The position numbers were made by a program, and so were the translations under genes. From Hemiscyllium ocellatum (lineage: Eukaryota), in the NCBI RefSeq assembly GCF_020745735.1, contig NC_083403.1, positions 74,681,003 through 74,745,002 on the forward strand: a DNA stretch of 64,000 bases, in the 5' to 3' direction. Shown piece after piece: positions 1-64,000 of this stretch (positions are counted from its first letter, which is position 1; every line of letters starts with the position of its first letter). Under the pieces are notes generated by a model. That model was not told the DNA's origin and made no database searches. It saw only the letters and a list, made by a program, of their open reading frames with translations.

Positions 1-82
1 ACAAACTGGCTAAAGAACTACAATTGAAAATGTGTTGCTGGTCAAAGCACAGCAGGCCAGGCAGCATCTCAGGAATAGAGAA

Positions 83-116
83 TTCGACGTTTCGAGCATA
101 AGCCCTTCATCAGGAA
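83..116 (-). ncRNA. Minimal hammerhead ribozyme motif in a Penelope-type tail (about 20-116)
   Basis: Reverse strand reads UUC-CUGAUGA-A-GGGC-UUAU-GCUC-GAAA-CGUC-GAA. Confidence 0.65.
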
Positions 117-844
117 AGAACTACAATAGAAACTGAAACACCTGATCAGGGGATCCAGACATGCTATACAGTCAACACAAGAATTCTTGGACATCATCAG
201 AAATATACACATAAACAAGGAAGAAACTATGGTCTCATTCAATCTAACGGCACTGTTCACCTCTATCGACAAAACCCTAGCCAGAGAAACAATAGCCAAC
301 CTGCTGGATACAGAACAGACAACAAGACGGGGAATCTATCAACAAAGACTGTATAATCAAACTACTGGACTTGTGCCTCACAACATACTTCACAAATATA
401 TGAACAAATCAACGACACACCTATGGGCTCACCCATCTCTGGACTCATAGCAGAAGCTGTAAAGCAAAGATTAGAACAATCAGTCTTACCGCAAACTCAA
501 CCCAAACTCTGGGTCAGATATGTGGATGACACCTTTGTAATCATTAAAAACACAGAAATAGAGAACACACACCGGATCATCAACACTACACTCACAAGAA
601 TCCGATTCACTAGAGAGGAAGAAAAGGACAACCAACTCCCATTCCTAGACATGATGGTACAGAGAACACCTAACGGAGATTTCACCACAAAGATACACAG
701 GAAAGCCACACACACAGACCAAGTCCTGAACTACGAAAGCAACCACCCCAACACACACACAAAAGAAGTTGCATCAAGATACTGTTCAAAAGGGCCACAA
801 CACACTGCAGTTGGTTTTGCAGAACTGCAAAAAGAGGAAGAAGT

Positions 845-1156
845 GGGTGGCACGGTGGCACAAGTGGTTAGCACTGCTGCCTCACAGCGCCTGAGACCCG
901 GGTTCAATTCCCGCCTCAGGCGACTGACTGTGTGGAGTTTGTACGTTCTCCCCGTGTCTGCGTGGGTTTCCTCCGGGTGCTCTGGTTTCCTCCCACAGTC
1001 CAAAGATGTGCGGGTCAGGTGAATTGGCCATGCTAAATTACCCGTAGTGTTAGGTAAGGGGTAAATGTAGGGGTATGGGTGGGTTGCGCTTCGGCGGGTC
1101 GGTGTGGACTTGTTGGGCCGAAGGGCCTGTTTCCACACTGTAAGCAATCTAATCTA
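845..1156 (+). mobile_element. HE1-like tRNA-derived SINE, young copy
   Basis: A box (tggcacaagtgg), B box (gggttcaattcc), central gtgggtttcctccgggtgctc core, LINE-like tail gggccgaagggcctgtttcc, (aatct)n end. Confidence 0.9.
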
Positions 1157-1770
1157 AAAAACACCTAATGTATTCGCCAAAAACGGATACCCCTGCAATT
1201 TCATCAACAGATGCCTAAGGGAAAGACAAAGGACTAGCCACACTACCATACATCAAAAACATTTCTGAACTGACAGCCAGACTACTACGACCACTAGGAC
1301 TCATAATAGCACACAAACCAACAGCCACTCTCAGACAACAACTCACCAGGACAAAGGACCCGATACCCAGCATGAGTAAAACCAACATAGTGAACAAAAT
1401 CCCATGCAAGGACTGCACAAAACACTACATAGGACAAACAGGAAGACAGCTAATGATCCGTATCCATGAACACCAACTAGCCACGAAACGACACGACCAG
1501 CTATCCTTATTGGCCACACACACAGATGACAAGCAACATGAGTTCAACTGGGACAACACTACTATTATAGGACAAGCCAAACAAGAGCAGCCAGGGAATT
1601 CCTAGAGGCATGGCACTCATCCACAGATTCAATCAATAAGCACATCGACCTGGACCCAATATACCGGCCACTGCAGCAGACAGCTGGAACTGACAACCAG
1701 AAGCCGCAGATACAAACCACTATAAATGCCGGAGGAAACAATACAGAAGCGCTTCACAGGAGGCCCCTAA

Positions 1771-1810
1771 GCACTGAAGATGTCACCTAAACAAGGGACG
1801 AAACGTCTGC
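1771..1810 (+). ncRNA. Minimal type I hammerhead ribozyme motif (Penelope terminal repeat)
   Basis: GCA-CUGAAGA-U-GUC(a)CCU..AGG-GAC-GAAA-CGUC-UGC; stem I GCA/UGC, palindromic ACGU stem III, GUC cleavage triplet. Confidence 0.7.
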
Positions 1811-2189
1811 AACACAAATTCCTAGCTTAGTCAATACATTTTTTTAATTTTAAAAATATACTTTATTCATAAAATATCTTTCTTTACATATACTGTCCCA
1901 AAAGCAGTTCAGTTCTGTACAGTAGCATATGAAGAAACAATCAAACATTAGAGTTTAACTCAATCCCACAAACAACTCAAGGCATTTCTTAATTTTACAA
2001 GACTATATTTACATATATTTGAGGCATCAGGAAGGTCTGACTACTGAATGGACAAACATGTAACTTTGGCAGAAAGATCTTAAACAATCACCTTTCCCCA
2101 CAGCACGTTGACAGCAGCTACCCCAAGTTTTAGCCCTTGTCAATATATCTCGAGACACAAAAACTGCACATCTTGGAATCCAGGATAGA

Positions 2190-2830
2190 GAAACAAGAGG
2201 CTGGGAGAACACAGCAAGCCAGGCAGCATCAGGAGGTGGAGAAGTCAATGTTTCAGGTGTAATCCTTCTTCAGGATTGGTGGTGGATGTAAAAGGAGCTG
2301 CAGATAAAGTGGGGAGGTGGGGAGGAGGATTTAGGTGAGGACAGGGGTGGACTGGTGAGGTAGGGATGGGTGCACACAGGTAGAGGGTATGACCTCGTTG
2401 GTCGATGGGAGGAATGAATCCAATTAATAGCTAGAAGGAAAGGTCAGTCAGAGGAATGGAAGGGAGGAGGAGGTGGTGCTGGAAAGGCAGACGGGGGATA
2501 GGAAGGGAGGCTATTTGAAATTGGAGACCCTAATGTTGAGTCCTCTGGGCTGTAGGCTATCTAGGCGGAAGATGAGGTGTTGCTCCTTGGAGGATAGCTA
2601 CCTACCGGATTCATTTCTCCAATCGACCAACCAGGTCATACCCTCAACCTGTGTTCACCTATCCTGACCTCACTACTCTGTCCCTCTTCCCATCTAAAAC
2701 CTTCTCTCACACCCCCACCTTTTATCTGTAGCTCCCCATAGGCACACCCCGAGTCCTGAAGAAGGGTTACAATCAAAATGTTGGCTTCTCCACCTCCTGT
2801 GGCTTGTGTTCTTTCAGCCTCCTGCTTGTC
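2190..2830. mobile_element. Fold-back pair of Penelope-type tails
   Basis: About 2191-2432 is an imperfect inverted copy of about 2594-2830; each arm has a decayed cctgaagaaggg..gaaa hammerhead. Confidence 0.7.
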
Positions 2831-3680
2831 AATATGTCTGGCATTGATAGCTCTGTCCCTCTGAGATGCCCTTCAGCTTTGTGAGTTCACTGACCCCGCC
2901 TTCTCTTCTGGTGAAAGTTTCTGTTCCTGTGGAAGGCAGTTTCACAATGGCTAGTAGTTCTCTCATGTTCCAAGACTTTGCTTTGCTAGCACATTCTTTG
3001 AATTGTCAATGGTTTGACAACGTGAAATCCTCATGCACTGAAATTTAATTTGAAACACAACATTTAATTCCATTTAAACACATGCAAATACAACATATTT
3101 ACCTTTTTAACGTTATGAAAATATAAGGGTACTGTACCTTTAAGGGAGTAGAAAAGCTAGCAAGGACTTAAGGAGTTTGGAACAAGGTAACAATGTAACA
3201 TTTAGTTGAAATAGCTAAGAGCTGTGTTGCCAGGATACAAAAACAAATTTGAATTTGGCCAATCAGTTTAATTTATGCCCCAAGTTACCAAAATCCAATC
3301 GAATTTGAAAAAAATAATGGTTTGACAACACTAAACCAATGAAATGATCCAATGTTTCGGGGTATAAATATCAGACATTTTAAACAGTTACTCAGAATGG
3401 CAAAGAGAACTGCCAAAAGACCAGCAGATGTTGGCTGCTAGTAAGAGCTCTGAGAAGTACCTATATGGAGAAGGAGCTTTCATAGAAAAAACATCAAAAC
3501 TGACCTGGAGAGAGATCTACAGAGGAAACTTGGCAAAGCTGATGGGTTTTGAAACACAACTATTTTTCTACAAATCATAATCAGGATTTATTTTATTGAA
3601 CTAGTATTATAGAGGGGGAGGTAAAGGATAGGTTTAAGAGAAAGGAGTTGTAAAATAGTTGTTAGTTAATGTTCTCTGTT

Positions 3681-5376
3681 GGAGAGCCAAGATGGCGGCG
3701 ACTCAGCAAGTCTGAGTTTACAGTGCTCTTCCCAAAACCTGGGTAAAGTGAGTTACTCACCCCCCCACACTTACCAAACCACCCAAAAAAATTTTCTAAC
3801 CTTAATTAGCTGCTTACTATTATATTTAAGCAGTTTAATATTAAGTGGATAATGAGTAAACCAAAGGGATCCCGCAGCTCTCAGAAAACAAAGACCCCTC
3901 CCCCACCCTCCTCTCCTCCTCCGGCTGCAGCTGATGTAAAAACAGGCCTTGAAGAGATGATTGCCAGGCTGGAAACGACACTCGTCAATTTCATCGCAGA
4001 ATCCCGACAGAGATGGAATGCATTCGAAGAAAAGTTACAAAAGCACAGCCAGGCTCTCGAGGAATTACAGGGCTGAGTGAAGGGGGCGGAGCTAAAGGCC
4101 ACGACCTCCGAGGCTGCAGCACAAACAGCTGCAGAACAGATGCGAGCTCTGGAGCAGAGAGTCCGGGCCTTTGAAATCTACATGGATGACCTGGATAATA
4201 GAAATCGGAGAAAGAATATCCGTCTTCTGGGCCTCCCTGAACAAGAAGGGAAAGGACAGTTAGTAGTATTTCTGGAGCGATGGCTGCCCCAGCTTTTAAA
4301 CCTGGGGGCTGAAACTGACCGGGTAAGGGTGGAGTGGGCCTACCGGGTCGCAGTACGCGGATCTGGCCCAAACCAGCGCCCACGCCCGGTCCTGTTCCGG
4401 CTGCAGAGTTATAGGGAGAGGCAGATACTCCTGGACGCCTCCAGAAATCTTGGAAAGGATCCTAAAGCCATGATCCATGAAGGATCCAAGATTGTTATTT
4501 CAGGACTTCTCCCCGGCTTTGGCACGAAGGAGGAAGGCGTTTGATGAGGTGAAGAAATGTCTAAGGAACTTAAATATTCAATACACCTTACGCTACCCAG
4601 CGACGTTATGCTTTACCCATGAAGGATCCGAGTATAATTTTAGATCACCAGAAGAGGCTAAGGAACTTTTAGACTCGTTTAAATAAATCGTAAGAGACAA
4701 TTTATGTTGGCTTACCTCTTCCATACTCCGTGGGGAGAAGTGGATACTTTACTTTACTTTTGCTTCTGGGAGCAGGGTTGTCTTCCCTTGCTATTTTATG
4801 TTATTATACTTAACTGTAATCTGTTGGAGTTGTAATTTTATAGTTATGTGTGTTTGTACGTGGCATTGATGCTATCAGATATACTCAGGTATGGGTGGGG
4901 AGGGGTGGGGGTGGGGCGCTCACTGTTAACTCTAGCTCGGTATTATATCTAAATCCTATTAAGGAGCGCCCGGGTCAAGGGTGGGACACTGTTTGGGAGA
5001 GGATATGGTGGACCTTTAGAAAGGAAGTAAGGCCCCCTGAGAACAAGGGGGAGGATCTCCATTCAAACATTTTTTTTTGTTCTTATTGTTTGGAAATAGT
5101 TTCCTTTTTATTATACTGTTATGAGTGTATTAGAGAACATTTTCTCTTGTTTGAAGGATGTAAGTGACTCAACTATACACTCTGGATAATTGTGGATTAG
5201 ATTAGTAGTTAACTGAGTTTCATTGTTTTTCTTTCTTCTTTAGTATCATTCCTTTGAATTTTGATGATTATATATTTAAGATCTATTTTTATATTAATGT
5301 TTGTGCTTGAAAGTTCTGTTTATTTTTGTAAATCTGTCAAAATATTAAATTTCTAATAAAAATATCTTTTAAAAAA
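3681..5376 (+). mobile_element. ORF1-only L1-derived element (HAL1-like), full length, 13-bp TSD
   Basis: 5' end ggagagcCAAGATGGCGGCg (YY1-type site); ORF1 at 3852-4686; AATAAA and A-tail at about 5355-5378; TSD aatgttctctgtt at 3668-3680 and 5377-5389; no ORF2. Confidence 0.85.
3852..4686 (+). pseudogene. L1 ORF1p (coiled coil + RRM + CTD), disabled by one nonsense codon and one frameshift
   Basis: Three ORF-track pieces join: MSKPK...ELQG*VKGAE..., DDLDNRNRRKNIRLLGLPE, PRPVLFRL, FQDFS, LRYPATL. TGA at 4074-4076; frameshift near 4490. Confidence 0.85.
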
Positions 5377-6906
5377 AATGTTCTCTGTTAGACTTAAAAA
5401 ATAAAGTTGTTAATTTCTACTTAAAATACTGAGCTTTGGGATAGTACTTTGCCTCTTGAATTTTAACAGATTACAGCATGTGGGGAATTTTTTCTGTGTT
5501 GCTGGTTTAAATTAGCAGAGGGGTTTACCCTGTGTCGTAACATTAACAAGCCAATTGCCCTCTTGCTTTTTCCACCCGATTGCCTTCCCATTATCAGCAT
5601 GATTCAGTCCAGAGTTCCTGATGTGTCCTGCAGGATTCTATAGCCTCTTACCAACATGCCCTCTGCTCCATTAAGAATGAAAACCAAAACAGTTTGGAAG
5701 ATATAAAGCAAATTAGGGCAAAAGTCAAGAACAGAAAGATAGCTATTGGAAGAACATCACAGTAGTTTAAATAAAAGGGAAATTTGCAATCATGTAATTT
5801 TTCTCATATTTCAGCAAATGAAGTCTGGTCATAGCTACAAAGGTAGGGCAGTTCCTTGAGCCTGTTCCATAGGACTTTGTGGCTCATTCTCCATATATCT
5901 GCATATGTCCCACACCCCATAATAACTTTGGTTCACCAAAGTTTTATGAGTCTGTTTTATAATTATGAGTCAACCCATTGTCAATGGTCATTGGCAGAAG
6001 TTAACAAACAGCTTCCAACTTCTAAGTGTAATTTTGCTTCTTAATTTCACTCCCTGAAAGATCTTTCCACTGGAGTTGAGAACAGCAAAGGGTGTTTTGC
6101 TTTAAGTATATAAGATCCTGACGGCTCTTGGGAAGGTGAGTCCAGGCCTACTAGACACCTTAAAATTAATGATCACCCTTCTCCAGGTCAGGGAGAAGAA
6201 GAATGATTTTTCTTCTGAGGGTTGGATGTCTTTGAAACTCACTACCTCAGAAAATGGGAGATGGGATTGTAGAATTCCAAACATAAGCAGATCAGCCTTG
6301 AGTGGGCAGCATGCTTTAGGGCCTCCTTCCACTCCTAAACCATACATTTGTATTCTGGCAAATAATGCTGGACTTGCTCGGAGACAGTAATATTGTTTCT
6401 AACACTTATAGTCCTTCAGGGGAGGTTGAAGCATGGATTTGAACAGCCAATGCCCGACTTGTATTCTGGATCTATGGGTATAAAGGCCAATATTTTGAGC
6501 CTTTTTGATATTTTTACTGTATTGGTTCAAAGCATTGGAATGCTCCATATTCCTGGACCCTCAGGAATCTTTGGTCCTCCACAGTTTCTAACATTTCACT
6601 CTTTATAAAGTATCGTCTTTAGGACCATGGTAAATGATCCTCATGTCTGGACCTTTATTCTCCAGCATTTAGAAGAATAAAAAAATGATCTAATTCAAAC
6701 AACAGGATTCTGACAGGGCAAATGTAGGTGGGATATTTCCAATGGCAGGGGAGTCTGGAGTTAGGGCATACATTCTAAAATAATGACCAAGTCGTTTGGA
6801 TTGAAATAAGTAAACACTTCTTCGCTCAGACGCTGCTGAACACTTTCAGGAACCTCTGTCCCCGGAAGCAGCAGTCTCACCAGAAGTGGCGAGGCATCAA
6901 TATTCG

Positions 6907-7085
6907 CTGGGCTCGATTGGTCGGGGCGGATCGGTGTTCTCTGGGCTCGATTGGTCGGTGCGGATGGACGTCCTCTGGGCTCCATGGATCGGTGTTCTCT
7001 GGGCTCGATTGGTCGGTGCGGATGGACGTCCTCTGGGCTCCATGGATCGGTGCGGATCGGTGATCTCTGGGCTCCATTGATCGGC
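6907..7085. repeat. GC-rich minisatellite immediately upstream of the HINT3 ATG (58-bp unit, 2 exact copies plus partial copies)
   Basis: ggatcggtgttctctgggctcgattggtcggtgcggatggacgtcctctgggctccat at 6928-6985 and 6986-7043, with partial or variant copies on both sides. Contains reverse CCAAT boxes (GATTGG) and a GGGGCGGA GC box. Confidence 0.9.
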
Positions 7086-7094
7086 GCTGTTGCC

Positions 7095-7259
7095 ATGGCG
7101 GCGGTTGGTGTCGGGGATGATGGGGACACTGTGGGCCCAGTTGCGGCCGCAGAAGGATCTGAGGCCGGGGCTTCGGGAGCGGCCTATCCGGAATTTGATA
7201 AAAAATGCATCTTTTGTAGAATCGGGAATAGAGAGGAGTCGGTGGATTTGCTGCATTGG
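7095..7259 (+). CDS. HINT3: HINT3 coding exon 1
   Basis: gccATGG Kozak context in a CpG-rich region; MAAVG...[21 protein letters not shown]; donor TGG|GTGAGG, phase 0. Confidence 0.9.
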
Positions 7260-10200
7260 GTGAGGGGGCGGAAGTGTTTGAAACATTTATTTCCTGTCAT
7301 GATTTGGAGATGCCGGTGTTAGACTGGGGTGTACAAAGTTAAAAATCACACAACACCAGGTTATAGTCCAACAGGTTTAATTGGAAGCACACCAGCGACG
7401 CTCCTTTCATGAAAGAAGTGAAACTATCACTGTATTCTAACAGATGAAAGGCTTAACAAACAATCAATTTTTCAATGTATAATTTCAGTTACATCACACT
7501 GTAAATATTTGCTATAAATTCTGTGTTAGGATTGAGCCCTCCACTATCACCTGATGAAGAAGCGATGCTCCTAAAGCTACTGTGCTTCCAATTAAACCTG
7601 TTGGACTATAACCTGGTGTTGTGTGATTTTTAACTTTATTTCCTGTGACTGTTTAAAGAAAAGCATGTGGAGGCGCAGATGTTGGACTGGGGAGGGCAAA
7701 GTCACAAATCACACAACACCAGGTTATTGTCCAACAGGTTTATTTGGAAGCACTAGTTCAGAATGCTGCTCCTTCATCAGGTGGTTGTGGAGTATAAGAT
7801 CGTAGGACACAGAATTTATAGCAAAAGTTTGCAGTGTGATGTAACTGAAATTATATATTGAAAAATACTTGGATTGTTTGTTAAGTCGCTGATCTTTTAG
7901 AATGGGCATGCAGAACATTCTTAATGTTACATTCTCATGTGAACTTTAACTATGTTGGCCCAGATAATGCACTGCAGGTGAGAGATTGTCTGTGCCCCAA
8001 TGTTCAGACTGATTCTAATCTAAAAATTGGATTTACATATTCTTACATGGATTCATACAATTTTTGAGCAAAATAATGTGTAAGTCTGCAAGTACAAATT
8101 CACCCACAAACTTTGTATGTGTGTGTGTGAGAAAACAAAATGTATTTGTGGGTAAGATGGTGGTACGGCCCTGACAACATTCACAGGCATTAGTACTGAA
8201 GACTTAAGCCCAATGAACTTGCCAGTTCTCTGGCCAAACTGTCTCAGTACAATTACAACATCTACCCAACAATGTGGAAAATTGCCCAGGTACACATATT
8301 GTCCTGTACACAAAAAAAAGGACAAATCCAACCCGGCTAATGACCAGCCCATCAATCTACTCTTGATCATCAGTAAAGTGATAGAAGGTGCCATCAACAG
8401 CAGCTGCTCAGCAATAACCTGCTCGGCAATGCCCAGTTTGGGTTCAACCAGGGCCATTCAGCTCTTGACCTCATTAAACCATTGGTTCAAATGTGGGCAA
8501 AAGAGCTGCATTCCAGAGGCGAGGTGAGAATGATATCCCTTGACATCCAGACTGCATTCAACCAGGGTGTTGCATTAAGGAGCCCAAGCAAAACTGGAAG
8601 CAATGGGAAGCAGGGTGCAAACTCTCAGCTGGTTGGACTTGTACCTGACATAAAGGAAGATGGTTGTAGTTGTTGGTGATCAGTCATCTCAGCTCTAGAA
8701 CATCACAGCAGGAGTTCCTTAGGGTGATTGCACAATATTTAGAATCATTTGAGATTCATCAGATTCTGCATCAATCCAAGTTCAAATGCACCTGGATAAT
8801 GACAGGTTTTCACTGACAAGTGGCAAGTAATATTTGTGACATGTTGCCTTCAGGCTGCCTTCTTGAACCATTGCAGTCCATTTGGTGCAGGCAGATCCAC
8901 AGTTCTATTAGGAAAATCATTATAGGATCTTGTCCGAGCAACATTAAAGGAACAGTGATATATTTGCCTGGGAGAAGCAATGGCCTAGTGATGTTTTGCT
9001 AGACTGTAAATCTAGAAACTGAGCTACTGTTCCAGGGAACCTAGTTCAAATCTTGCCATGGCAGATGGCGGAATCTCAGTTCAATAAATATTTTGGTTTA
9101 GGGTTTAGTAACGCCCATGAAATCATTATCAATTATCAGGGAAAGACCTATCTGGTTCACTAATGTCCTTTAGGGAAGGAGCTCTGTTATTCTCACCTGG
9201 TCTGGCCAATGTGTGACTCCAGATCTATAACAATATGGTTGATGCTTAACTGCCCTCCAGGCAATTAGAGGTTGGCAATAAATGCTGGCCTAGCCAGAGA
9301 TGCCCACATCCCATGACTGACTGAAAAGAAAATTCAGAGTGAGGCTAATGGCTTAGAAATGAAGTAAACTTGTAGGTAGTGATGTTCCCCTGTATTTGGT
9401 AAATCTTGTATATGATATATACTGCTGCTACTGTGCCTCAGTAAAAGGATTGAATATTGAAGGTACTCCATGTGGTGGGAGTCACATAGACTGCTTTGAC
9501 CTAACGCTATGAAGCTTTTAGAGTGCTGAAGCTGCAGCCATCCAAGTGGTCAGGAGAATTCAGTCATGCCAATGTGTACCTTGAATACGGTGGTGAAGTT
9601 TAGGGAGTTAGCAAGCAACTTTCCCAATGCAGGATCCCTCATCTCTGAAACAAAACAGAAGTTCCAGGAAAATCTCAGCAGGTCTGGCAGCATCTGTGAA
9701 ATCAGACTTCATCGGGTCCAGTGACCCTTCCTCTGAACTGGTTAACTCTGATTTCATAGATGCTGCCAGACCAGCTGAGCTCTTCCAGCAACTTCTGTTT
9801 TTGTTTCTGGTTTACAGCATCCGCAGTACTTTTGGTTTTTATTTCCTGAGTTTCTGATCTGTTCTTGTAGCCACAATAGTTATATAGCTGGACAACTTCA
9901 GTTTCTGATCAATGGCAAACCACAAAATGTTAATAATCAAGGATTCAGCGATGGTAATACAAACTGAATGTCAAGTGATGATGGTTTAGATTCTCCCTTG
10001 TTGGAGGTAATCCATGGCTGGCACTTGTGAGCCCTGTTGTCTTACTGTATATTGACACTTACTGCTGCACTATCTGAGGAGTCACAAATGGTGCTGAATG
10101 CTACATTTGCAATCATCAATGATCCTTCCCACTTCTAACTTTGTGATACAAGAAAGGTAATTGAAATAGATAATGATGGACCAGGAGACAACCCTGAGGA

Positions 10201-13200
10201 ACTCTTGCAGGGATGTTTCAAGACTGAGGTTATTGATCTGGAAAAACCACAATGATTTTCCTTTATACAAGCAATATCTCCAAACAGTGGAAAGTTTTCC
10301 TGATTCCAATGACTCCAGTTTGGCTAGGGCTCCTTAATGCCCCAGTTGGTCAAATACTACCTTGGTATCAAGGACAACCACTTCTACCTCATCTCTGGAG
10401 TTCAAATCTTTTGCACATGTTTGTATCAATGCTGTAATGAAGTCAGGAGCTGAGTGGTGCCGAAAGCCAAATTAAGAACCAGCAGATTATTGCTTAGTGC
10501 TGCTTGATAGCATGGTGGATGACCCTTTTCATCATTTTGCTGATGATCTAGAGTTGACTGATGGGGTGATAATTGGCTGGTTGGATTTTTCCTGCTTTGT
10601 GTGGACAACTGCTTCACATGATTGGTATTAGAATTGCAGTTTTGTTATGGCACTAAAGGAGACCATTCACTTCATTGGCACTAAGCTAAAATGGTGCAGT
10701 CACAATCTTCCTTTGCTACATAATCCTTCACATTGGTTTCTTTCAAATAGTCATTTAAAGCACTCCAGAGCGCCAAAACTGAATCTGCCCCACATCTAGG
10801 CAGTGCGTTCCAGACCCTAATATCTCATCGTGGGAAAAAAGTTCTCTCTCATCTTGCATTTACTTCTTTTACAAAGACACTAAATCTGTGCCCTGTGGGT
10901 CTTGATTATATTATGAATGGGAATAGGTTCTCCAACTTTGGGCAACTAATCTGATAAACCTTCAACTAAAAATAATTTACAATTACATTTACATTTAGAA
11001 TATTTACAAATCATAATGCAGCATTTTGCATTGTGTGGAAGCCTCACTTTCAAAAGAATCCTTTACAACTCTTTATAGGGTAGTTGCCCAAGTTGAAGGG
11101 GAAGCCAAGGACGGAAAAAAAGCCCAGTCAAACAGCTAGATTATATAGAGCATTTTGAAATTGAAGAGGGATCTACAAAATAGACAGAAACTTCCCACTT
11201 AACTAAATTAGTTCAGCTCCAACAATACTCAGGAAGCCCAACATCATCCAGGTCAGAACATGATTGGCACCCTATCTGCAACTTTAAACATTCAATCCTT
11301 ATAATGCCAGTGCCTGATGACAGCTGCACCATAGCAGCCTGCAAGACACCTTCGAAACCACCTTCCTGACCTGCAACCTTTATCACTTACAGGAACAAGA
11401 GCATGGTATACTACAAACAACATTTTATCTTCCAAGTCAGACATGATTTTGACTTGAAACTGTATTGCTGTCCCTCTATGAGTGCTGGACCAAAATCGAA
11501 GAATCCCCTCCCTCCATCATGTGGTTTCAGCAGTTCAAAAACTCATCTCTCTGCTATTTTGAGGACAGTTAGAGATGGACATTAAATGCTGGCCTGGCTA
11601 GTGAAATCCTATAAATGAATAAAAGAAAGTATATGCTATGATGGTAGACCTAACCACTCCCAGCAATTCAGATCTTGAATGAATGGAGAATTTTGCTTTT
11701 ATATTTTAACCAGCTGTATCAAATGGATATATAGCTGAGAAATTAAAAATAATTATGACCAAAAGACCACATTTATTTCTTAAGTGACATGATCTTCATT
11801 AAGTAAGTCATCAGAGATATTAAAATGCTAACTTGTTTTTGTGCAGGATGACCAGTTTGCTTGCTTTAGGGACATTCGCCCTGGTGCGCCCCATCATTAT
11901 CTTGTTGTACCAAGAAAACACATTGCAAATTGCAAGTCTCTGAAGAAGGAGCATATATCAGTAGGTGAGATTCCATTCACTTTGTTGTTCAGATCATATA
12001 ACAACACTTCATTATCTTTCATTTGAACTGTGCTTGTAGAGGCTTTACAAATATATTTTGTGAACGTACTTCAAAAATACAGCTCTTTGGATGAACTCTG
12101 ATAGGCCAAAGAGCAAGTTAAAATGCAAGAGATGCATTAAGTCTTAAATATAAATGATTCGTTTGGTGATATGATTGTGTTATGGTCACATCTGAAAATT
12201 CTATTTAATTTCCATTTCCAGCACAAGCTTCTGCTAGCACCCTTGTCTCGTAAACAGCTTCTGTTGAATTATAGTTTACCTAAATACCCCAGTATGTGGA
12301 TTGCATATGTGGCAATATTGATTTATTTTTCCTTGTGTAATATTTGATGCTTTGTAGTATCAGCAGTAGTATGACCTTTTGTTTACACAGAATGAGGGAT
12401 GTATTCTGGTTGGAATGGCGCACAAGCTACAGTATTTGTCTTCAGTGTGCTGAGTACTTGTCTTCAGTGATCATTTTCAGTAATTTGAATCACATTTAGC
12501 AAACCCAATTATCTGTGCATAATATTGCACTGTCTTGGATGGACTAATAACAAAGTGGAGGGATATTAAATTGATCTTTTTCACTTGTGGGCATGGGCAT
12601 CATTGTTGTGCCAGCATTTATTGTCTGGTGAGCTACCTTCTTGAACCATCACAATTCATATGCTGTAGTTTGACCCAAAATGCCCTTGGGGAGGGAATTC
12701 AGAATTTTGACCGAGTGACGGTCGCAGAACCGCAATATATTTCCGTCAGGATGCTGAGTGGCTTGGAGGGCAAATTGCAGATGTGGTGTTCCCGTGTTAT
12801 TTGCTGCCCTTGTCCTTCTCGACAGAAGTGGTCAGGGGTTTGGAAGGATCTTCCATGAACTTCTGCAATGTATCTTGTAGATAGTACACATTGCTGCTGA
12901 GCATTGCCCTTGGAGGGAGTGATTGCTTGTAGATAGAGTGCTGCTTTGTCCTGGATGCTGTCAAGCTTCTTGTTGGAGTAGCACCTATCCAGGCAAGTGG
13001 GGAGTATTCCATTAAACTCCTGACTTGCACGTTGTCGATGGTGGACAGGCTTTGGGGAGTCGGGTGGTGAATTACTTGCTGCAGAATTCCTAGCCTCTGA
13101 TCTGCTGTTTGTGTTTATGTGATGAGTCCAGTTGACTTTCTGGTTGCTGGTAACCTGAAGGATGTTGAGAGTGGGGAATGATGGTGTAGTAGTGTTGGTG

Positions 13201-15962
13201 ACACTAATGAATGTCGAAGGGTGATGATTACATTATCTCTCATTGGAGATGATCATTGCCTGACATTTGTGTGGAGTGAAAGTTACTTACTATTTGCCAG
13301 CCCAGTCTGGATATTGTCTGGATCTTGTGGTATTTCAGCATGGACTGCTTCAGTATTTGAGGAGTTACAATTGGTGCTAAATATTGTGCACTCATTGACG
13401 AACATTTCCACTTCTGACCTCATGATGGAGGGAACGGATAAAACAGCTGAAGTTGGTTTGGCTGAGGATACCACACTGGGGAACTCTTGCAGAGATGTTC
13501 TGGAGCTGAAATGATTGATCTCCAACAACCATGACCATTTTCCTATGTGTCAGGTATGAGATCATCCAGTGAAGAGTTTGCCACCAGTACCCATCGATTC
13601 CAGTTTTGCTCGGGTGCTTTGCCATACTCAACTGAATGTGGACTATAACTGTCACCTCACCAATGTTCGTGTTTGAACCAATGCTGTAATGAGGTCAGGA
13701 ACTGAGTGGCCCTGGTGGATCCCAAACTGGGTGTCACTGAACAGGTTATTGCTGAGTAAGTGCTGCTTAATTGCATTGTTGATGTCACCGGCCATCACTT
13801 TACTGATGATTGAAAATAAACTGATAGGGTGGCAATTGGCTGGTTTGGATTTGTTCTGTTTTTTGTGTACGGAGCAGTTAGGCAATTTTCCACATTCTTA
13901 TTTAAAATACAAAGCAGACTTGTGTAAGCCTTTGGATGCAATATTAATTTTCTCCTGTTTGATTTTGCCGTGTTTTGCTGTTGTGACTGCTGTCTGCTCT
14001 GTGTTAGCATTTCAGAGGGACGAGATGATCAGTGATCATTCAGTTTAACTCCTGTCCTAATGTTGTCATTACTAGGTACTGCCTTTATTTGTGGGCTACT
14101 TAATTTTGCCAGTGTCCCAGTAGTAGGAATAAGATGTGGTAAGGTACCTTATTGACCCATTGCCTGCGTATGCCTGGAAAGTGATTGAACAACTGGCTGT
14201 TAAAATGGGAGAGGACTATGTTCTAAATTATGAAAAGTAAATTGTAGTTTTACATTATTTGTTTTTATTTTACATGTTGCTTTTAGTGTACATGCTTTTT
14301 GGTTATGTTATGCTACAACTAATTACAAAATTGTTTTAATGAATAGTTCAAAAGATGGTGAACATTGGAAAAAGTGTACTGCAACAAAATGGCATGAATG
14401 ACCTGGCAGATGTAAGGTATGTACATACTCCAGAATATAAAAGGGGTGCTTGATAACCAAATATGATTCTGAAAAAGTTATGGTTATGACATTTGTTTGT
14501 TTGATAGCTACCTTTGGTTTTTTTTATGTAATCTTCCAAAAAGGCATGCACAAAGCTCCGACCATTTAAAAATAATAAACCTTGATTTAGTGAATATTTA
14601 AGTTGAATTGTGTGAAGCAACATTAATTGAAATGTGTTGGTATTCACTTTGTAGCTGAGCAAATTATATTTGCTTACGGAAGCTAGCACACAGTTACTGT
14701 GAGAAGTATTGCCTATTTACACGCTACTCGCAGGCACGTGCTGTGATGTAATCTACTGAATAATTATTCCCTCTGTCCAACTAAACATTCTGTAAAGGAC
14801 TGCAAATGGCAATAACAAAATAGTATTAAAATAACACCCAGCACATTAACATCTCTTCGTTTTTAATTTTACAATAAACATTGAAGTTACCTATAACTTT
14901 GGTTGCATTATTTTCACAAGTTTATTATTTAAATTACACTGAAGCTACAATTTTTAACATGAATAAATTTAATATTTTCTGGATGAATTTAATTGCCTTA
15001 GTTCAGCTTTCTCTTTGAAGCTTTATGCTGTGTTCTTTGTGCTATCCCAGATTATCATCAGAATTGTTACAAAAGTATTGGATTTGTTTACAGGCTGGGC
15101 TTTCACCTGCCCCCATTCTGTACAATAACTCACTTGCACTTGCACGTATTGGCTCCAGCCAGTCAGATGGGATTTATATCGAGAATGGTTTACCGAGTTA
15201 ATTCCTACTGGTTTATTACGGTAAGTATATTGTCTCTGTTGTTCATTATATGATAGGTGAAAATGTAAGTCAATTTACACTATGACCTTATTGAGATATG
15301 CTCTTCTTAATGTTAGTGAACACTCAGTTTCAGTCTTTAGTCTGTCCTTAATGACACTGGAGGAACAATTCTTGTTTTTAGAAACCCAGGTATGAGATAA
15401 GAAAGCAAGAGGGCGCATAAAGAGGAATTGAGACCACAATCAGACCAGCCATGATCTTTTGAATGGTGGAACAGGCTACCAAAGCTGATTGGCCTCCTCC
15501 TATGTTCCAGATAAATTCCTGACCTCAATTACTATTTCTTGATATATTCTGTAGACACTGAAAAAGGCTTTTAATCAAAATTTATTGTACTTGATTTCCA
15601 TACTTTGAAGTTAAATGGTTCTATACTTGCGTGAAACCACCTGGCTTTTATTTTCTAGGCAATTGCCAAATCAAACATAATAATGGGTTGTTTTATGCTG
15701 CATGCTTACTGGAAACTGGATTGAAATTGCCCAAATTCATCTTGCATAGGCAATACAGAGAGGAAATTATAATGTCAACAGTGCCAGCTATGTTTTAAAA
15801 TAATTCTCTGAAAGATTCAACAAAGATCACACTGCTTCACCCAGTATCAATTATAGATTATGCTTTGCGTACATTTATCTCACTTATTACATTGTAGACA
15901 TTTTCCCCCACCCTAAGGTTGACAAATTGATTGAAAATCTAAAGTCTCTTCCGGACGAGTGA
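7095..15962 (+). CDS. HINT3: Histidine triad nucleotide-binding protein 3, whole gene span; join(7095..7259,11847..11964,14347..14416,15094..15220,15918..15962), 174 aa
   Basis: Five GT-AG exons join in frame (165+118+70+127+45 = 525 nt). The product has [32 protein letters not shown], the HIT motif HLHLH and NSYWFIT. It lies upstream of TRMT11, as in other vertebrates. Confidence 0.95.
7298..7634. mobile_element. Short fold-back Penelope-type terminal-repeat element in HINT3 intron 1 (same family as 26011-27565)
   Basis: Inverted ends (aaagttaaaaatcacacaacaccaggttatagtccaacagg / its reverse complement), flanked by the 12-bp direct repeat tttatttcctgt at 7286-7297 and 7635-7646. Confidence 0.8.
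7665..8150 (-). mobile_element. Older Penelope-type terminal-repeat fragment
   Basis: Diverged homology to 26011-26420, including a decayed hammerhead (ccttcatcaggtg). Confidence 0.7.
11847..11964 (+). CDS. HINT3: HINT3 exon 2
   Basis: tttttgtgcag| [39 protein letters not shown] |gtgaga; 118 nt. Confidence 0.95.
12570..13900 (-). mobile_element. L2/CR1-clade LINE (second family), RT and 3' end, degraded; related pieces at about 8165-8840 (+), 9330-10610 (-), 35545-35790 (+), 39255-41160 (+) and 47270-47950 (+)
   Basis: [55 protein letters not shown] on the - strand. Confidence 0.75.
14347..14416 (+). CDS. HINT3: HINT3 exon 3
   Basis: aatag| (V)[22 protein letters not shown](R) |gtatgt; 70 nt; phases match both neighbouring exons. 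Confidence 0.9.
15094..15220 (+). CDS. HINT3: HINT3 exon 4 (HIT motif)
   Basis: tttacag| [42 protein letters not shown] |gtaagt; 127 nt. Confidence 0.95.
15918..15962 (+). CDS. HINT3: HINT3 terminal coding exon
   Basis: ttttcccccaccctaag| [14 protein letters not shown] (TGA 15960-15962); resembles the vertebrate HINT3 C-terminus. Confidence 0.85.
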   Translation, partial: VDKLIENLKSLPDE

Positions 15963-16414
15963 ATGATAGAAGATACTATATCCATGCAGTTGAGTTCCAC
16001 TGCAGATACTTCCAGAAGACTTCAAGACTGCAGCTGCTCTTTGATCTGGATCAGCTTTTGATTTAATGAGCAAGAATTAATTTGTGCCCATCAGAATTGA
16101 AAAAAAATCCATTTACTCGGTTTCTGTTTTTTCAAATTCATAACTTTTCATTTAGGAAGTGAAGGTCTGTAGCAGTTCTCTGGACAGTTTAACAAAAACT
16201 TCAAAATTTACTTATGTGTAAGTGAGAAACAACGACTTGTTAAACTTGTCAGCATGCACACAATCAGTAAATTTAGCTAGATGTAAAATTGGAAATACTG
16301 AAGAACTTTATTTATGTAATGTTGTTATGTAAGTTTTGTCTTAAATACCATTTTAAATATTTAATTGTATCAACATTACAGTAAACCTTAAGTGTGTGAA
16401 AATGTTCCATGTGC

Positions 16415-16420
16415 AATAAA
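16415..16420 (+). promoter_or_regulatory. Candidate HINT3 polyadenylation signal AATAAA
   Basis: Canonical AATAAA about 450 nt after the stop codon, at the end of an AT-rich stretch. Confidence 0.55.
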
Positions 16421-17197
16421 TATCTTGTATATGGCAAGTTATTAGTACATGACTACATTGGTATGGATTAGGTTTTCAGATATCGTAACAAATTTTTGTT
16501 CTCAGTTTATGAAACTGAATATGAGAGCACACTAATTCATTCAGAAAATGTATAATGTGTTCTTACAGATAGAACGTAAACATGAGTCGCTACTGTGCCA
16601 CCATCTTGTGTTGAATTGTTTGTTCTAACATATCAACAGTTATAAAGTCCATTAATTTGAATATAAAAATAGAATCATTATACAATTATATTCTGCATTC
16701 ACTGCAGAATATCCAAGCCATTGCTTGTAAGTGCATTACAAGTTGAATTGCTGGTGTTCTCTGTGCCATAGCTACTTGAAGCTTTTATAATGCAGTATTC
16801 TCTGATCCACTGTACTGCATTTTCTTAAATGTGTTAACACTGAAATCTAATTTTCAGCTCACAACTATAAGATTTTGGCACCTCTGAAATGCTGGATTTT
16901 ACCCTAATGTCTCAAACACTGGCAAACTACATCTCTTAGAGAGTCAGTGTGTTGGCAGTGGAGGTTTGTGGATAGTGAAAGTTGGGATGCCAGTCTGGGC
17001 AGAATTGGTATGTTTAGACAGTATCGTGAAAAAGCAGTGTGCAAATACAACATTGAGGTGTAACCTGGAAACTGAAGTATGTTTTCATGAGGTAGTTTTG
17101 CAGTTTATAAGTTGTCCTTTAAGGTCACAAGGGTGTTCAATTGTTGCCTAGTTGGTTTCTATTTTAAAATATTAAATTTTGGTATAAGCACACTTAG

Positions 17198-17535
17198 AGC
17201 GGCACGGTGGCTCAACAGTTAGCATGGCGGCCTTACAACAACATGGACCTGGGTTTGATTCCAGCCGCGGGCGACTGTGTAAACTGCACACATTCTCCCT
17301 GTGTCTGTGTGGATTTCCTCTGGGTGCTCCTGTTTCTTCCCACAGTCCAAAGATGTGCAGGTTAAATGGATTGGCTGTGCTAAATTACTCAGTGTCCAGG
17401 TATGTGTAGGTTAGATGGATTAGCCATGGGAATGCAAAGTTAGAGGGATAGAGTAAGGGGTGATTCTAGGTGGGATACTCTCCAGAGTCAATGTGGGCTC
17501 GATGAACCAAGTGGCCTCCTTCCACATTGTAAGGA
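17198..17535 (+). mobile_element. HE1-like SINE, diverged
   Basis: Same head, core and tail layout as 845-1156. Confidence 0.8.
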
Positions 17536-19904
17536 AAAGTCAGATGCTCAGACTACATGGGGATGTGACAGCATCAGAAACTGGTATGAGTATCTTCGGC
17601 CAGTGTGAATTGGGTGTGCTTGAAACATATTTTCCATTTTCCTGACCTAGAATTACTGGATCACGAGTTGAGACTCACGAAAGCATGGTACCAAAGCAAA
17701 ACTTGTATTTTCTCTGCTACTGGGAAAGTCAGGCTTGTCAGACATTACTCCTCATTACATTATGTCTGGATGATCACTTATTATATCATTCAATATTCAA
17801 AAGTGTACGATAATGAACAGCATCTCCTACTTCTGTGTTTTGTGTCTTTTACATATCTTGTTTAATTTGAGGTATAAAATTGAATTCTTTATTCTACTTA
17901 TTAACGTGATACATAATCTGCTCAAAACAAATGATCAATTTTGTTCATCATTGTTCTTATGATCATTAGCTTATAAATCAATCCTTGGATCTACATTGTG
18001 TCAATTTTAAAATTTTCAAATTCCTTCATGGCCTGCCACCACACTACCAACATGTTCATCTCTATAACTTTTCTAAAAGGTGCTAATTAAAAATAATGTC
18101 AAATACTGTTTTGTAACATTGTCAATTTTTGATTGTGCTTCTTTAATTTTGGAAGTAAATTGTTACAGCTTTTTAAAAACAAGTCCTAAAATATTAACAG
18201 CAGTGGGCAGCATAGCGTGCACTTGCCAACCAAACTCCATCATGCAGTTTACATTTTGGTTTTCCCCTTGAATTGGTATTCTTATGAAATGTTCTGATGA
18301 ATACAAGTCAAAAAATTTGAGCAAAATGTGATACTAAAGTCTTTCTGTGAATATGATATCTTATTAAAGGATTAATCCTCAGGAAATGATTAATTCATAG
18401 TTTGATAAAATACTTGAGCTTTTGCATGTATTTATTCCATTAAAAGCACACTCTTAAAAACAAGTCAAATACTGCAGATGGCAGAGATTGGAAAGAAAAA
18501 GAGTGCTGGAGAAATTCAACAGGTATCAAAGATTTGGAGTGAGAAACAGAGTTATCCTTTCAAGCACAGTATAACTTCTTTGAAACTGAGAATGGGTAGA
18601 AATAGTATAGGTTTTGTGGTGTTGGTAAAGGTGAGGGGCAAGTGGAAGAAAAAGAGCAATTAGGCATTGCCTGGGAGTGTTCCACAAACCGTCACCCAGA
18701 CTGTGTTTGGTCTGTTAATATATTCAGTTACAGAATATTGAATGGTCTGGACATTGAATGGTGGATGTTGGGAAGATGTTTCCATTGTGGTAGGAGAGGT
18801 TAGGATGGAGGGCACAGCCTTGAGAGTAAAGGGAAGACCTTATAGAATGGAGATAAGGAGAAACTTATTCAGCCAAAGAGTGGTGAATCTTTGGAATTCA
18901 TTGCCACACAAGGTTGTGAAGGCCAGGTCATTGAGTATATTTAAGACTGAGGCAGATAGGTTCTTGATTATCAAGGAGATCAAGGTTTACAGGGGGATAG
19001 GTTTCTCAACTTCCACTATCAGCCATGTTTGAATGGCAGAGCAGACTCTGTAGGTTGATTGGCCTAATTTCTGCTCCTATGTCTTATGGTGTTATAGAGG
19101 AGACACATTGTGAGCTGTGAATGCAGGAGACCATTAGAAAGAAGCACAAGTAAATCACAATCTCACCTGAAAGTTATCGTTGGGATCTTGGACAGTGAGG
19201 AGGTTAAAAAGGCAACTTTGCACCTCCTGCAACTGCATGGGAAAGTGCCATGGAAGGGCTTGAAATGTTAAGAGTGATGGAATAATGAACCAGTGTATGG
19301 CAGAGAACAATACCTTCAGTACTCTGGGAGGGAGGGGAAGATGTGTTTGATGGTGGCACATGCTAAAGGTGATGGAAATGGGGGAGAATGATTCTTTGAA
19401 TATGCAGGCTGGTGGGATAAAATCTACTGCAAGAGAAACCCTATTGTAGTTCTTGGAGGGAGGTGGTGTGAAATTAGGTGTGCCAGAAAAGGGATTGATT
19501 GAGGTTGATGACCCTGTCCACTAGAGTGGGGGAGATCCTCAGTGGCATAAAAAGACATGTCAAAAAACATCTCTGTGGGAAGTGGCATCATCAGAATACA
19601 CATAACAGAGATGTAGAAACTGGGAGAATAGAATTTTTGCAGAAAGCAGGGATTAAGGAGGTGCCTGGAACCACCATAAAAAATGTCCAGTACTGCAAAT
19701 GATTTTTAAAAGTTGTGCTATATCTACTAATTCCCCCATAAACTATGCTGAGATTGCAGAACCCACAGGACTTCACAGCCCTATTATTTCAACTGACTTC
19801 CAGTTTTATCATTAACTTCGAATTATGTACTTTATGGAGATAAATATTGTTGTTTTGAACAACAGAGTAACATTTCTAATTTTATCATTGCCCATTTATC
19901 CTAA

Positions 19905-20660
19905 AGCTCAGATTACAACGAGATGGGCCAATGAGCTGAGAAGTGGCAGATGGAGTTTAATTTAGATAAATGTGTGGTGTTGCATTTTGGGAAAGCAAAT
20001 CTTAACAGGACTGATATATTTCATGGTAAGGGCATTGGGAGAGTTGCTGAACAGAGAGACCTTGGAGTGCAGATTCATAGCTTCTTGAAAATGGTGTTGC
20101 AAATAGATAGGATAGTGAAGGTGGTGTTTGGTATGCTTTCCTTTATTGGTCAGAGTATTGAGTACAGGAGTTGGGAAGTGTTGTGGCTGTACAGGACATT
20201 GGTTAGGCCACTGTTGGAATATTGCATGCAATTCTGGTCTCCTTCCTATTGAAAAGATGTTGTGAAAATTGAAAGGGTTCAGAAAAAATTTATAAGGATG
20301 TTGCCTGGGTTGGAGGATTTGAGCTATAGGGAGAGTTTGAATAGGCTAGGGCTGTTTTCCCTGGAGCGTTGGAGGCATAGGTTTAGGGTGAGAGGGGAAA
20401 GATATAAAAGAGACCTAAGGGGAAACTTTTTCACGCAGAGGGTGGGACGTGTACGGAATGAGCTGCCAGAGGAAGTGGTGGAGGCTGGTACAATTGCAAC
20501 ATTTAAAAGGCATCTGGATGGGTGTATGAATGGGAAGGGTTCAGAAGGATATGGGCCGGGTGCTGGCAGGTGGGACTAGACTGGGTTGGGATATCTTGTC
20601 AGCATGGACGAGTTGGACCGAAGGGTCTGTTTCCGTGCTGTACATCTCTATGACTCTATA
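19905..20660 (+). mobile_element. CR1/HER1-type LINE 3' fragment
   Basis: MEFNLDKC..LYRTLVRPLLEYC..; tail ttggaccgaagggtctgtttccgtgctgtacatctctatgactcta. Confidence 0.9.
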
Positions 20661-20779
20661 TACTTGTGAGTTTATGTCAGATATCATATTTCCACAAAAA
20701 CCTCCAATAGGTAAATGAAACTTTATTCATAATTCTCACTGTCCACTTAAGTTTCCCATGGCTTCACATCCCAATATAT

Positions 20780-21545
20780 TTTGCATCAGTCCACCGCCTG
20801 GACATGCCCTGGTGTGCCCATTTGCCACTGGGCAGTGAGGATCCCCAGTGGAGGGTTCTCTACATGGGAGTCCTCCCCCTTTTTCTTGGGGATCTGGGGT
20901 GGAGGGTGCTGCACATGGCAGTCCCCTGCAATCACAGATTGCGGTGGTTCACGGACTCCCAACTCAACTGCTTGTTCTATGGTGCTGTGGAGTCCGTGCA
21001 CCATGTATATATGGGGTGTGGGTGTTTGCGCTCTCTTTTTGAATTTCTTAAAAATCTTCTCTGTTTTTCATTGCACCTTGAGCCCTACGCTCCTGATCTT
21101 TGGACACCCAGTGCGGAGAGGGGTGAGTAGGTCAGAGGACCTCCTCGTGGGTCTGCTCCTGGGCCTGGCCAAACTGGCCGTAAACAGGTCCAGGCTGTGG
21201 GCCGTGGAGGGGGTCATTGGGGACGATTGCCTGGCCCTCTTCCGTGGTTACGTACATGCCCAGGTGTCTCTGGAGAAGGAGCACGTGGTGTCTACCAACA
21301 CCCTAGAGGTTTTAGGGAGAGGGGGGCACCGCAGGGAATTGGAGTGTTTTATTTCCCCCTCCAACTCTATTTTGATTTAATCCCTGTCCTCCCCATCACG
21401 TTTGTTTTGAAGAAGGGCACTGCTTGTTACTTCCCACTCTGCTATTTCCTTTCATCCTGGTGATGGAAAATGAACAAAGATTTATACACCTATTGTCTTT
21501 CACTGTGTGTAACACCCGCACACATAAGCTAATGCAAAATATATT
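20780..21545 (+). mobile_element. Tx1/L1-clade LINE 3' fragment (zf-RVT-like C-terminus)
   Basis: LGDLGWRVLHMAVPCN, ESVHHVYMGC, LLLGLAKLAVNRSR; frameshifted. Confidence 0.7.
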
Positions 21546-23156
21546 TTTTCTTTTTTATCAGTTTTACATGATATGTATAAGAAAGGAATCCTTGCTTGTT
21601 CCTCATCTTTTCCGCTTTAGAAAGCGGGTATCTGATTCAGCTTAGATATAATCTGTCCATGCAGTCAGTTAGAAGAATTAAAACTTGGTATGGATTCCGC
21701 TACAGTCTGTTTATTAGACTTGGCGGACTACTTTTTATTACGAATAACACTGCTTTATCTAATGATATAGAATTAAAAACAGTTCTAATGTGATCTATAT
21801 GACAAAGGTGAGTAACAAGTGCAGGATAAATAGTTAATGAGTGAGATTTATTACAGAAAAGATGCACCTGTCAAATGACATGATGACCTATTACTCCTGC
21901 TAGATGCAAGATGTGTTGAGTGAAAAGGACAGCTGAGCCCTGCATATTTACCAGGATAAAAACTGTTTCTGATACAGGGTCATTAAAACAAAAAGAACCA
22001 AATGCGACATGTCAAATTGTTTGTTCTTTCCACTTAATCTTGATGCACAGACGGAATGAGTAAACTGAAACTGAGACTCATAATCAGTTTGGACAACATT
22101 AACAATTGGACAATTCCATAAACTAACTGCAATAATGAATCCCAATCCCTGGAAAGAATGGAAGACAAATGAGTACATGATCAATGCTATGAGCTAAACA
22201 CCCATCACGAGGGAAGCCACATCATCTTTCTGCTGTATAAACAGCAGGAATTGTCTCTTACATTGCAGTTCTATAGTTCAGGAGATTTAAATACCAAGAT
22301 AAAAAGTTATGAAGATTAGGTGATCCTGCAGGCTGTTAACTGGATATAGTTCTGAGGCCTGGGTGTGTGATAGTGTGACTGGGACCTGACAAGAAAGGAC
22401 ACTGTTGAAGCATCAGGACTTATCTTCAGACTTGGCGATTAACAATCAGGCTGTATATGAATGACTTTAATTCATTCAAATCATATAGAGGTTTGAACCA
22501 TGGTTTTGTTGGTTTAATCAACTGAAAAATTTAAGGTTAACCGAAAACGTTGCAAGTATTTTTTTCTTTTACTTCTGGGGTCCACATGATTTTAGTGAGG
22601 AAAGGAATGGAATCCCTTACACCACAGATGCTGCACAACCTATTGAGTGTTTTCAACATTTTCAGCTTTTGGTGTTGGTATCAATTGAAGCAGACCTTGT
22701 ACAGTTACCATTCCGATTTCATTCTGCAGTGCAAAGATATGCAGATTTGGTGGACTGGCAATGCTAAATTGCCCAAAGTGTCCAGGAATGTGCAGACTAT
22801 GTGGGTCAGCTACAGAAAATGCAAGGTTACTGGGAAAAGGGTGGGGTGGACAGGTGGATCTGCACGGTCTGCTCTTCAGGTCAGTGTGGACTTGATGGGA
22901 TGAATGGCCTGCTTCCACACTAGGAATTATATAATTCTAGCTTTGCAATAATTTCTATCTCAACTAAAAGAATGGAAATTTAAGGAATAGTCCAATCAGC
23001 CCTTCATGGACTTCATGCATTGTATCCTTCTGTAAGAAAAGGTTTGTTCCCTCACCATTATATTGTGAAAATGACTGCAAATTTTGGAAAAATATAAATG
23101 CAAAAGTTAGAAAGTAATCAATTTGAACCTGGGCCATTAGTATCCTTTCATAACTA

Positions 23157-24135
23157 CTGAGTCATAGAGTCATAGAGATGTACAGCATGGAAACAGACCC
23201 TTTGGTCCAACTTGCCCTGCCGACCAGATATCCCAAACCAATCTAGTCCCACCTGCCAGCACCTGACCCACATCCCTCCATCCCCATCCAGATGCTTTTT
23301 AAATGTTACAATTGTACCAGCCCCCACCACATCCTCTGGCAGCTCATTCCATACATGTACTACCGTCTGAGTGAAAACGTTGCCCCTTAGATTTTTATAT
23401 ATCTTTTCCCTTTCACCCTAAACCTATACCTTCTAGTTCTGGACTCCCCCATCCCAGGGAAAAGACTTTGTCTCTTTATCCTATCCATGCCCCTCATGAT
23501 TTTATAAACCTCTATAAGGTCACCCCTCAGCCTCCGACGCTCCAAGGAAAACAGCCCTAGACTATTCAACCTCTCCCTATAGCTCAAATCCCCCAACTCT
23601 GGCAACATCCTTGTAAAATCTTTTCTGAACCCTTTTAAGTTTCACAATATCTTTCCGATAGGTAGGAGACCAGAATTGCACGCAACATTCCAACACTGGC
23701 CTAACCAATGTGCTGTACAGTCGCAACATGACCTCCCAACTCCTGTACTCAACACTCTGACCAATTTGCTCTCAATAAGTAAATCTGATTCAAATAGGCT
23801 GGGACTTTTTTCACTGGAGTGTAGGAGGTTGAGCTGTAACTTTATAGAGATTTATAAAATGAGGGGCATAGATAAGGTGACTAGCAAGGGTACTTTCCCT
23901 TGGGTGGGGGAGTTCAAAACAAAGGTGAATTAAGCAATTTTGACAAATGACATGAGAGGCACCTTCTTTTACATAGAGAGTGGACCATGTGTGGAATGAA
24001 CTGCCAGAGGAAGTGGTCGATGCAACAGTTAAAACATTTAACAGATATTTGGATAAGAACACGAATAGGAAATGTTTGGATGGATATAGGTGAAATGCAG
24101 GCAAGTGGGACTAGTTGAATTTGGGAACATGGCCA
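23157..24135. mobile_element. Two CR1/HER1-type 3' fragments back to back (23157-23765 on -, about 23785-24135 on +)
   Basis: Both carry LGLFSLE.RRL and the HER1-type tail, in opposite orientations. Confidence 0.85.
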
Positions 24136-24988
24136 GTGTCAAAACGTGGTGCTGGAAAAAGCACTGTAGGTTAGGCAGCATCCCAGCAGCAGGAGCTGAC
24201 TTTTCAGGCATAAGCCCATCATCAGGAATGTGGAGGGGGAAGGGGGCTGAGAGATAAATGGGGGGTGGGGTGGGGCTGGGGTGAAGTTGAGTGGGATGGC
24301 TATAGGTGAAAGGTGATTGTGATAGGTTGGTGAGAAGGGTGGAGCACATAGGTGGGAAGGAAGATGGACAGATCAGATAGGTCAAGAGGATAGTATCTAG
24401 TTGGGACAAGGCGGGGGTTGGGAAGATCGGGGAACTGGTGAAGTCCATGTGATTCTCAGATCCCGAGGTTGTTCTTCCAGGTGGCGGGTGGCTTTGATTT
24501 GTTGGTAGAGGAGGGCCAGTGCAGGAGTAGGATTCCCACCACTTTATTGGAAATTGTCACGTAGTCAGGGTGGTTTGGTTGTAAAAATAATGGACCTCTA
24601 TTGGTACAGTAAACCTTTATTGATTCTATACATTACTGCCGGCAGGTTTTGGCAAATCTTACAATACTTTCAAGGTCATTGACCCGAAACATTTACTGTT
24701 TCTTTTTCATAGATATTACCAAACCCGCTGGGTGTTTCCAGCATTTTCCAATTCTATCTTAGCAGCATCCGCATTAGTTTGTTTGCATTGGAAAATATAT
24801 TCTGTACATAGTTGAAAACATTTGTTTCTTTTGCTACAGATTCACATTTCAGGTCATAAATACAATCAGATTTTGATGTGTCGAGTCTTTTTTTCAAAAT
24901 AAGGCTTAAAATATGCGTAGCTTCACTGCAGTGCAACCACAATCAAAAAGTGCAACTTCACAAAGTCTCATTTCCCACAAATCTATCT

Positions 24989-25444
24989 TCACTCAAGCAG
25001 CGTGATGAGAGCGCGATCATCCCTTCCTTGCCAAAGCATTTCCCCTTCAAAATGAACCAGACCGTGTTTTCTCGCTCGTAGCAGGATTCCCACCACTTTA
25101 TTGGAAATTGTCACGTAGGCATCAAACAATCTCCCGAAAGTTATGCAGATGTTCCCGCCTGGCCCGGCTTCTCCGTACCTTCTAATAACATAAAGCAACT
25201 CTTCGACTTCTTTCCCGATGTGGGTATGTGCGTCTTTACCTCTCTGGTCTGTTTTGGATCCCTTTTTGGGACGCCCGTATTCTTCATCCCCTCTCTGCAA
25301 GCGCAGAGTGACCGCGTGGGAGCCGCTGAAAGGATTGGACCTTTGGTACTGCCTGTGGTTGTCGGCCCATTCCTGCCACTTCTTCCTCAGGCTTGCATTT
25401 CCGTCCTGTCCTGGCATTTGGCGATTGCCTCCACTCGCTGCCAT
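24989..25444 (-). CDS. Short actin-binding Rho-activating protein (ABRA/STARS)-like protein, Costars domain, single coding exon, 151 aa
   Basis: Intact ORF with ABRA C-terminal hallmarks: KKWQEWADNH..NPFS, GDEEYGRPKKG, TFGRLFDAYVTISNKVVGILLRARKHGLVHFEGEMLWQGRDD. aaaATGG Kozak context, in-frame stops just upstream, CpG-rich. Confidence 0.9.
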   Translation of the reverse strand: MAASGGNRQMPGQDGNASLRKKWQEWADNHRQYQRSNPFSGSHAVTLRLQRGDEEYGRPKKGSKTDQRGKDAHTHIGKEVEELLYVIRRYGEAGPGGNICITFGRLFDAYVTISNKVVGILLRARKHGLVHFEGEMLWQGRDDRALITLLE

Positions 25445-26058
25445 TTTTATTCCCGCACATTATCAGGATCCCCTAATCCTGGAAGGTCATCGCAGTCATT
25501 TCTGACCCTATAACAAACAGCGGCCGATTCGCTTTTCACATTATTCACTTACAGTGAAGATTTTTCTGGATGTTTTTGCTGTTAAACGCCCACACCAAAC
25601 TGCAGACTTGGACACCCTATCGGACGTCCTGCTGCATGTCACACTCGGCCGGGATCATTAGGATTGACGGCTTCATAAACCGACAGGAGAAACATTTCAT
25701 CTGGACACCAATAGGCTGAGCCGAGGGTGAGAGCGCCGTCTGTCCATTGGATAATGCAACTTGTTGCAATCGATCAGTGTCACCAATACTAAATGATACT
25801 GTGTCTCCCCAAGTTGTGGATGAGATATTCAGTGTTTCGTTTTTTTTGTGTACTCTGGAGTGCTATTACGCACAATTCTCACCACTAAAATCACTGTGAC
25901 GTTTCTGTTTTTTTAAAAAAAAAGGAAACCAGTAACCACCACCAGTAAAAACAATGCAAGAGCAAATTATTGCAGATGCTGGAATCTGTACTGAAACCCA
26001 AAAAAACTGCTAAAAATCACACAACACCAGGTTATAGTCCAACAGGTTTAATTGGAAG

Positions 26059-26093
26059 CACTAGCTTTCGGAGCGACGCTCCTTCATCAGGTG
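26059..26093 (-). ncRNA. Minimal hammerhead ribozyme motif, left arm of the fold-back Penelope element
   Basis: Reverse strand reads CAC-CUGAUGA-A-GGAGC-GUC-GCUCC-GAAA-GCUA-GUG. Confidence 0.72.
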
Positions 26094-27442
26094 ATTGTGG
26101 AGGGCTCAATCGTAATACAGAATTTACAGCAAAAATTTACAGTGTGATGTCAATTAAATTATACATTGAAAAATTGATTGTCTGTTAAGCCTTTCATCTG
26201 TTAGAATACAGTGATAGTTTCACTTCTTTCAGGTGTAAATCACAAAACCTTTCTTTTAAAAAGTTGCATTCTCGGATTAGCTGTTAACAATGGTGATAGC
26301 TAGACAATATGTTGAAGGTGTTGGCCCCCTGTGTTCTCTGTCTATGCCCTAATGTTTAGATTGATTCTAATCTAAAAAGTGAGATCACGGAGTTATACAT
26401 AAATTTACATAAATGTGTGTGTAGTGTCTTAAGTCTGTGAGGGGTAGTGTGTGTGTCTGTAAGGGTGTGTGTGGGTATCTGTGTGCACGTCTGTGTGTAT
26501 GTGTGTCCGTGTGTATGTGTGTATAGGAGTGCCTGTATGTGTGTAGGAGTATCTGTGTGTGTGTATAGTGCAATGGTGGTCACCTGCAATGTGACATGAA
26601 CCCAAGGTCCTGGTTGATGCCCTCCCTATGGGTACCGGAACGTAGCTATCAGCCTCTGCTCGGCCAATTTTCTCTGCTGCCTGTCCCAAAGTCCACCTTG
26701 GAGGATGATCACCCGAAGGTCTGAGGCTGAATGTCCTGGACTACTGAAGTGTTCCCCAACTGGAAGGGAACCCTCCTATCTGTTGTGCGGTGCCCATTCA
26801 TCCATTGTCGTAGCCTTTGCTCAGTTTCCCTAATGTACCATGCCTCCAGGCATCCTTGCCTGCAACGTATAAGATAGACAACGTTGGCTGAGTCACATGA
26901 GTACCTGCCATGTACAAGGTCGGAGGTGGCCCCATGCATAATGGTGATATTACACATACACTTTCTCACACTCACAACCCCCAAGCCAGACAGACACAGA
27001 CACACAGACAGACAAAGACCCACATGCACACATATATTTTGTGGGGTGAATTTGTACTTGCAGAGTTACATTATACTTTGCTCAAAAACTGCATGCATTC
27101 ATGTAGAACTCTGAGCTCAAAAACTGCATGAATTTATGTAAAACTCCATTATCTCACTTTTTAGATTAGAATCAATCTAAACATCATAGCAAAAACAGAG
27201 AACACAGGGGGCCAACACCTTCAACATATCGTCTAGCTATCACCATTGTTAACAGCTAACCTGAGAATGCAACTTTTTAAAAAAAAGGTTTTGTGATTTA
27301 CACATGAAAGAAGTGAAACTATCACTGTATTCTAACAGATGAAAGGCTTAACAGACAATCAATTTTTCAATGTATAATTTCAGTTACATCACGCTGTAAA
27401 TTTTTGCTATAAATTCTGTGTTAGGATTGAGCCCTCCACAAT

Positions 27443-27478
27443 CACCTGATGAAGGAGCGTCGCTCCGAAAGCTATGTG
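27443..27478 (+). ncRNA. Minimal hammerhead ribozyme motif, right arm of the fold-back Penelope element
   Basis: CAC-CUGAUGA-A-GGAGC-GUC-GCUCC-GAAA-GCUA-(U)GUG. Confidence 0.65.
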
Positions 27479-28169
27479 CTTCCAATTAAAGCTGTTGGAC
27501 TATAACCTGGTGTTGTGTGATTTTTAACTTTGTACACCCCCGTCCAACACCGGCATCTCCAAATCTTGTTCAGTAAACCAGTCTAAAACTCTTTATTCAC
27601 TTTTGAGTTAACTTGCAACAATTAAAATGCATCTGGAAGGGTATATGAATAGGAAGAGTTTGGAGGGATATGGGCCAGGTGCTAGCAGGTGGGAGTTGAT
27701 GGAATTGGGATATCTGGTCAGCGTGGACGAGTTGGACCGAAGGGTCTGTTTCCGTGCTGTACATTTCTGTGACTCTATGACTCTAACACAACTGTGCACA
27801 AAGGTAAGTAAGATTCGGATAAGTTTAAAACTAGTTAGAGTATTTACATTTATATAGTGCCTGCCATGACTTGAAGGACCTCCCAAAACTTTTAAATGCA
27901 ATTATTATTATCTTGTAGGGCTGCAGACAAATTAGAAAACTTCCAGAGATTATTGTCAAAGATGAAATCAAAATAAGGATCAAACAGCTTGACAAACCCT
28001 ATTGAGTTATTTGAAGAGACAGATGGTTAAGAATGATGAACTTTAGTTACAGACTTTGAAAAGACATTCAGTAAAGAAACATTTACTCCTTTCCTAATAT
28101 CACTGTTGGTGTACTTACCCATCTGATTCCAGCAGTTTAGGAAGATGGCACACCATCACCTTATCAGGA

Positions 28170-29828
28170 GAGGAGAGTCAAGGGGCAAAGTTGAGTATGG
28201 TAGCCATTCCAAAAGAAAAAATGCTAGAAAGAAAAGCTAAAAGGTCTAAAATTGATAAATTTCCTGGCCCGGATGGGCTATATCCCAGAGTTCTAAGGGA
28301 GGTGGCTGAAGAAATAGTAGGAGCGTTGGTTGTAATCTTTCAAAAATCACTGGAGTCAGAGAAAGTCCTAGATGATTGGAAAATCGCTGTTGTAACCCCC
28401 TTGTACAAGAAAGGATCAAGACAAAAGATGGAAAATTAGAGGCTGATTAGCCTAACCTCGGTTGTAGGTAAAATTCTAGAGTCCATCATTAAGGATGAGA
28501 TTTCTAAATTCTTGGAAGTGCATGGTCGGATTAGAACAAATCAGCATGGATTTAGTAAGGGGAGGTTATGCCTGACAAATCTGTTAGAATTCTTTGAAGA
28601 GGTAACAAGTAGGTTAGACCAAGAAAACCCAGTGAATGTTATCTACCTAGACTTCCTAAAGGCCTTTGATAAGGTGCCTCACGGGAGGCTGCTGAGTAAG
28701 GTGAGGACCCATGGTATTCAAGATGAGCTACTGGCATGGATTGAGGATTGGCTGTCTAACAGAAGGCAGGGAATTGGGATGAAAGGTTCTTTTTCGGAAT
28801 GGCAGCTAGTGACAAGTGGTGTCCCGCAGGGTTCAGTGTTGTGGCCACAGCTGTTCACTTTATATATTAATGATCTGGATGAAGGAACTGGCGTCATTTT
28901 GGCAAAGTTCACCAATGATACGAAGTTAGGCAGACAGGCAGGTAGTACTGAGGAGGTGGGGAGGCTGCAGAAAGATTTGGACAGTTTAGGAGAGTGGTGC
29001 GAGAAATTCCTGATGAAATTCAATGTGAGCAAATGTGAGGTCTTGCAATGTGGAAAAAGAATACAGGCCTGGACTATTTTCTAAATGGTGAGAAAATTCA
29101 TAAAGCCAAAATACAAAGAGATCTGGGAATGCTAGTCCAGGACTCTCTAAATGTTGACTTGCAGGTTGAGTCTGTGGTTAAGAAAGCAAATGTAATGTTG
29201 TCATTTATCTCAAGAGTGTTGGAATGTAAAAGCAGTGATGTTCTGATGAAACTTTATAAAGCTCTGGTTAGGCCCCATTTAGAATACTCTGTCTGGTTTT
29301 GGGCCCCACACCTCAGGAAGGACTTACTGGCACTAGAGCATGTCCAGTGGAGATTCACGTGGATTATCCCTGGAATGGTAAGCTGAACACATGATGAACA
29401 ATTGAGGATCCTGGGATTGTATTCATTAGAGTTCATAAGGTTGAGGGGAGATCTAATAGAAACTTACAAGATAATGCATGGCTTAGAAAGGGTGGCCGCT
29501 GAGAATTTATTTCCGTTAGGCGGAAATACTAGGACCCATGGGCACAGCCTTAGAATTAGCGGGGGTAAATTTAGAACAGAAATGAAGAGACATTTCTTCA
29601 GCCAGAGAGTGATGGGTCTGTAGAATTCATTGCCGCAGAGTGCAGTGGAGGCCGGAACGTTAAATGTCTTCAAGGCAGAGCTTGATAAATTCTTAATCTC
29701 GTAATGAATTAAGGGATATGGGGAGAGTGCGGGTAAGTGGCATTGAAATGCCCATCAGCTGTGATTGAATGGTGGAGTGATTTGATGGGCCGAATGGACT
29801 TACTTCCACTCCTATTTCTTATTTCTTA
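28170..29828 (+). mobile_element. CR1-type LINE, 5'-truncated RT to 3' tail
   Basis: [45 protein letters not shown]; premature stops; (ttctta)n-like tail. Confidence 0.92.
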
Positions 29829-30585
29829 TTGAACTGAATGATGACTCAATGGCACACCTGTGAAAGTTGGCAACGGTATTCGCCTCAGCTGCCTGAAGAA
29901 GAAGACTTTGCTGGGCCTTTGTAACCAGTGCATCCACATGAAGAGTCCAAGAAAGCTTGTTGTGGATGACCACTCCCAGGGGCGTGACACTCTCCACTCA
30001 TTCCACCTCTGTGATGGACATTAATTGCTGGCCCAGCCAGCTGAGCCCACATTCTCCTGAATGAATTTAGAAAGCAGACACATTTGGTATGAAATTATTG
30101 TGGTTACCTGGATAGATAATTTGTCTAAGAAAAAGCCACTTTGTAGTATGTACATGCTAGGAGAATTGCAAGAAATGTTGCAAACAGAAGAACTTAATGT
30201 GGAGAAATGGTAATGAGTAGTACAATTATATATTTTATTAGGACAATATGCTCTGGAGAGGATTGGAAGATGACCAGAATTTTCCCCTTTGCTGGGGTTA
30301 CTTTCAGCTAGTTAATATCGCTGGAATTTAGAAGAAAGAAAAGAGAATCTCATAGGAACCTATACAATCCTAAAAGGACGAGACAAGATAAATGCAGGAA
30401 AGACATTCTTGATGACCAGGGAGTCCAGAACCAGAAGTCACAGTCTAAAGACACAATGTAGGCTATTTAGGACTGAGATGAGAGGAAATTTCTTCACCTA
30501 GGGAGTAGTGAGCTTGTGGAATTCTCTGGCATAGAAAGTAATTGAGGCCAAAACATTGAATGTTTCCAGCAGGAGTTAGACATAG

Positions 30586-30888
30586 TTTAGATTAGACTTA
30601 CAGTGTGGAAACAGGCCCTTCGGCCCAACAAGTCCACACCGACCCGCCGAAGCGCAACCCACCCATACCCCTACATTTACCCCTTACCTAACACTACGGG
30701 CAATTTAGCTTGGCCAATTCACCTAACCCGCACATCTTTGTGACTGTGGGAGGAAACCGGAGCACCCGGAGGAAACCCACGCAGACACGGGGAGAACGTG
30801 CAAACTCCACACAGTCAGTCGCCTGAGTCGGGAATTGAACCCGGGTCTACAGGCACTGTGAGGCAGCAGTGCTAACCACTGTGCCACC
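30586..30888 (-). mobile_element. HE1-like SINE, young copy, nested in a CR1 3' fragment (about 30320-31015)
   Basis: Near-identical reverse complement of 845-1156, with CpGs retained. Confidence 0.9.
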
Positions 30889-31329
30889 AAAGGGGTCAAA
30901 GGATAAGGGGTGAAAGCAGAAACAGGATACTATGTTTAATGATCAGCCCTGAATATGTTGAGTGGTGGGACAGGCTAAAAGGGCATACTAATTTATACCC
31001 GCTGCTATTTTCTACGTCTCAATTTTCTACTTTTTTTTCAGAAACTGGAGGCCCTGTTTAGCAAACTGCACACTTCAAAGAGATGTACCTTTCAGTTTCT
31101 GTATTTCTATACTATAAGTAGTGTAGCGTGGAAAGTTTCATTTAAAATCGTATCAATGGTTTTCAGATTCGTGTTTTTTGTCTAGAATATACAGGATGGG
31201 CCGAATGTCCTCATTCTGCATCTTAACGATTCTGTGAACACGATGAAGAGAACAGGTTCGAATCTAAGAATAACACAATAAATATAACAGAAGAATACAA
31301 TTTGGAAGAGTTCTTTTAAAGAAAAAGCA

Positions 31330-31640
31330 AGAATTGATTGACGTAAAAGGAAGCCAATGTGAGAAGGTGATTGTTGATGTCGAGGGCGAGTTAGTCCCGG
31401 AACCAAGCGTCGCGGCTCTGGCGGAGCACGGGATGGTTTTGTTGACGGACGGGAACATGGCACTTTCCAGGGGGAACGTGTGTCGGAGGTTTTTGCTGCT
31501 TTTAGCTCAAGAAAACCTGGAATTCCGGCTCCCGGTGAGTCCGAGTCGGGTCCGGGTTCTGGCCGCCCGGTGATAACCGGAGATGGGATTGAACTCTCGG
31601 TCAGACCTGGCACCGCGGATTCACTTCCAGAACAAGGGGA
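31330..31640 (+). promoter_or_regulatory. CpG-rich TRMT11 promoter / first-exon region
   Basis: Local CpG enrichment; CRE-like TGACGTAA, GGAAG and CCAAT motifs at about 31338-31360. Confidence 0.55.
31457..31534 (+). CDS. TRMT11: TRMT11 exon 1
   Basis: aacATGG; [26 protein letters not shown] |gtgagt; CpG-rich. Confidence 0.92.
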
Positions 31641-34600
31641 GAATTTGCAGCGTTTTGTGTTTCAAATTTCCAGCAGCTGCAGGAGTCAGTTTTTCCAGCA
31701 AGGAAGGAGGCCACTCGGTCCATCGTGACTGCTCCTGGCATAAGACATCCACCTGTTCCAAAACAGTTCAAAGAATTGTTTAACTGCGGATGCTGGAAAT
31801 CTGAAACAAAAACAAAGTGCTGGAGGAACTCTGCATTGTCTGACAACATATGTGGAAGAAAAATGTTAACTGTTTTTCCAGCAATTTCTTTTTTTGATTC
31901 AAAACCCATTTTCCAGCACTTGACCTATGGCTTGTATATTATGGCAATTCATGTGGTCATCTCAGTATTTTCTGAATGTCTGTAGGGCCCCTGCTTGTTC
32001 TATTCTTTCAGTATTCTAGATCCCCACAACCCGTTTGGGTGAAAAAACACCTCAAATCCCCTCTAAACCAGCTCCTTAGCATAAAAGTTTGGCCCTTGGA
32101 TATTGACCTCTCAACTGAGGGGAAAGATTTCTCACTGTGTACCTTGTCTCTGTCCCTCAATTTTGTACTCTACAAACAGATTCCAACCCCCTCCAAGGAA
32201 AAACACCAACTCTTTGTAGTTTTTCTTCATAGCTGAATAATTCCCTGCCCAGATAACACCCTGGGGAATCTTGTCTCCATCCTCTTGAATGCAATCACAC
32301 CCTTCATATTGTGTAACAACCAGAACTTTTCACAGTATTCCATCTGTGGCCTAACTGGTGTTCTGTAGAGCTGTATCATAAGCTCTTTGCTCTTCAGTGC
32401 CTCCACTAACAAAGGCAACGGTCACCATAATCACCTTCTATTTCCATAGATCATTTGCTGAATATAGTTCATGCTCCAGGTGCTTGCAGTCTCTCTGCAT
32501 CTCATTCAAATTCACATGAAGAGTGAGCTCTAATAACAATCGCTTCACACAACCATAGTTGGGTGGCTGATCATGTCTCTGCTACAGCTCTGGTGCTTTC
32601 CCAAGAGGTGTAAATTTCACCCACACCCTGTGATGCAGAGCTGGTTTCCCTCTGTGAGGATTTCCTGCTTTCTTGGCTATCAAGACTTAACTCGAGACCT
32701 TTTGCTAGTGGGGCCCTACAAAAAAGGTGATATAAGACTCAGGACTGCGAAATGGTCTTGACTCAAAAGAAAGGAGCAGCACCTTAGTTTAACCACTTCT
32801 CCTTGTTAGTTAAGTCGTATTCATGATGATTTGATGAATTGCAGTATCATAACAATAAAAAAACCTTTCTATCTAAATTAATAAGTAATTCTTATACTGT
32901 TGTAAACTTTGTAGATGGTGCATTCACATATTGCGTGAACAGATATTTTGTTTGCTTCGAGTACTGTTATTTCTCCTCTGACACTTCAGCCCTACAGATG
33001 CATGATCTCTCTAATGTGTATGAAAAGTTTTACATGAGCATAATTTGAGCTGTTCATTTAGAGGAATGAGAGGTAATCTCATTGAAAGAAATAGGGTTTC
33101 TTAAGGGTCTTGATAGGGTTAACTCTAAGATGGTGGTGCCATTGATGGGAGAATCTTGGACCAGAGGGGACAGTCTCAGAATAAAGGGATGCCAATTTAA
33201 AATTGAGATCAGGAGGAATTTCTTTAAACTCTTGAAACTCTTTAAAACTCTTTGTCACAGTGAGCTGTGAGGACAGAGAGACCTTGTGAATGTTTAACTT
33301 CGAGATAGGTAAAATCCTTGATTCCTCGTTTGATCAACGATCTGGGGAAAGGGCAGGAAAGTGCATGCGAAGAATGTTGGATCCGCCATAATCCTATTGA
33401 ATGGCAAAGCAGGCTTGAGAGGCCATAAGGCTTGCTATTTCCTGTGGTCAGCATAATTTTGATCAGTGTGCATATATGTATTATCTAGCACAAGATCTGT
33501 CCTTATGATGCAAAATGGTTAGTAACTGCTGGTGCAACCGGGTCCAGGAATGGACCGATTCACCTTGTGTGCCATTCATTCATTATTCCAAACAGGAACC
33601 ATCCTCACTGTCTATGCTTTTGTAATTCAATGTTGATGATATGAACATCTGAAGAAATTTTAACGTCACCTTATTGCTGGTTGCTAAGCCACGAGATTCA
33701 GTCTCTTGGCTAGAGTGATTGTCAAGACCACCTACAAAGGTAGGGAGAATCATACAAATTTTAATGTTTTTTATCCTTTAATGCAATAATGTAGCTGTCA
33801 TTAAGCACACCTAAACTGTACCAAACAAAAAGATGTTGGAGGGATATTGAAACTCCGATCAGAAAGTCTTATTTGGTAATCAAGGAAGTACTTGTTAAGT
33901 GAGTATTCTTTTAATTCAGAAGGGTTTTGATTCGACAGCTTTTCAGGGTTTTAATATGCGCCATTGCCAACCATATATCTTTTTGTTACAGGAACTAAAA
34001 TCCCTGTTTTCTCTTTGTGGTGGACAATTAAAATGTGAAGAAAGCTTTGATGAAAAGGTATGGTACATCCTTAACTTTTACCACTAAATACACAGATAAT
34101 CATATCACACTACACTTGTTAGTGATTGGATTTGTTATATTTATCCTGAGAAATCTCAAGTTATATTACAGTCTTTGTTTGTTTGGTATGTTGTCATGTT
34201 CTGTAACATATATACTAATTAGTATGTGAGGTTGTCTTTTTATATTAGTGATTGTGCAATAATCTGTTTGTATCACAAAAGTCACAAAAGCATGTTAAAG
34301 CTTCTTGATAGAAAAGTGTAAGCAACGTTCAATGGCTGTTGCTGACTATCATTTTCCACACTCATACATATACTGCTACCCTCTGCATTCCAGGTATGAT
34401 TGCTCACCTAATTTTTCAACACATGAAACCTTATCCATGTTCTCCTGGGTCAATTTCCACCTCCTCTACCACCTTACTGATATAATGGATCACATCCTGT
34501 TTAGTACCTGTAAATTAAATAAGGCCAAAAGGTGATATATTTCAGACGTTCAATGCTTGAAATAAAAGCAGCGAAGAATGGCAGTGCAAGTTAGATAACC

Positions 34601-37600
34601 TGTATTGAAGGAAGTATAGATGTTAAAATTTGAAGCCTTATGAAACGTTGTGGTGAAGAATTAATTTCTTGATAGAGTATATTCCTCAGATCTTATATGA
34701 GGTGTTACAAGAGAATTAGAGCTGTCTAAGTAACAATGCAATTTATTTCCCCCAAAGACTGCCAATTGCTTGTAACAGGGACCTTGCTAAATGTGAAAAG
34801 CTGCCTTCTTTCTCGGCTGATAGTCAGAAATCCATATCTTTCAGTCATTTGGTTTTATGTTGGAACAAATTTCCTTGCCTGTGCTTGAACTGATTTTCCA
34901 TACTATACTCTGTCCTGGCAGTAGGTTGTGTATGCGTCGCTTGCGCTGGGTCTTGATTGATGGTTTGTTTAGAAGATCTTGAATTCTAATTAATATCTGC
35001 TTAATAATAATCGCAAGTCTCCAATCCTTATTTTCCTCTAGAATGAATAGACACACAATACCAGAGAGATACACATTTGGTGGAATATTGGGGGCTCAAG
35101 TTCACACTTTGGTGACGATGAGGGGTAGTTATCTTCAAAGAACATTCAAACCTTATACTTCCCACCTTTGCATAACATTGCCTTTTCACTTGGAATAACA
35201 CATTCCCAGTTCATTATGTTTAAAATACCATCTGGATTCTACTGCAACAAAGCCAAAAGGGTGATGCTTTCCCTAGGCATCTTTTTCTTGTTCAGATCGA
35301 CTCAATTCCAGGCATAGTTTTACTTCAATAGTCCCCTTCAGTGGGGCGGAGATGGGGAAGGGCAGTTATAGATTTATAGAGATGTACAGCATAGAAACAG
35401 ACTCTTCGGTCCAACCCGTCCATGCTGACCAGATATCCCAACCCAATCTAGTCCCACCTGCCAGCAGTTTCTCCTGGGGACAGAGCTAAAGCAACTGTTT
35501 TTTCTTCTGCTCCCTCTTTCTCATGTGACTCATTTGCATCTATGAACAACGCCACCTGCAAGTTCCCCTCTAAGCCACTCACCATCGTGTCTTGAAATAT
35601 ATAGCCATTCTTTACTGTTGCTGAGTCAAAATCCTGGAATCCCTCCCTAATGGCATTGTTGGGCAATCTATAGCACATGGACTGTAGCTGTTCAAAAAGG
35701 AGCTCACCACCACCTTCTCAAGGGCAACTAGGGATAGGCAATAAACGGTAGCCAGCCAGCAATGCCCACATCCCATGAAAAAATAAAAAAGAGAAAAACT
35801 GATTCACTGGTGATGGGAGTGGGGTGGATGGATTATAGGTGCTGTGAGACAGTACATTCCCTTAGCCTCGATTTATTCAGCTCAGCCTCATTGTTAAGGG
35901 CTTCCAGCATCACTGCCACTATGCTCTGCAACTCTTATAAATTGTCAGCTTTGTCACCACCCTCCTGATTTTAAGGCTGCCCTTAAAACACGTTTTCAAC
36001 CAAGCTTTCGGTTACTGTAATAATGTTTCCTGTGGTTTGGTGTATATTTTCCATTTGCTTCAGTGAGATGCCATGGGGCATTACTCTCATTAATAGATAC
36101 TATGTGAATCTTGTATTTGTACTTTAAGGAGCTGTAATGCCACTGATATCAAATCTTATGTGATAAGACAAATAATGAAAAAAATACAGAAGTCACAAGC
36201 CCTTGCATCTTCAGCTATAGTTCATCTAGAAATGAACAGGATTTGGTATCACAAGTGTCCAAGTGGATGTGCAGTTCATAGAGTCATGGAGATGTACAGC
36301 ATGGAAACAGACCCTTCGGTCCAACTTGTCCATGCCAACCAGATATCCCAACCCAATCTAGTCCCACCTGCCAACACCTGACACATATCCCTCCAAACCC
36401 TTGTTATTCATACACTCATCCAGGTGCCTTTTAAATGTTGCAGTTATACCAGCCTCCACCACTTCCTCTGACAGCTCATTCCACATGCGTGCCACCCTCT
36501 GCGTGAAAAAGTTGCCCCTTACATCTCTCTCATATCTTTCCCCTCTCACCCTAAACCTATGCCCTCTAGTTCTGAACTTCCCCACCCCAGGGAAAAGACT
36601 TTGTCTATTTACCCTAGCCAAGTCCCCTCATGATTTTATAAACCTTGAAAAGGTCAACCCTCAACCTCCGACACTCCAGGGAAAACAGCCCCAGCCTATT
36701 CAGCCTCTTCCTATAGCTCAAATCCTCCAATCCTGGCAACATCCTTGTAAATCTTTTCTGAACCTTTTCAAGTTTCACAACATCTTTCCGATAGGAAGGA
36801 GACCAGAATTGCACGTATGTTGTTATTCGATTTAGACTTGGTTCGTGATTCATGGAGCACCTTGAGTTTCTGTGGGATTTGACACTAGAACTGTTACAAA
36901 TTTATTTTTTATTCATTTATGGGATGTGTTTTGCTGGCTAGGCCAGCATTTGTTACCCATTCCTAATTGTCCAGAGGGTAGTTAAGAGTCAACCATGTTC
37001 CCTTGGGTTTGGAGTCACATGTTGGCCAGACCATGTAAGGATAGCAGTTTCCTTCCCTAAAGGACATTAGTGAGCTAGATGAGGTTTTCCAACAAGTGAC
37101 AATGCTTTTATAATCATTAGACTTTTAATTCCACATTTCTGTTAAATTCCGATTCACCGTCTGCCTATGTGGGATTCAAACGCAGATCACTGGAACATTA
37201 CCAGGATCTCTGAATAAGTAATTCAGTGATAATACCACTAGACGGTCACCTCTTAAAATCATCTATGTAATATATCAGATTGTCTGTCTGATTAACAAGG
37301 CTTCTCTACCTCTTGCATTTGAAGTTTTATTTCTAGTTATATTTTTTGATATAGTTTTCACTTTCTTCTAAATAGGAGTGAAAAGTTGTAATTTAGGAAA
37401 TGTTTGCAGTTTTAAAGCACATTTTATTGCAGGGTGATGAATGTAGATGTTCAAATTCCTGTAACATTCAACAAAATTTACAAATTTCCGAGATGTGAGG
37501 TTCAGTTTAATGCCAACATATTTTAATTTAATTCATGTTCACTAAAGTTCTTTTAAAAGCTTCATCAACGTTCCTGACATTCCAAGTATCTTAATGTATA

Positions 37601-40600
37601 AGTTTATTTTTCAGTCCCCGTTCTGGATTCTACACATTCCCTCTGAGGACATGGCAAAAAGAGTCATGAAACGGACAGTGTGTGCCAAGTAGGTAATTCA
37701 TGTCATTCTTATTGATGATCAGAAGTTGGAGAACAATGTTTTCCTCTCTAGTTGTTTATATGTTGCAAAATGACCTATGCTAGTAATGCTAGTTCCTGGC
37801 ATTGGGTCTCTGGTATTCATTATGGTTGGTTGCTGTGAAACATTGTTAAAAATGGGTTGTGTAACACAGTGCATGATACTTGTGGGTAAGGATCAGAGTC
37901 AATAGTTTGGGTGTTGTTGGAAAATCAAAGCATCTGTTATTGCCCAGAATATGGCATTGGTGTTCAGTTCAGTGCATTAATATAAATATGTATTTCAAGC
38001 AATTATGTTTTAGTGCATAGTGGCAAATCCAACTGGCAGCTTTAATTATTTGTTTTCTTGAGTAACCATTGAAAAATTATTTTTGCTTGTCTTCCTGCTC
38101 TCTTCCATTTGTTTTAGCATTTTCAGTTCTAAAAATCCATTTACTGTTTTCCCTTTATTTATTTAGTCTGTCGGGTTATCCAAAGCTCAAATGTTTAAGC
38201 ACAGCTGCACTTTTGTAAAACTTGAATTCCAAGTATTTTCCTGAACTGACATTGGGCTAGAGATTACTGGCATATAGTTATGTGACTTGTCCTTGTTGTT
38301 GCTTTGTTACACCATTACCGATGTTACACCAGTGATGCTAAACAATATATTTGTTTTGTACTTTGTAAATCTCTTTCTGGAAGACTTATCACTAATCTGC
38401 TAACTTGTTTTCTAAACTTTGTTTCCATTTGATTTTTGTCAGATGCTTTTGTATCTTACTGAACTATATTAGTTGTTTACCAGATTTATTAAATTTAGTT
38501 TTTGAAAGTAACAGTCCTTTCCTTGATGGGTGAGAAATGTAGATTGTTTGTGTTTTGAAAAACAATTCCCATTTTAACTATGATATTGGGATTGTTAAAA
38601 TAGCCACATATTATGATGTTCCCACATATCTGCAGAATGTTCAGAAAAATCTTTGAGACAGGTAATTTGTCCAGGTTCCCTTCTTTTTCTTAACACTCTT
38701 TCTGGGTAGAAATAGTCAATCCAATGCACTGGAAGATACTCTGGCAATGTAATAGAATTATTCTGTTAAACTACCATATAACCTTTATATCCTTGTCTAA
38801 CCGTAACCACAAATATATCCCCTTGGTTCAGTTGGTAGCACTACGCCTAAGGAAGGAGGATGTGGGTGCACATGTAACTCTGGCATTTGAGCACAAAAAT
38901 CAAGCCTGATATTTCAGTTTGTTACTGAGTGGGTTACTGCACTGTCAAGAGGTGCTTGTTTTTTGAATGGCTCATTAAACTGAGGGTCTGTGTGTCCACT
39001 CAGGTGAGCATAATTCATCCCATCGCATCCCACTTTCACATTAGGAATGCCCTCTATCATGTTGGATAGTGCTATCACTGTGCTAAATGCGACAGACTAG
39101 CAGACTAACAGGTCGAGCAACTCAAGACTGGCATCCAGGAGGCACTTGACGTTTCGGATATAAGAAAGGCTCCTTGGATGCTGCCTGACCTGCTGCACTT
39201 TTCCAGCAACACATTTTTCAGCTCTGATCTCTAGCATCTGCAGTCCTCACTTTATCCAGGAGGCACTGTGGGCCATCAACAACAGAATTGTACTCCAACA
39301 CAAACTGTAACCTCATGGCTTGGCATATCCCCTGAACAACCATTACTATCAAGCCAGAGATCAATCGTGGTTCAATGAACAGTGCAGGAAGGCATGCCAG
39401 GAGCAGCACCAGACAAAGCTAAAAGTGAGGTGTGAAAACCTGTTGAAGCTACCAAATAGGACTACTTGTGTGCCAAGTAGCATAAGCAGCAAGTGATAGA
39501 CAGAGTGATGTGATCCCACGTAGAGATGTACAGCATGGAAACCGACCCTTCGGTCCAACCTGTCCATGCCAACCAGATATCCCAACCCAATCTAGTCCCA
39601 CCTGCCAGCACCCGGCCCATTTCTCTCCAAACCCTCTTAAATGTTGCAATTGTACCAGCCTCCACCACATCCTCTGTCAGCTCATTTCATACACGTACCA
39701 CTCTGTGTGAAAAAGTTGCCCCTTAGGTCTCTCTTATATCTTTCCCCTCTCACCCTAAACCTATGCCCTTTCGTTCTGGACTCCCCGACCCATCTAATGG
39801 ATCAGACCTAAGCTCTGCAGTCCTGCCACATCCAGTTGTGGATTGTGGTGGACAATTAAACAACACAGTGGAAGCGAAGACTACACATATATCCCAATTG
39901 TAAATGGCGGAAGAACCCAATACATCAGTGAAAAAGATAAAGCTGTACATTCTAAGCAATCTTCAGCCAGACGTGCCATTTAGATGATCCACGTGGGCCT
40001 CCTTCATTGATCCCAGCACCACAGGTACCAGATTTCAGCCAATTCGAGTCACTGCATGTGATATCAAGAAACTTTTGGGGGTACTGGAGACAGAAAGCTT
40101 ATGGGCCCTGACAACATTCTGCCAATAGTACCGAAGATTTGTGCTCCAGAACTTGCCGTTCCCCTAGCCAAGCTGTTCCAGTGCAGTTACAACACTGGCA
40201 TCTACCTGACAATGTGGAAAATTATCCAGGTATGTCCTGGATTCAAAAAGCAGGGCTAATCCAACCCAGCAACTTATTGCCCATCAGTCTAATCTCAATC
40301 ATCAGTAAAGTAATGGGAGGTGCCATCAGCAGTGTTATCAAGTAGCAATTGCTCAGCAATAACCTGCTCAGAGTCACTCGGTTTGGGTCACCAAGGTCCC
40401 TCGGCTCCAGACCTCATTCTAGCCTTCGTTCAAACATGAACAAAAGAACTGAATTCCAGCAGTGAGGTGAGAATGACAGCCCTTGACATCAAGGCTGCAT
40501 TTGACCGTGTGCAACATCAAAGAACCTTAGCAAAACTGGAATCAATGGTTATCCAGTAAAACCTTCCACTGGTTTGCGTCATGCCTGACACATTGGGTGC

Positions 40601-43600
40601 CACGATGGCTCAGTGGTTAGTACTGTTGCCTCAGTGGCAGGGACCTGGGTTCAGTTCCAGTCTTGAGCATTTGTCTGTGTGGAATTGACACATTCTCCCT
40701 GTGTTTATGTGGGTTTCCTCCAGGTGCTCCAGTTTCCTCCCACAGTGCAAAGATTGTGCAGATTAGGTGAATTGGCAATGCTGACTTGCCCATCGTGTTC
40801 AGGGTTGTGTAGGTTAGGTGTATTAGTCAAGAAACATGTGGAGTAACAGGGTGGGGGAATGGATCTGGGGTGGGCTATTCTTTGGAGGGTAGGTGTGGAC
40901 TTGTTGGGCCAAATAGCCTGTTTTCACACTGTAGGGATTCAATGATCCTATGATCGGAAAATGGTTGTGGTTGTTGGGGGTCAGTCACCTCAGCTGTAGG
41001 ACATCTCTGCTGGAGTTCCTCAGGGTAGTGTCCTAGACCCAACTATCTTTAGCTGCTTCATCAATGATCTTCCCTCCATCATAAAGTCAAAAGTGGGGAT
41101 GTTCGTGGATGATTGTGCAATGTTCAGCACCATTCATTACCCCTAAAATACCAAAGCACTTGTTACGTTTCTTTTACAAGACTGTTTAAATGTTCTGTAC
41201 TTTTCTGTTTTACATGATTGTAAAGTTTGGAACATTGCCTCTTAATTTTCTTTGTGAGTTTTTCATTTCATTGTTTGATGTCCCTTTCCCTTTCTGATGT
41301 ACTGCTACCACATACTTTATTTCTCCTCTTCTCTGATAATATTTTTACACTGGTCATTTCAGGCACACCTTCAATTTCTGTTCTAATTGTTTTATTTGCC
41401 TAACTGTTCCTTCCTAGCTTCAAACATGAATTTTACTTGCAACTTCCAGACATTGAATTAGTTTAAAACATCCCTCATTGCACTGTTTGCCGTCTGAGCA
41501 AATAAATGTTTATGTTGGATTAGTCAAAGCATTTCAATTCAATTCAAGTCTGTCATCTTCCCTTGTTCTAGGATTCATTTCAATGTGCCAAGAATGTGAA
41601 CCCTTCTCTCTCGCATTGGCTACAGCCTCATTTTTCCTTCAATTTTCCATGTGGCAGCCAATGACTATTGAGGTACCACAGGGATCAGTACTTGGAGCCC
41701 AGCTATTCACTGTATATGATTTACATAAGGGAACTAAATTTAATGTCCCAAGTTTGCAGATGACATAAAGCTGGGTGGGATGGTGAACTGTGAAGAGTAT
41801 ACAGAGATGCAAACAGGAAAGCAGATGATCTGAGTGATATTTGATTGGGAAAGGGAGAGTTGCAACATGTCTTGAGGTACACTAGTCGCTGAATGTAGCA
41901 TGCTGACATAGAGATAGTGAAGAAGACCAATGTAATATTGGCCTTTATAGTGAGAGGATTCAAGTACAGGAGTAGGAGTGTCTTGCTGCATTTGTACAAG
42001 CCCTCGGTGAGACCACACCTGGACCATTGTGTGCAGTTTTGGTCTCATTGTCTGAGGAAGGATCTTCTGGCTTTGGAGGGAGTGCAATGAAGGTTTACCA
42101 GATTGATTCCTGAGATGTTTGAAGAGAGCATGGATTAGTTAGAACTATATTCACTTTGGTTTAGAAGAATGAGGGGGAATTAAGCTGGTACAATTTGCAA
42201 TATTTAAATGGCATCTAGATGGGTGTATGAATTGGAAGGGTTTAGAGGGATATGGACCAAGAGCTGGTAAAATGGGACTAGATTAGGTTACGATATCTGG
42301 TCAGAATGGACGAGTTGGACCGAAAGATTTGTTTCTGTGCTGTACATCTCTGTGACTGTATGACTCTAAACCTATAAAATTCTAACAGACCTAGACAGGG
42401 TAAATGAGAGACAGATGCTTCAAGTGACTGGAGAGTCTCAGCCTAAGGATACTGGGTAGACCATTTCAGACTGAGATGAGAAATTTCTTTTACCCTGAGT
42501 GTGACAAACCTGTGGAATTCTCTGTGACAAAAAGAAGTCAAGGTCAAAACATTGAATGTTTTCAAGAAGGAATTAGAAGTGGTTCTTAGGGCTACAGGGA
42601 TCAAAGAATATGGGAATAAAGTTGGAACATCATCAGCTGTGATCATATTGAATAGTGAAGCAGGTGAAAAGGGTCAAAAGGGCAGTAGTGTGTCGCAAAG
42701 GATTACTCCAATACTTTTTTCAGTTATCGATTAGAGCTCTGCCATGTCCCATTGACTGGGCCCTACTGGCTACTGTTGGACATTTAGAGGCTTGATTACT
42801 GTCCTGGTGGCAGGGGGAGGCATGGATTTCTTGCGAACTGAGGCTTTTCTTTGATCTGAGCTATAGTAAACCCATCACAAAGTGCAGCTCTTGCCATCAG
42901 TCCCAGTTCCTAATGTCTTTGCATTCCCAACTGAACTATGTAAACAAAATTAAGGTGTGAAGCTAGAACTGTTCCTCATTGCCTCATTTTGTATATAACC
43001 AATGGCCCATTTTCCATTGGTTATATACAAATTCTTTTCCCCAACATCATCACCTTGTGGAAGCACTGAGGATTTTCAGATAACGTGAAGGGGCATTGTT
43101 CCAGGTAGGTTGTTTGCTGCACCCTTTCTCTGACCTTTGTGCCTTGATGTGGGTGTTGCCTTAGTGAAAGCATTGGGAAATTTGGTCCTTTTATCTTTTA
43201 AGGAAAACTTTTACAATATGATGGTTAACGAGAATTACTAATGGAATTACAGTTATGGTATTGCTACTGGTGTTTCAGCTAGATCACTGTATGGCATCAG
43301 AATCTGTGTTTGAAGAAGTTGTTTTGGACACAACAACCATGCTTTACTTTGCAGATCAATATTTGAGTTGTGGGGTCAAGGAAGAACACATGAAGAACTT
43401 TATAACTCACTGAAAAATTATCCTGCAGACAGAATGGTGTGTATGCACAGGAACCATCTACATTGCCTTGTGTATATTGCTAAAACTATAGGTCTGAATT
43501 AAATTAACCATATTTATTTTTTCTACTTCAGATCCCATTCCTTCAATGTGGTTCAACCTATCAGATAACGGTTTATGCGTTCAATAAAACACTGACACAA

Positions 43601-46600
43601 AAAGAGAGGATTCAAAAGATAGATGTATGTATGATATTTCTTCAATCTACTGTCTAAGGTTTAGCTGATGTTTCTTTTCTCACCAATATTGATTAATTTA
43701 GAAGTTTGAGAATATTAAGATAGTGAAAATAGCTTCCTCAATGCCTCAGTTGGTAACTAATTGCTAAGTGTGTAACTAATGGCACATGCTGTCAAGGTTT
43801 TTCATTCTTGTTCCTCACTAGATTCAATGGTCAGAAGGTGGCACAAAAATTGTTTTCAACACATCTAGGTTAAAGTGGGAGAAGTGATTCCTGCAAAATA
43901 TGTGGGATGAGGTCAGACTGTACTGATGGTGTTCATAATAGCTAACTGTTGGCACCATCTTACCACACAAATAGAAAAATGAGAACTTGAATAAAGTTTC
44001 AGATGCCAATTGTGGTTTTAGAACATGACTCCCAATCTTTGGGACAGATGAGAGATAGATGATTTACCTAAGACTTGCTTTATTTATGGTAGCCACTTCT
44101 GCTCAAATTTGATACACTTGTGAAAATAATGGAAGATTTTATGTAATAATTTGCTCTGGGAAAATCTTTAATCTTCTCAATGTTTTGACTTGCTATTCTT
44201 ATTATACATTTTCATCAATAATTTAAGGAAATGTCTTTTTCTTCAGCCAATAGAATTACAGAGTCCCTCAAGTGTGGAAGCAGGCCTTTTGGCCTGTTGA
44301 GTCCACACCAACCCTCCAACAGCATCCCACCAAGATCCACTCCCCTACCCTATCCCTGAAATCCTGCATTTCCCATGGCTAATCCACCTAGCCTGTACAT
44401 CCCTAGACATTATGGACAATTTTGCATGTCCAGTCCACCTAGCCTGCACATCTTTGGATTGAGAGAGGAAACCAGAACACCTGGAGGAAACCCACACTGA
44501 CACAGCGAATGTGTAAACTCCACACAGACAGTCACCTGAGGTTGGAACTGAATCAGGATCCCTAGGGGTGTGAGGCAGCAATGCTAACCACCGAGCCACT
44601 GTGCTGCCTATACTATATAACTACTTAACTAATCTCACAGTCTAACTTCTTGTCAAGAATGCTGAAAGCAGCAAATATTTTAAGTAAGTTTGAAGACCAT
44701 AAGAAATAGGATCATGAGTGAGTCGTTTGGTCCCTCGAGTCTGCTCCATCCTTCAACTGGATCATGGTTCATCCGACATTCTCATATCCACTTCTCTGTG
44801 TTTTCCCTGTAACTCTTGATTTCCCCTACTGATCAAGAGTCTATCTATCTCGGCCTTAAATATGCACAAAGATTCTGCTCCCACACCTCTCCGTATTCAA
44901 GCAGGAGGCTGGAAGAGCACAACAAGCCAGGCAGCATCAGGAGGTGGAGAAATCAACATTTCGGGTATAACCCTTCTTCAGCTCTCTTTGGCAAGGAGTT
45001 TTAAAGACCTTCAACTCTCTGAGAAAACAAACTACTCTATCTTAAATTATCACCCATTAACTCTAAGCTGTGCCTTCTTATCCTAGACTCTCCCATGAGG
45101 ACAAATGTCCTCTCATCATTTACTGTCTCAAGGTTTTTAAGGATCCTATATGTTTCAATGAGATTACCTCTCAATCTTTTAAATTCCAGTAAGTCGAGTC
45201 CCAACCTGTTTAGCCTTTGCGCATCAGACAATCCCCCCACATCAGGGATCATCCGTGTGAACCTTCTCTGAACTTCCTCCACCAAAATTGTATTTTTGCA
45301 TAATTAAGAGGGCCAAAACCGCACTCAGTACTCCAGCTGTAGTCTCACCAACAGTTGTAGTCACACTTCCCTCCTCTTGTATTCCAACCCTCTTGAAATG
45401 AGGCCCAGAATTCCATTAGCCCTCCTGATTTTTTGCTTACGCCTATATGCTCACTTTATGTTTCGTGTTTAAGTATCTCCATGAAAATATTTATGCCTGG
45501 ATTTGCCTTGCTTTTTAACACTTTCAGTTACACTCTTATCAGTGCAGGGTGACACTTGCGAAGATAGATAGTAAACCTCAACTTACATCGATTATATTTA
45601 ATTATTTCCTTGTTGCTACTATCATTGGTAGAGACCTGGGAGTAGGCTATCTACCTAATTGACCAGTGTTAGCAGGAAGTATGAGAAGAAAAATGAATAT
45701 TCATAAAAATATTATTTGTAGAATAGCCAGCCAACATTATGGCTGTTGCATGACTTGCCTCAATGTTCTGCCCTTCCATCATTGCTAGTCTGTGCCTATT
45801 GTGTGGGCAGCTACAGGATATACTGCAGAAACTGACCATCTTCCAGCTTCCACCTCAGTCACCTTTTCTATCAACATGGCAATTGTATGAGTTGCTTTTT
45901 CAAAGGACGGTGATGGAAGCAACTCTTAATGATATAATGGCTCATGAAATACTGTGTCCCGTACTAGTTGCTCAGTTATGCAAAGGATATTATTAGGCTG
46001 GAGAGGGTTCAGAAGAGACTTACCAGGATGTTGCTGGGCATGGAACGTTTGACTTAGGCTGGATAGGCTGGGAATTTTTCGCTAGAGTGTAGGAGGTTGA
46101 GAGGCAACCTTCTAGAAGTTTAGAAAATAATGAGTATAGATCGAGTTAATGGTAGTTGCCTTTTCTGTAAGATGGGGGATTTCAAAACCAGGGTGCACAC
46201 TTTTGATGTGAGAGGAGAGAGGTTTCTAAAAAAAAAGACATGAGGGCAATCTTTTTACATAGAGAGTAGTTAATGTGTGGAATGAACTTCTAATGAAATG
46301 GTGGATGGGGGTTCAATTTCACCACTTAAAAGATATTTGGATAAGTATATAAATAGGAAAGGTTTGGAGGGATAGGGGCCAGGAGCAAGCGGGTGGGACT
46401 AGTTTATTTTGAGATTATGCTTGGCATGGACTGGTTGGATTGAAGGGTCTGTTTCTATGCTGTATGACTGTATGATACAAACATCACTGGTAGTAATGCT
46501 GTCACATCTAAGTGACAAATTGTTCAGAATTGGACATATATTCATATTCCTTCATAATTGTTGGATCAATATTCTTGTATTATCTACCTTCACGATTGTT

Positions 46601-49600
46601 ATAAGCACCTCACTACAAGGACTAAAGTGCCTCAAGGAGAAGACCCAGTATTATCATCTTGGGGCAACTAGCAGTGGATATCATTCCATGCTTTCCAGTG
46701 TCACTCCGATCGTGAGAGAACATCAGGTAGAAACACCAGGAGCTAGAGTGGGAATGTGTAAGATGCACGTGTGTTAGGAAAGGACTGATTAGAACTTGCT
46801 GTCAGGTCAGAGTGAGTCATTGGGAGAGGGTGACTGCTGGTTTGAAGAATTGCATTTGTTGAAGAAAAATAACAAAAGATCCTTTGATCTAGGGGTAAGG
46901 TGAGGGTAATCTTTTGTTTATGGGACTTGCTAGTCAGTCCGAGGTTCAGTGTTCAATTCATTTGTGAAATACATGATGACTCTTCATTGGGAAAGTAACT
47001 ACGCAACTGCCAGGTAGTGTGAGACACCAAGCTGAGACGCCAGTGGTTGATGAAAAGGACCTACTGCTTTTGCCTAGCCTGGCCTATTTATGTCTTCAGC
47101 CCCTCACTACACAGGTGACTCTTCAGCCTCTTGTGCATCGAGGGATGTGTAATTTCAGTATCATTCACATCTCATTCCAAGGACAAAATAAAAGGGTGTC
47201 CACAGAAAGAGAGAATCTGGTGTGTTTATGTTAAGTTGCTGCACATTAGCATAAGGATAAATACTGTCACTGACAACCCCCACTGTCAACATCCTGAGAA
47301 TTGCCATTGACCAGAAACTGAACTGGACTAGCCTTATAAATACAATGACTATAACAACAAGACAGAAGCTAGGAATTTTGCAGGGACAAACTGGCCTCCT
47401 GTCACTTCAAAACCTGTTCATTATCAACATGGCATAAATCAGCAATGGATGGAGTACACCTCACTTGCCTGGATGAGTTCAGCCCCAACAACACTCTAGC
47501 TTAAGGCCACCAAGGACAAGGCAGTTGTCTTGATTTGCATCACATCCACAAACATTCAATCATTCCACCATTGACACACAGTAGCAACTGTGTGTACTGT
47601 CTACAAGACGTACTACAGAAGTTCACCAAAAATCCTTAGACAGCACCTTCCAAACCCACGACCACTTCCGTCTGGAAGAACAAGGGCATCAGATACATGG
47701 GAATATCACCACCAGCATGTCCCCCTCCAACCCACTCACCATCTTGACTTGGAAATGTATTGCTATTCCTTCACTGTTGCTGGGTCAAAATCCTGGAGCT
47801 CCCTCTCTAATGTCATTGTGGGTGTACCTACAGCACATGGACTGCAGCAGTTTAAGAAAGCAGCTCACCCACCACCTTCTCAAAAGCACCTAGGGAAGGG
47901 CAAGAAATGCTGGCCCTGCCAACAATGTCCACAAGTAAATACAAAAATCTCACCAAGCCTGAATTTTCCTACTGAAACTGTGGTTATAATTCACCTATGT
48001 CTTATAATTAAAAAGGTGGCCTTCAATGCTTTATAAATATTAGAAAGTAAGAGTGAGGCCTGGGCCATTCCATAAGACGATTATACAAGGTACTGGGTAC
48101 TGTCTTTATCACAAGACTAACATGCCAACCAATGCATTGGTCTAATAATCTCAAGTTGTCAAAATGTAAAAAAAGTTCTGTTGAACATGTGATTTTGTCT
48201 CAAATGTTATTTCATGTTCTTTACAGAGTTTAGACTTTCTTCCCTTTCAAGGAACAGTGAATCTAAAGAATCCAGAGCATGTGTTTTGGTTACTTGAAGA
48301 CTATGGCACAGACCCGAATAACGCTCCAGAGCAACCCTTTTCTATTTACTTTGGAAGATGGGTGAGATTTGTAGAATAATTTCCTCTGTGGAAATTTATT
48401 ATTCATTGATATTAACATTTTTGTATTCTTCCCTCACTGGATGAATGTCCTGTTTGACGTTCAAACAAGAAAATGTCTGAAGTTTTAACCCCTCATCAAT
48501 ACTGGTTTAGTTGGTCTGAACATGATTGGTAGTGGAATGGCTCAATTGACCTCCATGCTTAACCTGTGGGGGGACCTACCCTGCCAGGATACCTACTGTA
48601 ACATGTGGTTTAAATAAAAATGAAAATAGATATTTAGTATTTTTATGTGATGACTTGCATTGTTAAGTAGCCTGTAAACACTTGAGGGCTCAAAACCCTG
48701 TTTTGCATTTGGTTTATGAGGGTTTTGGTTATTGGAGTGAGTGAAAACTAGCACAGGGTTTTTTTTATGCTGGTCTCCATCCTATGAGTCCTGAACTAAA
48801 GTTTTCCTTAGCTAAAAGAGTTGGGTACTTTGTCTGTTTTTCCTTCGTGGGATTGCTGCGATGATATGGCCAATGGAATTCCTTCCCATCATGCATCTGG
48901 TTTCCCTAGTACACTGTACATTTTGAATGAAGCAGGTGTGCAGTACTTTAAGGCAGTGATGCTCTTGACGCTATTACTGCAGTGAATGATAAAACTGGCA
49001 TTCCACCAAAAGGGCCCCATTGTGCTAACTTTCTTCCATTTGCTTCAGTGACTGTTCAACACCAGAAGTTCAACTTCCTCCTCCTCATTCAGCTGTGTCT
49101 CTGCATGGTAGGTAGTTGCCTACTTCATATAAATACCTGATCCTGGGAATTGTAGTGGAGGCAGGGTTATAACTCTGTGGTGATCTTGCTCCATTCCATT
49201 ATGTCAGCAGAACAGGAGCATGAGCCTTTTTTTCCCCAGACTGTCTAGATACATTCCTGAAGAATGGATAATTGATCAGGAGGGAGCAGGGGATATTTAT
49301 CTACAGCACCCAAAGAATCCGTGTATTCAAGGGAAGTGGAGGCCAGTTAGAAGGTTTAAAAACAAAAATTTCCTCTGTTAAATAATTTAAGTAATTGTAA
49401 GTAGTTGGCAGAATTCCATCATGAGGGATGATGGGAATGCATTCTCAGAACCTTTACATGGTTAGGTGAGATCATGTGTTGCACTTTCTGAATAAACTAA
49501 TTTTAGAAGGGTAAACTCTGCTACGAGTCCCCATGTGAAGTTCTCCCTTCCTGATGTTACAGGATAATCTCTGCTTATGCCTTGTTGTGGCGCTAGCTTT

Positions 49601-52600
49601 GGAGCTTCTGAAATCACGTTCTATGGTAGTGGTGAATTTCCACTCACTGCGGGTTTCCTGTTTGCATTAGACATCTGTTTCTGACTTGTCATAATGGATG
49701 TTAAGGACTTTCATGTCTCTTGATAGCATCCTTGAATCAGAGCTTCAGACATCTTGCCCATCTCTTGGCATGGGCTATCTGCACAAGCAGTATTTCATAG
49801 AATCATAGAATCCCAACAATGTGGAAACAGGCTCTTCTGCCCAACAAGACCACACTGACTCTCTGAAGAGTGTCCCACCCAAACGCATTCCCCTACCCTA
49901 TTACTCTACATTTACCCTGACTAATGCACCTAACTTACACATCCCTGAACACAGTGGGCAGTTTAGTGTGACCAGTTCACCTAACCTACACACATCTTTA
50001 GATATCTTTGGGAATGCATCCATCATCCATCCTGTACATATGCCCAAGCCAGCCAAACCTTCTGTGCTTCATTAGCATGCTTAGAATTATTTGCTCTGAA
50101 AAGGATTACTTCATTGGTGGACTTGGTGATGCAGCAGTATGCTGAAAATGTGGGCCTTGTCGATGAGCATCTTAGTCCTGTGGGTCAGGGTTGTTGAATG
50201 ACTGACTGACTGTTTTTTGAGTTGGCAATAGTTGGTGGCTGATTTTCCATTGTAAATGCTGGGCTCTTCATTAATAGACAGGGTGTTTGTCACCGTAAAT
50301 CCAAGGCAACAGAATATCACTGACTATTCTCAGTGATGGGTTGTTCAGTCCGATCACACTTGGAGAGACAACATCATGTTCAATACTAGTTCCCTTAGTG
50401 CTTAGGGTGAGGGGTAAAAAGACACAGTAACAGGGCTGATTCTCTTTGGGCAACTGATGCAACATCACCCGTAGACAACATTCTCTGTTCAGAACATGCT
50501 ATCCTTTGTCTTGACATTCAGTCCTGGTAGATTGAGGAGTTTAAATGATATACAATGAAGGATTCCAGAGAATTGGTAAACTTATTGATTAGTAGAAGCT
50601 AGAAATCTTGATTGAAAGTTTTGTATATATCTCATTAATCAAAATGTAAAATATATTGCAGCATTAAATAATTTTCATCAAAAAGATTGGTAATAGTGAA
50701 TACTTAAAGAAAAAGTTTGGAGAATTAAAATAAGTGAATACTTAATTTGCTGCTATGATCCATTCTGTTTTAGCTTGCTGATGGTCGAAGGGAGTTAATC
50801 AACTTATACAGTGTGAAGAAGCGTCATTTCATTGGGAATACCAGTATGGATGCAGGTCTTGCGTTTCTAATGGCAAATCACGCAAAAGCAAGAGCTAATG
50901 ACTTGGTATTTGATCCATTTGTGGGAACAGGTAAAAAGATGGATTTAAGAGAAATCTTTAACAGTGCAAGCTTTATTCCATTTTTTTAACTGCTAAGTAT
51001 TTTATTTATTTTCCCATCATTGTTTAAAAAATTCTAAAGGCATGTTATGCAGGCAACACATAGATGCAATTTAAATAGGTGCTTGATTGTATGGACCTAA
51101 ATATTGCTGAACAGAGGGATGTGTTGCTTCCTTGAATAAAAGGGCAGTGTTGAACAGATTGTACCTGTACTCACTGGAGCTTAGAATAAGAGGTGATCAT
51201 ATTGAAGCATGTAAAATTCAGAGGGAGCGTGACTAGATAGATACTGAAAGAATTATTCTCCTCACAGAAATATCTAAAACAGGGCGGAAGGATACAATTT
51301 CAAATTAAGCCCTTTTATTCTGTCTTTCTCATCAGGACAAATGCAAGAATGCCAAATTTCAGATAATCATAACAATTTATAAGCTGGTTTAAAAAACACA
51401 AAGTCCTCCTTTGGGGATGTTCAATCTGTGTAAAAAGGACAAACAGAATGTGTCTGCTCAACCAATCAGGCTGAACAATCCTCATTGAGGCACACAGAGT
51501 CTAAATTGAGAATTTTAATTCAGTATCAAATTATGTACAGAGAGTCAAAGAAAAATAAAATTTACAGTGAACAGCGATAGAAAAAGTAACATTTTAATTT
51601 TGCAGATGCAAACAATCTTTATAATCTGAAGGAATGTGAATCCACACTTAGAAAAATTTGCTTTTCAGAGTAAAAAGATTGTTTGACAATAATTAAAACA
51701 TATTGTGATATTTAAAATTAGGTTAATGCTGAAAGGGACGAGGCCAGTCTATATTTGGCTTGTTTGCTGGGTAACTAGTATTGCAGATGTAAACCATGTA
51801 AATGCCTGGTCTTTGAGGCATTGGTATGGCAAAGCTTGTGGAGGAGCAGGGACAATTCATAGCAGGTTTCCCAATTTATTTTTAACTGTACCTATGTGCA
51901 CCTTGCAAGTTGCTGACTGACGTACTGTCGTGGCATGACCACCCATAAGGACAGAACATAAGCCTATAAGAAATGGGATTAGGTGTAGTCCATTTACTGC
52001 CCTGAATCTACTCTGCCATTTAATATTAATCATATTCTGACATGTTTATGGCTTTAAATTAATTTCCAGACTGCTGCTCTTAACTCACTTGTAGATCAAA
52101 AATTTGTCTAACTCAGCCTTGAATGTATTTAGTAACTATTGATTTGGTTTGAAAATTCCAAAGATTAGCAATCTTCTGAGAGAAGAAATTCCTCCTCACC
52201 TTCATCTTAAATGGGAGGCTGCTTAATTTGAAATTGTATCCTTCTGCCCTGTTTTAGATATTTCTGTGAGGAGAAGAATTCTTTCAGTATCTATCTAGTC
52301 ACACTCCCTCTGAATTTTACATGCTTCAATATGATCACCTCTTATTCTAAGCTCCAATGAGTACAGGTACAATCTGTTCAACACTGCCCTTTTATTCAAG
52401 GAAGCAATCTTGAGAGTCTTTTCTCAGCTGTTTCAGTTATTGACATCTTCAGGTAAGCTGGCCAAAACGAATGCACTATTCTAGATATCTTTCATCTTCA
52501 TAAAAGAAAAAATGCTATGGATGCTGAAAATTAGAAATAAAAATTAAACATCAGTTTATTAAATACCTCCCATAAAATGAAGAAATAAAATAAAGTTACG

Positions 52601-55600
52601 GGGGGCAGCACGGTGGCTAAGCAGTTAGCACTGCTGCCTCACAGCACCAGGGACCCAGGTTCAATTCCCGCCTCGGGCAACTGTTTGTGTGGAGTTTGCA
52701 CATTCTCCCCGTGTCTGTGTGGGTTTCCTCCGGGTGCTCCGGTTTCCTCCCACAATCCAACGATATGCAAGTTAGGGGAATTGACCATGCTAAATTGCCA
52801 GTAGTGTTAAGTGCATTAGTCAGGGGGGGATGGGTCTGGGTGGGTTGCTCTTGTTGGGCCGAAGGGCCTGTTTCCACACTGTAGGGAATCTAAACTAATC
52901 TAATCTAGTTTATTGATAATGTCAATGTTTAAGAAAACACTTATTGATTAAAACAAAAAGTTCAAAACATTGAAAGTCCTTTTGTTAATCGATTATGAAG
53001 ACTTACTTTCAACATTTATGGACCATTTTTGGTTTCATGCACTTTTTATGTAATTTATTTCCCTTGTAATCCAAAATGTAGGTCACCCTTCTAATGGCAC
53101 CCGACTTCCCACATAAATTCTAATAAAAGCAGGAAGTGCTGGACAGACTTGGCTAGTCTGAAAGCATTTTTGGAGAGAACAACAGAGTTACGTATCTAGT
53201 TGAGTATGACCTTCTATAGAACCCCCACATAAATTGTCTCAGGGCCATGTCACACGGGAGCCTCACTTCTCCAAACGGGTGCCCTGGCTATCCAAAATAA
53301 ATCCACTGAAACGGATCTCCTCTTACCCGGTTTGCACTTTTCACTCACTGGTGAGTACAGCCACAAATGGAGGCAGCTGACTGGTTGAATGGTAAACTGC
53401 TTTCTTCATCAGATAGGAGTATTTGCAAACTTAGCTGCCATGAAAATCAGAAGTAACACATGCAATGATGGTATTTGTGATTCCCAGGTAATTTTGTCAT
53501 TTCTGCTATATCGAAGTGGCTCTAAGTCAAATAGATCTGTTTTCAAATATCAGAACAGTGGAAAATTGATTTCAGTGTCTGCTTTTCAACTAATTCTTGA
53601 TGGGGATAGTGGATGGAACATTCATGTCTCCTATAAAAGACCCTGTTTGAGGTGAGGCAAACTCCCTTCAGGGCTTCAGGTAGCAAAGGAATATGGTGTT
53701 AAGGATTATTAGATGAGGCATGATCTCAATGAATGGCAGAGCAGACTTGCTAGGCTGAATGGCCTACTTCCACTTCTGTGTCTTATTGTCCTCATATGTT
53801 CTATCTCTAAATCCTTCTCAGTGTTAATGGGTAGTCCTGATAGAGTTTCACTTTGACATGGCTGCTTTTGTTTTTGTTTTTCCTAGGTAGTCTTCTTGTA
53901 GCTTGTGCCCATTTTGGTGCCTACGTATGTGGAACAGACATTGACTACAACATTATTCATGGGCGTGGTAAGTAACCAGGCATGAAAAGCAGCAAGTCTT
54001 TTCAAAACATTTTGCATTGTTTAAAAAGGAATATGAGTTTCTTAAAATAAGCAGGAGTAGGTTTATTTCTGGCACTTTATCAAGGAAACTGATGTTCATT
54101 TGAAAAAGGAAGTTGTTTATAAACTTGAATGGGTTAATTTTGGACTTCGGTTTGAGGTACTCTGCAAGGAAACATTCTTCATTTGTGCAGCAGTATTAAA
54201 GTTTGATTAAAAGTTCCAAAGAAATTCACAAAAGAAAATTAAAAAGTTCAATGGACACCAGGCTCTGGAAAGAGAGATCTGAGTGAATGTTTGAAAGATT
54301 TGGTTCAGTTGTACCATTCTTGTCATTGATTTAAAGTTTTGAAGGATGTAAACCTTTCCAATGGCTGAATTTACAGAAGGGTAGAATAGTTTTTTTAAAA
54401 TGCTTAACCACTTGCACTCAAATAGATTTGTTGGTTGATCATCTGATTTCTCAATATGCTGTGTGCAGACTTATCCTAAATTCAAGTCTGTATTTAGCTT
54501 AAGGGTGTTTGGCACATCTGAGTACTAGAAAGGTGCTGTATAAATGCAAGGTATTTTCTGATTTAAGAGGGGAAAGAAATTGGGAGATGATGTGTTTCAG
54601 GTCAGCAGAATTTGAGTATGAGATGAGGGCAGTGGAAAGCTTTATGTTGCAGTAAAGTGAAGGATGACATGGAATGTCAATATTTAGAAGACCATAGGAT
54701 ATATTGATGTGATGTAATGATGTACCGATTTCAAAGATAGTGTAGGGAAGTGTGGTGCAGGGCTCTGAGGATCAGCTGATGTTTAGTGTATTGGGAAGAT
54801 GGAGGATCCAGTTGGTTTGGTCACAGTAAAACTTGAATGAGCAAGCAAGAAAAGCTGAAGATGCTTGGAAAAGGCAGCAGGTTTGGCAGCATCTATTTAA
54901 AATTGCACAGAATTAACATTTCAAGTCCAGCATGACTCTTGAGATAGATATGTGATGGGTTTTATGATGTTGAAAAAGTGGAGATAGGTCAGGCAGAAAA
55001 AAATAACAAAGGCCAGGGATATGTTAGAGGCCAAAAGAGATTAATAGTTAAAATGTCTTTAAACTGTAGGGTGTGATAAAGAAACTAAGCATTGCTCCAA
55101 ACTGTTAATAGGACGACTATGTGTAAAAGGCAAAAACATGAAGAAAAAGATCCATAGTACAGTACTTGGCAGGAAAAATGCAAAATTGAGGGGCGAGTTA
55201 ATGGTCTGAAGTTGTTGAACACCTTGCTGAGTCTAGGATGCTGTCAAGCACCTAATTGGAGGATTAGACACTGTTTCTCAGACTTGTGTGGGGCTTCACT
55301 AGAACATTGTGGCAGACTGAGCGCAGAAGTGTGCACATGATGCTATTAGCATCTTTCCAACACTCTGTATTTTAATTTCAGGTTTTCAGTGTCCATATTT
55401 CAGGATATAGGCAATAATGTTTTGTACAAGAATATATGTACATTGACAGGGGGATGTTGTTACACAAAGTAAAATAGGTTCTGTCAGTGATGAATGGCAC
55501 TGTGGGGGGGGCGGCCGGTGGAGTCATTGTAAGAACAAAGAGCAAAAAACAAATATCAAAGAAAGTGCAGTGCCCCTGAAAGGAGTATAAGATAAAGAAG

Positions 55601-58600
55601 TGGAAATAGAAGCATTAGTAAATAAATTCTGAGGATTGTGGATGCGGAATAAAGAGCTGAAAAGAATCAATCAGATAAAATCAATTTTCCATCTTTTAGT
55701 TACACAGTAAATGTGGTGTGCTTTCTATTAAAGTTTATTTTGATTACTATGAAATGATGGGCATTGTATATTTCTGCAGGTAAGGCCAGCAGGAAAAACC
55801 AGAAATGGAGAGGACCAGATGAGAACATCCGCGCTAACCTTCGCCAGTATGGCTTGGAGGGCTTCTATGTTGATGTGCTTGTTTCTGATGCCTCAAAAAA
55901 TATATGGAGGAGAGGGAAGTTGTTTGATGCAATCATCACAGATCGTAAGTTGATGTTCCATTATATTTAGAGGTAGAAGAGGCTGGGCAACATATTTTGC
56001 ATTGTTTACTGCAGGCAGTAATTTAGGAAGAGATTTAGTTGCAGGTCAGCAATGCTCAATAATGTTGCTCAATCTCGAGTTGGATTTTGGTTCAGAGTTT
56101 CTCTGCAGAGTGTTGTAGGATTCCATCTTCTGACCTGGTATTGGATAAGAATAGTGAGTAGCATACAACAGGGTGGAGAAGTTTTTGGTTGAGTTGGGAG
56201 CAGTGAGGAGAGCATACCTGTTGGATATCCATTGGGAGATGTGCAAATAGGTTTGGTGAATAAACTTTAGACATTGTATTCGTGTTTTGTAGGCAGACCA
56301 TTCATCACCATCTCATCACATAACACTTTACAACTAATTAAACACGTTAGAGTGTGGTTGCTTTTCTAATGCACCTGATAACTCTACATAATTCTTTCAC
56401 TGTAATTCTTCATACAAGTTTGTTTATCTTTTCAAAAGAGGCTGGGTACATTTGCTTGCTCTCCTTGGTGGTGAATGAATTATAATATAATTTGGGTCAA
56501 TACCAAAAGCAAAAATTTGAGTGTTTCTGAGACATGTTTTTTTCCTCCGGAGCCAGTTTTAAAATTTCCCCTCACTGACTAATTTGCATTTTAAACCATG
56601 GTTATGTTGTGTTTAAACTTTTATACTGATACTTTTTGAAAAAGCCTTCAGCTATGCCCAGATGTCACTCCATGATTACATTCTTTTGGTAAAATGACTC
56701 AATAATCAAGTATAAAACGAAGCAACGAGTGTGACAATTTACTGTTTTCTTTTTGTCGAACCTTTTCCTTATATTGGCAAATATTGTTTTTTTTCCAGCT
56801 CCATACGGCATAAGGGAATCCACAAGAAAAACAGGATCACAGAAAGAAGTTTTAAAACCAACAGAGGAATAGTAAGTACTCATTCGATTTGAGCGATTAG
56901 CCCATGGTTAAAAACTGTTAATACTAACATAATAATGTTTTAGGTGCCTACTACAACAGCAGAGTGCTTCCAGAGGAACTACAGTGGATGCACGAGGTTG
57001 GTACAGACGGACAAGTGTGGTACACCATGACAGTAGATCATGACAGGAATAGCTATAAGCATCAGCATTATAGAACTAAAGGTTTGAAAATATTTGTAGA
57101 TTATTTTATGAAGTCATTCGCACCTTATGTGAAAAAGTGTTCACATTAAAATATTTTGCTAGCAGCCTTGTGGAGACTTAACAGTTTGGTTTATTTCTTC
57201 CTTTAGCTGTTGTCTGATCATGCTGTTAAATGCTTCCTTTGCTTGACTGATGCAGACAATTTGAGTTGGTCCAGGAGCTGATTGAGACCCCCTGGTTGTG
57301 GTATTAATTGTTCCAGTAATTAGTAGTGTGCTTCTTGGAATAACCTGATACACACAGACACAAACAACAGTATGTCAAAATGCTCCAGCTTGGGTGCAGG
57401 GCTCATCAATTAAAGCATGGAGTATCAAAAAAGGGGAGGTTCAAAATGTGCATCTCTGGCCTGCTGTGTTCTTTTTTGACATAGCTTCTTAATATTGCAA
57501 TTTTTATCCAGACAAAGATTGGAGAAGAGGAGGTTGAGTGAGTACTTTGAACAGAGAGCTCTCTTCCCAGATAGTCTTCCATATTTAACTACTCGGTAAC
57601 CTGAATACATTCTGACTTGTGAATGAGATATAGAGGGGAAATTTAATCCTTTCCTCTGCAGAAACTGAGATGAAAGGGATTTAAAATCCTCCGAGTACTT
57701 AGTGCTCATTTCCACTTGCTTTACTATATTATTATTGCTATTCTCTTGGACATTTGAAGCATCTATTTGATGAGGGCAGGTGCTTTGTTAGAGTCCTATA
57801 GATAGATAAGGTATTTATGTTACTTTAATTGTGCAGACCCACTATAGAACCAAATGGAACAGAGTGTTACTTTAGGCATTACCGAGGAAGTTTGGATCAC
57901 TCCCATCCTTCGCTTGCCCTCCCTTCCCAACACTTCTTGGAATTGGCCTGACCAATGGCCTCTGGGCTACCAATGCTTGCATTTTTAAATGCTGCTTACA
58001 TGTATAGACTGCCTCTGAATGCCCGGTAGGGGTGACCAGCTGGATGACTGGATGTTAAATGAGGCCTGGATAAGAAAAAAGATGGGGCTGTCCTCTGACT
58101 CTGTGTCTTGCTGGCCTTCTTTGCAGTTTTGTGCTGCGAGGTCAAGTTCAATCACTAGATGGCACTGTTTACCTCTGGCTATAGTCTTACTTCTGAACTA
58201 ATTAAAATACAGACTCAAATAATTTCTATTGGTTAAAAATAAGTCTAGGGAGATGGTAAGATACTATAATCTCTTTTCACATTATTACTTTCATTTTTGA
58301 AGTAATGGGTAAAATGTTTACCTCACAATACTGATGAAATTGCTGAAGATTTATTTAAAAATGATTTAGCATCTTTAAATTGATGATCACAGTATCTGAT
58401 TACTGGAAAATAGAAATCAGTAAACCAATAGAATGCTGAACTGTACCAGAAGATTAAGCACACTACTCAAACTGTGAACTGCAAGCCAAAGTAGTGAACA
58501 CATGGAAACAGGAAGCTCTGTGAGAGATCAGAACATATTTCTGGTAGACTAGTAAATGTGAGAACTCTGGAATTAAGAAACAATTAGATGCCTCATCAGG

Positions 58601-60380
58601 AAAGAAAAGGATTATTCTGAATGAATGTCTACGAGGCACTGAATGACCTTCACACTGATGTTTATCTTGTAAATGACTCTCTTGCTAATAGAAACCATTA
58701 ATTTTGTATTCCTCAGGACTACCATTCTTCACTTTGATCAGTCTGTTCATTTCCCCACCCCCCCCGCCCCAAAGAAAATTGGAAATGATTGCCAGATGAT
58801 CTTAATTTAAACATCCTGTTCAAGTTTCTGTTATTTCATTGCATTCATAATTTGTTTTCAGCCTGATCTACAAACCATTATCTTGTCGTTTTTTATAATA
58901 CATATATTAAAACATGCATTTTCTTAGTGTCTGTAGAGTACAATAAAATATTCATTCTTTAAATTGCAATTAAATTCAGAAGCCACAAAATGTGAGCTAT
59001 GTTAAAACTATAATAAGACTCTAAGTTCATTGTAAGAAGGTAAAACGTTTCTTAGATTTTATAACGTTCTCAAGTTGTTAACTTGATATTGTTTGGATAT
59101 TGCATCATTATTGCAATCTTTTGTTCTTTTGAAGTTAATGTTCAATGTTGACCTGTTGAACATTATTAATAACACTATTATGCTCCCTGTGATTATATGG
59201 ATGAATGGTTGTTATTTAGAAATTAATTTTATAGAACAAAAAGTTAAGTCTTCACTACAATTAATGGAAGATAGATTGAAAATTAGCTGAATATTGGCAA
59301 AATCATTAATGGCCCATTGATCTCTAGTTAGCATTGATTTAAAGATTCTGACCCCTTCTAAAAGTTGATCCTACACACACAGTGGAAAGCTGCGAGTCTT
59401 CCCTTTTTGATTGTTAATATTACCTAAAAAATAACTTGGGCAGCAGTCTACTGCTTTACAGTTAAATTGAATATGAGTAGTTTACTACAATTTCGAACAG
59501 CATTGAGTGTAATGAGGGGGATAGATTTTTAAATTTCGTCGTACTAATTTAAAATGAATATGAACTGTAGAAAAATTTTTGGCAGTGGATGTTGGTGAAG
59601 TGCCCATTTGGTGGGTCAGTTACAAGAGAGGATGCCAGAAGAATTCAAAGGGTTTAGGTGACATGTGATTCACAACAGGCATTACACTAGGCATTAGTGC
59701 ATTTCACTTCGGATATTAGTAAAAACTGAAACCATCCACTCTTGATCCCACAAATACCAATATGACTCCAGCTTCAACTCTGTCAACCTCCCAGGTTGTC
59801 ACCTGGGGTTAACCTCTGATGTATAGAACTTTACTACCAGCTTAACCTTGTGCTTTGCTTTCACCACTGCATTTTCGCTAAGACTGCGTTCTTTCACCCT
59901 TGACATTTGAACTGTGTTAGTACTTGTGAAGTGTTAAAGGATAATTTTCACAGTTACATTTGTGCTTTAGTTGTTCTTTTACCATTTAAAAAAAACATTT
60001 TTAGGATTGCATACTTGAAAACTGTCAGTTCTGTTAATTGTTTATGAACCAGAGAATTAAGGCAAAGTTTTATATTTGCCCACCTGGTCGTGAAGATTTT
60101 AAACTAGCTTCATCAACCTGCTTTACGAGCATGGGAGAAACTTTGTGGTGTTCAAGATCTAAGTAATAAGTTAAAGATATTCGCATTGTAAAAAAAAGAC
60201 TTATCTGCCATCTGAAGAATGATTGTGTTTGATTTTATTACCTTTCAGCACGGAAAGTCACGTCCCAGTCTCCATGAGTTATCACTTGAGTGACATTTTC
60301 ATTGATCTGCTGAACTTGGCTGCAGAAAACCTGGTCATGAATGGTCGTCTGGTTTACTGGTTACCTGTGCATAAACTTGA
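31457..60380 (+). CDS. TRMT11: tRNA (guanine(10)-N2)-methyltransferase TRMT11, exons 1-11 (3' end beyond window); join(31457..31534,33992..34057,37615..37688,43355..43436,43532..43624,48227..48361,50774..50930,53887..53967,55780..55944,56799..56871,60249..60380)
   Basis: Eleven GT-AG exons join in one open frame (1136 nt). Contains [20 protein letters not shown] motif DPFVGTG, the DPPYG motif across exons 9/10, and GRLVYWLP. Confidence 0.96.
33992..34057 (+). CDS. TRMT11: TRMT11 exon 2
   Basis: ttgttacag| [22 protein letters not shown] |gtatgg. Confidence 0.9.
36278..36815 (-). mobile_element. CR1/HER1-type LINE 3' fragment
   Basis: [29 protein letters not shown] on the - strand, with the same tail. 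Confidence 0.88.
37615..37688 (+). CDS. TRMT11: TRMT11 exon 3
   Basis: ttttcag| [24 protein letters not shown](K) |gtaggt. Confidence 0.92.
40595..40945 (+). mobile_element. HE1-like SINE inserted in a LINE RT fragment
   Basis: SINE head, core and tail; the LINE sequence resumes after about 40955. Confidence 0.8.
41650..42680 (+). mobile_element. Degraded CR1 fragments (nested)
   Basis: [19 protein letters not shown] and a nested HER1-type tail. Confidence 0.75.
42988..43031. repeat. Perfect 18-bp inverted repeat with an 8-nt loop
   Basis: tttgtatataaccaatgg-cccatttt-ccattggttatatacaaa. Confidence 0.92.
43355..43436 (+). CDS. TRMT11: TRMT11 exon 4
   Basis: tttgcag| [27 protein letters not shown] |gtgtgt. 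Confidence 0.92.
43532..43624 (+). CDS. TRMT11: TRMT11 exon 5
   Basis: Follows a 95-nt intron; [31 protein letters not shown] |gtatgt. Confidence 0.92.
44255..44610 (-). mobile_element. HE1-like SINE
   Basis: Reverse complement of SINE head, core and tail. Confidence 0.8.
44697..45470 (-). mobile_element. CR1-type 3' fragment with a short Penelope-type tail inserted (about 44898-44982)
   Basis: [24 protein letters not shown] on the - strand. Confidence 0.78.
45940..46472 (+). mobile_element. CR1/HER1-type 3' fragment
   Basis: ctggagagggttcagaagaga.. through to the tail gaagggtctgtttctatgctgtatgact. Confidence 0.78.
48227..48361 (+). CDS. TRMT11: TRMT11 exon 6
   Basis: tttacag| [45 protein letters not shown] |gtgaga. 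Confidence 0.94.
50020..50550 (-). mobile_element. Possible RTE-type LINE remnant
   Basis: Decayed RT-like text on the - strand (FADDA-like region, YCLGF-like, C-terminal RRLRWLGH-like segment); weak. Confidence 0.4.
50774..50930 (+). CDS. TRMT11: TRMT11 exon 7
   Basis: ttttag| [52 protein letters not shown] |gtaaaa. Confidence 0.95.
51124..52407. repeat. 187-bp inverted duplication (51124-51310 / 52221-52407), 4 mismatches
   Basis: Base-by-base comparison of the two arms. Confidence 0.92.
52600..52907 (+). mobile_element. HE1-like SINE
   Basis: A and B boxes, core, tail gggccgaagggcctgtttccacactgta. Confidence 0.88.
53887..53967 (+). CDS. TRMT11: TRMT11 exon 8
   Basis: ttcctag| (G)[26 protein letters not shown] |gtaagt. 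Confidence 0.95.
55780..55944 (+). CDS. TRMT11: TRMT11 exon 9
   Basis: ttctgcag| (G)[54 protein letters not shown] |gtaagt. Confidence 0.95.
56799..56871 (+). CDS. TRMT11: TRMT11 exon 10
   Basis: ttttccag| (P)[23 protein letters not shown] |gtaagt. Confidence 0.93.
60249..60380 (+). CDS. TRMT11: TRMT11 exon 11
   Basis: ctttcag| (Y)[43 protein letters not shown] |gtaagt. Confidence 0.94.
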
Positions 60381-60719
60381 GTAAGTGTTTATTTTTATAT
60401 TTCAGGATAATATATCTTCTTACTTTAGAGCTTTACAATAGCCTGTGATTTAAAAAATCTGTCTTTTTCGTATCTGTCCTAAATGTGGATTCGGTTGGCT
60501 AGGCCAGGATTCATTGCTCATATTTAACTGGGAGATGGTAGTGAGTTGCTACAGTAATTTGGGAAGATGCTACAAATTAAAGAGTAGAGGCAAGGCAAGA
60601 GAGAAAGTTGTTAATAATGGAAATGTTAAACAAACCATGACTGGAAGGAATAAAGAATACAAATCCAAGACTAAATCGATAGTTAAGGCTAAGGATACAA
60701 AAAAGAATTAAATGCTAGA

Positions 60720-63700
60720 ATGGAGGACTCTGCATTTAGATGCATGTAGCATTTGAAACAAAACAGATGAGTAATTAAGAGTGTCAAACAAATAAAAATG
60801 ATGTAATAGCCATACAGAAACATGGCTGTATGATACATTGATACCTAAGCATTGAAGTGTACAGGGCATTCAGGAAGGTCAAGAAGCTAGGAGAAGGTGA
60901 TGGGTGGCTCTGTTAATGATCGTATTAACACAATAGTGAGGATGACCTAAGTTCAGGAAACCAGGATGAGAAATGTTAAAAGGAAGAAATCATTCTGAGT
61001 GTGGTGTACAGGCCTCTACCAGTAACCACATGGTAGAGTACAGCACCAAGGAAGAAATAACAAGAGCCAGTTAGAAAGGCATGGTGGTAATCAGGGAAAT
61101 TTTAAGCTCCATGTAGATTGAATTTAGCCCTATTTCTCTCTCCATTGATGCTGCTGAATTTCTTCAGCACTTTTTGTTTTCATTTGAGGAGTTCATAGAA
61201 TGTTTTCAGAACTTTCTTAGAACAGCATGTTCTGAAGCCAACCAGTGAACAGATTCCATTAGACATAGTATTGTGCAGTAAGAGAGGATTGATTAAAGTT
61301 TTCATAACTAAGGCATCCCAAAGTAGCAATGCCCGTCAAATGATTAAATTTTACACTTGATGTGGGAGAAAGAGAAGAGGGGCTGAGACTTTTTTTTAAA
61401 ACTTGTGTAAAAAGAAATATTGAGGGCATGAAAGCAGTGTTAGCTAAAGTGAATCGGCAAACTAGGTTAAAGTATAGGTCAATAGTGATGCAGTAGCAGA
61501 TGTTTAAAGGGATTTTTCAGAATATACCGAAAAGATGCATTCCACCAAGGAAGCAAAATTCATCTGTAGTAAATAGTAAGGTTAAAGCGATGATCCAACT
61601 CAAAGAAAAAACATACAGTTGCACAAAAACAGATGGCATGTCAGAAGATTGGGTTAAATATCCAAAAAATACAAAGAATTATTAAAATGTTGATAAGGAA
61701 AAACTTAGAGTATAAGAGAAGGCTAGCCAGAAATATAAAGACAAATATTAAGAGTTTCTATAAAGTTTCAAAAGAAGAGTTTAAAAAGGTGGGTGTTGTT
61801 CCTATAGAAGGTGAGTCTACCAAATTGATAATGGGAAATAAACAGATGAATCAAACAGGTATTTTGCATTTATCTTCATTAGAGAGGATACAAGTAAGAT
61901 CCCAAAAGTTGTGATAAACCAAGAAATGGAAGGGAAGGAGGAACTTTGAGAAATCACAATTGGCAGAGAAGTGGTATTGAGTAAAATGGAACTACAGACT
62001 GAGGAGTGCCTGGGTCCTGATGGATCTCATTCTAGGATCTTAAAAGAAGTAGCTTGTGAGACATTTGATGCTTTGATTTCAATTTTCAAAATTCAAGCAA
62101 AGTCCCATGAGATTGGAAGAGAAAGAATGTAAGTTCTATATTCAAAAATGGAGGGAGAGAGAAAGCAGAAAACTACAGGTCAGTCACCTTAGCATCTGAC
62201 ATAGGGTAATATTGGAAACTATTATTAAAAGCGTTATAGCAGGGCATCTAGAAGAGTTCAGGTTAATCAGACAGAGTCAACATGGTTTCAGAGAAAGGAA
62301 ATATATTTAATCAATCTGATACAGTTTTTTTTTAGAAAGTAACTTGTGCTGTGGATAAAGGACTGATTTTTGTACTTAGATTTCTAAATGGCATTTGATA
62401 AAGATTCACATCAAAGGCTGTTGTAAAAAATGAAAACTCTATGGAGGTGGGTGGCATATTGCCATGGACTAAAGAATCCGAGACAGAGAATAGGTTTTCT
62501 ACAGGTTGGCAGGATATAACAAGAAACGTGCCTTGATCCTCAACTATTTGCAATATGTTTAATTAACTGGGATGAGGTCAGTGCTGGATCTAGTTCTAGG
62601 GAATGAAGCTGACAGAAGTTTCGAAGTGGCAGTGGGAGAGCATTTTGGTGATTAGACAATAAGAAACAGGAATAGGTAGTTGGCCATTGCCAATTAGTCA
62701 AAAGACTAGTATTTTAAATTTAAAGGGAGGCTATGTGGATGAGATAGCAGAGGTAGCTGATCAATTGGCATGCTATGGTCAGAATATAAAGGACATCAGA
62801 GAATGACTAAATGTTTAATCAGGTCAAAGAAATTAGAGAATGAGAGGAAGCTAACTGAGAATGTAAAAACAGATAGTAAGAACTTCTACAGGTATTTAAA
62901 AAGGAAAGGAAGTAAAGTGGATTGTGGTCATCTAGAGATTAGCTATGGGAAGTTAGTAATAGATCACAAAGAAATGGCAGGTGAACTGAACAAATACTTT
63001 GCTTCTATCTTCACCTTGGAGGATGCAATAAACATTTCAGTAAAAGACGTAAATCAAGAGATAGAAGGAACTTCATGACCTTATGTTCTCGAGGAAGATG
63101 GTATCAAATAAAAGGTAGAGCTGTCAACTGACAAGTTCTGTGTCCAGATGGACTTCATCCTAGGTTCTGAAATGAGTTGCCGATGAGCTAGTAAATGCAT
63201 TGGTATTAATTTTGCTAAATTCCCTTGATTTAGGAAAGATTCTGCCAGATTGACAATTAGAAAATATAACACTTCCTTTCAAGAAGGGAGGGAAGTAGGA
63301 AACTATAGGCCAGTTTTGCTTTACTGTTAACATGGGGAAATCGTGCACTCAGAAAAACTCAAGGTATTTTGAAGGGTCAGAATGGTTTTTGTCAGGGGAA
63401 TGTCATGTTTATCTAATCTGTTGGAGCTTTTTGAAGGATTAAAATGTGCTGTGGATAAAGGGAATCAAATGTTATCTGGAAAAGGAAAACCAAGTGTAAT
63501 TGGTATTCCAGGAGACATTTGATAAGTTACTGCATTAAAGATTATTGCAGAAAATGAAAGCTCATGGCTTAGGGGGTAACATGTTAGCATGGATAGAAGA
63601 TTGGCTGGCTGGCTGGCTGACAGACAAGACAGAATATGCATAAATGTGTCTTTGTCTAATTTGCAGGATGTGATAAGTGAAGTCCTGCAGGAATCTGTTG

Positions 63701-64000
63701 AGGCTTTTAACTTTTTACAATTCATCAATTACTTGGATGAGGGGAATGAAGTCATGGAAGCTAAACTCACAGACAACTCAAAGCTAGGTAGGAAAGTATG
63801 TTGTGAAAAGGGTCCATAGATGTTGCAGATGGAAATAGCTATGTTGAGTGTGTGGTTAAAATTCTGGCAAATTGAGTATAATGTGGAGAAATGTAAAATG
63901 TTTACTCCAACAGGAAGAACTGGAGAATTCTGCGTGTAAAGATCATAATAATAGGGTGGATATGGTAGGAAATTTTAATTTTCTAAACTGAGACTGGGAT
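60720..64000 (+). mobile_element. Two old, heavily degraded CR1-type LINE copies (endonuclease to RT) in TRMT11 intron 11
   Basis: Remnants of ETWL, GVVYRP, NIKTNIKSFYK / NVKTDSKNFYRY, PGPDG, QHGF; many stops and frameshifts. Confidence 0.75.

Follow-up and report, generated by a model that had tools for sequence, protein, structure and literature searches.

The 151-aa protein encoded between HINT3 and TRMT11 in the shark Hemiscyllium ocellatum is very probably a functional jawed-vertebrate 'short' member of the ABRA/STARS (Ms1) family, an old duplicate that would work through a mechanism like that of the STARS C-terminus. The DNA analyzed was a stretch of 64,000 nucleotides (the window), which contains no N letters. 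Within it, the short gene is an intact, stand-alone ABRA-family gene; it is neither the second exon of a longer gene nor a retrocopy. It is the positional ortholog, at the TRMT11/HINT3 locus, of ~150-aa genes in chimaera, sharks, gar, teleost, alligator and bird. By phylogenetic placement, the short genes lie outside the clade of all long ABRAs. The short gene is annotated in many genomes as 'ABRA-like' but is uncharacterized, and we found no description of a short vertebrate ABRA paralog in the literature. The features of the gene, its protein and its neighbors are collected in Table 1.

Table 1. Features of the short ABRA/STARS-family gene, its protein and the flanking genes (nucleotide positions are those of the window; aa positions are those of the short protein)
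Feature	Position	Strand	Remarks
HINT3	7095..15250	+	exon 1 7095-7259 (ATG 7095, GT donor after 7259)
42-nt CDS-segment copy	24526..24567	minus	40/42 identical to 25080-25121
Poly-A signal AATAAA, predicted	24616..24621	minus	367 nt past stop codon of short gene
Short ABRA/STARS-family CDS	24989..25444	minus	complete, single exon, 151 aa + stop, ATG start
CpG-rich upstream stretch	25445..26000	minus	obs/exp 0.7-0.84; putative promoter and 5' UTR; holds the four in-frame stops
TRMT11	31457..60381	+	exon 1 31457-31534 (ATG 31457, GT donor after 31534)
WQxWA...NPFS helix (ABD1 core)	aa ~15-40		
YGRP AT-hook core	aa 55-60		within EYGRPKKGSKT (aa 54-64)
Costars/ABD2 winged helix	aa 72-151		

Assembly GCA_020745735.1 already lists the CDS as a gene in its own right. 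The start codon lies in a strong Kozak context, ATAAAAATGG (A at -3, G at +4), and is preceded by in-frame stops at -18, -21, -45 and -54, that is, four within 63 nt, with more at -66 and -99. No AG dinucleotide occurs in the 15 bases that separate the ATG from the TAA at -18, and hence the reading frame could not be prolonged upstream through a splice acceptor. CpG obs/exp was 0.80 in the ORF vs 0.27 across the window; the CpG-rich stretch as a whole covers ~24.8-26.0 kb, and the HINT3 and TRMT11 promoter islands both reach 0.9. Downstream of the gene there was no A-run of 8 or more, and neither a poly-A nor a target-site scar was present. The original prediction had listed an intact 151-aa single-exon ORF with these start, stop, AG and CpG features and without a poly-A/TSD scar, and every item was found in the DNA.

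From its substitution pattern, the short gene is under purifying selection, and it is very probably a functional protein-coding gene. Comparison with the chimaera ortholog yielded a dN/dS of 0.15 (dS 1.4), where a value near 1 together with a lack of expression had been named beforehand as speaking against the prediction; in the comparison with alligator, synonymous sites were saturated. The exact short protein was absent from the Logan transcript contigs and present only in the genome assembly. No CArG box was found near the short gene (the whole window has 3 vs 7 expected by chance), and the 2 kb upstream of the gene held neither a MEF2 consensus nor a CArG box. In this respect the shark short gene is unlike the mammalian STARS promoter, which has been described with CArG/MEF2 sites.

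Several repeats were observed in the window. The segment from which the 42-nt copy derives (25080-25121) encodes YVTISNKVVGILL, the most conserved peptide of the short protein. The copy lies ~420 nt past the stop codon, just beyond the predicted poly-A site, and carries its own AATAAA (24543-24548); it is absent at the short-gene loci of chimaera, alligator and wrasse. The nearest detected repeat-element match is ~400 nt away from the copy (23793-24126, with a short match to 24190), and no dispersed repeat was found between the two. A tandem array at 6903-7084, with a 34-nt sub-unit and 58- and 92-nt higher-order units (the 58-nt unit perfect over 2.2 copies), sits immediately before the HINT3 start codon (7095), within the CpG island of that gene. 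Reverse-transcriptase (RVT_1) ORF fragments occur at 28512-29386, between the short gene and TRMT11, and at 423-1022, at the start of the window, and related repeat pieces recur at ~20.1-20.6, 23.3-24.1, 36.4-36.8, 39.2-39.9 and 46.1-46.4 kb.

Both flanking genes named in the original prediction were confirmed by exons in the window. The HIT/DcpS_C exons of HINT3 fall within 11832-12023 and 15002-15250, and its probable last exon is near 15.9 kb, beyond the span in Table 1. Further TRMT11 exons were located near 37.6, 43.3, 48.2, 50.8, 55.8, 56.8 and 60.3 kb, and the gene may run past 60381. With the short gene on the minus strand and both neighbors on the plus strand, it is tail-to-tail with HINT3 and head-to-head with TRMT11, the start codons of the short gene and TRMT11 being 6.0 kb apart. 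The arrangement TRMT11(-)/short gene(+)/HINT3(-) was present in all six of the species looked up, namely Chiloscyllium (bamboo shark), Callorhinchus (chimaera), gar, alligator, the wrasse Notolabrus and the bird Psophia. A lack of syntenic orthologs had been named as counting against the prediction, and these six further species, from chimaera to bird, supply them. In shark, chimaera, alligator and wrasse, the short gene has its whole CDS in one exon. In Notolabrus, a TLD-domain (NCOA7-like) gene lies beyond HINT3, corresponding to NCOA7, which lies beyond HINT3 in human; this is what the paralogon argument of the prediction requires, which had relied on NCOA7 near HINT3.

Searching 5.8 billion proteins with the short protein returned 385 matches, of which 120 were listed. 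The top match was a bamboo shark protein (99% identical, 151 aa), followed by proteins of whale shark (87%), basking shark, white shark, houndshark, sevengill shark, skate, ray and chimaera (68%). Proteins of ~150-170 aa were also found in gar, tarpon, eel and many teleosts, and in lungfish, caecilian, frogs, lizards, snakes, alligator and Tasmanian devil; the bird models were 120 aa long and partial. Annotations in more than 30 species give proteins of 148-175 aa with the same start region, and the NCBI name for most of the short orthologs is 'actin-binding Rho-activating protein-like'. The earlier view of a gene 'kept in sharks' was thus too narrow, as the same locus is found in chimaera, gar, teleost, alligator and bird, and ~150-aa orthologs also occur in lungfish, amphibians, squamates and a marsupial. 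Placental proteins were absent from the 120 matches listed (of 385), and the short gene appears to have been lost in placental mammals. We accept as right the claim that an ABRA-like gene is missing from the human HINT3-TRMT11 locus.

The protein consists of the C-terminal part of ABRA, as predicted. Six long ABRA-family proteins (shark, bat, teleost, lamprey, lungfish) served as tblastn queries; their alignment to the ORF was confined to the final ~137 residues, and no coding sequence similar to the N-terminal ~230 residues was found anywhere in the window. The one N-terminal exception was the WQKWA motif of the long ABRAs, which cross-matched the single WQEWA of the short protein. The ORF begins 17 residues ahead of the region common with the long ABRAs, and the stops lie upstream of this point. 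Pfam Costars (PF14705) matched aa 75-150 over its full length (1-76/76, E 4e-31), and the best solved-structure match was ABRA ABD2 (PDB 2KRH, E 1.9e-28, aa 72-151). In alignments of short and long forms, W23, Q34, N37, P38 and F39 were invariant and W26 and S40 nearly so; in the AT-hook-like GRP core before ABD2, Y56 and P59 were invariant and G57 nearly so. Among 40 short-clade proteins there were 34 invariant columns, including W23, NPF(S), Y56, P59 and most of ABD2.

Actin binding by STARS needs residues 234-279 and 346-375, with ABD1 placed at 193-296 and ABD2 at 294-375 (PMC3520124; PMC7922284). The GRP AT-hook at ~residue 279, together with ABD2, binds DNA in vitro, as do Ms1 residues 270-375 (PMC4682817). 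Judged by alignment, the actin-binding and AT-hook/ABD2 regions of STARS all map inside the 151-aa protein. The AF2 model, built on 40 orthologs, had a mean pLDDT of 74.9, rising above 86 over aa 80-150. In it, residues 15-35 form a helix and residues 64-149 a winged helix predicted with confidence; the tip and a linker at 41-50 are disordered. This fits the literature view that ABD1 is unfolded until bound and that ABD2 is the sole folded domain.

Compared with ABRA/STARS/Ms1 (375-410 aa), the short protein shows an end-to-end alignment with the C-terminal ~137 residues at 48-58% identity and has in common with it WQxWA...NPFS, the YGRP core and the whole Costars/ABD2 winged helix. The short protein lacks the ~230-residue N-terminus of ABRA/STARS/Ms1 with its second WQKWA motif, and it differs further by a linker 4 residues shorter, by ISNK vs ISDK and by GKDAH vs AKRAE. 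The short gene also has its own locus (HINT3-TRMT11) and falls outside the long clade. Vertebrate Ms1/STARS has been described as 'just under 400 amino acids' and ~150-residue forms have been reported in insects and nematodes, with the short vertebrate gene unmentioned (PMC4682817). Those invertebrate ~150-residue homologs have the same size and architecture (lead-in, ABD1 core, Costars) as the short protein. The tunicate Clavelina protein (156 aa) is 46% identical over the full length and has ancestral residues in common with the short clade, and mussel family members include 153-aa forms. The invertebrate form is the sole or main family member of its genome, whereas the vertebrate short form coexists with 1-2 long paralogs. 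ABRACL/Costars (81-89 aa) likewise has the Costars winged helix but consists of that domain alone, while the short protein has ~70 more N-terminal residues with the ABD1 and AT-hook motifs; ABRACL is also far more distant, its structure (PDB 2L2O) matching at E 8.4e-5 vs 1.9e-28 for ABRA ABD2. The whole ~135-aa module (WxxW...NPFS lead-in and Costars) was also seen in protists, among them a labyrinthulomycete (representatives include P0197 of Hondaea and P0248/P0266 from MMETSP transcripts), at the C-terminus of 400-650-aa proteins or in proteins of ~150-200 aa.

A FastTree of 187 C-terminal modules, ~100 of them non-vertebrate representatives, placed the vertebrate sequences in one group (support 96), with tunicates nearest outside, and divided this group into a short and a long clade. 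The final IQ-TREE comprised 69 rows and ~155-158 columns; sequences misplaced by long branches had been dropped (an amphipod with a branch length of 10 and a mussel from the first tree, and P0195, P0239 and P0260 from the second). In this tree, the window protein grouped with the chondrichthyan short genes (100/98), and all long forms made up one clade without short genes (98/100), consisting of the shark 360-aa, ray-finned-fish ~350-aa and lungfish 336-aa forms, tetrapod ABRA, teleost 'abrab', three lamprey proteins and one hagfish protein. Vertebrates came together at 82/91 with tunicates outside. Monophyly of the short genes cost 1.5 log-likelihood units and was not rejected (AU p 0.45). 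A forced clade of chondrichthyan short and long forms cost 41.5 units and was rejected (AU p 5.7e-5), which excludes a lineage-specific copy or retrocopy. Over the common region, the shark short protein is 48% identical to the long form of its own species.

The cyclostome long forms fell inside the long clade, so the short/long split would be at least as old as the cyclostome-gnathostome divergence. On these trees, the first vertebrate genome duplication is a better fit for the split than an event confined to gnathostomes. A pre-vertebrate split is possible, because the trees are built on short data and a tunicate protein stood beside the short clade in an early one of them. The claim of an ancient paralog was upheld by the rejection of a shark short-plus-long clade and by the low dN/dS. 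As to the more specific '2R ohnolog', the old paralog stands and a whole-genome duplication is a plausible origin, but the prediction went further than the trees allow in singling out 2R.

The assembly also has, on another contig, a distinct long ABRA-family gene (P0285, 360 aa); that the short gene might be the only ABRA in the genome had been raised as an objection in advance. No genes were called within 10 kb of this Hemiscyllium long form. The shark long form tended to group with the ray-finned-fish ~350-aa form (79/77), and its placement as an ortholog of human ABRA was not rejected (AU p 0.09). Teleost 'abrab' (~410 aa) grouped with tetrapod ABRA (100/95, earlier tree), and its N-terminus is closer to that of tetrapod ABRA. 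Joining abrab to the ray-finned ~350-aa clade was rejected (AU p 0.003), as was joining tetrapod ABRA to all ~350-aa forms without abrab (AU p 0.009), both p values being optimistic as the groups were chosen after the tree. Neither a shark protein of the tetrapod-ABRA/abrab type nor a second long form of a cartilaginous fish appeared among the 120 best matches to a lamprey or a shark query.

Genes labeled 'ABRA' were found to comprise more than one orthology group (P0285 and P0130 in shark; P0296 and others of ~350 aa; P0128/P0125, abrab; P0396/P0126, tetrapod; loci L005 and L006). The 'ABRA' of ~350 aa in ray-finned fishes and in lungfish represents an old paralog of its own, seemingly absent in tetrapods. 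The CDS of the shark long form is a single exon (Carcharodon, 1086 nt and 361 aa; Hemiscyllium, 1083 nt and 360 aa), and introns are present in the long-form genes of bat, Betta and smelt. A Tim17-domain gene (343 aa) encoded on the same strand spans the Carcharodon long form. In lampreys, the long ABRA-family genes number at least three, P0279 (407 aa), P0411 (304 aa) and P0138 (1130 aa, with the ABRA module as its last 150 residues), and hagfish have P0145 and P0417; no short form from cyclostomes was seen among the matches listed.

Beside the Betta ~350-aa gene is a RIMS-family gene of 274 aa, with a C2B domain that matches PDB 2Q3X (E 3e-35); the RIMS identity comes from this PDB sequence search, ESM Atlas having given 'C2' only. 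The neighbor of teleost abrab is a SAM-domain gene (SAMD12 or SAMD10). No genes were called within 10 kb of bat ABRA, and six-frame inspection of its 10-kb downstream flank revealed no obvious TLD exon. In human, ABRA adjoins OXR1, the TLD paralog of NCOA7. The human short gamma-RIMs are RIMS3 (1p34) and RIMS4 (20q13), RIMS2 (8q22) is near ABRA/OXR1 and RIMS1 is on 6q, and these blocks also carry RSPO1-4; the RIMS, TLDc and RSPO genes are markers of one four-fold paralogon. Together, the RIMS-family neighbor in Betta and the human RIMS/RSPO map support the view that the ABRA-family copies lie on separate arms of a single ancient four-fold paralogon.

The short gene would have originated by duplication at or before the base of the vertebrates, most likely in a vertebrate whole-genome duplication, and would later have been lost in placental mammals. 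We infer the whole-genome duplication from the neighbors, the short gene being near a TLD-domain gene, human ABRA by OXR1 and the ~350-aa form by a gamma-RIM. An alternative that deserves weight, although we think it unlikely, is that a small-scale duplication or transposition carried a DNA- or RNA-based copy of the 3' part of ABRA into the HINT3-TRMT11 interval along the vertebrate or the gnathostome stem lineage, or that the short gene is the heir of an ancestral ~150-aa chordate gene from which the long forms are derived. The intronless CDS would suit such an origin, as would the ISNKVVG of the short genes and tunicate vs ISDKVVG in all long forms, and the early tree with the tunicate beside the short clade. 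The OXR1-ABRA adjacency, moreover, comes from the human map only. Forms of ~150 aa exist in tunicates and molluscs, and in insects and nematodes (PMC4682817). Since the shark long form is intronless too, however, the missing introns are uninformative on retroposition, and the short gene bears no poly-A or target-site scar. The vertebrate sequences formed one group in the trees with many outgroups, and the neighbors belong to families of four-fold paralogy (TLD and RIMS), which again speaks for the whole-genome duplication.

In terms of mechanism, the short protein would amount to the actin-binding part of STARS (234-279 and 346-375) plus the AT-hook/ABD2 DNA-binding unit, without the ~230-aa N-terminus. 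Because it keeps the actin-binding parts of STARS, F-actin binding is expected, probably through the disordered ABD1-like helix and the folded winged helix. This binding would shift the G/F-actin balance, release MRTF and activate SRF, and such signaling would be free of whatever regulation or targeting the long N-terminus gives. From the modules retained, we infer a function as an F-actin/MRTF/SRF activator like the STARS C-terminal fragment, as a competitor of the long forms or as a nuclear DNA-binder. The last two of these, competition with long ABRAs at actin/ABLIM sites without signaling or a nuclear role as an AT-hook and winged-helix DNA-binder, are in our estimate improbable, if well short of negligible. 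The GRP core and the whole of ABD2 are kept in the short genes, and DNA binding is documented for the corresponding Ms1 fragment (270-375; PMC4682817). The shortened linker and the GKDAH vs AKRAE difference lie beside the AT-hook, and the second, N-terminal WQKWA motif of the long ABRAs is missing. On the other hand, both regions needed for actin binding by STARS are present and conserved, and the sequence comparisons made gave no sign of activity loss.

It is most improbable that an upstream coding exon was missed and that the ORF is just the final coding exon of a longer gene of the ABRA type. Gar isoform X1 (164 aa) does have an intron and a small extra 5' coding exon, which adds 8 residues before the common MEK start. 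Against such an exon in the shark stand the four in-frame stops and the lack of an AG ahead of the ATG, the lack of ABRA N-terminal similarity throughout the window, including the 6 kb that reach to the TRMT11 promoter, and the independent annotation of more than 30 species at the same length and start region. A non-coding 5' exon of the short gene is possible. A recent retrocopy or decaying pseudogene of the shark long ABRA, suggested by a short, single-exon gene that matches the 3' part of the long form only, has practically no chance of being correct and is refuted by the AU test against its nesting with the shark long form (p 5.7e-5, delta lnL 41.5), the 48% identity to that form, a position kept across jawed vertebrates, the dN/dS of 0.15 and the lack of a poly-A tract.

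Taken more broadly, the jawed vertebrates may have had three ABRA-family ohnologs on three arms of the RSPO/RIMS/TLDc paralogon, a reading that we advance tentatively, as a real possibility. The first would be the short gene at NCOA7-HINT3-TRMT11, a minimal STARS; the second, the ~350-aa form by a gamma-RIM in ray-finned fishes and lungfish, to which the shark long form perhaps belongs; and the third, ABRA proper, made up of tetrapod ABRA and teleost 'abrab' and retained as the sole human copy.

In heart and skeletal muscle, ABRA/STARS couples MRTF/SRF transcription to the dynamics of actin. Research on it has been almost entirely confined to mammals, with their single ABRA gene, and to zebrafish, in which one gene has been taken as the ortholog. 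The loss of an ohnolog in placentals is a common event and the short gene is already present in automatic annotations, so the value of the finding is moderate. The statement that the vertebrate version has 'just under 400 residues' is nevertheless in need of amendment. With a short paralog in relatives of zebrafish, in frogs, reptiles, birds and marsupials, redundancy that is lacking in placentals is possible in non-placental models, and a natural experiment on the role of the long N-terminus is at hand. If the reading with three ohnologs is correct, the short gene would serve as a naturally occurring 'minimal STARS' passing the actin-to-SRF signal without N-terminal regulation, outside or alongside striated muscle, and in zebrafish, frog and chick it could hide the phenotype of an abra knock-out.
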